A DNA stretch of 64,000 nt from Haliotis cracherodii (Eukaryota), in the NCBI RefSeq assembly GCF_022045235.1, contig NW_027266319.1, positions 16,926,001 to 16,990,000 on the forward strand. The letters are read 5' to 3'. The notes beneath the pieces are model-generated. The model worked only from the letters and a program-made list of their open reading frames with translations, did no database searches and was not told where the DNA came from. Below, in pieces: positions 1-64,000 of the stretch (positions are counted from its first letter, which is position 1; every line of letters starts with the position of its first letter). The translations under genes and the position numbers were made by a program.

Positions 1-100
1 ATGAACGCGAATAACGTCAACTTGTTGCCTTAACCGTCACATTCGCTTGATCTGTCTCCATTAGCGAACTTCTTTGAGAGGCATTTAGAAGTTGTAGTAC

Positions 101-276
101 TAAGTAAGGATAAGATTAATGGATGAACAACTTCTTTATTACAATAAGAAGCGACGTTTCGGTGTAGGCACTAACAGGTTACCATGATGCTTGATAACGG
201 TGTTAGAGGCTAAAATAGAAAGTCGCTCCTTATTGTTATAAAGAAGTTGTTCATCCATAAATCTTATCCTTACTTA
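101..276. mobile_element. Palindromic Penelope-type terminal repeat (inverted pLTR-like), hammerhead-like consensus
   Basis: Arms 101-155 and 222-276 are near-perfect reverse complements and extend imperfectly toward the centre; related single copies at 12372-12422 and 23181-23239. Confidence 0.55.
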
Positions 277-1169
277 TCTATCAGAGAACTTATGGGACGG
301 CCTGGGAAGGAAATCAGAAAAGCACCAATCCCCCATCAAACATGAGCGATTTGGAACAGGCCCTTAATGAAGAATTAATTTCCCAGTAAAGTTTTCAAAC
401 GTCATACAACGTCAATGCGACGCCGTGTTTTGGTGTGTTTAACGCTCAAGAAGGGCACATAAAGTACTGAGCAATGTGATCATATTGAAGAAGAATTTTG
501 ACTTGTAAAACTCTATGCTTCAAACATGTACAAATGAAATTTGGAACCCAAGTCATGCACTAGAGCACGGAACAATTATTTCTACTTGTATTGTGTTCCT
601 ATCAAATACACACAATTAGTGGTCTCCCTTTAAAATACAAATAGGTTCGTACCAATTGATTTCTAACACATTTTTTTGTGACTTGAGGTTAATTAGCTTT
701 GCAAAACCCACCTGCATGTAGTGACGTTTTCCTGACGCAAGAAAGTAAACTTTGCAACATCCAACTACATGTACTGTGTGCATCACTCTGACGATATGTT
801 TCATAGCGACAATAATAATGAGGTTGATTTAACAAAACACCTGCTCTTTTGCTCATTAATATTGCAAAAAAATGTTACAGCAATGAATAACATTTTGAAT
901 TTTGTTTCAAACAATATTTTGCAGAGATATTTTCACCCACGCATGTGACGTCACAATAGTTCAGACTGCGCTCCACAGATAAGCTAGCGTTTACACACGT
1001 CACAGGTATCCATAAAATGAACAATGTAAAAAGGTGCTGAGAATATGAACCATCCTTCATCACCCGCTTCTATGCGATTAAAATCTTCAAGTTTAGGGTC
1101 CTGTGTTACAACAAAACAACAGCTTTAATGAAAGAAATCAGAGAACTGATGAAATGATAGTAAAGGTGT

Positions 1170-1700
1170 AATGACCATTCATGGCTGTGTCCTTTATGTT
1201 GGGCGATACATGCACGACACCGAGACGGCATACTGATGATTAACTTGCGTATGGTTACCCTTGGTACTGGCCGCCATACCGCCTGCAGAGCTGCCCCAAA
1301 CTGGGCTACGTTGACGGTTGCTGGGTCTCTGGCGTACGTTCCAATCCCGAGGACATCCCTAATTACAAGATGCTCTTTAGGGGACATGTCAGGGGACTTA
1401 GCGGGCCAGTCGCGAGATGCTCGGTGAGGACCTGGGCACGATCATGACATGGTCGCCAACAACGTTTTCTGCCATCGGTGAATCGGAGGCAAACCTTGAT
1501 TCGTCTGTAAACATGGTGTAACGCCATTGACGTACAGTCCGTGCCTGGTGTTGCCTAGCCAACCCAATCTTGGCCGCCTATAGTACGCTGATACCGTTCT
1601 CAAGACGCCTTGCTTTCAGGCCGGTTTGTAACAGTAAATGTTGACATCCGTCTGCTTGTTATTATGCGGAATTCTCTATTGATAACAGGAGCAGATTTGA
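1170..1700 (-). mobile_element. Degenerate Tc1/mariner transposase relic
   Basis: Minus-strand remnants MFTDESRF (about 1515-1492) and DWPAKSPDMSPKEHL...SMPSRCRACI...GH; internally deleted; boundaries approximate. Confidence 0.8.
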
Positions 1701-2196
1701 ATCTATGGCCCAGTGCAATTAATGTAATGTAGGTCTCGTACGTTTTGGCCTGCCACGCCCAGTTTTCATTGCAGCCCCACCCGTTTGACGGTACTTGTCC
1801 CACAGTCGAGTAATTACACATTTTGATTTGCCAAACATTCGAGCAACATGGGATGTTGACGCACCCTCCCCCTGTGCCGTACCCACAGTTCACCATTTCG
1901 TCTGTTCGGAGGCATTTTCAAGCGTGTGCTCAGCTCAGTTGCATTTATAGACATAGAGTCCTCCTTCATGTGCACAAACCTTGGTTTCTGTGTTCATAAG
2001 AATCACTTGCTCTTCATGCTTGATGGGAAATATTATTGTGATTAGATGTTACATTCATAATGCAACGTGACGATATCGTAAATATACACCTCAAGGATAG
2101 CTGAATTCAAATCATTAGTTCCCTTGCTTTCTGTCGGTAGTATATTTTAGTGTCATGGAAACAAAGTCAATGACAAACAATGTATCATCTTATTTT

Positions 2197-2202
2197 TTTA
2201 TT
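2197..2202 (-). terminator. Alpha-tubulin polyadenylation signal
   Basis: AATAAA on the minus strand about 47 nt after the stop codon, followed by GT/T-rich sequence. Confidence 0.65.
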
Positions 2203-2248
2203 CGGTCGTTCCATCAAGGGAACATTTGAGTGTCAGTTTGGGGTAGCA

Positions 2249-4729
<2,481 letters not shown>

Positions 4730-4786
4730 GATTGTTGTTGGTAGATGTGGATCTCACGTGGACTGCGAATTGTCTGGGGTGAGAAA

Positions 4787-4937
4787 GTCTGATGTAGAGA
4801 ACAGGTGCCCGGACAGTTATATACACATGGCGGACAGTCGGTTGTCAAGGACGCTGACCCGTAGTAATCGTTGCTAAGCTCATTACAAAGGCGTCATTAG
4901 AGGGACCTATTGAGTGCTGCTTGACGATACATATTGG
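4787..4937 (-). promoter_or_regulatory. Alpha-tubulin core promoter: TATA box, Inr-like element, CCAAT box
   Basis: Minus-strand TATATAA at 4823-4817, TCAGAC Inr-like at 4792-4787 about 30 nt downstream, CCAAT at 4937-4933; ATG about 60 nt downstream of the Inr. Confidence 0.65.
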
Positions 4938-5548
4938 ACTTTTCACAACAGGACGTGATTAACGTCTTAAGTGAAAGCTGTTGGCGGATATTCACGCATG
5001 ATTAAAAACCCGATCTCTAATTCCATGGTTCATTAATAATCTAATTATGGCTTGGTTTTCATAACTCACCCATACCATGGGAAATAACAATACCGAAGTA
5101 TATACGAATGATCGTACAGGAATTTTTATGAAAGTAAGTTAAATAAATAGTTGCTAATGTTTGGCGAAGTATTTACTTAACCATAATATAACAATTATTT
5201 TGTTTGATCTCTTAATTGAATTTTGGGTGGTCAAGGATTGAGATACACCGAGTAACGTCTACACTCATTTTGTAAACAATATTGTTTGGATTTGGTGTGA
5301 TATGGTATTTCTTTAAAAAACAGAAAGCAATTGATATTTTTTCACTTATGTGTATTCGTGGAATGCAAGGATTTACCATGTTGTGGTAGTACATTGTCTC
5401 GGGGATAAACAGGGACAAGACTCGGGTCAATAGGTTGTCACTGCAAAATCTGATTCAAATCGCCCCAAAACACTTCTTTGTCTGCTAACTCCATTGTTTT
5501 ATGTGTAACGATCTATCACTTAATAATTAATACTCTGATGCAATCCCT

Positions 5549-7956
5549 TCATGTCACCAAGGCACTCATTCCCTCCATGTCACCAAGGCACTCATTGCCT
5601 CCATGTCACCAAGGCACTCATTGCCTCCATGTCACCAAGGCACTCATTGCCCCCATATCACCAAGGCAATCATTGCCTCCATGTCACCAAGGCACCCAGT
5701 GCCTCCATGTCACCAAGGCACCCAGTGCCTCCATGTCACCAAGGCACCCAGTGCCTCCATGTCACCAAGGCACTCATTGCCTCCATGTCACCAAGGCACT
5801 CATTGCCTCCATGTCACCAAGGCACTCATTCCCTCCATGTCACCAAGGCACTCATTGCCTCCATGTCACCAAGGCACTCATTCCCTCCATGTCACCAAGG
5901 CACTCATTCCCTCCATGTCACCAAGGCACTCATTGCCTCCATGTCACCAAGGCACTCATTGCCTCCATGTCACCAAGGCACTCATTGTCTCCATATCACC
6001 AAGGCACTCATTGCCTCCGTGTCACCAAGGCACTCATTCCCTCCATGTCACCAAGGCACTCATTCCCTCCATGTCACCAAGGCACTCATTCCCTCCATGT
6101 CACCAAGGCACTCATTGCCTCCATGTCACCAAGGCACTCATTGTCTCCATATCACCAAGGCACTCATTGCCTCCATGTCACCAAGGCACTCATTCCCTCC
6201 ATGTCACCAAGGCACTCATTGCCTCCATGTCACCAAGGCACTCATTGCCTCCATGTCACCAAGGCACTCATTCCCTCCATGTCACCAAGGCATTCATTGC
6301 CTCCATGTCACCAAGGTACTCATTGCCTCCATGTCACCAAGGCACTCATTGCCTCCATGTCACCAAGGCACTCATTCCCTCCATGTCACCAAGGCACTCA
6401 TTGCCTCCATGTCACCAAGGCACTCATTCCCTCCATGTCACCAAGGCACTCATTCCCTCCATGTCACCAAGGCACTCATTCCCTCCATGTCACCAAGGCA
6501 CTCATTCCCTCCATGTCACCAAGGCACTCATTCCCTCCATGTCACCAAGGCACTCATTGCCTCCATGTCACCAAGGCACTCATTCCCTCCATGTCACCAA
6601 GGCACTCATTCCCTCCATGTCACCAAGGCACTCATTCCCTCCATGTCACCAAGGCACTCATTCCCTCCATGTCACCAAGGAACTCATTCCCTCCATGTCA
6701 CCAAGGCACTCATTGTCTCCATATCACCAAGGCACTCATTCCCTCCGTGTCACCAAGGCACTCATTCCCTCCATGTCACCAAGGCACTCATTGCCTCCAT
6801 GTCACCAAGGCACTCATTCCCTCCATGTCACCAAGGCATTCATTGCCTCCATGTCACCAAGGTACTCATTGCCTCCCATTGCCTCCATGTAACCAAGGCA
6901 CCCATTGCCTCCATGTCACCAAGGCACCCAGTGCCTCCATGTCACCAAGGCACTCATTGCCCCCACGTCACCAAGGCACTCATTGCCTCCATGTCACCAA
7001 GGCACTCATTGCCCCCATGTCACCAAGGCACTCATTGCCCCCATGTCACCAAGGCACTCATTCCCTCCATGTCACCAAGGTACTCATTGCCTCCATGTCA
7101 CCAAGGCACTCATTGTCTCCCATTGCCTCCATGTCACCAAGGCACCCATTGCCCCCATGTCACCAAGGCACTTATTCCCTCCATGTCACCAAGGCACTCA
7201 TTCCCTCCATGTCACCAAGGCACTCAGTGCCTCCATGTCACCAAGGAACTCAGTGCCTCCATGTCACCAAGGCACTCATTGCCCCCATGTCACCAAGGCA
7301 CTCATTGCCCCCATGTCACCAAGGCACTCATTGCCTCCATGTCACCAAGGCACTCATTGCCTCCATGTCACCAAGGCACTCATTGCCCCCATGTCACCAA
7401 GGCATTCATTGCCTCCATGTCACCAAGGCACTCATTGCCCCCATGTCACCAAGGCATTCATTGCCTCCATGTCACCAAGGCACTCAGTGCCTCCATGTCA
7501 CCAAGGCACGCATTCCCTCCATGTCACCAAGGCACTCATTCCCTCCATGTCACCAAGGCACTCAGTGCCTCCATGTCACCAAGGAACTCAGTGCCTCCAT
7601 GTCACCAAGGCACCCATTGCCCCCATGTCACCAAGGCACTCATTCCCTCCATGTCACCAAGGCACTCATTGCCTCCATGTCACCAAGGCACTCAGTGCCT
7701 CCATGTCACCAAGGAACTCAGTGCCTCCATGTCACCAAGGCACTCATTGCCCCCATGTCACCAAGGAACTCAGTGCCTCCATGTCACCAAGGCACTCATT
7801 CCCTCCATGTCACCAAGGCACTCATTGCCTCCATGTCAGCAAGGCACTCATTGCCTCCATGTCACCAAGGCATTCATTGCCTCCATGTCACCAAGGCACT
7901 CATTGCCTCCATGTCACCAAGGCACTCATTGCCCCCATGTCACCAAGGCACTCATT
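5549..7956. repeat. 26-bp minisatellite, about 92 copies
   Basis: Unit CCATGTCACCAAGGCACTCATTGCCT; explains the 871/804/429/355-aa ORFs (26-aa periodicity in all three plus frames). Confidence 0.97.
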
Positions 7957-8307
7957 ACAATATAGAGACTAGACTAAAGATTAAAGTGGTAACTATAAGG
8001 TGGGAACTGTTGCAGACAGGGGTTAAGTGGGGACAACAAGGATGTATTTGGTTCCCTGTATTTTCAAGACGCGTATGCCCTTCACTTATGTAAGAGACGT
8101 ATACGTTTCTCTTTAAACAAGATGAGTTTGACTGACATTTAGTCCCAGAGCTAAAGTCATCAAATTTAAAAATATATATCTACAAAAACAAATCCAAATG
8201 GAGACGAGAACAATCCTTAATTTCAGGCTGAGGCAATCTAGACTTGCCAAATCATTCTAGACTTGAGATGGTTGATTATTTTCTCTAGGTCTGTGAGACA
8301 GACTAAA

Positions 8308-8860
8308 GATGCGTATGCCTTTTCTTTTATGTAAGAAGTGTATGCACTTCCCTTATGCAAGAGACGTACGCATTTCTCTTTCAGCAAGATGAGTATGTCT
8401 TTAACTTTTATATAATAAGTATATGCGTTTTCTTTTATGCAAGAGACATATGCATCTCTCTTTCAACAAGATGCTTATGTCTTTCCCTTTTATGTAAAAA
8501 GTGTATGCGTTTTCTTTATGCAAGAGACGTACATGTATGTATTTCTTTGAAACAAGATGCGTATGCCTTTCCCTTTTATGTAAGAAGTGTATGCGTTTTC
8601 TTTATGCAAGAGATGTACATGTATGTATTTCTTTTGAAACAAGATGCGCATGCCTTTCCCTTTTATGTAAGAAGTGTATGCGTTTTCTTTATGCAAGAGA
8701 TGTACATGTATGTATTTCTTTTGAAACAAGATGCGTATGCCTTTCCCTTTTATGTAAGAAGTGTATGCGTTTTCTTTATGCAAGAGATGTACATGTATGT
8801 ATTTCTTTTGAAACAAGATGCGTATGCCTTTCCCTTTTATGTAAGAAGTGTATGTGTTTC
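8308..8860. repeat. 87-bp tandem repeat, about 6 copies
   Basis: aacaagatgc recurs at 8551, 8638 and 8725; more diverged copies on the left. Confidence 0.9.
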
Positions 8861-9829
8861 CACAAGAGATCTCTACGGGTTGTATGTGCAGAATAGGATG
8901 CCTTGTTGCCCTGCCAAACCTTCGCCTTACTTCTCGCTCATTATGTGTGAACCTGCAGTAAAATCTCTTTCATGTTTGAGTCAAAGTGAAAAACGGCTGC
9001 ACATGTACATGCACAGATCACTGAGTACGTATTGTTGATGCGATCACGTCTGCTGTGAAAGGATGCTCTGATGTGTATAGAAGGTTCATTGTACGATTCC
9101 GTCGATAGCGTGAGTCTATGCATATGAATCACAATCAAGTAATTGCGAAAAGGTGAGCGTATCCTGCCCCACAGTTGGCACCCATCAGAAGCATATACAA
9201 AGATAAGTCAATGGTTCACCCGAAATCAAACCATACGGAACAAATCAAAACAGGGAATTACATCGGGCATAATTTTGTCAATTGGTGTGCCATAAATGAC
9301 CTCATCTGAGAGCTTGAATGTTGTAACCTTCATTAAACAACCTATGAGCAACATTGAAATCCTCGTGGAAAGAACATGCTCGAATGTGTCTGTGAAATGT
9401 AGACACCAAAGCTGGACCTGCTGGACAATTGATCGATATAAAGTGAAAGTTCACTATCCGAAACTTGAAGTCAGTCCTCTTTTTATATAACCTTGTGGAG
9501 AGTTCTTGTCACTCGGAATATTTATGCATATATCTAAATATGAAACAGATGAGGCCGTATCTCTTGTCTCTTCTTTTATCTATTTCAGGTGGGTAAATAA
9601 GTGGAAGGGACTAAATCAGATCTTATCTTATCTCATCTTATCTTGTGCTAACAGATTACATATATGTTATCAATGAGGAAGTCTAGCATTTCGCATATAG
9701 TTTTATCAGTAAACTTCTGATGACATTTGCTTTCATTTTGAGAAATTATACCCAACCTCTGTAGTTAGAGATGTAACTATATCTAAAGTCACCCCGTTTA
9801 GTGTCAAAGTCTCCATCGATAAAAGAATG

Positions 9830-10210
9830 AAGTTTTCCCTTAAATTTGTTGTGTGAGATAGTTGTGCTCAAAGCTGAAAAATCAAATGTTCCGACAGAAT
9901 CACTAAAGTTCAAGCAAATCCTTTGACGTTTTGAGAATCCTCATGGTATTAATTCCACTTGTCTCAACTACGTTCTGCGAATATAAACAAAAGCATTCTC
10001 AGATTGTATTTTTGTTTATCTTTAAGACAAGGATTTAGTGGAACATTTGCTGGACCCAGCAATATCTTTCTCTTCGTACAGATATTTATTGAACTTTGGA
10101 ATCCAGTACAAATGAGGAATGGACATGTCTTCAGATTTTAGAGTCAAGTAAAAAGTTAATAGTACTGATGCGTTGTTTTGACAGATTTCTTCATCATCTG
10201 ACATGCTGGC
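9830..10210 (-). mobile_element. Penelope-like retroelement reverse transcriptase relic
   Basis: IPHLYWIPKFNK...IAGSSKCSTKSLS, SGINTMRILKTSKDLL and DFSALSTTISHNKFK resemble PLE RT motifs (LYWIPKLHK...IAGSSKCSTKPLS; FDFSTLYT); stops and frameshifts present. Confidence 0.75.
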
Positions 10211-11227
10211 TTTCTATGTTGCATTATTTGACAATCATTTCATGTAGGGAAGCCAGACCTTGGAAGACAGCTGGCTGGGACGGAATGGGTTTATTCCAAT
10301 TCTGTTTACTCTTTTTCAGTTTGTGCACTCCACCAATGACACCATCGAGCACTGACTTAACCAACTCTGAGAGACATTTAGTGGGGCGGTTTAAAGCTGG
10401 ATTTTGTCAAAATTGTGCACTTTGGGTTAAAAGCGCCAAACTTCACACACGTATACATTGAACCATTCCACAGGTTAATCTTCTCTTGTCCATTTTTGGC
10501 CTATGCTTCGACAGCATCGAAGAATTTGTTTTTGCATATGAAACTGAACTCGAGAACTTAAACACAAGAAATTTGGATAGCATTTTATTTTACAAACGTT
10601 GATATATTAAACCTTACTACGCTGGAAACAGTCGCTGAAACAGTGCAAACATTAGGTCCTAAACATAACTGTGATACCCGCATCAAATTCATCATGATCG
10701 AATAATCATATTTGATTGTTTGTAGATACTTGTTGATACTTTCTCTTTCCCAGCAGTTTATGTATAATCTAAGTTTGTAATTCTAAATATTATGTTTTAT
10801 AACCCCATCTTTATTAATTTGTCCTACACATTTATAGATACACGGACGTGAGAAGAAGTATATATGAATGTGTAATTGTGGTAGCCTACCTTAGATTCCA
10901 TTAGAGAAATTACTTCCAAGGTTACTCGGTTAGTTACTAATTTCTTGATATCAAAGTACCGAGCTTCGTCTTTGGGCAGATCTAGAGTGAGATATTAACC
11001 CACTTCGTTTATGACAGGCGTTTCCTCTCAATAAGAAATAGGGTGGTTTCAATTTCATTTATGGAATTTCTTGATATGATTAACACGTCAATGGGTTTGT
11101 TGACTTGAGACTAGCGAAGCCCCATGCTTCACGTCTCGAAATATTGCTTATTGTAGATCTCAGATCGAATATGAATATAGTGAAGGAATATACTGAGTAT
11201 TCATAAATCGCGAGTCTTTGGTGAGGG

Positions 11228-11705
11228 CAGGGCCTTTTCACAAAGAGGTGAGGTGAGGTGAAATGGGGTTTAACGTCGCGTCCAAGATTATTGCACTTAT
11301 ATAGCGACGTGCATGCACGTGTATGTGTGTGTGGCTGCTTGTACTAGTCCGGACTGATGCCGATTTATAGTGCTAGCACACTGAGATACCATGCCGCAGT
11401 TTAACATGAATGCCCAACTCAGACACAGTATACTGACTCCGAGCCGACCAGTCCTCGTCTTAGCCCCTTATTGCCGAGCGGCAGACAGGGTAACAACAAG
11501 TGCCATCTTTGAACGTCTTTTGGTATGACGCGGCTGGGGATCGAACCCCGGAGCTTCCGCTCTCCGGGCGGACACTCTACCATTAGATCACGGAGGCGGT
11601 CTTTTCACAAAGAGACCTTAACACTAAGGTGATAGTAACATCAATACTTTAACACAGGCTTACGATAGTCGCTGCGCCAGGACAGATGTGGGCAACGGGG
11701 CCCTG
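11228..11705. mobile_element. Harbinger-like MITE split by a SINE-B insertion
   Basis: cagggcc...ggggccctg termini; internal tactttaacacaggcttacga shared with the 56137 copy. Confidence 0.65.
11248..11600 (-). mobile_element. tRNA-derived SINE family B (about 330-350 bp)
   Basis: A/B boxes (GGTTCGATCCC), central GTCATACCAAAAGACG domain, (TCACC)n tail, 14-bp TSD CTTTTCACAAAGAG at 11234-11247 and 11601-11614. Confidence 0.9.
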
Positions 11706-12004
11706 AGTTGCATCAGTAGGATTGGAGAATGCGTACGAACTCTTATATGTAATGACTCGATTCTTAGTAAGGTTTAGCTCTTCAACGCATGAATCAGGGA
11801 CTTGTCTCTATCGGCCGTGAACAGTGTTTCAGTTATAAAACGATCTGCCTACTTACAATGATAGAGAAACCTGTGACGCCATTATTTAATCTCAAAATAC
11901 ATTTGTGTATAATATTCCAAATTTGTAAGGTGAACTGGTCATCTCAAGTCAGTATTCATTACCTGAATACATATTGGGTGTACTATTCCATATTTGTTCG
12001 TTGA

Positions 12005-12101
12005 GGGGAGGTCGGGTTGCCTAGTGTTAAAAGCGTTCGCTCGTATTACCGAAGACCCAGGTTCGATTTCCGATATGGGTACAATGTGTGAAGCCCATTT
12101 C
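12005..12101 (+). mobile_element. SINE family A, 3'-truncated
   Basis: Matches the 5' half of the 31014 copy. Confidence 0.8.
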
Positions 12102-12500
12102 AGAAAAAAACATATGTCCAAATTATGTACAAGTCATTCCTTTGGAATTATGAGAAACAATATATACACAAAATTATAGATAAAAACAGCATTGTATAAA
12201 ACATAATATCATTGTGTTAATATCTCCTTCTGCGGGGAATATTAAAACAGGTTTGGGAACATATTGAATTAAACTCATTTTTATTAAAAAAACACTTGCT
12301 CAAACACCTGTCCTGTATCTGAAAGGAGAAAGAAATTAACAAACAGTAATACTATAAATTTATGGATAACAGCTTCTGGTTTATTGCATATGACGATGTT
12401 TCGATATAGACCGTTATCAAGCTCCATTTGTACGTTTTCGTCTGGAATGCCAATCAAACACAGGGGGAAATTATGGCACACATTTACAGCTTCTATAAAG

Positions 12501-13315
12501 TTTACTGACCTAGCAGAGAAATACATCAACGACACTGGCGGTCTCACCTACCGACATTTACTGACGTAGCAGAGAAATACATCAACGACATTGGCGGTCT
12601 CACCTACCGACATTTACAGACCTAGCAGAGAAATACAGTAACGACAGTGGCGCTCTCACCTGCCGATATTTACTGACCTAGCAGAGAAATACAGTAACGA
12701 CACTGGCGGTCTCACCTACCGACATTTACTGACCTAGCAGAGAAATACATCAACGACATTGGCGGTCTCACCTACCGACATTTACTGACCTAGCAGAGAA
12801 ATACATCAACGACATTGGCGGTCTCACCTGCCGACATTTACTGACCTAGCAGAGAAATACAGTAACGACACTGGCGGTCTCACCTACCGACATTTACTGA
12901 CGTAGCAGAGAAATACATCAACGACACTGGCGGTTTCACCTACCGACATTTACTGACCTAGTAGAGAAATACAGTAACGACACTGGCGGTCTCACCTACC
13001 GACATTTACTGACCTAGCAGAGAAATACATCAACGACATTGGCGGTCTCACCTACCGACATTTACTGACCTAGCAGAGAAATACATCAACGACATTGGCG
13101 GTCTCACCTACCGACATTTACTGACCTAGCAGAGAAATACATCAACGACACTGGCGGTCTCACCTACCGACATTTACTGACCTAGTAGAGAAATACATCA
13201 ACGACATTGGCGGTCTCACCTGCCGACATTTACTGACCTAGCAGAGAAATACAGTAACAACACTGACGGCCCCACCTACCGACATACACTGACCTAGCAG
13301 AGAATTACAGTAACA
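12501..13315. repeat. 56-bp minisatellite, about 14.5 copies
   Basis: Unit TTTACTGACCTAGCAGAGAAATACATCAACGACACTGGCGGTCTCACCTACCGACA. Confidence 0.95.
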
Positions 13316-13756
13316 ATGACGCATGTCATTCCAGTACATATATACTGAAGTATGCTCGAAGTCATATCGGCTCTATGTCGATGCTTCGCCTCACCCTTCT
13401 TACGTAAATGTTGTCTCTGCTATTTTGGCATTAGGCTGGAACCGTTTGGTTTGCCACCGATAATAATTGGTAGACATGTTCCAAATTCCAAATTTGACGC
13501 ATTATTTATAAAAATGATGTCCGAGGCAGTTCCGTATTATAACTTATACCTTGTTGTTCACCTGTTTTGTCAGAACAATTGACTTGTTTTTGCATGTGTT
13601 TGTGATGGGTGGCTCCGATGGGACAGGATACGCCCACTTTTTCGCGAAGACTTGGAATCACCACTTTGATAATGATTCATAATCACATACTCTTGATATA
13701 GTCGGAATTGTATAATGGACTCTGCTTTTGTAACTATCTATTATGATTATGGACAG

Positions 13757-14402
13757 TTTTTTGTCGCTTTTATCTGTCTGTCTATTATCATAATATTTGT
13801 TTTGTCGCTTTTATCTGTCTTTCTATTATCATAATAATTGTTTTTGTTGCTTTTATCTGTCTGTCTATTATCATATTATTTGTTTTTGTCGCTTTTATCT
13901 GTCTGTCGATTATCATATTATTTGTTTTTGTTGCTTTTATCTGTCTGTCTATTATCATATTTGTTTTGTCGCTTTAATCTGTCTGTCGATTATCATATTT
14001 TTTAATTTTTTTTGTCGCTTTTATTTGTCTGTCGATTATCATATTATTTGTTTTTGTCGCTTTTATCTGTCTGTCGATTATCATATTTGTTTTGTCGCTT
14101 TTATCTGTCTGTCGATTATAATATTATTTGTTTTTGTCCCTATTATCTGTCTGTCGATTATTATATTTTTTGTTTTTTTTGTCGCTTTTATCTGTCTGTC
14201 GATTACCATATTTTTAAAAATTGTTTTGTTGCTTTTATCTGTCTGTCGATTATCATATTTGTTTTGTCGCTTTTATCTGTCTGTCGATTATTATATTATT
14301 TGTTCTTGTCGCTATTATCTGTCTGTCGATTTTCATATTATTTGTTTTTGTCGCTATTATCTGTCTGTCTATTATCATATTTTTCGTTTTTGTCGCTTTT
14401 AT
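13757..14402. repeat. T-rich minisatellite, 38-45 bp unit, about 15 copies
   Basis: Core TTTGTCGCTTTTATCTGTCTGTCGATTATCATATT. Confidence 0.92.
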
Positions 14403-15529
14403 TTAAATCACTGTTACCATAACGAACAACTAAAAAACGCCAGCACACTTCAAGTGAGTAAAGCATAATAACGACACAAGGACACAAGGAAAGACATGTC
14501 TTTGTATAATCTGCCTCGTATTCCATTCCGCACAATTGTTGCACACCAATTGACGGCAATTGTCGTCCGTACGATGATAATTCTGTCATATTTGGTAGAT
14601 TTCAATATGTATTGAGATAACCCATCGACAGAAGAAGTCAAGGTGGCCCAGCGACAGATAAGATACTTGGGACCTACCGATCGACAAACGAGGTTAAAAC
14701 TGGCTCTTCGACTGACAAGATACTCAAGTCCTGGGGACAGACGAAGCGCCATTGTAGCCCAGCGACAGGAGCTGCTGAACGGGGGCGTTAGGTATAAGTG
14801 GCCGAGCGACAGACAATGTACTTAGAGACCTACATACGTACCCGGTACAGGTGGCCGGGTAGCTGTAGAGGTACATTTGTACCTGTTGCATAGCAACAGT
14901 CAGTGACATAGTGAGTGAGTGAGTTTGGTTTAACGCAGCTTTGAAAATACATTTCTGTATATAAACGGCGTGTGGAATGGAATTGCATAAGTAATGTAGG
15001 TCTTATACGCTTACGACTTCAATCAAACCCACAAGCTAGATATGGCGTTGACAGAAACATAATCCGGGCGAACTGATACGTTTGTGGCATCTTCCCAAGG
15101 CAAAAGCGTCCACTTTTCTATAAAAGTCTAGTTTTCATCCCTGCCCTTTCAAGCCAACTGTTCTTGCCTCGATTCTGGCGCCATCCTATGTAGAGCAGGG
15201 ATGTGCACCTTTCGATGAAAACGCGAAATCCAACCACAGTTCTTATTTCGAATGGCTTCGCCAAGACAGTGGCTCTCATTACAGACGACCTGGTCCATCA
15301 AATAACGAAAAGATTCGAAATTTCACCCTGACAGGCAAATAAAATGACAGACTACCAGAGTAAAGGTATCTATTACAGTCACATTTCGCTGTCAAAATAA
15401 CAGAGGCGCATGGACTGCACATTATCAAGTGAAACCGCACATCACGGTAACATGAAACGCGTCAAAAAGTAGGACTGAACGTTTATCGCAGTAACTGAGA
15501 TGCAGTCGTTCGAGTTTAAGTCGGCTTGA

Positions 15530-15808
15530 GTGAGTGAGTGAGTTGGGTTTAACGCCGCTTTTAACATTATTCCAGTTATATCAAGGCGTGTCAGCTTAAT
15601 GTGGGAGGAAAGCCCGAAGTGATGCAGGTCTCAGACGTTTACCACTTCGGTGAAACCCACGAGCACGGGTATGGTGCTGACAAACCTAGAAACATAATCG
15701 GGGCGAACCGGGATTCGAACCCACAATCATAGGTTTTGGCGTGTCCAGGGGACGCAACTCTGCACAGCGAATCGTGGCGCCTTAGACGACTGGGCCACCC
15801 GTGCCCCC
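15530..15808 (-). mobile_element. tRNA(Leu)-like SINE family C (about 280 bp)
   Basis: Head GTGGCCCAGTCGTCTAAGGCG...GGGTTCGAATCCC, (ACTC)n tail, TSD AAGTCGGCTTGA. Confidence 0.92.
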
Positions 15809-15909
15809 AAAGTCGGCTTGAAAGGGCAAGGGTGAAACGAAGACCTTGATATACATGTACGTTAGTGGACACTCTTGTCTCGGGAAGATGAAGAGGTATA
15901 ATTTGCCCC

Positions 15910-17110
15910 AAAGGATGTACCAGGTGCTTAGTAATAGTAGAGGTACCAGATGCCTAGAAACAGAAGGGGTACCGGTTACCCAGTGACAGGAGGTGAACTG
16001 GCTGCCCACAAAATGTACCTGTTGCCTAGAAACAGAAGCAGTACCTGTTGCACAAAAAATGTATAGTTTGGCCAGCACAGAAGAGGTACCAGTTGCCTAG
16101 TGACTAGAAGAGGTACCGGTTGCCAAGTGGCAGAAGAGGTATCGGTTTCCAAGTGACAGAGGAGGTATCGGTTGCCAAGTGACAGAAGAGGTATCGGTCG
16201 CCCAGTGACAGAAGAGGTACCGGTTGCCCAGTGATAGAAGGGGTACCATTTGAGCAATAACAGAAGAGGTGACATTGTCCAAAGACAACCGATCCCTCCT
16301 GCCCAGCGGCAGATGTACCGGTGGATTAGTAACAGAAGATGTACCGGTGGATTAGTAACAGAAGATGTACGGGTGGATTAGTAACAGAAGGTGTACCGGT
16401 GGATTAATAACAGAGGTGTACCGGTGGATTAGTAACAGAAGATGTACCGGTCGATTAGTAACAGAAGATGTACCGGTGGATTAGTAACAGAAGATGTACC
16501 GGTGGATTAGTAACAGAGGCGTACCGGTGGATTAGTAACAGAAGATGTACCGTAGGATTAGTAACACATGATGTACCTTAGGATTAGTAACAGAACATGT
16601 ACCGGTGGATTAGTAACAGAAGATGTACCGGTGGATTAGTAACAGAGGCGTACCTTAGGATTAGTAACAGAAGATATACCTTAGGATTAGTAACAGAAGA
16701 TGTACCTTAGGATTAGTAACAGAAGATGTATCGATGGATTAGTAACAGAAGATGTACCGGTGGATTAGTAACAGAAGATGTACCGGTGGATTAGTAACAG
16801 AAGGTGTACCGGTGGATTAGTAACATGAGATGTACCGGTGGATTAGTAACAGAAGGTGTACCGATGGATTAGTAACAGAAGGTGTACCGGTGGATTAGTA
16901 ACAAAAAAAAGAAGGTGTACCGGTGGATTAGTAACAGAAGGTGTACCGGTGGATTAGTAACAGGAGATGTACCGGTGGATTAGTAACAGAAGGTGTACCG
17001 ATGGATTAGTAACAGAAGGTGTACCGGTGGATTAGTAACAAAAAAAAGAAGGTGTACCGGTGGATTAGTAACAGAAGGTGTACCTGTGGATTAGTAACAG
17101 AAGATGTACT
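15910..17110. repeat. 26-bp minisatellite, diverged left part and homogeneous right part
   Basis: 16310-17110 unit GTACCGGTGGATTAGTAACAGAAGAT; 15910-16270 older variants such as AGAAGAGGTACCGGTTGCCCAGTGAC. Confidence 0.93.
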
Positions 17111-17794
17111 GGTGGCCCGCTCACAGAACATTAACACTAGCCATACCTGATATGACATGATATGGAACAATGAAGGACACTGGAAATGAATGAATGTACA
17201 ATCGATATCCTTCACTGGTATTGCTTTGTCTTTAATGTCCATACGGTCAGCACCTTGACGCGTTATGCTCGCATCGAAAGTCCAGTTAACTTGAATTTTA
17301 AATAAGTGACGCGTTTCAGGTCATTACTCATGTTAATGGCCCCTAGCGGCCTTTCAATGATGTGATAACCTAAATACTTAGCATCATCTTCCTGGTCGTA
17401 CACAGGACAGGGTGGAATGAGGTTAAACGATGGCATTAGGCTTATGACGGATAACATTGACAACACGATTGGAATCTTTTTGGCGAAACACCGACTGTAT
17501 TAGAATGGATCAAAGGAGGCATTCCGCATTGTACATCGTTATTTATTGTAATATATCAGATACTTCAGATACGCTTCACATGCTAACGAATAAAGTCTGT
17601 ATTGTACATAGTAATGCACAATTAAATATACTTAAGAATGCAAATAGTAGTGTACATCACATTGTCAATACTTATGTATTTACGGTTGATAGTGGGACGC
17701 AGTGTAAACAAATTCGTGAAGTAATCGTAATTCACGCTTTAATACACTAGGGAATTCTTCAGTCAATTACTTCTTCCGTAGTGTACATTGTCAT

Positions 17795-17967
17795 GGGGAC
17801 GGTTGGGTAGCCTGGTGGTTAAAGCGTTCGCTCCCTACCCCGGGGGCTCGGATTCGATTCTCTAAGTGGGTAAATTGTGTGACACCCATTTCTGGTGTTC
17901 CCCGCCGCGATATTGCTGAAGTACAGCTGAAAGCGACGTAAAACCATAATCACTCACACACATACTC
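17795..17967 (+). mobile_element. SINE family A (diverged)
   Basis: Full-length alignment to the family A consensus. Confidence 0.85.
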
Positions 17968-17977
17968 ATTGCAAAAC

Positions 17978-18283
17978 GACCGTTTCCGTGTTCTAGTGGT
18001 AGAGCGGTCGCCCGGAGAGCGGAAGGTCCGGGGTTTGATCCCCGCCCGCCTTATACCAAAAGACGTTAAAAGATGGTACTTGTTGTTACCCTGTCTGGCG
18101 CTCGGCATTAAGGGGCTAAAAAAAGGACTGGTCGGGTCGGAGTCAGTTTACTGTGTCTGAGTGGGGTATTGATTTTAAACTGCGGTTTTGTATCTCAGTG
18201 AGCTAGCACTATAAAATCGGCATTTGTCCGCACATACACGTGCAATAATCTTGGACGCGACGTTAAAGCCCATTTCACTTCAC
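17978..18283 (+). mobile_element. SINE family B, inserted at the tail of SINE-A
   Basis: Same domains as the 11248 copy; imperfect TSD CTCATTG(C/T)AAA. Confidence 0.88.
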
Positions 18284-18345
18284 CTCATTGTAAAGCACGC
18301 AGTATTATAGTGGACTGTGTGCTCTGTCGTGTCGTCCTGAATATA

Positions 18346-19775
18346 TACTCTTCAAACACAGAAACCATAATTGAAACACTGTTTGAAGATCAATGTACAC
18401 AATGTTCAAAACATTTATCGTGTCACCTAGACAGACACACGTACACGATACAGTTAATGTCACAGGGGTACAGACAATGTCAGTATCGGTTGTGCCCACC
18501 ACGTGCATCAATCACCGCTTGACACCGACAGCCCATACATGCAATCAAGTTGTCAATAACACGCTGCTGGATGTGCTTCCATTCATGCTGAAGTGCATCA
18601 AGAAGCGCCGGAAGTGTTTGGGGTGGTGGATTCCTTCTGCGAACGCGTCGTCCCACAGATGCTCTATCGGGTACAAATCTGGTGACCGGGCTGGCCAAGG
18701 TAATGTCTGGATGTTGTTGTGCTGTAAGAAGTCCTGGCAAACACGTGCATTATGCGGTCGAGCGTTGTCCTACTGGAACTGTCCGCCATGAACGCTGACG
18801 TGAGGAAGAACGTAAGGGTGTAGGATCAAGTCTCTGTAACGCAAACCTGTCAGTGCACCTGCCACATGAACGAGAGGCGTCCTACCACCGTGATGAATTC
18901 CGTCCTTACCATGACACTCCCGCCGCCAAATGGGACAACCTGCTGCACACAGTTGGGAGCGTAACGTTCACCCCGACGTCTGTAGACACGTGCGCGCCCA
19001 TCAGCACGTGTGAGTAGAAAACGGGACTCGTCAGTGAACAGTACATTTCTCCGTCACTTGCCCATCTAACCCTCTGTTGACACCAAAGCAGACGGTCCGC
19101 CAGATGACATGGGGATTAATACATGACGTCGAACAGGTCTTCGTGCAACAAGTCCAGCCTCCCTCAGTCTGTTGCGTACCGTTTGATCTGATATTCTGCG
19201 TACCCCAGGGATCTGTGTGGTTGTAGACATGGCTGTTGTAGTGTGGTCTCGGAGGTGTCGCAGCCGGATGTATCGATCTTGAGCTTGGGTTGTCACCCTT
19301 GGTCTGTCGTCAACTCCGTTGGTGTTGTTGTATCGGGTCTACAGTGCGCACATTTTCTGTCTGGATACGCCAAGGTGCCTGGACACTTCTGCTGAGTTGC
19401 TCCAGCTTGTAATCTCCCAATGGCGTTGTTCCGTTAAGCTGCATTCAGTCTTGGCATTCTGTCACCGTCTCTACTGTCGTTATAAGGACTGTATGAACAG
19501 CCGTTGATATGGATTTTTATACCCATTCAGCAGGGGGGCCTGCATGCCTAAATGCAGGATCCTATACTGCACGTTTTTTACAGGCGGTTGCGTTTGGATG
19601 AAGCTGTACAATTGACCCCCAAACACTACGTTGATGTGCTTTGCATGTGTTTTCGCGAATTATAGACACATCATCTTTCTGTTTGACTTATTTGGTTCTC
19701 ATTTAATGTAATTATTTTAGATATTTGGCAAAATGTGGTTTTACATCTATGTCAGGTTTCTTTTATTGAAGAGTA
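18346..19775 (-). mobile_element. TIR-bounded Tc1/mariner transposon with pseudogenised transposase
   Basis: TIRs TACTCTTCAAACACAGAAACC / GGTTTCTTTTATTGAAGAGTA flanked by TA. Transposase from ATG 19457: MPRL..NAIGRLQAG, TTQAQDRYIR, QTVRNRLREAG, VLFTDESRF, DNARPH, PIEHLWD; disrupted by stops and frameshifts. Confidence 0.92.
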
Positions 19776-20231
19776 TATATGCCTCAAAGGCTTTGTGATA
19801 AGATAGTCTGTTGACACAAACTTGAAAGGTCTGTTGTGGCAGTTTATGTTGTGTGTATCTACAGAGGAGGATGTAGACCCGGAGATGTCGGGGCCCTATC
19901 TTGTCATCGTATGTCGGTCAGTCAGGCCACGTTCTGTAAGTCTTGGATGTCAGAACTGAAAAACTGAAAAATTCAAGATTAATCTATTAAGGACATCCGT
20001 TGGCTGATATATACAAAATGTCTAGTTTGGATGAAAATGAAAGCTATTAAAGGTTTAAATGGTTTCTACATTGCTGAGGTTATACTTTTCGACAGGCTAA
20101 ATTCATTTTTCAATATTAATCTCCTCCGTGCGAACATGGACGCCGTTCTACAAAACTATCTTAGCGCTATTACCGTCGAAAGTCTACTTGTCTCAGTCAA
20201 ACTTATGGAGCTACAATCGTCGTAGCGCTAC

Positions 20232-20399
20232 GAGTGAGTGAGTGAGTATGGTTTTACGCCGCGTTTAGCAACATTCCAGCAATATCACGGCGGGGGACAC
20301 CAGAAATGGGCTTCACACATTATGCCCATGTCGGGAATCGAACCCGGATCTTCGGCGTTATGAGCGAACGCTTTAACCACTAGGCTACCCGACCGCCCC
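20232..20399 (-). mobile_element. tRNA(Asp)-like SINE family A (about 165 bp)
   Basis: Near-consensus copy; lies inside a degenerate MITE (about 20140-20413). Confidence 0.92.
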
Positions 20400-21057
20400 A
20401 TTCGTGAACAGAGTAGCCGTGGAGAGGATCAGCCTCGCGGCTGTACTAATCTGGTACGTAGGCTGGAGACGTCGGTATTGACATGGCCGCACTGCTGAAC
20501 CAACAACTTGTAGATGGCGGGGCAGCACTGGATGTCCACAACAACAGTACAATCTGTCACTGTAAGGGTTGCATCTGGATGGTACTGATAGTGATAAATC
20601 AGCGGAGCCAGAGCCAAACTAAAGATTGAGAACCAAACCAGGTGTACGTGACACCTTATCTGACAGGCGTACAATAGAAAAGGCTTCATTATCGCATCTC
20701 ATAAACACACTGGCACCGATCCTTAGGTACAGGTTCCCAATGCGTGTTGGTTTTGTCAGTGTGGTAAACGTCTTATATCTACATCTCTTAGATATAACAG
20801 AAACACTAATAAAAGTAGCGGTGAACCCAACCCACACACTTCAGCGACCTTTGGGATTCTGGATGCAGAGGGAATCGGGTAGCCCTAGAGTGTGCCGTGG
20901 CTTGTATTGTCCGTCTTCGTAGTCCGAGGACTTGGCTCGCTCTTCATACCATCAACCACTGGGTTATCTGGCCCTGATTATTTCCAAATATATCATAATA
21001 TGTTGTTTTTAATTTAATATAGTTACTATTTGTTTACGAGTGACAGGACTTTCTTAC

Positions 21058-21220
21058 AGGGCGGTCTGGTAGTCCAGTGGTTAAAGCGTTCGCTTGTCAC
21101 GACTAAGTACCGGGTTCGATTCCACACATGGGTACAATGTGTGAAGCCCATTTCTGGTGTCCCCCGCCGTGATTTTGCTGGAATATTGCTCAAAATCGAC
21201 GTAAACCCGCACGTGCTCAC
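21058..21220 (+). mobile_element. SINE family A (diverged)
   Basis: Aligns with the family A consensus. Confidence 0.85.
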
Positions 21221-21611
21221 GTAAGGTAAACAGGGCAACGAAAACACCTCACTGCAAAGAGCAAAAACTCGTTGTATTTGTATTCGTTTTCCAAAATCGA
21301 TATTGATTGCGTTTTGTGTTGTAGTGAAACAAATATGTGTACGATAGTCTGTGAGCTGACGTTGGTGCGGCACGATATGAACAGCTATCATAATGCAAAC
21401 ATTTGTGTATGACGAAAATAACTGCTGTGTATGATTCAAAAGAGCTCAGTGACGAAGCTGCCCACCGAGTTCTTATGATTGTGTTGGTTCTAGTTTAATA
21501 ATGTGTGTGTAACTATTATCGAACTATGAAATAACCGTTAAAGTGAAGGTCACACATTAATTGTTGAATACCGACCACAACAAATGCCACTGCAAACTCT
21601 CTTTCCGATAA

Positions 21612-21903
21612 GTGAGTGAGTGAGTGAGTTTAACGCAGCTTTTAACATTTATCCAGTTATATCGCGGCGTGTCAGCTTAATGTGGAAGGAAAGCCCGAAG
21701 TGATGCAAATCTCAGACGTTTACCTCTTTGGTCAAACCCACGAGCACGGGTATGGTGCTGACAAACCTAGAAACATAATCGGAGCGAACTGGGATTCAAA
21801 CCCACAATCATAGGTTTCTGGCGTGTCCAAGAGACGCAACTCTGCACAGCGAATCGCGGCGCTTAAGGCGACTGGGTCACTCGTGCCCCCCCCCCCCCCC
21901 CCC
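21612..21903 (-). mobile_element. SINE family C with expanded 5' poly-G
   Basis: TSD CTCTTTCCGATAA at 21599-21611 and 21908-21920; C-run 21886-21903. Confidence 0.9.
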
Positions 21904-22335
21904 TCCACTCTTTCCGATAAAGCCATGTTGCACCTCAAGTGCACGTCTTTATCTGCTGAAGGACCCTGACAGGACAGCTTACAAAGAAAACACGATAAAA
22001 TTCAATACACTAGGTAAACAATCCACGCCCGTGAAATATGATCAAAGAAAGAATCCACTTTACTACATTATGACGAGTAACGTAGGCAACTAATATCATC
22101 AGTGCTTCATAGTGCTCCATAAATTTGAATGTGCTTGTGATATGATTATTATCATTATTATATGTTGTCGTGGGGTGAGGGGTTCCCACCCGGGTTAAAC
22201 ATGGAACTCATTTCTGGGGTCCCCTGAAATAATAGGCTAAAGTAAAACTAAACGTGGAGTTAAACTGTGGTAATTAACAATTCACTCAGAGAATTATCAC
22301 TATGTTTATTTATTTCAATCAGTATAATTGAAATG

Positions 22336-22395
<60 letters not shown>

Positions 22396-22416
22396 GCTAC
22401 TGCTACTACTACTACT
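22336..22416. repeat. (CTA)n microsatellite
   Basis: About 27 triplets, directly abutting a family D retroposon. Confidence 0.95.
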
Positions 22417-22680
22417 GACCCGTGAAGATCCGAGGTAGAATTGGTCTTCAGCAACCCATGCTTGCCGTAAAATGCGACTATGCCTGTCGCAAGAGGCGAC
22501 TAAAGGGGTCGGATGGTCAGGCTCGCTGACTTGGTTGATGCGTGTCATCGTATCCCAATTGCGTGGATCGATGTTCATGATGTCAATCACTGGATAGTCT
22601 GGTCTAGACTTGATTATTTACAGACCACTGTCATACAACAGGAATTTTGCTGTGTGCGGTGTTTAATAACAACAAACAAA
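22417..22680 (+). mobile_element. Short retroposon family D (no recognisable tRNA head)
   Basis: GACCCGTGAAGATCC...GTCGCAAGAGGCGACTAA...(AAAC)n tail; multiple copies in the window. Confidence 0.85.
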
Positions 22681-23551
22681 ACTACTTAGTAATAATAATG
22701 TGCGACAATGAATATGAAGAGGGCTTGGAAAATTATAATAAATTATTATATCATTCTTTGGAATAGACCTCTTGGATCGACCAACGAAATCGTCTATATC
22801 GTCGCATTCTCTTTTGACAATAATGTGATTGACAAGATTCAGAAACAGCATGGCAAAAATGTGGACCTCGCTTACGAATTTCACTTGAGTGTCAGAAAAA
22901 AATAGTTCCTAATGTTCCAAGCGTACATTCGTAAAAAAACCCATAATGGACAGTTAAATAATGACGTTTTTCTCAATTGCTGATAATACGTTGACCTATT
23001 TTTAAACAACCGTTCCAAGCTTGCATGCTAGTTTTTTCAGAAACTCATTACTTGAAATCAGCAAAGGTTAAGTGTTACAAATATATCCTGACAAGTAGGA
23101 ACAGTGAGGTTTTTACGCCGCTTTTACCGATATTCCAGCTGCGGTCAAGTAGGAAAACGTACAACTGTATGCTTAACGAACTTCTGGTTTATTGCATATA
23201 GCGATGTGTCGATGTAAAGTCGCACACCGTTATCAAGCCGATGAGAGGTAAATATGACATGTTGTGATAAGCAGCAGATTAACATTGAAAAGAACAGGTG
23301 ATAGATATCAAATAGCACACAGGTAATGAAGCCTGATGAATGAATGAAAGACTGAATCAATGTCTTTGAATCTTCAAGATAAATCCGGAGATTCTCAAAA
23401 CATCCAAATTATGAAATTAAATAACAAAAATATTTAACATATATATCAATGTCCCGCATATATATAGGCTATAAACAGAGAGAATTATATGTTGTTTTTT
23501 AATCTTATATAAATACTTCGTTAAAATTCAACGTTATTTCATGTCGATGTC

Positions 23552-23986
23552 TTTGCTCTTTCCATATCATGGCCATCCATCATTTTTATTTTAATATACA
23601 TTTCAACATCGAGATTATCAATTAGAGTTGAAAAGAATACATCTCTCCCTGCAAGTACACATTTACAGTTTAAAATGACATTCTGTTGTTGCACTGACGG
23701 AGAATAATGGAAAATTACGTTTATTACTGCCGCCCAAAGTTGGACAGAATGGCAAACAACAAACACGGAAGTAAATTCACCGTTTTGATTGGCCCATGAA
23801 TGATTGACAGGTGAAAGGCTGTGCGATATATGTCAAGCCCTTCACACTCGCTCATTTTGCTCTTTCCATATCATGGCCACCCATCATTTCTATTTTAATA
23901 TACATTTCAACATCGAGATTATCAATTAGAGTTGAAAAGAATACATCTCTCCCTGCAAGTACACATTAACAGTTTCAAATGACATT
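23552..23986. repeat. A-B-A' duplication: about 130-bp direct repeats flanking an about 175-bp copy of 26138-26313
   Basis: 23552-23682 matches 23856-23986; 23681-23857 matches 26138-26314. Confidence 0.9.
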
Positions 23987-24586
23987 GTGATAATACTCAT
24001 AAACAAAAGTATTACATTTTGTACTTCAGATATTTTGCTTCTGGATCCAATCCTTATTGCATATTTGTTTCTTCTCTCAATTCTGGATATAGTATTACAA
24101 TACTGTATAACACATGACGAGTAAGCATTGTGTGACTTTTAGAAAATCGAAACATGTCAGCTCTACATGATAATATATATTTCCATACTTCTTCCTAGTG
24201 GGTAGTTATTCCATTTAACACAATCTTTCTCCACTTATTCTTCGCTGGGAATTCTCCTGTGCAAACGTAGTGAAATACATGATGAAGTAGGTTATATTTC
24301 ATAGCTGCTGGAACATGTCAGCTCCACATGATAATTTATATTTCCATACATCTAGTAATATTTAGGTTGTGTGAGTAGAATTCGAACAGCAGTTTTTCAA
24401 TCAGTCGATTTTCTATTTCTATATCTAAAAGATATTCGAAAGCAATATATACCAAGCAAATATGTAAATTGACCTTCTGTTCAACAATTTTTTCGCATTA
24501 TGGCAAACACAAATTATAAGCTATATATATTATGTCATATAATATTTTTAAACATGCCTTCAAGAGCGGAAATGTACTGATATGAA

Positions 24587-25795
24587 ACATGAACTTGTAT
24601 GTAACACGAACCTGTATGTAACACGAACCTGTATGTAACATGAATCTGTATGTAACATGAACCTGTATGTAACATGAACCTGTATGTAACATGAACCTGT
24701 ATGTAACATGAACCTGTATGTAACATGAGCCTGTATGTAACATGAACTTGTATGTAACATGAGCCTGTATGTAACATGAATCTGTATGTAACATGAGCCT
24801 GTATGTAACATGAATCTGTATGTAACATGAATCTGTATGTAACATGAGCCTGTATGTAACACGAATCTATATGTAACATGAATCTGTATGTAACATGAGC
24901 CTGTATGTAACATGAACCTGTATGTAACATGAGCCTGTATGTAACATGAATCTGTATGTAACATGAACTTGTATGTAACATGAACCTGTATGCAACATGA
25001 ACCTGTATGCAACATGAACCTGTATGTAACATGAGCCTGTATGTAACATGAATCTGTGTGTAACATGAACCTGTATGTAACATGAGCCTGTATGTAACAC
25101 GAACCTGTATGTAACATGAATCTGTATGTAACATGAGCCTGTATGTAACATGGATCTGTATGTAACATGAACTTGTATGTAACATGAACCTGTATGCAAC
25201 ATGAACCTGTATGCAACATGAACCTGTATGTAACATGAGCCTGTATGTAACATGAATCTGTATGTAACATGAACTTGTATGTAACATGAACCTGTATGCA
25301 ACATGAACCTGTATGTAACATGAGCCTGTATGTAACATGAATCTGTATTTAACATGAACCTGTATGTAACACGAACCTGTATGTAACACGAACCTGTATG
25401 TAACATGAACCTGTATGTAACATGAACCTGTATGTAACACGAACCTGTATGTAACACGAACCTGTATGTAACATGAATCTGTATTTAACATGAACCTGTA
25501 TGTAACACGAACCTGTATGTAACATGAATCTGTATGTAACACGAACCTGTATGTAACATGAATCTGTATGTAACATGAATCTGTATGTAACATGAACCTG
25601 AGCTGTATTGTAAGCACGTTATGTACATTGTAATCGGGTCCATAGCCTTTCATATGTATGTAACATGAACCTGTATGTAACATGAATCTGTATGTAACAC
25701 GAACCTGTATGTAACATGAACCTTTATGTAACATGAACCTGAGCTGTATTGTAAGCACGTTATGTACATTGTAATCGGGTCCATAGCCTTTCATA
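24587..25795. repeat. 17-bp minisatellite, about 65 copies, with a duplicated 55-bp unique spacer
   Basis: Unit CATGAACCTGTATGTAA; spacer GAGCTGTATTGTAAGC...CTTTCATA at 25600-25654 and 25741-25795. Confidence 0.96.
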
Positions 25796-26221
25796 CAAAA
25801 ATCATTTGAATTTAATTTCTGTTGATGATGTACAGGAGATTGAAGGGAAAAGAATGTTTTTTTCCCAAACAGTCGCTGAAACACTGCAAACTTAAGGTTC
25901 AAAACATAACTATGACACCTGTATCAAACAGCTTTGTCCGGAACCACCCGCCAGCCCCTTTTGAAAACCAAATTTAGTATGTTGCAGGCAGAAAAATGAT
26001 CTGACTGAGGATTTTGATATTTGGACCCCCCCCCCCCCCCCCCCCTCCGTTTTAAAAATATTGAATTACTGGATCCGCGCTTGTATCCCAAAACATCCTT
26101 TTTACGTCATACTTGGAATTTGCTAAATTTACGCTATTTCTGTTGTTGTACTGACGGAGAATAATGGAAAATTACGTTTATTACTGCCGCCAAAAGTTGG
26201 ACCGAATGGCTGACAACAAAC

Positions 26222-26370
26222 ACGGAAGTAAATTCACCGTTTTGATTGGCCCATGAATGATTGACAGGTGAAAGGCTGTGCGATATATGTCAAGCCCTTC
26301 ACACTCGCTCATTTCAGTGGTTGGGCAGTAGCCAATCACTGACAGGGAGAAACTCAGTCAGTATCAGTAA
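26222..26370 (+). promoter_or_regulatory. Promoter-like motif cluster (ETS, CCAAT x2, TALE decamer, Inr-like)
   Basis: CGGAAGT, ATTGG, TGATTGACAG, CCAATC, TGACAG and TCAGTC within about 150 bp. Confidence 0.45.
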
Positions 26371-26845
26371 AGACGGGAGACATCTCTATGATCGATACAT
26401 CGTGACGGTGCAGAAGAAGAAAATACTTTCCGAGTACACGTGGAATTCTCCAGGTGATTCAGTAATCACCCCCTCCCGACTACACCACAACAAATAGCTC
26501 CCAGAGAGCGCTGTCACCCTGGTTGCCTGTCCCCGATACGGACCAAGGCCGTATGACGCTATTCCTGCTTATCGTGGTGTTGGGCATGATGTTAAGGCGA
26601 TTTTAATACCAAGGGTTGTCCCAGAGCTTCAGCAGTAAGATAACGTTGATTGAAAGGGCTTCAGTAATATTCCTGTCTGGTTATTCTCGTGCAATGACGT
26701 TTCATATTTACACGATCTTGTGAATATGTTTAAAACACAAACTTGATGAGTGAAGATTCTTATTACCTACTCTGGCTCTGTTGCACCACAGGGATGGAAC
26801 TTGGCGTCATGGTAACCTAAAAAGAGGGGTGCACAGTTCTTTGGA

Positions 26846-27093
26846 TTTTGGTTTTGGTTTGGTTTGTTTAACGCCGCATTCAGCAATATTCCAGCTATAT
26901 GACGGCGGTCTGTAAATAACCGAGTCTGGACAAGACAACCCAGTAACGCAATTGGGATACGATGACATGTATCAACCATGTCAGCGAGCCTGACAACCCG
27001 ATCCCGTTAGTCGCCTCTTACGACAGGCATAGTCGCCTCTTACGGCAAGCATTGGTTGCTGAAGACCTATTCTTTCCCCGGATCTTAACGGGT
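26846..27093 (-). mobile_element. Retroposon family D
   Basis: TSD CAGTTCTTTGGA at 26834-26845 and 27094-27105. Confidence 0.9.
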
Positions 27094-27380
27094 CAGTTCT
27101 TTGGAAAAGTGGGGAAAAGGTGTACTTAAGATATAATCATCCTAGCGCGTAATTCGGAAAACACTTAAAGTTTTACTTTGCTTTCTTTAACCAAAGATTA
27201 GTCAACTCAATGTTATTTTTGTTGAAAAGAAATCAAATAATTTAGGCATATGCTCTGCTATACGTCAACATCAATAGCATGCTTCAAGCATTTAGGGGTG
27301 CGCACCCTTCAACCCGCCTCTAGGTCCGCGTGTACCCTCTAACGAGAGAGAGAAAAGTTACGAGGTATTAGAAGCGTACT

Positions 27381-27582
27381 AACAGGTTTAACGTGATGTA
27401 GTGTGAGCATACTAAGAGCTGTTGTCCAACAGGTTTAACGTGATGTAGTGTGAGCATACTAAGAGCTGTTGTCCAACAGGTTTAACGTGATGTAGTGTGA
27501 ATGGACTGTGCGCTGTTGTCCAACAGGTCTAAGGTAATGTATAGTGAACGTACAATGCTTCGTTGTCCAACAGGTCTAAGGT
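27381..27582. repeat. 47-bp tandem repeat, about 4 copies
   Basis: AACAGGTTTAACGTGATGTAGTGTGAGCATACTAAGAGCTGTTGTCC. Confidence 0.85.
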
Positions 27583-28228
27583 GTATGTGTGTTTAAACGT
27601 CTCGGGCGATAATTGAGCGATTTGCTAAGCGTTTGCTTGTGTACCAAGACGTTCCATCAATGCCAAGAGTCGATAACATGCAGGCAGCTGGGATGAAGCT
27701 GGAATGTCGCTGATTGCAGCATCATTTAACGCATGAACAAACCAAACGATTCGTCGTTCACTCACGTGCCAGAAACAACATCAGCTTCGAAGTGGCTGCG
27801 CATGCGTACTATTTGACAAGATTATTTGACATGTACTGAGGTTCAACACGACTTTGTGACTTTAGAATTTGTTTAAGACTCTACAATATTGATTAAAATA
27901 AATATTTGCAGGAGGTGCAAGGTGAAATCCTGTTTGTGGTGTTATCTGATAAGACTGTTTTAAAAGGAGGTTATTAATAAGCCTGAGTTGTTTAAGCCCA
28001 CATTCCTAGAGAGTTCTATGCTGGGTACGGCTATGTACCACAACCAAATTACGTGAGTGAACTAGGATATAGGTGTGTCTCACGTTCAACCATAGAACAA
28101 CAACAGCCACATATCTCCCGAACAAGACAACTCCACATGTGTTACGTTCTTCGTTGGGTAGTAGGCCACAATTCTCACTTAAATGAAAATGTACACTTTG
28201 TAGTAGATTCAAGTCCGCTAAAAGTGTT

Positions 28229-28395
28229 GAGTGAGTGAGTGAGTTTGGCTTTACGCCGCTTTTAGCAATATTCCAGCAATATCACGGCGGGGGACACCAG
28301 AATTGGGCTTCACACATTGTAACCATGTCGGGAATCGAACCCGGGTCTTCGGCGTGACGAGCGAACGCTTTAACCACTAGGCTTCCCGACCGCCC
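28229..28395 (-). mobile_element. SINE family A
   Basis: Near-consensus copy with (GAGT)n tail. Confidence 0.92.
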
Positions 28396-28598
28396 TGTCA
28401 AATGTTGAGATTTCATGTATCGTATAGGTTATTGTATCGCAACCTTACTATCGAGATGGGTTTCGTATTGCTACTAAGTGTATCGTTACAGCCTTAGGAA
28501 ATAGCTTCATGGTTCTGTGGCATGTCATATTGATCTGTGTGGATCGGAGAGTCATTGATGGAACAGTTAATTAACCGCTCTGAATACCTCCGTCTAAT

Positions 28599-28837
28599 GG
28601 GGGCCTTGTGGCCCAGTCGTCTAAGGCGCCGCGATTCGCTGTGCAGAGTGGGTTCGAATCCCGGTTCTCCCCGATTATGTTTCTAGGTTTGTCAGCACCA
28701 TACCCGTGCTCGTGGGTTTCACCAAAGTGATAAACGTCTGAGACCTGATTCACCACGGGCTTTCCTCCCACATTAAACTGACACGCCGCTATATAACTGG
28801 AATACTGTTCAAAGCGGCTTTAAACCCAACTCTCTCA
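28599..28837 (+). mobile_element. SINE family C with internal deletion in the head
   Basis: Lacks about 38 nt between the A and B boxes; CTCCGTCT on both flanks. Confidence 0.88.
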
Positions 28838-29090
28838 CTCCGTCTGCTGATGGAGGAGTATGCCGCTAATGTTAAGGGGATATGAGGCTTCTTCCAGGGA
28901 GAAGCGTGATGTGGCCTTGTGTCAGCAGCAGCATCTTGAGGTGATAGTGTGTGTAACTTGCTGTGTGTTCCCTCAGTTAGGGTGTAATTTCATAGTAATG
29001 AAGGCCCAACGAGTCGTAAATTGCGTTCACTTAATTCCTATATTATATGAGTACATTGAACATGGCATACTTATGATTATACATGGGAAC

Positions 29091-29220
29091 NNNNNNNNNN
29101 NNNNNNNNNNNNNNNNNNNNNNNNNNNNNNNNNNNNNNNNNNNNNNNNNNNNNNNNNNNNNNNNNNNNNNNNNNNNNNNNNNNNNNNNNNNNNNNNNNNN
29201 NNNNNNNNNNNNNNNNNNNN
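29091..29220. other. Assembly gap (130 N)
   Basis: Run of N. Confidence 1.
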
Positions 29221-29645
29221 TAAGGTGTTTGTGTTATGATCTCATATAATGCTTTGGACCTGTCCCTGGTAATCGGTAATGGTCATGAGGATGTGTTGTA
29301 TTTTATTAAGGCATTATTACTCACTGACCTCGAAATCAGCATGGCATCACGGAGAAGGCCGTTATCCCTCATTTTAACAATCATGCGTTGGCCACTAGAC
29401 TTGTATTCGTGGATGGTAATGCTTGTCATCACAGATGACGTGCTGTTCTGGGATGCTTACGTCAGAATGCCACCAAGACACCTCCTTGGCTAGTAAGAAG
29501 TCTAGGTGTTTATCCAAGAGATTTGTATGACATTTTGTCAAGTGCAACGTCTGATTCACGGAATGAGGAGGCGTCTGGCGGCAGTGGTTCGTGTGCAGGG
29601 TGGTTACACCAAGTATTGACGACGACTGTGTTTCTTGCATCTACT

Positions 29646-29810
29646 AGGCAGTCGGGTAGCCTAGTGGTTAAAGCGTTCGCTCGTCACGCCGAAGACCCGG
29701 GTTCGATTCCCGACATGGGTACAATGTGTGAAGCCCATTTCTGGTTTCCCCCGCCGTGATATTGCTGGAATATTGCTAAAAGAGGCGTAAAAACATACTC
29801 ACTCACTCAC
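29646..29810 (+). mobile_element. SINE family A
   Basis: TSD TCTTGCATCTACT at 29633-29645 and 29811-29823. Confidence 0.93.
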
Positions 29811-30217
29811 TCTTGCATCTACTGACATGGTTTAGGATTCCTGTGATAGAGACTAGTTTGAAGCAGTTCAGTATTTATTGTTCGGGAAGAGTAATTTCAC
29901 CTTTGATTTTGGTGATTAAAACGTCTTTCTCCAAAATGCCAGCCATTCAGAATAAATGTCATTGTTGGAATTCAAATCCTTGTTTTCTTCATCAGTGATG
30001 GCTCTGGTTAGCGGTAATCATCAAAGGATACTGAAATCTCGAAGGCATTTTGTACAAGACCGCAAGTAAATTAATTCATTATGATAATATGGATGGTGCT
30101 TATTTTATTTCTATGTGTATACATACACTAGGTCATCATGTGTGACATGTTTGCCTCACCAGGTGTGCATGGGTGCAGTCAGTGACGGGCATGGTCTATC
30201 TGTATGCAATTTGCCAA

Positions 30218-30493
30218 GAGTGAGTCAGTTGGGTGTAACGCGGCTTTTAACAGTACTACAGTCATATCGTGGCGTGTCAGCTTAATGTGGGAGGAAAGTC
30301 CGAAGTGACGCAGGTCTCAGACGTTTACCACTTCGGTGAAACAATCTAGCACGGGTATGGTGCTGACAAACCTAGAAACATAATCGGAGCAAACCGGCTC
30401 GAACCCACGACCATAGGTTTCTGGCGTATCCAACGGACGCCATTCTGCACAGCGAATCGCGGCGCCTTAGACGACTGGACCACCCGTGCCCCC
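30218..30493 (-). mobile_element. SINE family C (diverged)
   Basis: Full-length alignment to family C. Confidence 0.88.
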
Positions 30494-31013
30494 TCATTTT
30501 GTCAAGAACAAGAAATGAGTAGGGACATTCACTTAACTGACGACCCAACATCTTAAACAAGATTCTTTGAGAAATATTGCTCGCAACAATTTAATCTCGT
30601 TTCGAACAATAAATGTCGGATGCAAATATATTCAAAATCCAAAGTTATATAGATAAGGGTACGTGTCCCTGTGACCTTCACCCGGTCATCTGCACTCGGC
30701 CGATTTTCTAACCCGGATCTGACCTATAAACATCCCAAACGCCCTCCACTCCAGATACGCCTTGTGTGGTCCCATTGCTGGTGTACTGTACATTCTTGTC
30801 TATTGCTGGGCAGTCTACTACAGTATCGATGTTCTGTTGGTCACGATCTGCGCTGTCTTATCTGTGACATTGGGTATAACATCCTGGAAGGTTCATGTCA
30901 CGTGTGACTGACGTGATGTGGACACTGAGACAATGACGACTATTTCAATCGTCCTCGTTGTGTAAGTGCATCGTTTGGCGTACCTTCAGTCTGACCTGAC
31001 CTTAACCTGTCCC

Positions 31014-31178
31014 GGGGCGGTCGGGTAGCCTAGTGGTTAAAGCGTTCGCTCGTCACGCCGAAGACCCGGGTTCGATTCCCGACATGGGTACAATGTGTGA
31101 AGCCCATTTCTGGTGTCCCCCGCCGTGATATTGCTGGAACATTGCTAAAAGCGGCGTAAAACCATACTCACTCACTCA
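31014..31178 (+). mobile_element. SINE family A (consensus-like, young)
   Basis: tRNA-Asp-like head (TAGTGGTTAA...CGTCACG...GGTTCGATTCCC); TSD CTTAACCTGTCCC at 31001-31013 and 31179-31191. Confidence 0.95.
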
Positions 31179-31346
31179 CTTAACCTGTCCCGGCGGCTCC
31201 CCGCTTAAACAACACAGAGTGGCCAGTTTAACGGCTCACTGTGGGTATCGAGGTCCATCTCACCATGTCTATGTACAGTTATATAGTTATAACCCCAGGC
31301 CATGCCTGTGTACAGTTATATGTCCTATATCCCTCTATGCATTGAT

Positions 31347-31490
31347 GCATGTCAATGTATCCCAATTGTGTGGATCGATGCTCATGATGTGAATCACTGG
31401 ATTGTCTGGTCGAGACCCGCTATTTTCAGACCGCTGGAGTATTAATGAGAGCGGCGTTAAACAACAAACACACAAACACACAAACCAACA
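31347..31490 (+). mobile_element. Retroposon family D, 3' fragment
   Basis: ATCACTGGATTGTCTGGT...GCGGCGTTAAACAACAAAC. Confidence 0.75.
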
Positions 31491-31769
31491 AGTAAAAAAA
31501 GTAAAGTACAACACCTCAATGTGTCTACTATTCTATAAAGGGAAGAAATGCATACGTATGTTTACTTATTTATAAACTGATACAGAAACGGAGGAACCTG
31601 TCCTATCTATTTGAAAATGCTTCACTGTTCATTGTGTTAAGGGCTGTGGGCTGTGGGTGTTGGTTGGGCGATGGTTTTAGTCTAGTGGTGAAATTGTTCG
31701 TCCGTCACGCCGATGATCAGGTTTCGATTCCTCAGATAAATTACAGTTTGTCAACAAACATCAAACATC

Positions 31770-32025
31770 CATGTCTGTGTAAAGTTATATATCCTATACC
31801 ACTCTAGGCAATGTCTGTGTACAGTTTTATATCCTATACCACTCTAGGCAATGTCTATGTACAATTATATAGCCTACACCCCTACTGGCTATATCTGTGT
31901 ACATATCATATACCGCTCTAGGCAATGTCTGTGTACAGTTATATATCCTATACCCCTCTAGGCAACGTCTGTGTACAGTTATATATCCTATACCCCTCTA
32001 GGCAACGTCTGTGTACAGTTATTTA
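31770..32025. repeat. 40-bp tandem repeat (two more units at about 31263-31340)
   Basis: CTCTAGGCAATGTCTGTGTACAGTTATATATCCTATACCC. Confidence 0.88.
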
Positions 32026-32888
32026 TCATATAATGGGTAGGTTTTTCGGCAGGATAAAGCCAACGGATAAAAACGATATCCGTTGTGGTCATATGCGGAT
32101 AGAGATGCAAATATCAAAGGTCAAGTAGGGACTACTTTCACTGTTTATAAACAAACATGGCGTCGCCCTCGTCATTCAGCGATTGAGTCAGAATTATTCA
32201 TCGGGAATCTGGATAAACTACAGGGATAAATGCTATCATCATCAAAAGAACAGTCTAATATACTGAAAATCATAGTCTAAATGTGACGTAGCTAAGGCAT
32301 TTTTTAATATTTGGCAACTTTGGCGATATAAATTTCGAAACAATTTTACGAGGGCACGAGGCCTAGCCAAGCGGGATCAGTAGCCATATCTGTGCTTGTA
32401 GACCTCTGCGGCTTGAAACCTTCTCCACAAATTAAAATAGTTGGATTTGGCCGAAATATGTTTGAATTGTTACATTGTTTCATTTTGTCGCTGTGTGTAC
32501 ATCTGACTACACTTCTTAACGTTATGACAAGACAGACTGACTGTCAACAACGTCTGACCGTGGTCGTGACGTCTCATAGACTAGGGTTAGAGTAGCTTCC
32601 CTTTGACAAAGGGCAGTTACTCTAGCCGACAGACCGATGTATTGCCGCGAAAGGCAATTAAAAACAATTGATGTTTTGCGTATATGTTGCTTCGACACTG
32701 TATAAGAAACAGATTTCAGTTGGAACTATATTGGCTACTGTCACTGTCCGACTGACACATCACTTACCCTGTGACGTAATAAATATTAATGCGGGCATTC
32801 CAGGAAAACTCGCAATGTTTCGGTAATGTTTGTGAGAGAGGGGAAGCGATTTTGAAGCACAGAATTAAAGAATGACATTATATGATAA

Positions 32889-33040
32889 AGAGGTTATCAC
32901 GCTTGTGTGTTTGGGGATGGTAAATATCCTTTATTAGGAATAAACACTATGTATTTAGCTCGCCAAGGCTCGCTAAATACAATGTTTATTCCTAATGCAG
33001 GATATTTACCATCCCCAAACACACTCGCGTGATAACCTCT
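32889..33040. mobile_element. Near-perfect 152-bp hairpin (foldback end of a non-autonomous DNA element)
   Basis: About 70-bp arms AGAGGTTATCACG...ATTTAGC / GCTAAAT...CGTGATAACCTCT around TCGCCAAGGCTC. Confidence 0.7.
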
Positions 33041-33221
33041 ATATATCCTTAACACCCTTATACAATATATGTGTTCATCTTTATGTCCTTTTGTCATCTA
33101 GCCAATGCTCACGTGCAGATATATACCCTTAACGCACTGTATAGCTATAGTGGGTATAAAGGCTCACAATAATCATCAAAGATCAAGGTAACCAGAAACG
33201 TGCCACCTTTATCGGCAGATG

Positions 33222-33452
33222 AGTTTGGTTTGTTTAAGTTGTTTCACGCCGCACACTATTCCAGCTATTTGACGGTGGTTTGTAAATAATCGAGTCTAGA
33301 TCAGACAATCGAGTGATTGTCCTCATAACTATCCATCTGCGCAAATCATGACATTGCAACAACCAAATCACCAAACCAAACCGTCCCGTTAGTTGCTTCT
33401 TACGACAGGCTTAGGTTGTTGAAGATAAATTCTAACCCGGAATTTTCACGGG
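33222..33452 (-). mobile_element. Retroposon family D (diverged)
   Basis: GTAAATAATCGAGTCTAGA...TCTTACGACAGGC...CACGGG. Confidence 0.75.
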
Positions 33453-33632
33453 GAGTGAGAGAAAGCTCCAGTGGTATGTTGTGGTTTGGTGCTAGACATT
33501 ACATCGTAGCAAGACACTTTGGTAGCACTCGGCAGACACTGGGCAGACACAGGGCCATGTGTCACCATACCCAACGAAATTCGTCATTTGTCGAAGTGTT
33601 GCAGGTCTTAGACGTCTACCACTTTAGTGGTA

Positions 33633-33961
33633 AGGTGAAATGGAGTTTAACGTCGCGTCAAAGATTATTGCACTTATATAGCGACGTGCATGCACGTGTG
33701 TGTGTGGCTGCCTGTACTAGTCCGGCCTGATGCCGATTTATAGTGCTAGCACACTGAGATACCATGCCGCAGTTTAACATGAATACCCCTCTCAGACACA
33801 GTATACTGACTCCGAGCCGACCAGTCCTTTTTTTAGCCCCTTAATGCTGAGCGCCAGACAGGGTAACAACAAGTGCCATCTTTTAACGTCTTTTGGTATG
33901 ACGAGGCCGGGGATCGAACCCCGGACCTTCTGCCCCGGGCGGACGCTCTACCGCTAGACCA
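33633..33961 (-). mobile_element. SINE family B
   Basis: Highly similar to 11248-11600. Confidence 0.9.
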
Positions 33962-35832
33962 CAATGACACTACGATATAGATAGAGCCAGTTTAGATAAT
34001 ATTGAGTAATCAGTCATCTGATATCTCCGTCACTGTGGAGAACACACCTGAGAAGTGTTGGGGTGTACGGTCCTGAGCAGCAGTTGGATACAGTGGAGAC
34101 AGCACTTTAAGGTGAGATATCCACCAAGATCAATTACCGATGACTTTTTCCTTGGTGGCGGAGAACCGATCGAGTTTGATTCAAGTAATTGTAAAACATC
34201 CTTACTTATGTACTAACTGAAATGTATCGATGTCTTAACGAACAGACACAGGAACTGAGTCACAGTTTTCCCAGAGAAAACCCACCACCTCTAGTATTCC
34301 CAAAGGACAGCGTTATGTGGCAGTATATATTGGAAATTGATTCCTGATGATGTTTGTGGCAGCAATGATCTCCTCGGCAGCAGAGCTCACTATACCGGAG
34401 GGAGTTCGGGAACTCTGGTGTGGAGTTTGGACTATACACAGCTAAGGGAAGTCACACTATTTTAAGAGCTGGCGCGGGCAAATCATTAAATAAATTACTT
34501 GCCACAACAGCTAACGACATTCTATGAGTGTTTGACTTGCTGCCACTAACAGTGATCAGAAATAAAATTACAATACATACTATTACATAGTAACAGGCAC
34601 TAACTACAACAGGTAGACCTAAACTAGGCACAGTTGTGAAACCCAAAGATGTTGTCCTGAGGGAATCACGGCGAATCAGTGGATCCTGGCACTGCATTAA
34701 TTGTACTAAGGCCAGTGGACCACCCGTATTCTCTGGAATAACAAATGGACGCTGGTATTACATCGTATATACTTAATAATATATGATAAAAGTTGTAGCA
34801 GAACCTAGACAAAGGATAACATGACTCATCAAACAAGATTCACCAACAGCCTGTTTCACATGTGAAGCAACCAGTGACAAACACAAAACCATATTAAAGC
34901 GTTGTTTGTATACGATTGGCTGAAAATAGTTCATTGTGCTCTGAGGGCGATGAACAGTGTGACAGTGTACCTGCGAGGTCTGGAACAGACTCAGGCTGTG
35001 AACTAGCTGTTTTCATACTGCACAGCTGATCTGACACGTTGAGCTTTCCAGTGCAGTCCGACTTAGCGCACCAAGCATGGGGTAATCGCTATACAATACG
35101 CGAAGTACCAAGCATTGGAAGACATTTATTAGTTTGAGTAAATAAAAAAAATCATTCATCAACACTTTTAGCTGTTGCAATCTTGTAATTCGGGGTACTG
35201 TGTGCCTTTGCGGCATGGCTTTGTACTAGCCGAGTGATAAATGGGTTGAGGTCGGTAGAAACCGGGCATTCAACGCGACGAGAGAACACTTTAACTACTA
35301 GGGTCTTAAGTTACCAATTCAATAAGAACACTTACATTTTCTAAACTAAATGCTATCTGTCGATGCAGACATACTTTATTTCAATGCAAATAACCGGAAT
35401 TTTGTTCAATGTACTGACATTTAAATATTCTTGAACGAAATGTTGGGTGTCCCTCAAAGATGGCCCAGTCAACACTGATATATCTATATAGGTATAAAGG
35501 CGTTCCTACCCTCAAACAACCACCCCTGCAACCATGGTATTCCGTCCTCCCCATACCCGTTATCTGGCGCTGTCAAGATCGACCCGCACAGTAGAAGAAA
35601 GAGTCATTGGGGTGGGAACGGAGCCAGAACCGTCCACAGCTTTAAAGCCTCATATCTAAAAAAAACCATTCTGCCATTGTTATTACATTCTATTATTATA
35701 ATAACGCTCTTATCTTTAGGATATAAGGCAGAGCACGGCGTTACTGTCTTAGAAGCTCTGCGCTGAAGACTATATTCTCCATCTTCATCGATTGATTTTC
35801 CGATCAGCTGTTGGCACCGCGGGTAATCCACG

Positions 35833-36262
35833 ATGAGCGACTCAAAAGCTGGTTCTGTGACCAGCATCTCTGACGGCCGCGTGGACTCCATGGCAGAGAT
35901 GGTGAAAGACGATGCCCCAAGGGAGGGGCAGGGAAGCAGGTTCTATGTGTACTTCTTGTCGTGTTTCGCCACCCTAGGTGGGTTCCTTTTCGGGTACGAC
36001 ACAGGGATAGTATCCGGATCTATGCTGTTGATTAACCCATACTTTAGCTTAACAACGGTATGGACAGAAGCCATCGTCAGTGCAACCATCGCCGCTGCGG
36101 CGTTCTTCTCCATCGTGGCCGGAGTTTCCACGGACTTTCTTGGCCGAAAGAAGACCATTATGTTGGCGAGTTTTGTGTTCTCCATTGGTGCCGTTGTGAT
36201 GGGCGCGGCCAGGGGGAAGGAAGTGCTGTTGGTTGGCAGGATCATCGTTGGTATGGGTATAG
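35833..36262 (+). CDS. SLC2A13: SLC2A13-like coding exon 1
   Basis: MSDSKAG...[10 protein letters not shown]...[10 protein letters not shown]|gtaagt. Confidence 0.93.
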
Positions 36263-39200
36263 GTAAGTGTTTTCATCTGTTACGTAACTTTGTGTACAAG
36301 AAAGAAATGTATGCGATCCAAAACGAAAAAATGACGTTAACTGTCAAACAAAAGTTATTACACATTGGTATTAAATGTACCCTTCGACCCAGACATTAAT
36401 TATATTTGCCTTAATTTTAAGGTAATCCTGTGTTAATTAAGCTTGCTAAGGGAGGTGCAACCCGGGGTTTTGTCCATGGCTGACAATACTTTGCCTGTGG
36501 ACTTTCTCTTTCTGGGTGTAATATGATTATGTCGTCATGCCAGATTAAGGAGGTTACAAATAGGAGAATCCTACATTCGCTATATACTATTCGGGTGTTA
36601 ATATACCAAAAGCTATTATGTATAATATTTGGCTATTAATATACCAAATGATGCATAATATAACAGTACAACACATAAACAAATGACGCATAATATGACA
36701 ATACAGCACAGACAACTGACGTATAATATGAAAATACAACACAGACAAATGACGTATAATATGACAATACAACACAGACAAATGACGTATAATATGACAA
36801 TACAACACAGACAAATGACGTATAATATGACAATACAACACAGACAAATGACGCATAATATGACAATACAACACAGACAAATGGCGTATAATATGACAAT
36901 ACAGCACAGACAAATGACGTATAACATGACAATACAACACTGGCAAATGACGTACAACATGACAATACAACACTGGCAAATGACGTACAGCATGACAATA
37001 CAACACTGACAAATAACGTATAATATGACAATACAACACATACAAGTGACGTATAATATGACAATACAACACAGACAAATGACGCATAATATGACAATAC
37101 AGCACAGACAAATGACGTACAACATGACAATACAACACTGGCAAATGACAACGCAGGTAACATGCCGTTGTGGTACAAACATAGACCTATAGGGACGTAT
37201 AACATGACGATAAAACATAATTATTATGTCATATGATATGACGAGACAACACAAACCAATAACAGCACAGGGATATCACACACAGCGATGCAAACATGAC
37301 AAAACAGCACAAATAATCATATATACAGCGATGAAACAACAATAGCATGACGAAGCAAAGGAATCTATGCCATATGTCATATTCATCATATTTTATGGAG
37401 AATGTGTTTTCATGTCAACTGTATAATTATAGACGATGTACACTTTTGACTGTGTAATCATACAGAGGTCTGAAGTGATGTGTCTGACAATCCAGATTGT
37501 TTGGTGAGCGATCTGCAATCAGGGGAGACGTAATGTTGTATATGAATACTGTCAACATTATAATTGTTACCAATAACATTTCCGAAACTAAATAAAAAGA
37601 CCGCCTTACTGTACATCAGCAACAGATTAGAGATCCAAATGTTTTGACATATTGATCGCTGTGGAAATGGAAACGTTTTTCTATTTACAAACTTAACAGG
37701 TGACAAATCCATTTGCTCACAGAAAAAGAGGATATTCATGTTTCAATCAATAATAAACTTAATAACTATTTCATGATATCATGTTGCACCTAATGAACGT
37801 ATCGGTTACTGAATGGCAGCTTAATATTGATTCCGGGGGCACGGGTGGCCCAGCCGTCTAAAGCGCCGCGATTCGCTGTGCAGTTGTGCTTCCCTTGGAC
37901 ACGCCAGAAACCTATGATTGTGGGTTCGATTGTTCCCTATTTTAACTGATAGCGACCTGTCTTGCAGGAAGCTGTCTATGAAGTTTGCCATGTTCCCTTC
38001 TACTCCCTGACTACAATGAGTTAAAGTCAATGTAATTTGTAAGATATTTTTTTATTAGTTTAAACAATATTTATTTCTTCTTTGCATATATAAAACAACA
38101 TTTTGAATTTTTGGAATCGATGACAATTTATTACCGGTATTATCTACACCGGGATAGATTTTGGGAACTCTCAGATTATACCCCCTTGGGGTAGATTCTG
38201 GGAAGGGGGGTAGATTCTGGGATATGAATGTTTTAAAACTAATTAGATGTGTACTGAATAGGCATTTATGTAAACTTAATCGGATGACAATGTTGTTACA
38301 GCAATTGACCAGGAGAGATCAAGACTGAGTTAGATGCATACCCCAAAAGAAAACTTCAAGTACATTCAAGAAATAAAAATGCTTAAATTAAATAGGGCTG
38401 CAGTAGATTCTTGGAGCTCCTAGATTATAGCTATAACCCGGGGTAGATTCTGGGAGGAGCTCCCAGATTATACCCCGGGGTAGATTCCGGGAAAGGGGGG
38501 TAGATTCTGGGAAGTCCCCAAAATCTACCCCGGGGTAGATTCTTAGAGCTCCCAGAATCTACCCGGGTATATTCTGAAGGGGGTAGATTTTGGCACCTTA
38601 CACCGGTTCGCACCGATCATGTTTCTAGGTTTGTCAGCACCATACCCGTGCTCGTGGGTTTCACCGAAGTGGTAAACGTCTGAGACCTGCATCACTTCGG
38701 GCTTTCCTCCCACATTAAGCTGACACGCCGTGATATAACTGGAATAATGTTAAAAGCGGCGTTAAACCAAACTGACTCACTCACTAATATTGATTCATGT
38801 ACACGGTGTATACAGAGATTAACTACACGAATGGCTGGCTCAAGTGAAGTAATCTCTTTCCTTCACACCCTAACATTGCACCATTTTGTCTTTTCTCATG
38901 ATCGCAGTGGCGCATTAATGCATAACACAGCGGTCATGAGTGACGTTATTAGGCTTACTGTTCACTACGCATACCTAAAATGGCCCTCCACACAAAACTT
39001 TTCAGTTATATCCGAAGAGTGTCAGGGCGACGATGACAGTGCGAACTCGAAAACGTCAAAGATCATTCTCTGAAACCATACAGATTCGACATAGACATTG
39101 GTGAATTCGACTACCAATGCAGCAGAAACTTCTCAATAAATTACTCTGTGGGAAAGGAAAATAGTCCGTCATAATCTGACCTTATGACATCACCATGGTG

Positions 39201-42200
39201 TAGCCAATCACGGACCTATAATTTGATCTCACACGTTTGCTGTTATTTCAAATGGGTTTCTCAACCACAGGTGTATAAGAATTTTCCGCCCACATGTCGT
39301 TCTGGTCATGACGTCATACTGCAATAAGTATGACGTCATGTTATTATGATGATGTCACATTGTAACACTTTTGTCCTGATGAACTGAGCGGGAGCGAAAG
39401 TACTTTGTATGCTTGACCGACAAATGACATTCTACAGCGAAGTCAGCATCTATGAATTTACCTAAGTATCTATTTGGCACATTTTTATAATCACACTTCA
39501 GTGATCAGCCAAGTGATTAGTAATGAATAACACTTGTTATCGCCACAGTTTCACGAACAACTTCAGAAATCGATCCAATCACGTTTATCTTGTCGGCCAT
39601 TTGGACGTCCTGTATTGATGTAAATGTATTACGACGCACCGTGACGGTTAATGACTGACGTTGTTCTCAAGGAACCTTTATCTTATTTAATGATGACCTT
39701 ATTTGGATCTATGTGTTATAACCAAACTACAAAAGATGTTCCCGTAGAGCACGTTGAGCATACATACGCTCATGTAACATCTCCAGTTGATGAACTATTT
39801 TATTCCGCGTTACAGTTGTTTGTTGTATGGATGTAAGTGTAAACGTTAATCATACGTACTAAATGAAATTATGCAATACCTGTGAGGTATAAAATAGTTA
39901 TATAAAACTTTGTGAAAGTGAAAGTCAGTTCTTAAATAAATAAAGTTTTTTTATTTTCTATTAACGCGACTACACCAATTACGTGTGGGTATACATGTAT
40001 ATGGGTTTCCTGTCATGTGGTACGGGTGCCTTTACATTGCCCATTGGATTCTTGTCAGTTCATCAAGGTGGTGGGGTCGTATGTTATCTAAACGTCATAT
40101 CATGCAGGTGTCGCGGCTCTCTAACACAGGTGGCCACAATCTAACAACACGAGGCATACAGATCAGTAATTTCAGTGCATGTTGGATTAACCCTTCGATA
40201 CTACCTTCTTCTCCACACATGCACCATTGCATGCATATGTTTCACCTACAACATTAACAGGCATATGCATAGGTGTTTCCTTCTTACTTGTGTTACACCG
40301 CACTCACCAGTATTCCACATGTAGACCACTTCGACCTGTAAATAATCGATTTGGGCGAGGACACGCAGTGGTTGATAACGCGAGCAGTAGCGCTAAGTAG
40401 TGTTATAAGCACTGAGGTACCCTAAGTAGTGTTATATGCACTGAGATACCAACAGTAGTATTATATGGACTGAGATACCGATAGCAGTGTTATATACACT
40501 GAGATACCAGCAGTAGTGTTATAAGCAGTGAGATACCAGCAGTAGTATTATATGGACTGAGATACCGATAGCAGTGTTATATACACTGAGATACCAGCAG
40601 TAGTGTTGTATACACTGAGATACCTACAGTAGTGTTGTATACACTGAGATACCTACAGTAGTGTTATAAGCACTGAGATACCTACAGTAGTGTTATAAGC
40701 ACTGAGATACCCACAGTAGTGTCATATGCACTGAGATACCCACAGTAGTGTTGTATGCACTGGGATAGCCACAGTAGTGTTGTATGCACTCAAATACCCA
40801 CAGCAGTGTTATAAGCACTGAGATACCCACAGTAATGTTATAAGCACTGTGATACCAAAAGTAGTGTTATATACACTGGGATAGCCACAGTAGTGTTGTA
40901 TGCACTGAGATAGCCACAGTAGTTTTATAAGCACTGTGATACCAAAAGTAGTGTTATATACACTGGGATAGCCACAGTAGTGTCGTATGCACAGAGATAC
41001 CCACAGTAGTTTTATAAGCACTGTGATACCAAAAGTAGTGTTATATACACTGGGATAGCCACAGTAGTGTTGTATGCACTGAGATAGCCACAGTAGTTTT
41101 ATAAGCACTGTGATACCAAAAGTAGTGTTATATACACTGGGATAGCCACAGTAGTGTCGTATGCACAGAGATACCCACAGTAGTGTCATACGCACTGATA
41201 TACCGACAGCAGTGTCACATGCACTGAGATACCCACAGCAGTGTTATATGCACTGATATACCAACAGTAGTGTCATATGCACTGAGATACCCACAGTAGT
41301 GTTGTACAATGTGATATCCACAGTAGTGTTATAAGCACTGATATACCAACATTAGTGTCACATGCCAACGTTAGTGTTATATCCAATGTGATATCCACAG
41401 TAGTGTCACATGCTCTGAGATACCCACAATAGTGTCATATACACTTAGATACCCACAGTAGTGTTGTACAATGTGATATCCACAGTAGCGTTATAAGCAC
41501 TGATATACCAACAGTAGTGTCACCTGCTCACAGTAGTGTTATATTCAATGTGATATCTACAGTAGTGTTATATGCAATGTGATACCCACAGTGGTGTTAT
41601 AAGCACTGATATACCAACAGTAGTGTCGCATGCACTGAGATACCCACAGTAGTGTTATAAGTACTGATAAACCAACAATAGAGTCACATGCTCACAGTAG
41701 TGTTATATGCACTGTGATACCGACAGTAGTGTTATATGCGATGTGATATCCACAGTAGTGTTATAAGCACTGATATACCAACAGTAGTGTCGCATGCACT
41801 GAGATAACCACAGTAATGTTATATGCACTGAGATACCTACAGTAGTGTCGCATGCACTGAGATACCCACAGTAGTGTCATTTTCACTGATATACCAACAG
41901 TAGTGTCACATGCACTGAAATAACCACAGTAATGTTATATGCACTGAGATACCCACAGTAATGTTATATGCAATGAAATATTCATAGTAGTGTTATATGC
42001 AATCTGATATCCACATGGTGTAATAAGCAGTGATATACCTACTGTAGTGCCATATGCACTAAGATACCCACTGTAGTGTCATTTTCACTGATATACCAAC
42101 AGTAGGTCTGCATGCAGTGCGATACCGACTGTAGTGCTATGTGCAATGTGATATCCATTGTAGTGTTATATGCACTGATATACCAACAGTAGTGTCACAT

Positions 42201-45200
42201 GCCCACAGTAGTGTTATATGCAATGACATATCCATAGTAGTGTTATATGCACTGATATACCAACAGTAGTGTCACATGCCCACAGTGGTGTTATATGCAA
42301 TGTCATATCCATAGTTGTGTTATATGCACTGATATACCTACTGTAGCGGTATATGCACGGGGGGCGGTCGGGTAGCCTAGTGGTTAAAGCGTTCGCTCGT
42401 CACGCCGAAGACCCGGATTCGATTCCCGACATGGGTACAATGTGTGAAGCCCATTTCTGGTGTCCCCCGCAGTGATATTGCTAAAAGCGGCGTAAAACCA
42501 TACTCACTCACTTACTCACTCATATGCACGGAGATACCCACAGTAGTGTTATATGCAATGTGATATCCACAGTAGTGTTATAAGCACTGATAAACCAACA
42601 GTAGTGTCACATGCCCACAGTAGTGTTATATGCAATGTGATATCCACATGGTGTTTTATGCACTGATATACCTAATGTAGGGTCATATGCTCTGAGATAC
42701 CAAGAGTTAACTCTGACCTATAAATCAGCTGTCATAACTCCAGATAGAGGAGGTATGTCTATGGCTTTCCAACGTCACTTTCTGTCATTTTATATAAAGT
42801 GGGTCGATTAATGAATGTTGTACATTTGCATTAAGACAGCAATATTCCAACTATCACACCGGTCTGTAAGTTATGGATCGGCGAGCCATACCATCCAAAT
42901 AGTTGCGTGTGATTCCCAGAATCCGAAACATATGCCATGCCCACTAATGGAGTACTGTTACCTGATTGGCTGATAAGTGTGTGAATGAGCATAGTTTTAC
43001 GCCTCTTTTAGCAATGTTCCAGCAATATCCAGAAATACACCAGAAATGGGCTTCACACATTGTACCCATGTCGGGAATCGAACCCGAGTCTTCGGCGTGA
43101 GGAGCGAACGCTTTAACCACTAGGCTACCCGACCGCCCCGATTGGCTGATAAGAGAATGAGTGGTTGAGCTTGAATATTGTCACTGATTTAGTATTGTTG
43201 TCTGTAGTGTTTTGTGTTAATGGATAAATAAAGCTTTTATTGTTGAATTATTTATCGATAAGAATTGACTTCAATATGTTTGGTGTATATGAAGAGTTTA
43301 ACTTAAAAAAGACGGAATGCACATATTGCACAAATCCGCTACACGTATTTACACAGGTGTTTACGTTTATAGCTCCATAAACACCAACAATATTGAAACC
43401 TGTCAATTCGAACAGCGTGTAGTTTTGGGAACTTATCATATGTTCACAACAAGCTTCCACAGCAGATGATACAATAAAATTGCATTACAATGCTTTGCAG
43501 ACCATTGTGACAACATCGTGTACCATGGCGTCACAATCAAATGACATTATTAATCTCTCTGCCACTGGAGGTAGTTAGCAGTTAGTACTCTTCACACACA
43601 AGACACTGCATATTTAAGAAACGATCACGAGTCGTGTATTTCCTATATGATACAGCATTTTGTCCAGCCTCTTTAAGCATATTGAAAACATGTTCAAGCT
43701 TTAAAAATATTTACCCGCATTTAAATAATGATGACTCCCTCAATAGAATCCGACCTCGCCAATGTCGGACAAGTCGATTTTATGCATAGGTGGATTTTCC
43801 CCGCATATTCTCACAATCCTCACGTCGATTACCTGTACCTGTTCTCCAAATACCGATTGTCATATCTCACCCGCTTTTAGATGCGTTCGTTCAGCCATCG
43901 CATTAATCTGCGCAACCTGGTTCAAACTGAGAAAAGTTGGAAAATGATCTTTGGATGATGAAAAGAATTATATTCGGATCGATAAATGCTTTAAACCCCT
44001 CAGCAATCCTGTTTTTTTAAAAAATATCTTTTTTTTCAACTTTTATCGACTGATGTTTATATATTTGACATTAAAAGACACTCGAGTGAGATGCTCTATA
44101 CAACCATGAAGCACCATATGGTTAATGAAAACACAGATCATGGAAGATGGAGAAGTTATATAGAGAGACTTATATAAGTTATATGTGCAAATATCTGAGC
44201 TTGGAATCACTTTAGATGAACAAATTATTGCTTGCCATTCTTTTCTGCCTTCAGTAGGGTGACAAACTTATACAAGACCCCTCAAAAGAGGTGTGTCGTG
44301 ACGAGGTTGTTCAGCAGTGCCAAAACCAACATCGACTTTGATATCAAGGGGGTATCACAGAAAGCATGTTGGTAGTCAGGTAGATAGCAATGATGACCTA
44401 CGACCTGGAGGGTGTAGTCAGTATTAGCAATATCAGTTGAATATATGTACGTGCGAATGTGCGATGGCGTACAAACGTGTACGAACGCGTACGAACGCGT
44501 TTCAATGGTGTGTTTGAATGGTGAGTGGTATGTTGAGGTGTCTAATCATTTCAGCATAAAACAAATAATATATTTGGCAGTTGATATGTTGCTCAAAATG
44601 CACATTTTTTCAAGTTTTAAAGAGTGTTTTCTCGCTTTAAATTCAACATTCTAAGCCCAAATTGGACTTTTGGACATCTGTGGTAAATAAATGGATGTTG
44701 AAGTCACATATGATGGCTACAATGGGCGCCAGTCGTCGTGTTTCGTATGAACGTCAGGGACGCCTTCGTCGTTATTAACCTATTTGCACGCATGAGGTTT
44801 TAGCTCAAGTCTTTCTTCAGCAAAGTTTCATACATAATGATAATTTTTTTTACAAGCTACGGTCTCTCTGTTACCGGAAATAGCACACGTTGTATGTGTC
44901 GACAGCCATGAACAGTGGTGTTCAAAAGAGTTATCTCCCCTACCTTCTCACTCCTCACTGGTAGGGCTGCCCTGTGGCATTGTCTGACTGGTGACGAGTA
45001 GTTTTTCTGGGAGGTAATTATTGACGGGGTAGGTTGAAGCATCAGACGCGTGCGCTGTGTGTCCACCTGCGCGTGGCTCCAACATGATTAAACACTTCAA
45101 ACATCAAATCTGGCGGATGTTTTGCAAGAACCTAATCAGCCGCTTCAGCCCTGGTATGATCAATGTCGCTGGCTGGTCGTCGTAAATTGTTGCATGATGG

Positions 45201-48200
45201 TCACCGCTTTCTCTGTGTCGTGTAACTGCACCCTCGCCTACGCGTCTTCATCAGTCATGTCAGGGATGGGATCTCTGTGTTATATAGGACAGTATATGTT
45301 AAATACTGGAGTACACTATTGAATTTTCTGTGTTGTTTTTGACGTTACAGTAAAGTACGGTTATAACGAACTCAAAGGGATTACTAATTTTAGTTCGTTT
45401 TAACCGTAGTTCGTTATAAGCATATATACAGCATAACTACAGCAAATAGTCGGGACCAAAAGAGTAGTTCGTTATATCCGTCAGTTTGTTATAAGCGTGT
45501 TCGTTATAACCGTAGTTTATTGTACTTAAATGTAGGGTAATTTAGAGACAGACTAGAGTTTTTGTTTGTTTGTTGTTTAACGCCGCACACAGCAATATTC
45601 CAGCTATATAATCGAGTCTGGACAGGACAACCAAAGGATTGATATCATGACATGTATCAACCATGTATGGGATACAATGACATGTGTCAACCAAGTCAGT
45701 GAACCTGACTACCCGATCCCGTTAGTCTAGAGTATAACAAATACAAAAGCAACATGATGCTTCTATAAAGCAGTGATTTATCTAAAGTATCTTAAGCCAA
45801 GCATAACATGGTGTACACACAAGTAGCGACAGATCAACTACTTTCGAGCTTAAATTAATCAATACATGATATATAATGCATCATCTACTATCAAGCAATA
45901 CAGAATATATCATAACAAAGAGCATGATATACTTTCAAAAAATACATGATATACCATCAAGAAGTACATGACATACCACCCAGCAGAATATGCTATAGCA
46001 TCAGGCAGTACATGATATAGCATCAGGCAGTACATGATATAGCATCAGGCAGTACATGATATAGTATCAGGCAGTACATGATATAGTATCAGGCAGTACA
46101 TGATATAGTATCAGGCAGTACATGATATAGTATCAGGGAGTACATGATATAGTATCAGGCAGTACATGATATAGTATCAGGCAGTACATGATAAAGCATC
46201 AGGCGGTACATGATGTAGCATCAGGCAGTACATGATATAGTATCAGGCAGTACATGATATATCATCAGGCAGTACATGATATAGTATCAGGCAGTACATG
46301 ATAAAGCATCAGGCGGTACATGATGTAGCATCAGGTAGTACATGATATATCATCAGGTAGTACATGATATAGTATCAGGCATTACATGATATAGTATCAG
46401 GCAGTACATGATTAAGTATCAGGCAGTACATGATACACCCAAATACAGTTACTGTACATGATATACCATCAGACAATTCATGATCTACTCACTATCAAGC
46501 AATGCACGAAATGCCATCAAACAGTACATTATCTCTTATCAGGCAATGCATGATCTACTATCAAGCAGTACATAAAATACTGTTACAAAGTGGAGGCACG
46601 GGTGACCCAGTCTGAGGCGCCGCAATTCGCTGTGCAGAGTTACGTCCCTTGGACACGCCAGAAACCTATGGTTGTGGGTTCGAATCTCGGTTCGCCCGGA
46701 TTATGTTTCTAGGTTTGTCAACACCATACCCATGCTAGAGGGTTTCACCGAGGTGGTAAACGTCTGAGACCTGCATCACCTCGGGCTTTCCTCCCACATT
46801 AAGCTGACACGCCGTGATATAACTGGGATACTGTTACAAGCGGCGTTAAACCCAACTCACTCACACTTTACTTTAAGTATTTACTAGTTATGAGTATGTG
46901 ACGCGTCCAGTCCAGTTGTGCTTGTAGGTGCGGTCGGCATGTCGATTCCCATTTGACACCCACACCCATCCACACACCTGTAGTACTGGCGCACAGTGCA
47001 GTTAAAACAACCAGAAAAAAACTGGAAATTAAAACACGATTATTATCTTCCTTAAGTGGTTAAAACTGTGTTTCTTAGATACGCCTCACTTTGGCTGAGT
47101 GCAAGTCACTGCTTGACGTGTCCATTAGTTGACAACACAAGAACATGTCTAGAGAATGACTTTTTAAACAGGGATACCCGCAACTGGTTATGGACAATAA
47201 TTCCGTTATCATTTCAGACAGTACTGTTAAGTCACGTGACCAGCCGCGATAGAGACACATTACCTTTGAACTCAACTTGGCCATAGGAGAGAAATATCCG
47301 TGTGAAATAATTTTGATATATTATTTATGACGACCAATTTATATTCAGGATATTTAAGTTCTTAAATATTTCGAATGAGATATTTTCAATTTGAAACTTG
47401 GAGACAACAGATTTACAGTGTATGTATTCCCATGACGTAACACAGTCATGTGATTATTTGAGGGCGTGGTCTACTATTTCGTCACGTGGTCAAATCTAGT
47501 CAAGCTAAATTCAACACTGGCGTTTTTGTATATACAGCTATATCCACCTTTGGGCGAAACAATCCAACGGAAAATTAAAACGGAAAATGTTTGAAAATAA
47601 AAACAATCCTTCACATGAAAATACTCATGAAAAACTATAATTTGGAGAATGAATTTTCCATTGAACGAAATGTAAATGGTACTAATTATTATTCGCCTCT
47701 TGTCTTGGCAGTCGTGAAGACCCTTGGCAGTTTCTTGTCTGAACGAGTGTATTGTGGGGACACTCGAAAATATCATGTCCGCTTAGGATTATGATCGGTC
47801 ACAGATTCGGTAGAAAAAAAATCGAAACTTGATAGAACGACCCTATTCAGAAAGAGCGTAGAGGGTGTAATATTATCGGCGTTTCTCTTCTGCGCCATTT
47901 TATATGTACTATTGATAACAGCTGGCCACACTACCCAAACTATTTGAACTACTCGAGATTCTAGTTCTGACAGGTTGGTTATGCTGCACTTCAATGTGTC
48001 ATCAATTATCAAAGTGTCCAACTACAGTGTCAGCATTAGTCACTTCTTGACAACATAAGGACGTGAAAAGAGTTCAGAGCTTAACGCTCGCACTATAGTC
48101 AAAGCCACAAATACCTATACGGTACCCATTCTTTCATATTCTTTTGGTGTTGTTGATTGGACGAAACAAGAAATGCAGGGTATCGACACCCTCACACGAA

Positions 48201-50465
48201 GAATCGTGCCAGATAAAAAATCTCACCAACCTCGCTCTGCCCTCAATCGCGGGGTTTGATTAACGTATAGGCTCTTCATGATATTGTATTGTGCACATTT
48301 GCACACGTTTTCTTGTCTGATGAAGCATGTCAAGACTCATAATGAAAACAAAGCATTCCACAGTTTCCTTAAACGAGCCAAGGATGTCGGACATAATCTC
48401 AATGTGAGTGCTGATTTTGTTGATGGTCTTGTCAACCAAGCGAAGTGCCATATCAAATCAGACCAGATTCAGTTTTTCAGGGAGAGGCTATCTGAACGAC
48501 CACTGCATCTAGTTTATGTTCAGCGTGTTGAGAAGAACAGCAACCCTACTTCGCTTGGATGAAGTCGGCTGGCCAGGGAAGTGAAGTTTTTTGTTTGCTG
48601 CTCAGGACCAGTCACTTCCCACTTGAAGCCGTCAATGTGTGATTTTGCATCATAATGTAAATATGAAATGTAGATTATGCAATGAATTTAATGAGACTGT
48701 CCGACACATTGTCAGTGGATGCCCAGGGTATGCACAAACACTGTTTCTTAAGCGACACGAGGGCGTGTCTCGATCCTTTTATTACCGTCTTGGCCATGCC
48801 TGTGGTTTTGTCGCAGACGTCCACCCGTGGTCCGACCCAGAATATGTAGAGGGCGTCATGGAAAATGATAAATACAAAATTCTTTGGCACAGGCCCTTAT
48901 ACAGACTCTGGTTGGGCAGCGTTCCTGAGGAAGTCCGATTCGCTGTCTGGGCTTGCGTGTAGAGGGGGCAAGCGCCCTGAGCTAATGATGAGCCTAAGCA
49001 GTCTGACTATGCCTGGATCATCCAAACACTCTTTGATGCATTTATTTATTTGTATCTGTACATTATGATAATAAAGTCCATTTGTATGGCGTTTTTACAT
49101 GCTGAATATATCCAAAGAGCAGAAAGAAAAAACAAAGTTTAGTCAAAGGCTTGGCTGGTGCGGAGTCAAGTTCTAAAGGCTGAGTAGGTTAAATAGTTGC
49201 GAAGTTCAAGGAAAGATTGTTCCACTGATTGGCTGCTTCATTGGAGAAAGATCGCTGTCCATAACTACTAGTTAAAATTAGACACAAGACGTTGTGATTC
49301 TGAACGGAGAGATCCGGAGGTTAGGTGGAGGAAGGTCACAAGGACATGATGGAGCTGTTTCATTGTGTCACTGAGTGGAACAAATTATGCTGCTTTGTTC
49401 TGGATGGATAGTAGGCTGTTGACTTTTAGGAGAACCTGCAAGTAGACTTTAGCAAATAGTCAATCCTCGAGATGATTTGGGAAAGACTCAATAGTGCAAG
49501 TGACATATTTGACAGCTGACTGAACTGTTTGAGTAGCTTGAGGTCAGAATCTAGGATAACACAAGGTCCTTTCCACTGGAGGAAATTGGAATTGATAATT
49601 CTTCAATATTAACTATCTCAAGGTGACAATTGTTGAGTCTTCTTGAAGGACTAATTACAATTAATTATTCTCGTCATTAAGCCTTAGTTTGTTGAGAGAC
49701 ATCCATGCCTTAGAGTATTGACAGGAGTCAGACAGTTACTGAGTCAATAGATGTTGAAGGATCAGGCTTGAAGAACTTGAGGAGTGTCGTTGAATAGATG
49801 ATGCAGACTTTGTTTCTGGGTGTTGTCACCAATGAGTTTTGCATAGAGAGTAAAGAGGGTTGGACTGAGGACCGATCCTTGTGGGACTCCATATTCAAGA
49901 TGAATAGGAGCGGATGGTACTCTTTGTCAGACAGAATTTCACCCAGTTCAGTGCAGATCCTCTGAGGCCAACTTCATTAAATTGTCTCCTCATGGTGAAT
50001 GGTGTCAAAGGCTAAGCTGAGGTCCAGAAGAAGTAAAAGGGCAACATTACCATTATCAACACCACGTCGTAGATCGTTAATGGCTTTGAGCAGGGCGGTT
50101 TCTGTGCCATTATGGGCCATGTAGGCTGATTGCAGAGGCTAGTGAAGATTGTACGTTTCAAGATGTTCTGAGAGACGATGACAAAGGGTTTCGTCTACAA
50201 GCTTCGATATATATGACCGATTAAATACTGATTTGCTTCAGGTTTGCTGAGTCAAGTCCTGTTCTTTTCAGTAGCCATGGCAGCCATTAGGACATTTGGC
50301 ATAGTACCAGATGTAATGGACGAGTGAGATTTTTGTTATGTTTGGTAGCAAGATATCCATATTCTCACAGACACGTTGTGTCGGGGTTTGGCAAAAGTGC
50401 AATATGAAATGAGGAAAACGCCACGTTCATGAGCATTGAATTTATGTAGCGATGTGCTTTAACAC

Positions 50466-50510
<45 letters not shown>

Positions 50511-53500
50511 CGCGCGTGTGTGCATGTGTGTCTTTACTTGTACTAGTCCAGGCCGATGCCATTGTTATAGTGCTAGACCTTTTTATATACCCTGCTGCAG
50601 TTAAACAGATTCCCGACACAGACGACTTGTGACTCCTAGCCGAACGTCAGACAGGGTAACAAAAAATACGATCTTTTAACATCTTTTGGTATGAGATCTT
50701 CGCTCTACTGGATGTCCTTCACTGGCCAACACCTGGTGTCACGGATTGTGAATGACACAGGAGCGAATACCTGGTGTCAGGGCAAGGTATTTTCACAAAC
50801 GTAGCGAACACCTGTTGCCATTGTCACAGGGATCCTGGCGTTCTGGTTTTGTGTTGAAAAAAAAATCCTCATGTTGTGTTCGAATTTAAAAGATGTGTTA
50901 ATTTTACTTTCGGACTTCCTCATACATATTTCACACAAAATGATTATACATGTAGTTGTGCAATATTAGAAAAAAAGGAAGTCAGACCTTGTCTAACCAC
51001 CACGCTTGCAATAGTTTCCAGATATGCCCTCGCGTTCACTGTCTTCTGAAGGTACTTCCTTTATTCATTGAGTGATGACGCACCTTCCACACTTCTTTGG
51101 CTTGTACCATGGCAGTAATAGCCTGAGCTTAATCTACTCATGTCTTCTCTTAGGTTCTCTCGTTACAGCAAAGAGCGACGAGATTGGTAAGGATCAATTC
51201 ACAACGACGTTGAAACCCAGCCGTGGCATTAAGACACTGTGATCCTGGTCTGGTTTTACGTTCACAAAAGGCGCGCGCCGATGACGATGTCATTGAATAT
51301 TGCTCAGCAGACAGGAAGTTTGTAGACAAGGTCACCAATTGCTTATATTGATATTCATTCATACCAGAATTAAGCTTTCTAACTAGTATGGTGGCAATGC
51401 CAATATCATACACATATATCATATTCTGTCCGAATGTGCTGTCTTTATGACCAATGTATTCGGCATCGCCTGCGATTTGGGCCAGCTGTCTGTCACAACA
51501 GAAACATCGAACACCAAGAGAGACATCTAAATGCATGATTGATAACTAATGTCATTTCGGAGACATTCGTATAACTGAGGTCCATGCTATCCTTTCACCA
51601 GTGTTGCTTTGCTTGTTCTTATTGCGTGAATGTTTTTCACATATTATTGTAAAGGGTTTACACATATAACGTCGACTGCATTATCCACCATTTACAAACT
51701 ACAGTCAGATGTGACCACCATATACTGACTACAGTCAGATGTTGTCTCCATATGTACTGAGCACTGTGTCAGAAATGACATTCGTATAACTGAGGTCCAT
51801 GTCATCCTTTCACCAGTGTTGCTTTGCTTGTTCTTATTGCGTGAATGTTTTTCACATATTATTGCAAAGGGTTTCCACATATAACGTCGACTGCATTGTC
51901 CACCATTTACAAACTACATTGTGACCACCATATACTGACTACAGTCAGATGTGACCACCATATACTGACTACAGTCAGATGTGGTCACCACATACTGACT
52001 ACAGTCAGATGTGGTCACCATATGTACTGAGTACTGTGTTAGAAATGACCACAATGTAATAACTTTGAAGTCAGATGAGACCGCCTATTGTATTGGTTAT
52101 ACTCAATACTAAATATTAAAAGCATTTTACTGATGGGATGGGTGTAGACGAAACAAATTATAATTAAATAATAAACACTCCACGTGCTGTCACTTCAATA
52201 ACAAGGAAACAGAGATGCAAGTTACAAGATGCAAGATGCAGATGCAAAAACGATGACACACCCTCGAGGTGGAATTTAAGCGTCCTAGTACCGATGACAG
52301 TTTGCCACTGATGTACTGGGGCTTTCAGTGAACGACCCACAAAATTCCGTCCAATTGTTGTCATCAGCCATACTGAGTAGCACGAGAGTAACAATATTAT
52401 TTCTTGCTTTTAGGGTTTGCGTCTATGACGGTGCCAGTGTACGTCGCCGAGGCTGCCCCTCCAACCATCCGGGGACGTCTTGTCACCCTCAACCAGCTCT
52501 TCATCACCATTGGCATCGTCGTCTCCGCTCTCGTCGCTGGCGCCTTCAGCTTCCTCAAACCAGAGGGATGGCGGTACGTGGGAGTGCTGCGTATTTTGTT
52601 AAATTAAATGCAGGTTGATCGCGGGGACTCCGGCTTAAAACTGGTCCCCAGCATCTTATGCTGTTCGTAAGAGGCGACCAAATGAATCGTGTGGTCAGGC
52701 TCGGTGCCTTGCGTCATGACGTGTCATTGTATCCCAAAGGCGTGGGTAGTTGTTCACAATATCCATATATCTTAAATATTGCCGCGTTCATCGTTAAACA
52801 ACAAACAAAAAAACAATGCAGGTTGAAAAAAAATAATAAAACATCCACAATGAATGTCAGCAACAGAAATCATTGTCCTCCCCAAATATTTTAAAGTATC
52901 CCCCCCTATCCACACTTTAGGTAGAAAAGCAAATAAAATTCATATAATTGACGGTCCAATTATACCATTACCATTAATAAGTGACGGATGCCGCAGGTGG
53001 GGCAGTATACGCTCACCTTTTCGCGAACACATGGTATCATTACTATGTTGCTAGTGATTCACAAACACGTGCTCATGATGTAGTCGGAATCGTGCAATGG
53101 TGATTTCTTATGATTATGGAAATAGTATTTAATTATTATTTAATATATTCCACAGCTACATGCTAGGGCTGGCTGGAGTCCCGGGGGTGATCCAGTTTGT
53201 TGGTTTCTTCTTCCTCCCCGAATCCCCCCGCTGGCTTGTGGACAAGGGCCGGATAGACGAGGCAAGGAAGGTGCTACAGAAGATCCGAAGCACGGACAAC
53301 GTTCAAATGGAACTGCAGGAGATTCAGGACAACATCGAGATGGATAGGAGGAACTCTCCTGGAGGTGAGAACAGAAGCTAGAAGGTAGAGGATAAGATAG
53401 ATGGGCGGGGAGAGCTCTCCTGGAGGTGAGGGTAGAGGATAAGATAGATTGGCGGGAAGAACTCTCCTGGAGGTGAGGGTAGAGGATAAGATAGATGGGC

Positions 53501-56500
53501 GGGGAGAACTCTCCTGGAGGTGAGGGTAGAGGATAAGATAGATGGGCGGGGAGAACTCTCCTGGAGGTGAGGGTAGAGGATAAGATAGATGGGCGGGGAG
53601 AACTCTCCTGGAGGTGAGGGTAGAGGATAAGATAGATGGGCGGGGAGAACTCTCCTGGAGGTGAGGGTAGAGGATATGCTGGTCAGGACGATCTCTCCTG
53701 GAGGTGAGGGTAGAGGATAGGCTGGTCAGGACGATCTCTTCTGGAGGTGAGGGTAGAGGATAGGCTGGGTGGTCAGGACAATCTCTCGGGGAGGTGAAGA
53801 TAGAGGATAGGCTGGGTGGGCAGGACGATCTCTCCGGGAGGTGAGGATAGAGGATAGGCTGGGTGGACAGGACGATCTCTCCGGGAGGTGAGGATAGAAG
53901 ATAGGCTGGTCAGGACGATCTCTCCTGTGAGGATAGAGGATAAGCTGAATAGGCAGGATGACCGTTCCTGGAGGTGAGGGTAGATGATAGGATAGTTGGA
54001 CAAACGATATCTTCACGAGATGAGGGCACTGATAGGATGGAGAGGAAAGTCTTTCCCTGTGGTAAGATGAGCAAGAAGGTCCCCACTGCAGTTGAGTGGA
54101 TAGGGTAGATGAAGGTAAGGTGATGGGTAGGATGAACATTATTTTGTTCCTTGCAGGCAGCGCGCTTGGTCGGATCTTCAAAACCCCCCACGTGCGGAAG
54201 GCGTTGTTTATCGGCGGCGGACTGCAGCTTTTCCAGCAGCTGTGTGGCATCAACACTGTCATGTGAGTTGAACAAAAGCGCTGTATTAGGACGTTTGTTT
54301 ATTGTTTAACGCCACATTCAGCAATATTCCAGCTATATGACGGCGATCTGTAAATAATCGAGTCTGGACCAGACAATCCAGTGACTGACATCATGAGCAT
54401 CGATCAACGTAATAGGCACCTTCTACGACAAGCATGGGTTGCTGAAGATCTATCCTACCCCGGATCTTCAGTGGTCGTATTAGGTACGTAAATAAGTTCA
54501 CCAAGAGCATGCTCATGATTCACGTTCTTGCACGCGTACCATGCGGAAGGAAATAATTGCTGTGCCCCGTCGTGATCTGTCTGCAGTATGCAACCTCCAT
54601 TTACGAAAAGGAAAGAGAAACATTATGACACATATATACCCTCTTCCATATCTTCCATTTTTTCTGCCTCGGGGAATATATCCATGACAATCGAACAACA
54701 TAGAGTAATATCCGAGTTATGTTTGGCATTTAACATGGTTTCTAATACGTCGAGTTAAATGAGTGAGTGAGTGAGTGAGTTGGGTTTAACGCCGCTTTTA
54801 ACAGTATTCCAGTTATATCACGGCGTGTCAGCTTAATGTGGGAGGAAAGCCCGAAGTGATGCAGGTCTTAGACGTTTACCACTTCGGTGAAACCCACGAG
54901 CACGGGTATGATGCTGACAAACCTAGAAACATAATCGGGGTGAACCGGGATTAGAACCCACAACCATAGGTTTCTGGCGTGCCCAAGGGACGCAACTCTG
55001 CACAGCGAATCGCGGCGCCTCAGTCGACTGGGTCACCCGTGCCCCCTCGAGTTAAATGAACACACATAGACTCTGACGATGAATGGGTTGACCATATGGG
55101 TTGTGATGGTCTTGCAGCTACTACAGCGGTTCTATTATCAAGATGGCAGGGTTCCCGTCCAAGTTCGCCATCTGGCTGGTCATGGTGCCGAACACAGTCA
55201 ACTTTTTGGCCACCTTCATCGGTATTTGGCTGGTGGAGAAACTCGGGAGGAAGATCCTGACAGTGGCCAGCTTTGCAGGTGAAACATACACAGGGTTCTG
55301 TTTTGTCTCTGAAACATAAAGCAACTTTCCAAACAATACGAAAGAACAATACGTCCAAATCAGTCCTAAAATTACCCAACGTCGATATGATGAAAAGTTC
55401 GATGATCCCACACGATAAATGTATTATACACCTGCTTAATTATCACACTTAATAACACACACACGCACGCAGGCACACACCACACCCATACACCCACACC
55501 ACGCAGACACACCCATACTCACCCCACACCCACACATGCACCCCAACACCACCTGCACGCATACACCAATACTACGCACGCACACACGCACACATCACAC
55601 AGACATACACCTATCCCCCACCCCCACCCACGTATATACACACATACAACAAAAAACAAAAAAACAAAAAAAGACAACAAACAACACACACAATCACACA
55701 CGTGCGCACTCACGAACGCACACACACACGCGCGCGCATTCATATATATACATATAAACAGTTACAAAAGTGATGAAATAAGAACAGAAAATAGAACGAT
55801 ATTACAGGGAGACCCTCTAAGTTCAGACAATAATCTGAAACTTACTACCCGCTCCTGTCTGTTAAGGACATGCAATACTCTTGAAAGCAGTGTCAAACTT
55901 ACACCCACACTGTGAAAGGTATATAGCCCGTACATATAATTTATCTGAGGTGTGTTGCCGCTTCAGCTGTGGTGATCGCCCTGATCGTGCTGGCTGTAGG
56001 CTTCCAGTTGTCGGCGGTCTACACCCCTACTATCAGCAAGAACACAACAGAGTTGACGGACAATGGAACAGTGATACAGGACAAGTGCGCGACTTACAGG
56101 TGCTGTCTTCATCTACTACATCCCTTCTTAATCGCACAGGGCCCACTTGCACAAAGCGATCTTAGCGCTAAGATGATCGTAACTCCTATACTTTAACATA
56201 GGCTTACGACAGTCTTAGTCGCTTTGTGCAAGTGGGCCCTGGTCATCATCTCTGTTAAACGCGGCGTCATGGAAGGGCACGGTATTTTCATTTAAAAATA
56301 TGTTGAATGGAATGCCTAGGTTAAGGTTAATTTGAAATTCATTTTTTGTTACTAAATAAATGCTTGGTTAGTATGGCCGCCAGTCCCTGTGATGCCTGTA
56401 TTATATCCCATCTGTTCTCTATTCCACAGTCTCTGCGAGGGTTGTATCAACAACAAGAAGTGTGGTTATTGTTTTCACGAAAACTCAGCAGACTCAGGTG

Positions 56501-59500
56501 GCAGCTGCCTTGCCCCATCTCAAATAGAGAAACAGAAGGAAATTAACTCCGAGTATGGTCGGTGTAACGACACCGACAACAGCGACTTCACCTACGCCGT
56601 CGGCTACTGCCCCACAGATTACGCCTGGATGGCAATCCTCGGGCTGACTCTCTTTTTACTTGGATTTGCACCAGGTTAGCGCGTTTTGTCACAGCGATAT
56701 ATGACGGCGTTGTGACAGAGTTCTGTCAGGGGTTTATGTCACGGCTTTGTGCTAGTATTGTTTAATCGGGATGTTGTGTCAGCACGTTACGTCAATGTCT
56801 TATGTCAGGGCGTTCTGTCCAAACGTTGTGAAAGGGCATTGTGTTTTGGGGTTGAGCAAGGCGTTGTGTCAGCACGCTGCTTCAGGGTGTGTAGTATGAG
56901 CGTGTTGTGTGAGAAGTTGTGTCAGGGTTTTGTGTCAATGCGTTGTATCAGGGCATGGTGACCGTGGGTTGAGTCTGGGCGTCGGATCGGAGCATTGTGT
57001 AAAGGTCCTGTGTCAGGGTGTTGTATCGGCACATCGTACCAAGGTCTTGAGTCAGGGTGTTGTATCGGGGCATGGTGACCGTGCGTTGAGTCTGGGCGTT
57101 GTATCGGAGCATTGTATCAAGGTCTTGTGTCAGGGTGTTGTATCGGGGCATTGTATCAAGGTCTTGTGTCAGAGTGTTGTATCGGAGCATTGTGTCAAGG
57201 TCTTGTGTCGGGGTGTTGTATCGGGGCTAGTATCAAGGTCTTGTGTCAGAGTGTTGTATTGGAGCATTGTGTCAAGGTCTTGTGTCAGAGTGTTGTATCG
57301 GGGCATTGTATCAAGGTCTTGTGTCATGGTGTTGTATCGGGGCATTGTATCAAGGTCTTGTGTCAGGGTGTTGTATCGGGGCATTGTACCAAGGTCTTGT
57401 GTCAGGGTGTTGTATCGGGGAATGTATCAAGGTCTTTTGTCAGGGTGTTGTATCGGAGTATTGTGTCAAGGTCTTGTGTCAGGGTGTTGTATCGGAGTAT
57501 TGTGTCAAGGTCTTGTGTCAGGGTGTTGTATCGGAGTATTGTGTCAAGGTCTTGTGTCAGGGTGTTGTATCGGAGTATTGTGTCAAGGTCTTGTGTCAGG
57601 GTGTTGTATCGGAGTATTGTGTCAAGGTCTTGTGTCAGGGTGTTGTATCGGGGCATTGTATCAAGGTCTTGTGTCAGGGTGATGTATCCGGGCATTGTAC
57701 CAAGGTCTTGTGTCAGGGTTTTGTATCGGGGCAAGTATCAAGGTCTTGTGTCAGGGTGTTGTATCGGGGCATTGTACCAAGGTCTTGTGTCAGAGTGTTG
57801 TATCGGGGCATTGTACCAAGGTCTTGTGTCAGGGTGTTGTATCGGGGCATTGTACCAAGGTCTTGTGTCAGAGTGTTGTATCGGGGCATTGTGTCAAGGT
57901 CTTGTGTCAGGGTGTTGTATCGGAGTATTGTGTCAAGGTCTTGTGTCAGGGTGATGTATGGGGGCATTGTACCAAGGTCTTGTGTCAGGGTGTTGTATCG
58001 GAGCATTGTGTAAAGGTCTTGTGTCAGGGTGATGTATCCGGGCATTGTACCAAGGTCTTGTGTCAGGGTGTTGTATCGGGGCATTGTGTCAAGGTCTTGT
58101 TTCAGGGTGTTGTATCGGGGCATTGTATCAAGGTCTTGTGTCAGGATGATGTATGGGGGCATTGTATCAAGATCTTGTGTCAGGGTGTTGTATCGGGGCA
58201 AGCTTTTCATTTTTCAGGGCAGTTGTGTCATGACATTGTGTCGGGTTTGTGTGGAAGGGTGCTAGGTGTTGTGGCTGAGCGTTGTGCCAGACCTTGATGC
58301 CACGGTTTTGTGTCAGTTTGTTTTTGACAGGGCGTTATGCCATGTCCTGGTGTAATGGTAGTGTGCTCGCACGTTGTTGCATGGCGTTGTATCAGGTTGT
58401 TGTGTCATTGCGTTGTGTTAAGGTGTTTTGTTATGACGTTGTGACATGACCTTTTTATTGGGGAGTTGTTATGGGTCGTTTTGTCATGGCCTTGTGTAAG
58501 GGTGTTGTGTTAAGGTTTGTTGTGTCAGGGAATTCTGATTGATATAAACATTATTTCAGTACTCTCAACAATGACTCGAATAGTGTATCAAAATATGTCA
58601 ACTGTCATATTTTACTGACAATGGGATATGCGCGTAGCGTATATGTATTGAGTTTTAAAACTGTTATTTTCTAGGTTTAGGACCAATGCCTTGGACAATA
58701 AATTCAGAAATATTTCCCCTCTGGGCACGTGGAACCTGCATTGCCATGACGACAGCTGTAAACTGGGTCTGTAATCTCATAGTGTCCTTCACCTTCCTCA
58801 CACTCACGGAAACTATAACAAAATACGGTAAGCCCACACACCTTCCACGTTATAGCCATAGTGCATACCAGTGACCTCAATTGATTAGATATCGGCTGCA
58901 TTTTGAGTTTTGAAAATTCGATCACCTGTTCGCGTCATACCAAAAGACGTTAAAATATGGTACTTGTTGTTACCTGAGATACTTGCTACGGCATGGTATC
59001 TCAGGGGGCTAGCATTATAAAATTGGATTAACACACATCATAAGTGTATCTCCAGTGCAGTATTAAACAGCATGACATATCTCTCTGGCGTCAAAGCGTA
59101 TCTCTAGTACAGTATTGAACAGCATGGCATATCTCTATGTCAAGACGTATCTCTTGTGCAGTATTAAAGTTTATGACATATATCTATGGCGTAAGGCGTA
59201 TCACTAGTACAGTATTGAACAGCATGACATAACTCTATGACGTCAAGACGTATCTCTTGTGCAGTATTAAAGTTTATGACATATATCTATGACGTCAAGA
59301 CGTATCTCTTGTGCAGTATTAAAGTTTATGACATATATCTATGGCGTCAAGGCGTATCGCTAGTACAGTATTAAACATTATGACATTTATCTATGGCGTC
59401 AAGGCGTATCGCTAGTACAGTATTAAACATCATGACATATATCTATGGCGTCAAGGCGTTTCAATAGTACAGTATTCAACAGCATGGCATATATCTATGG

Positions 59501-60357
59501 CGTCAAGGCGTATCGCTAGTACAGTATTAAACATCATGACATATATCTATGGCGTCAAGGCGTATCACTAGTACAGTATTATACATCATGACACATATCT
59601 ATGGCGTCAAGGCGTATCACTAGTACAGTATTAAACAGCATGGCATATATCTATGGCGTCAAGGCGTATCGCTAGTACAGTATTAAACAGGATGGTATAT
59701 CTCTATGGCGTCAAGGAGTATGTCTAGTACAGTATTAAACAGGATGGTATATCTCTATGGCGTCAAGGAGTATGTCTAGTACAGTATTAAACAGGATGGT
59801 ATATCTCTATGGCGTCAAGGAGTATGTCTAGTACAGTATTAAACAGGATGGTATATCTCTATGGCGTCAAGGAGTATCTCTAGTACAGTATTAAACAGGA
59901 TGGTATATCTCTATGGCGTCAAGGAGTATGTCTAGTACAGTATTAAATAGGATGGTATATCTCTATGGCGTCAAGGAGTATGTCTAGTACAGTATTAAAC
60001 AGGATGGCATATCTCTATGACGTCAAGGCGTATCTCTAGTACAGTATTAAACAGCATTATCGCTACAGTTAGACACAGGAAAAGGAGTTCTTTTTTAGGG
60101 TAGTTACGACTATAATCGCTGGGTAGTCTGCACTGGTGCTCTGCATTAGTATGGGATATATTTCAGGCACGTTCTGGCTGTTTGGTGGCATCTGCTTCCT
60201 AGGGATGCTGTTCACGCTGGTGTTTGTGCCGGAAACGAAGGGGAAGACGCTTGAAGAGGTGGAAATGTTGTTCATGACGCCAGAAAAGAGAGAAGAACGC
60301 CGAGCTCAGAGTCAGCAGTCAGCAGAGAAATATGTATACTCAAACACCAAAATGTAG
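35833..60357 (+). CDS. SLC2A13: Proton myo-inositol cotransporter (HMIT/GLUT13-like, MFS sugar porter), 9 coding exons: join(35833-36262, 52414-52573, 53156-53364, 54157-54262, 55118-55278, 55967-56099, 56430-56674, 58675-58827, 60167-60357), 595 aa
   Basis: Sugar-porter motifs [11 protein letters not shown]-x-x-[24 protein letters not shown]-x-x-[26 protein letters not shown], plus the Cys-rich luminal loop (C..C....CGYC, YCPT) characteristic of HMIT. All 8 introns GT-AG with consistent phases; 1788 nt total; in-frame TAA 9 nt upstream of the ATG. Confidence 0.93.
36660..37150. repeat. 33-bp minisatellite in SLC2A13 intron 1
   Basis: CAAATGACGTATAATATGACAATACAACACAGA, about 14 copies. Confidence 0.94.
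37835..38784 (+). mobile_element. SINE family C interrupted by an about 670-bp insert (37931-38602)
   Basis: Head to GGGTTCGAT at 37930, resuming CCGGTTCG at 38603; outer TSD TAATATTGATTC at 37822-37833 and 38785-38796. Confidence 0.88.
40395..42692. repeat. 29-bp minisatellite with local higher-order repeat and a SINE insertion
   Basis: Unit CACTGAGATACCCACAGTAGTGTTATATG; variant GATACCAAAA recurs every 87 bp (40851, 40938, 41025, 41112). Confidence 0.94.
42361..42521 (+). mobile_element. SINE family A inserted in the 29-bp satellite
   Basis: TSD ATATGCACGG at 42351-42360 and 42522-42531. Confidence 0.94.
42978..43139 (-). mobile_element. SINE family A
   Basis: TSD GATTGGCTGATAAG at 42964-42977 and 43140-43153. 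Confidence 0.92.
45348..45522. mobile_element. Tc1/mariner-pogo-type MITE
   Basis: TIR CAGTAAAGTACGGTTATAACGAAC / GTTCGTTATAACCGTAGTTTATTG, TA on both flanks, internal TTCGTTATA repeats. Confidence 0.85.
45560..45727 (-). mobile_element. Retroposon family D, 3' part
   Basis: (TTTG)n TTAACGCCGCAC...CCCGATCCCGTTAGTC. Confidence 0.8.
45960..46436. repeat. 22-bp minisatellite, about 21 copies
   Basis: CAGTACATGATATAGTATCAGG. Confidence 0.94.
46592..46866 (+). mobile_element. SINE family C
   Basis: Full-length alignment to family C. Confidence 0.9.
48060..48895 (+). mobile_element. R4/Dong-like non-LTR retrotransposon relic (RT C-terminus and CCHC knuckle)
   Basis: [43 protein letters not shown]; QDQSL; [19 protein letters not shown]...KRHEGV...[11 protein letters not shown]; degraded. 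Confidence 0.8.
49170..50330 (-). mobile_element. L2/CR1-group LINE ORF2 relic
   Basis: [22 protein letters not shown]...[17 protein letters not shown]; [17 protein letters not shown]; [10 protein letters not shown]; [16 protein letters not shown]. Confidence 0.85.
50405..50710 (-). mobile_element. SINE family B (degenerate) containing an expanded (TG)n(CG)n microsatellite
   Basis: CTTGTACTAGTCC, ATAGTGCTAG and AGACAGGGTAACAA motifs; microsatellite 50469-50522. Confidence 0.78.
51562..52049. repeat. About 215-bp tandem duplication with internal 30-bp expansions
   Basis: GACATTCGTATAACTGAGGTCCATG at 51562 and 51777; GTGACCACCATATACTGACTACAGTCAGAT repeated in copy 2. Confidence 0.9.
52414..52573 (+). 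CDS. SLC2A13: SLC2A13-like coding exon 2
   Basis: ttttag|[25 protein letters not shown]...GW CG|gtacgt. Confidence 0.93.
52610..52812 (+). mobile_element. Retroposon family D (degenerate)
   Basis: CGTAAGAGGCGAC...GTGGTCAGGCTCG...CGTTAAACAACAAAC. Confidence 0.65.
53156..53364 (+). CDS. SLC2A13: SLC2A13-like coding exon 3
   Basis: cacag|[11 protein letters not shown]...PESPRWL...NSPG G|gtgaga. Confidence 0.92.
53351..54000 (+). repeat. 43-47-bp purine-rich minisatellite derived from the exon3/intron3 junction
   Basis: Unit GAACTCTCCTGGAG|GTGAGGGTAGAGGATAAGATAGATGGGCGGGGA, about 13 copies. Confidence 0.93.
54157..54262 (+). CDS. SLC2A13: SLC2A13-like coding exon 4
   Basis: ttgcag|[38 protein letters not shown]|gtgagt (not in ORF track). 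Confidence 0.92.
54292..54476 (-). mobile_element. Retroposon family D (internally deleted)
   Basis: GTATTAGG on both flanks; family motifs present. Confidence 0.82.
54763..55046 (-). mobile_element. SINE family C, about 70 nt upstream of the exon 5 acceptor
   Basis: TSD TCGAGTTAAATGA at 54750-54762 and 55047-55059. Confidence 0.93.
55118..55278 (+). CDS. SLC2A13: SLC2A13-like coding exon 5
   Basis: ttgcag|[13 protein letters not shown]...[27 protein letters not shown]|gtgaaa. Confidence 0.92.
55456..55752. repeat. CA-rich low-complexity/microsatellite tract
   Basis: Degenerate (CA)n/(CACG)n. Confidence 0.8.
55967..56099 (+). CDS. SLC2A13: SLC2A13-like coding exon 6
   Basis: cttcag|[17 protein letters not shown]...DKCATY AG|gtgctg (weak donor, but the phase fits exon 7). 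Confidence 0.85.
56137..56241. mobile_element. Harbinger-like palindromic MITE in SLC2A13 intron 6
   Basis: CAGGGCCCACTTGCACAAAGCGA ... TCGCTTTGTGCAAGTGGGCCCTG, perfect 23-bp inverted termini. Confidence 0.85.
56430..56674 (+). CDS. SLC2A13: SLC2A13-like coding exon 7
   Basis: ccacag|[15 protein letters not shown]...[24 protein letters not shown]|gttagc. Confidence 0.92.
56940..58202. repeat. 39-bp minisatellite in intron 7, about 31 copies, with degenerate flanks
   Basis: TCAAGGTCTTGTGTCAGGGTGTTGTATCGGGGCATTGTA. Confidence 0.95.
58675..58827 (+). CDS. SLC2A13: SLC2A13-like coding exon 8
   Basis: ttctag|[21 protein letters not shown]...ETITKY G|gtaagc. Confidence 0.93.
58931..59030 (+). 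mobile_element. SINE family B fragment
   Basis: CGCGTCATACCAAAAGACGTTAAAATATGGTACTTGTTGTTACC. Confidence 0.7.
59045..60056. repeat. 52-bp minisatellite in intron 8, about 19 copies
   Basis: CTATGGCGTCAAGGCGTATCGCTAGTACAGTATTAAACATCATGACATATAT. Confidence 0.94.
60167..60357 (+). CDS. SLC2A13: SLC2A13-like coding exon 9 (terminal)
   Basis: tttcag|[14 protein letters not shown]...[13 protein letters not shown]...NTKM*. Confidence 0.92.
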
Positions 60358-61675
60358 CAGATCTAGGTAGTAAGCACACGGGTAGACAGAGTGTATATAA
60401 ATCGAGGGTACAAAGGCGTACATAATGGGTACATATGCATCAAGAACTCGAAGACATGTGCTATGGGTATTGAGAGGGTAAGGATGTATGGCGGACATGG
60501 GTATTCGATCTATTTCGAGAGAGTTCTTTCGTATACGCTATGTGTGACGATCTGGCTTGAAAACTGGTTTGCGTTCATGATCATTATTGGCATTTAACAT
60601 AAAACGTAAATGTTCATCAATCACGGGTTTTTCTACCATGACAGTTTAGAATCCTGGATTTTTATTGGTGTGCCTGCGTTATTGAATCATGATTTTGCGG
60701 ATGACTTCATCACCGCACAAGAAAATATTTATTCATAAGCACATCTTTCGCAAATCAGCCCGTTCAAATATTGAAATTACTTCTTTAACGTTGCCAATTA
60801 ACATGTTGTGTTTCCACATTATCCACAGCAAGTGTGGCAATTTATTTCAGGTAGGAAACTTGACCATCAACTAATTAGAGAGTGTATTATAAAACTCATT
60901 AATCAACACGGCTTGGCGCTAGCAAACCATATACTGTGACGTCATGTCCATTGCGTCACAATGCTTAGACTTCCCACTTGTAAAATTGTATGACGTCACA
61001 ATAGGTGCTTTACTTCAGAACACATTTTAACGGCCACTTCATTTTCTCTAGGATGTTTGTATGAATAATGCTTACAGATTATCTGCCAACGTGATTTTAG
61101 TAAGTCTCATTGCAGTGGTTCAGGTATTTTAGTCAACATTATGGTTTGAGTACAAAAATGAAACATGTATGTGTATAAAAACCGACCACTCATCCCTGAT
61201 CCACATCATCTTTCAACCGACTGAATACATGAGGGTCTACCGATGCATCATCACCCATCATTTCATTAGAACCAAAGAGTTGGTTTTGTCATTGTGTCAT
61301 GGAACAATAGAGCAAAACAATTGCGTTTTCGATACCTGTAAATTTATCAAATACGAAATCTCAATGCCATCGCGTTTGGTTTCGAATGAAACCCCTATAT
61401 GGTAAACACACTACGTTTATCTCCTAATTAAATCACTCATAAGAGCAGATATACTTCATATCGCATTGACATGTGCCAGATATATGACGTAAGGCAGTGA
61501 GGTCACAGACTATATGACGTCACATAGGAAGGTATATGGTTTGTAGCAAGGAAGCTTGTCAATGAGTTACCCATGTGCTTGGAATCAGGAAGTCAATGCG
61601 AGCAGCTAATTAACAATGGTGCATGCCGTGTGTTATGCATCATACTTGTCTTTAGTTGCTCTCAATCTTAATGTA

Positions 61676-61681
61676 AATAAA
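61676..61681 (+). terminator. Candidate SLC2A13 polyadenylation signal
   Basis: AATAAA about 1.3 kb after the stop codon, with T-rich downstream sequence. Confidence 0.4.
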
Positions 61682-61848
61682 AGTAGGATATAACATGTAA
61701 ATATACGTTTTATTTTAGGTTTCTGAATATTTTAAACTATTTTCTGTTCACTTCTAAGTTTATGTGCTAATTTATTTGAATAGCTATTTCACGAATTCCA
61801 ATAAATGTTATGACGTTTGGTTTAACTGAACCTTTCTCCCAATTGTAT

Positions 61849-62146
61849 GAGCGAGTGAGTGAGTGTGTGAGTGAGTGAGGTGGGTTGAACGCCGATTTTA
61901 ACAATATTCCAGATATATCACGGCGTGTCAGCTTAATGTGGGAGGAAAGCCCGAAGTGATGCAGGTCACCGATGTTTACCACTTCGGTGAAACCAACGAG
62001 CACGGGTATGGTGCTGACAAACCTAGAAACATAATCGGGACGAACCGGATTTCGAACCCACAATCATAGGTTTCTGGCGTGCCCAAGGGACGCAACTCTG
62101 CGCAGCGAATCGCGGCGCCTTAGACGACTGGGCCACCCGTGCCCCC
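61849..62146 (-). mobile_element. SINE family C
   Basis: Full length with an imperfect TSD. Confidence 0.92.
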
Positions 62147-62523
62147 TCCAAATTTGAATGAAGGTTGATACTTTCATAGACGGATGCCAGACGGTTCATC
62201 GGTAAGCGCATTATCGCCATAGCTCTGTAGATCTGGCCAGTACGTGATGAAAATGTCCGGGGAGTTTTTTTTATTGAGACATAGGAAAATAGTCTTTCAT
62301 TTCTGCTTGATACATTAATAAAACCGGGGCGTCTACCATACTAGATCCATGATGTCATTTGGGTCAACTCGGTACATTACGTTATCTGTATACCACCTCG
62401 TGTAACATTTTTGAAGTGATGTTACATATCTTCACCTAAATGTAACCCTTGTACCTTAAGGTCTCTCCGTCATTCGTATAGTATGTCATCCATTTGAAAC
62501 CCGCTCATTATCATATTGTCACA

Positions 62524-62770
62524 GTGAGTGTGTGAGTTCTGTTTATCGCCGCTTTCGACAGTATTTCAGTTGTGTAACGGCTTGTCACCTTGATGTGGGA
62601 GGAAATCCCGAAGTGATGCTTACACGTTTAAGATTGTTTTCACTTTGACGAAACCCACGAGCACGGGTTAGCTGCTAGCAACCCTGGAAACATAATCAGG
62701 ACGAACCAGGATTCGAACACACGATCATTGGTCAATGGCGGCGTCTTCGACGACTGCCCCACCCGTGCTC
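62524..62770 (-). mobile_element. SINE family C (old, diverged)
   Basis: Degenerate alignment to family C. Confidence 0.75.
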
Positions 62771-62782
62771 CAAGAAAGTCAC

Positions 62783-63074
62783 GAGAGTGAGTGAGTGAGT
62801 GAGTGAGTTGGGTTTAACGCCGCTTTTAACAATATTCCAGTTATATCACGGCGTGTCAGCTTAATGTGGGAGGAAAGCCCGAAGTGATGAAGGTCTCAGA
62901 CGTTTACCAATTCGGTGAAACCCACGAGCACGTGTATGGTGCTGACAAACCTAGAAACATAATCGGGGCGAACCGGGATTTGAACCCACAATCATTGGTT
63001 TCTGGCGTGCCCAAGGGACGCAACTCTGCACAGCGAATCGCGGCGCCTTAGACGACTGGGCCACCCGTGCCCCC
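62783..63074 (-). mobile_element. SINE family C
   Basis: Near-consensus full-length copy. Confidence 0.92.
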
Positions 63075-63447
63075 AAATGGCTTATAGAATGAGCAGAGAA
63101 ATGAGCCACGATTATTTAAAAAAAGATCTGTGTTAAATTCAGGGAATGGGAAGAATTGAAACAAAATGACACTCAGAATATTATTCTATGTGTAGTGCTC
63201 ATAAACAAAACTGATTACCAATATGGATAGGATACTGTGCTGGCTGAGATGATTTATAGGACTGAGACGAGAAATGTGCCATAAATATTTTTAATTAATA
63301 TTTATTACAAGGTTAAATTTTGAAAATGGGAAAATAATGGTAACAGATAGTACACACTTGAAAATTGGATGTGACCGCAAAATTACAAAACGTTATCAAA
63401 ACGTTACCAGTCTGAAACACTGCAAACGTAAGGTCTAAAACAAACCT

Positions 63448-63555
63448 GGGCCCCGTTCCACAAAGCGATCTTAGCGCTACGATTGTCGTAAGTCAGTGTT
63501 AAAGAATGGGAGATACGATCGACTTAGCGCTAAGATCACTTTGTGGAACGGGGCC
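63448..63555. mobile_element. Harbinger-like palindromic MITE
   Basis: GGCCCCGTTCCACAAAGCGATCTTAGCGCTA ... TAGCGCTAAGATCACTTTGTGGAACGGGGCC; same family as 56137. Confidence 0.85.
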
Positions 63556-64000
63556 AAGGGTTTACTTGTTTTAAATCCACCACCATCGAATAACCATTTC
63601 TTGTTTGTTTATTATCCACCATCAAACATGGGTGTATAGTTTCTTTGCCCGGGGGTTGATGTCCTTTTGTAGGGCGCAACTCAATCTACAAAGGTCAGTG
63701 CACTTTAAATACACTCATTATGAAACAATGTCGGGCCGATAACAAATCAGGTCCCGAACGTGGCTATAAATAACTTCATATCGCAACATTCTAATCCAGA
63801 CATATGCCATTATATTCGCAAGTATATTTTCACAAGGGCGTGTTTTATAAACTTTTAATAGACAGCTTCATCAACTCACTCGTTATCTTCAGACACAATA
63901 AATGTAATTACAATGACGAGACTGTGTTGTTATCTGTGCCGGAGAATGGGAGACAGACTCATTGCGTGTACACATCAGCAACAAGGTATCGGGACAATAC

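What the first reader, a model, noticed from the sequence alone, without database searches (positions are those of the whole stretch)
53351..54000. Minisatellite that multiplies a functional 5' splice site
The repeat unit is the last 14 nt of SLC2A13 exon 3 plus its donor. The true donor is GAG|GTGAGA (GT at 53365). Copies with GAG|GTGA occur with GT at 53426, 53473, 53520, 53567, 53614, 53661, 53704, 53747, 53794, 53841, 53888 and 53974, mostly GAG|GTGAGG and of similar U1 complementarity. Using any of them extends the exon through the in-frame TAG at 53379-53381. That would truncate the transporter after its N-terminal 6-TM half and probably trigger NMD. Twelve competing decoy donors in a purine/G-rich context fill most of a 792-nt intron. 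They must either be silenced or act as a copy-number-tunable splicing/NMD rheostat (inference).
Basis: partly seen in the sequence, partly recalled or inferred. Interest (0 to 1): 0.7.

Follow-up and report, generated by a model that had tools for sequence, protein, structure and literature searches.

The report
Splice-donor minisatellite in sugar-transporter intron
The end of one exon of a sugar-transporter gene, with its splice signal, is copied 12 times into the next intron, yet the assembled transcripts splice at the first, true signal, so this is likely a harmless repeat of a kind already known from human and lancelet genes.

Summary
All 12 extra GAG|GTGA sites lie at the stated places, and 11 are predicted to pair with this genome's U1 as well as the true donor. 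Use of any copy would stop the 595-aa protein at 271 aa. The rheostat reading has no support here. In 5 of 5 RNA-like runs from 4 studies the only joint is 53364-54157; these are contigs, so a rare or NMD-depleted leak is not excluded. The intron is older than the array, since 7 paralogs share its phase-1 donor. The arrangement is published: human F7, CBS, LMNB2, PDGF and 6-16 minisatellites and amphioxus 'mirages', where the first donor usually wins. It is also frequent here: 12 of 288 other sampled exon ends in this genome carry such an array. This scan has noted the same kind before on other DNA, in this genome too. Best reading: a tolerated junction-spanning minisatellite whose copies lose by position. 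New member of a known kind; low interest.

The parts
35833..60357 (+).
   Evidence: Gene model gives one open frame; Pfam Sugar_tr and TIGR00879; exon 2-3, 3-4 and 4-5 links seen in RNA-like contigs
53156..53364 (+). Exon 3 (209 nt); its last ~27 nt are the exon-derived part of the repeat unit
53365..53373 (+). True 5' splice site, the only one seen in use
   Evidence: Joint 53364-54157, GT..AG, in 5 of 5 RNA-like runs; U1 duplex -9.7
53370..53383 (+). 14-nt A-rich stretch found only behind the true donor; holds the in-frame TAG at 53379-53381
   Evidence: Unit alignment; translation
53384..53660 (+). Homogeneous block of 47-nt units (type 1); donor copies at 53426, 53473, 53520, 53567, 53614 and 53661
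53661..53999 (+). Mixed block of 39-47-nt units (type 2); donor copies at 53704, 53747, 53794, 53841, 53888 and 53974; unit at 53927 lacks the AG
54000..54140 (+). Degenerate tail, likely decayed units; donor-like sites at 54062 and 54115
   Evidence: Likeness to the exon end reached by 8, 697 and 11 of 5000 shuffles in three pieces; U1 duplex -8.0 and -10.0
54141..54156 (+). Pyrimidine tract and 3' splice site
54157..54262 (+). Exon 4 (106 nt)

Best explanation
This is a minisatellite whose unit spans the exon 3/intron 3 boundary and so repeats the splice donor 12 times; assembled transcripts splice at the first donor, likely because the most upstream site wins by position, and the array is likely neutral. 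Shown: the array, the donor copies, the canonical joint, other unit mixes in other runs, and similar arrays at other splice sites of the genome. Inferred: a local duplication of about 27 nt of exon plus about 20 nt of intron inside an old intron was amplified by slippage or unequal exchange, and it is tolerated because the first unit keeps exon and donor intact. Also inferred: exon definition or 5'-to-3' scanning picks the donor nearest the upstream acceptor (a 209-nt exon against 270-818 nt). G-runs around the copies may add repression, and NMD would remove rare leaks.
For: The only joint in 5 of 5 RNA-like runs, 4 studies, is 53364-54157, at contig depths 23-1293. In X1 and X3 intron contigs down to depth 2.3-2.4 survive, yet no joint or loose end links a unit to exon 4. 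The true donor has no sequence or folding advantage: U1 duplex -9.7 against -10.2 for 11 copies, and opening energy 3.85 against 1.3-2.5 for the first five copies. That leaves position or context. Human F7 minigenes show that identical downstream copies are functional but unused (PMC1557585), and amphioxus mirages are reported not to disturb splicing. 7 of 7 paralogous exons end in a phase-1 GT, read by eye. The array matches only this locus in the genome (the search skips common words). Unit variants differ between runs (4-nt indels, a 14-nt insertion at 54112). 12 of 288 other exon ends carry such arrays.
Against: All runs laid are contigs, which drop rare forms, and NMD would deplete copy-spliced mRNA further. 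Table 8 was cut (555 rows, 20 rows). The runs come from other individuals or related organisms whose arrays differ from the window's. In human 6-16 and CBS the nearest one or two copies are used (PMC1557585 introduction). The scanning result is mammalian and was not tested for this animal. G-runs flank most copies but not the true donor, so sequence-based repression may matter as much as position.
Confidence: 0.82

Rival explanations
1. Small unregulated leak: the nearest one or two copies (53426, 53473) are used in a small share of transcripts, which NMD clears, with no selected role.
For: The two nearest pseudo-sites are used in human 6-16, and two in CBS (PMC1557585 introduction). The copies are predicted as strong as the true donor and more open. 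Contigs cannot show rare forms.
Against: No joint or loose end from a copy to exon 4 in X1 (depth 1293) or X3 (depth 745), although contigs of depth 2.3-2.4 are kept. F7, LMNB2 and PDGF use only the first site.
Confidence: 0.12
2. Copy-number-tunable rheostat: unit number or splicing-factor levels set the share of transcripts sent to NMD and so tune transporter level.
For: Every copy gives the same 271-aa truncation with six junctions downstream. The array varies between runs. A CBS junction VNTR is linked to enzyme activity (title only, in reference lists). Tandem repeats that alter splicing are catalogued in humans (PMC10078293 passages).
Against: No product seen. About 4% of sampled exon ends in three unrelated families and in the paralogs carry the same arrangement, on either side of exons, which points to a general by-product. 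Units have lost or weakened the donor (53794, 53927, 54020).
Confidence: 0.04
3. The intron itself was born from a tandem duplication of an exonic AG|GT (the Rogers model), with the first copy as donor and the last as acceptor.
For: The last ~45 nt of the intron resemble the exon end (11 of 5000 shuffles, one of four pieces tested), so unit-like sequence reaches close to the acceptor.
Against: 7 of 7 paralogous exons (43-55% protein identity to this exon) have a phase-1 donor at the same place, and exon 4 is a separate match in 4 paralogs, so the intron predates these gene duplications. The units contain intron-type sequence, not the start of exon 4.
Confidence: 0.02

Closest known systems
Human F7 intron 7 37-bp VNTR (Borensztajn et al. 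2006, PMC1557585; read: abstract, synopsis, introduction, result passages, whole Discussion)
   Same: First monomer spans the exon-intron boundary; the true donor is followed by a ladder of donor copies; only the most upstream one is seen in use.
   Different: F7 has 5-9 identical units with 4 exon nt. Here there are about 13 units of two types with about 27 exon-derived nt, the copies differ from the true donor from +6 on, and all copies lie behind an in-frame stop. No minigene test exists here.
Amphioxus 'mirages' (Adh3, troponin C, globins BflGb6/BflGb9, PGBD5; read: passages of PMC3087553 and PMC3902484)
   Same: Minisatellite-like tandem copies of an exon-intron boundary in a marine invertebrate, at either boundary, length-unstable, reported not to disturb normal splicing.
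   Different: Another animal group (earlier scan notes call this genome an abalone; not tested here). Length variation of this array was not measured, only variation in unit type.
Human CBS intron 13 31-bp VNTR, 6-16 intron 2, LMNB2 100-bp and PDGF 81-bp repeats (as summarised in PMC1557585; CBS nomenclature in passages of PMC2630376; original papers not read)
   Same: Donor reiterated by a junction-spanning minisatellite; LMNB2 and PDGF use only the true donor.
   Different: CBS and 6-16 also use two pseudo-sites; no such use was seen here.

Membership tests
Junction-spanning minisatellite ('mirage', F7-type) | Tandem array whose unit contains an exon-intron boundary of the host gene | tested here: met
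   boundary confirmed by spliced contigs
Junction-spanning minisatellite ('mirage', F7-type) | Splice signal reiterated in most units | tested here: met
   12 copies with AG|GT; 11 at U1 duplex -10.2
Junction-spanning minisatellite ('mirage', F7-type) | Normal mRNA made from the terminal, authentic site | tested here: met
   Joint 53364-54157 in 5 of 5 RNA-like runs; contigs only
Junction-spanning minisatellite ('mirage', F7-type) | Length polymorphism or instability (VNTR) | tested here: inconclusive
   Other runs hold other unit variants and indels, but no contig spans the array and the runs carry different organism codes
Junction-spanning minisatellite ('mirage', F7-type) | Copies are functional when the first donor is removed (shown for F7) | not testable with these tools
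   Needs minigenes
Repeat-controlled splicing/NMD rheostat (spl-TR; CBS- or 6-16-like use of copies) | Transcripts spliced from downstream copies exist | tested here: inconclusive
   None listed in 5 of 5 runs, but contigs show presence, not absence
Repeat-controlled splicing/NMD rheostat (spl-TR; CBS- or 6-16-like use of copies) | Splicing ratio or expression tracks unit number | not testable with these tools
   No paired genotype and raw RNA data
Intron gain by tandem duplication (Rogers model) | Intron position is new, absent from homologs | tested here: not met
   Phase-1 donor at the same place in 7 of 7 paralogous exons
Sugar porter family (MFS) | Sugar_tr / TIGR00879 profile match | tested here: met
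   Exon 3 E 2.4e-18 and exon 4 E 3.7e-05 in Pfam, both over the cut-off; best NCBIfam match TIGR00879 for exons 1 and 3, below its whole-protein cut-off as single exons
SLC2A13 (HMIT) orthology | Reciprocal best match or tree placement with vertebrate SLC2A13 | not tested

The most novel reading that the evidence does not exclude
The donor ladder is a working dial: nearby copies are used at a rate set by unit number and type, every such mRNA ends at the same stop and is destroyed, and so alleles differ in transporter level. With about 4% of splice sites built this way, the genome would carry thousands of such repeat-tuned NMD switches.
Probability: 0.04. Interest if true: 0.6.

Novelty: new member of a known kind. 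Interest (0 to 1): 0.12.

Why it matters
As it stands it matters little: one more example of a published repeat type. The wider observation is of modest use. If about 4% of splice sites in this genome are reiterated (12 of 288 in a non-random sample), the genome offers many natural tests of how a spliceosome chooses among near-identical donors and acceptors outside mammals, and a trap for gene prediction. If copy number did tune NMD, it would be a fast-mutating expression control on a transporter.

Tried and rejected
RNA folding as the silencer: rejected. The true donor is not more open than the first copies in three local-folding settings or by opening energy. U1 strength as the selector: rejected. 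Dispersed element as the source: only this locus matched; that search skips very common words. Recursive splicing through the units: considered unlikely from the sequence, since the AG before each GT is GAG with a short pyrimidine run; not tested further. Enrichment of arrays exactly at splice sites: a point-based null gave 0.72% (111 of 15,400) against 4.2% seen, but a matched bin test gave 12 against a mean of 4.7 per 70 nt (P 0.0035) with neighbouring intron bins as high (10 at 0-69, 13 at 210-279), so it is not established. No holder is on record as RNA ('no RNA holder listed'); I treat X1, X2, X3, X5 and X7 as transcripts only because their contigs join exons 2-5. Lack of contig cover at 53364-53441 is not used, since the two DNA-like runs also lack it and lack exon 3. 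Copy number in other individuals could not be read, because no contig spans the array. No MaxEnt-type score was available; U1 duplex energy was used instead. The Atlas look-up gave nothing. Two papers were not held (PMC306954; a 2023 Cell paper on VNTRs recalled from memory). A search for tandem repeats + splice sites + enriched + minisatellites + mollusc found 0 papers; one search in an incomplete library is no proof of absence. No supplements were read.

Full report
Observation. The window holds a nine-exon gene on the + strand (35833-60357) that gives one open frame of 595 aa. Its exons match the sugar-porter family. Exon 3 ends at 53364 and exon 4 starts at 54157. TRF calls an array at 53384-53999, period 47, 13.4 copies, 87% matches. 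Against the U1 5' end taken from this genome, the true donor scores -9.7 kcal/mol, 11 copies -10.2 and one -7.0. Sites at -9.0 or better number 12 in this 792-nt intron and 3 in the other seven introns, about 21.9 kb (two boundaries there were off by 17 and 2 nt and were corrected). Read-through meets the TAG at 53379-53381. Every copy would give a 271-aa product, with the stop 44 nt before the first copy's junction, 91 nt or more before the others, and six junctions downstream.

Anatomy. Units cut at the GT are 61, 47 (five times), 43, 43, 47, 47, 47, 39, 47 and 46 nt, followed by a decayed tail. The exact 14-nt exon match holds in 5 of 12 copies, and weaker likeness reaches about 27 nt into the exon. 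There are two unit types, a homogeneous 5' block and a mixed 3' block. Only the true donor is followed by a 14-nt A-rich stretch, and it has no G-run within 30 nt on either side, whereas all 12 copies have at least one. Pieces of the tail resemble the exon end at 204, 8, 697 and 11 of 5000 shuffles, so the array probably once reached close to the acceptor. A DNA search of the genome with the intron matched only this locus.

Which donor is used. No holder is on record as RNA. Contigs of five RNA-like runs from four studies (X1, X2, X5, X7; X1, X3) each join 53364 to 54157 with GT..AG ends, at depths 1293, 23, 440, 24 and 745; in X1, X3 and X5 the listed loose ends continue into exons 2 and 5. 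No other splice joint is listed; one search lists only two short depth-2 joints inside the dispersed repeat beyond exon 4. In one search the records that only partly fit were 1 of 10 (X1) and 2 of 8 (X3), accounted for by the mRNA contig and an intron insertion, while intron contigs of depth 2.3-2.4 were kept. This is evidence that the first donor dominates, not that copies are never used: contigs drop rare forms, tables were cut, NMD would deplete the products, and these animals carry other unit mixes. The two DNA-like runs (X16, X20) hold the array with 4-nt indels, substitutions and, in X20, a 14-nt insertion at 54112; 47-nt type-1 units were seen in X16 only. No contig spans the array, so copy number is unknown.

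Age of the intron. A protein search with exon 3 found 7 close paralogous exons. Each has a GT in phase 1 at the matching place, read by eye, and exon 4 is a separate match in four of them. The intron is therefore older than the array, which rejects intron birth by duplication.

How common. Three of the seven paralogs carry arrays over an acceptor: 61 bp x 4.5 and 93 bp x 22 at exon 3, and 45 bp x 15.7 at exon 7. I then sampled 110 exon matches of P450, SNF and AMP-binding families (110 of the 226 matches listed, picked as likely internal exons or by score) and 49 paralog exon matches. 12 of 288 exon ends have an array that starts inside the match and runs into the intron: 5 donors and 7 acceptors, or 11 events if two paralogs are merged. 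Unit sequences were checked by eye for the repeated GT or AG. Left out of the count: long, apparently intronless matches (L021-L033, L081-L091), distant transporter hits L014-L017 (L014-L017, L033 and L091 were scanned with no array at their match), and ends at the start or end of a profile. Two more P450 paralogs share one of the donor arrays but fell just outside the rule. Exon ends are profile or tblastn edges, not RNA-verified, and the sample is not random. Whether arrays favour splice sites is open: about 6-fold by a point null (111 of 15,400), but 2.5-fold by matched bins, with neighbouring bins as high.

Mechanism. Neither U1 pairing nor folding favours the true donor, so position or context must. 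The best-supported account is the one tested for human F7, where a 37-bp VNTR repeats the donor, each copy works once those before it are inactivated, and only the most upstream intact one is used, even against stronger copies (PMC1557585). Transfer to this animal is inference. Repression by G-runs and clearance by NMD are further inferences from general knowledge. The array would be tolerated because its first unit keeps exon and donor intact.

Known kin. The same paper lists 6-16, CBS, LMNB2 and PDGF; two pseudo-sites are used in the first two and none in the others. Amphioxus 'mirages' repeat either boundary and are reported not to disturb splicing (PMC3087553 passages; PMC3902484 passage). 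I saw passages of PMC2630376 and PMC10078293, and only the listing and start of the abstract of the ABCA7 VNTR paper PMC5954066. No supplements were read. Earlier notes of this scan report the same kind in several other genomes and at other places in this one. They are unchecked, they came after my own reading, and they call this genome an abalone, which I did not test.

Verdict. Real, correctly described in the main, and ordinary: a new member of a known kind. Neutral with the first donor winning 0.82, small unregulated leak 0.12, regulated rheostat 0.04, intron birth 0.02. Interest 0.12.

Noticed in passing
L010 (G000:C56 about 32,534,150-32,536,200): A paralog of this gene has a 93-bp x 22 array, 95% matches, that repeats the acceptor of the same exon 3. 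The units read AG|GT, so each copy would leave a donor-like end if used.
   Followed up: partly
L008 1645-1909 and L103 (G000:C56 about 32,311,850-32,312,560): Two more paralogs have acceptor-spanning arrays: 61 bp x 4.5 at exon 3 and 45 bp x 15.7 at exon 7.
   Followed up: partly
L058 868-1531 and 1711-2863: One SNF-family exon is flanked by arrays on both sides: 48 bp x 13.8 over its acceptor and 40 bp x 28.9 over its donor.
   Followed up: no
L041, L094, L138-L140, L151, L158, L164, L167: Further junction-spanning arrays in P450, AMP-binding and SNF genes. In L094 the copies read AAG|GTAAGC while the first, true-looking donor reads AAG|GTAGGC. L138-L140 and L164/L167 share arrays between tandem paralogs.
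   Followed up: partly
window 54062 and 54115: Two donor-like sites in the decayed tail, one as strong as the true donor by U1 pairing (-10.0) and 42 nt before the acceptor.
   Followed up: partly
window 2252-3918, - strand: An alpha-tubulin-like gene (recognised from the translation, not searched).
   Followed up: no
window, whole: Many unrelated minisatellites, e.g. 26 bp x 93 at 5546-7956, 17 bp x 68 at 24581-25741, 39 bp x 33 at 56917-58200 and 52 bp x 19.5 at 59046-60057. Of the gene's 16 splice sites only this donor lies at an array.
   Followed up: partly
window about 54290-54400: A dispersed repeat just behind exon 4 that occurs in very many transcript contigs; a similar sequence lies in L011 2079-2317.
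   Followed up: no
G000:C6 about 9,319,000-9,362,000: U1 snRNA genes stand in a tandem array with a spacing of about 565 bp.
   Followed up: no
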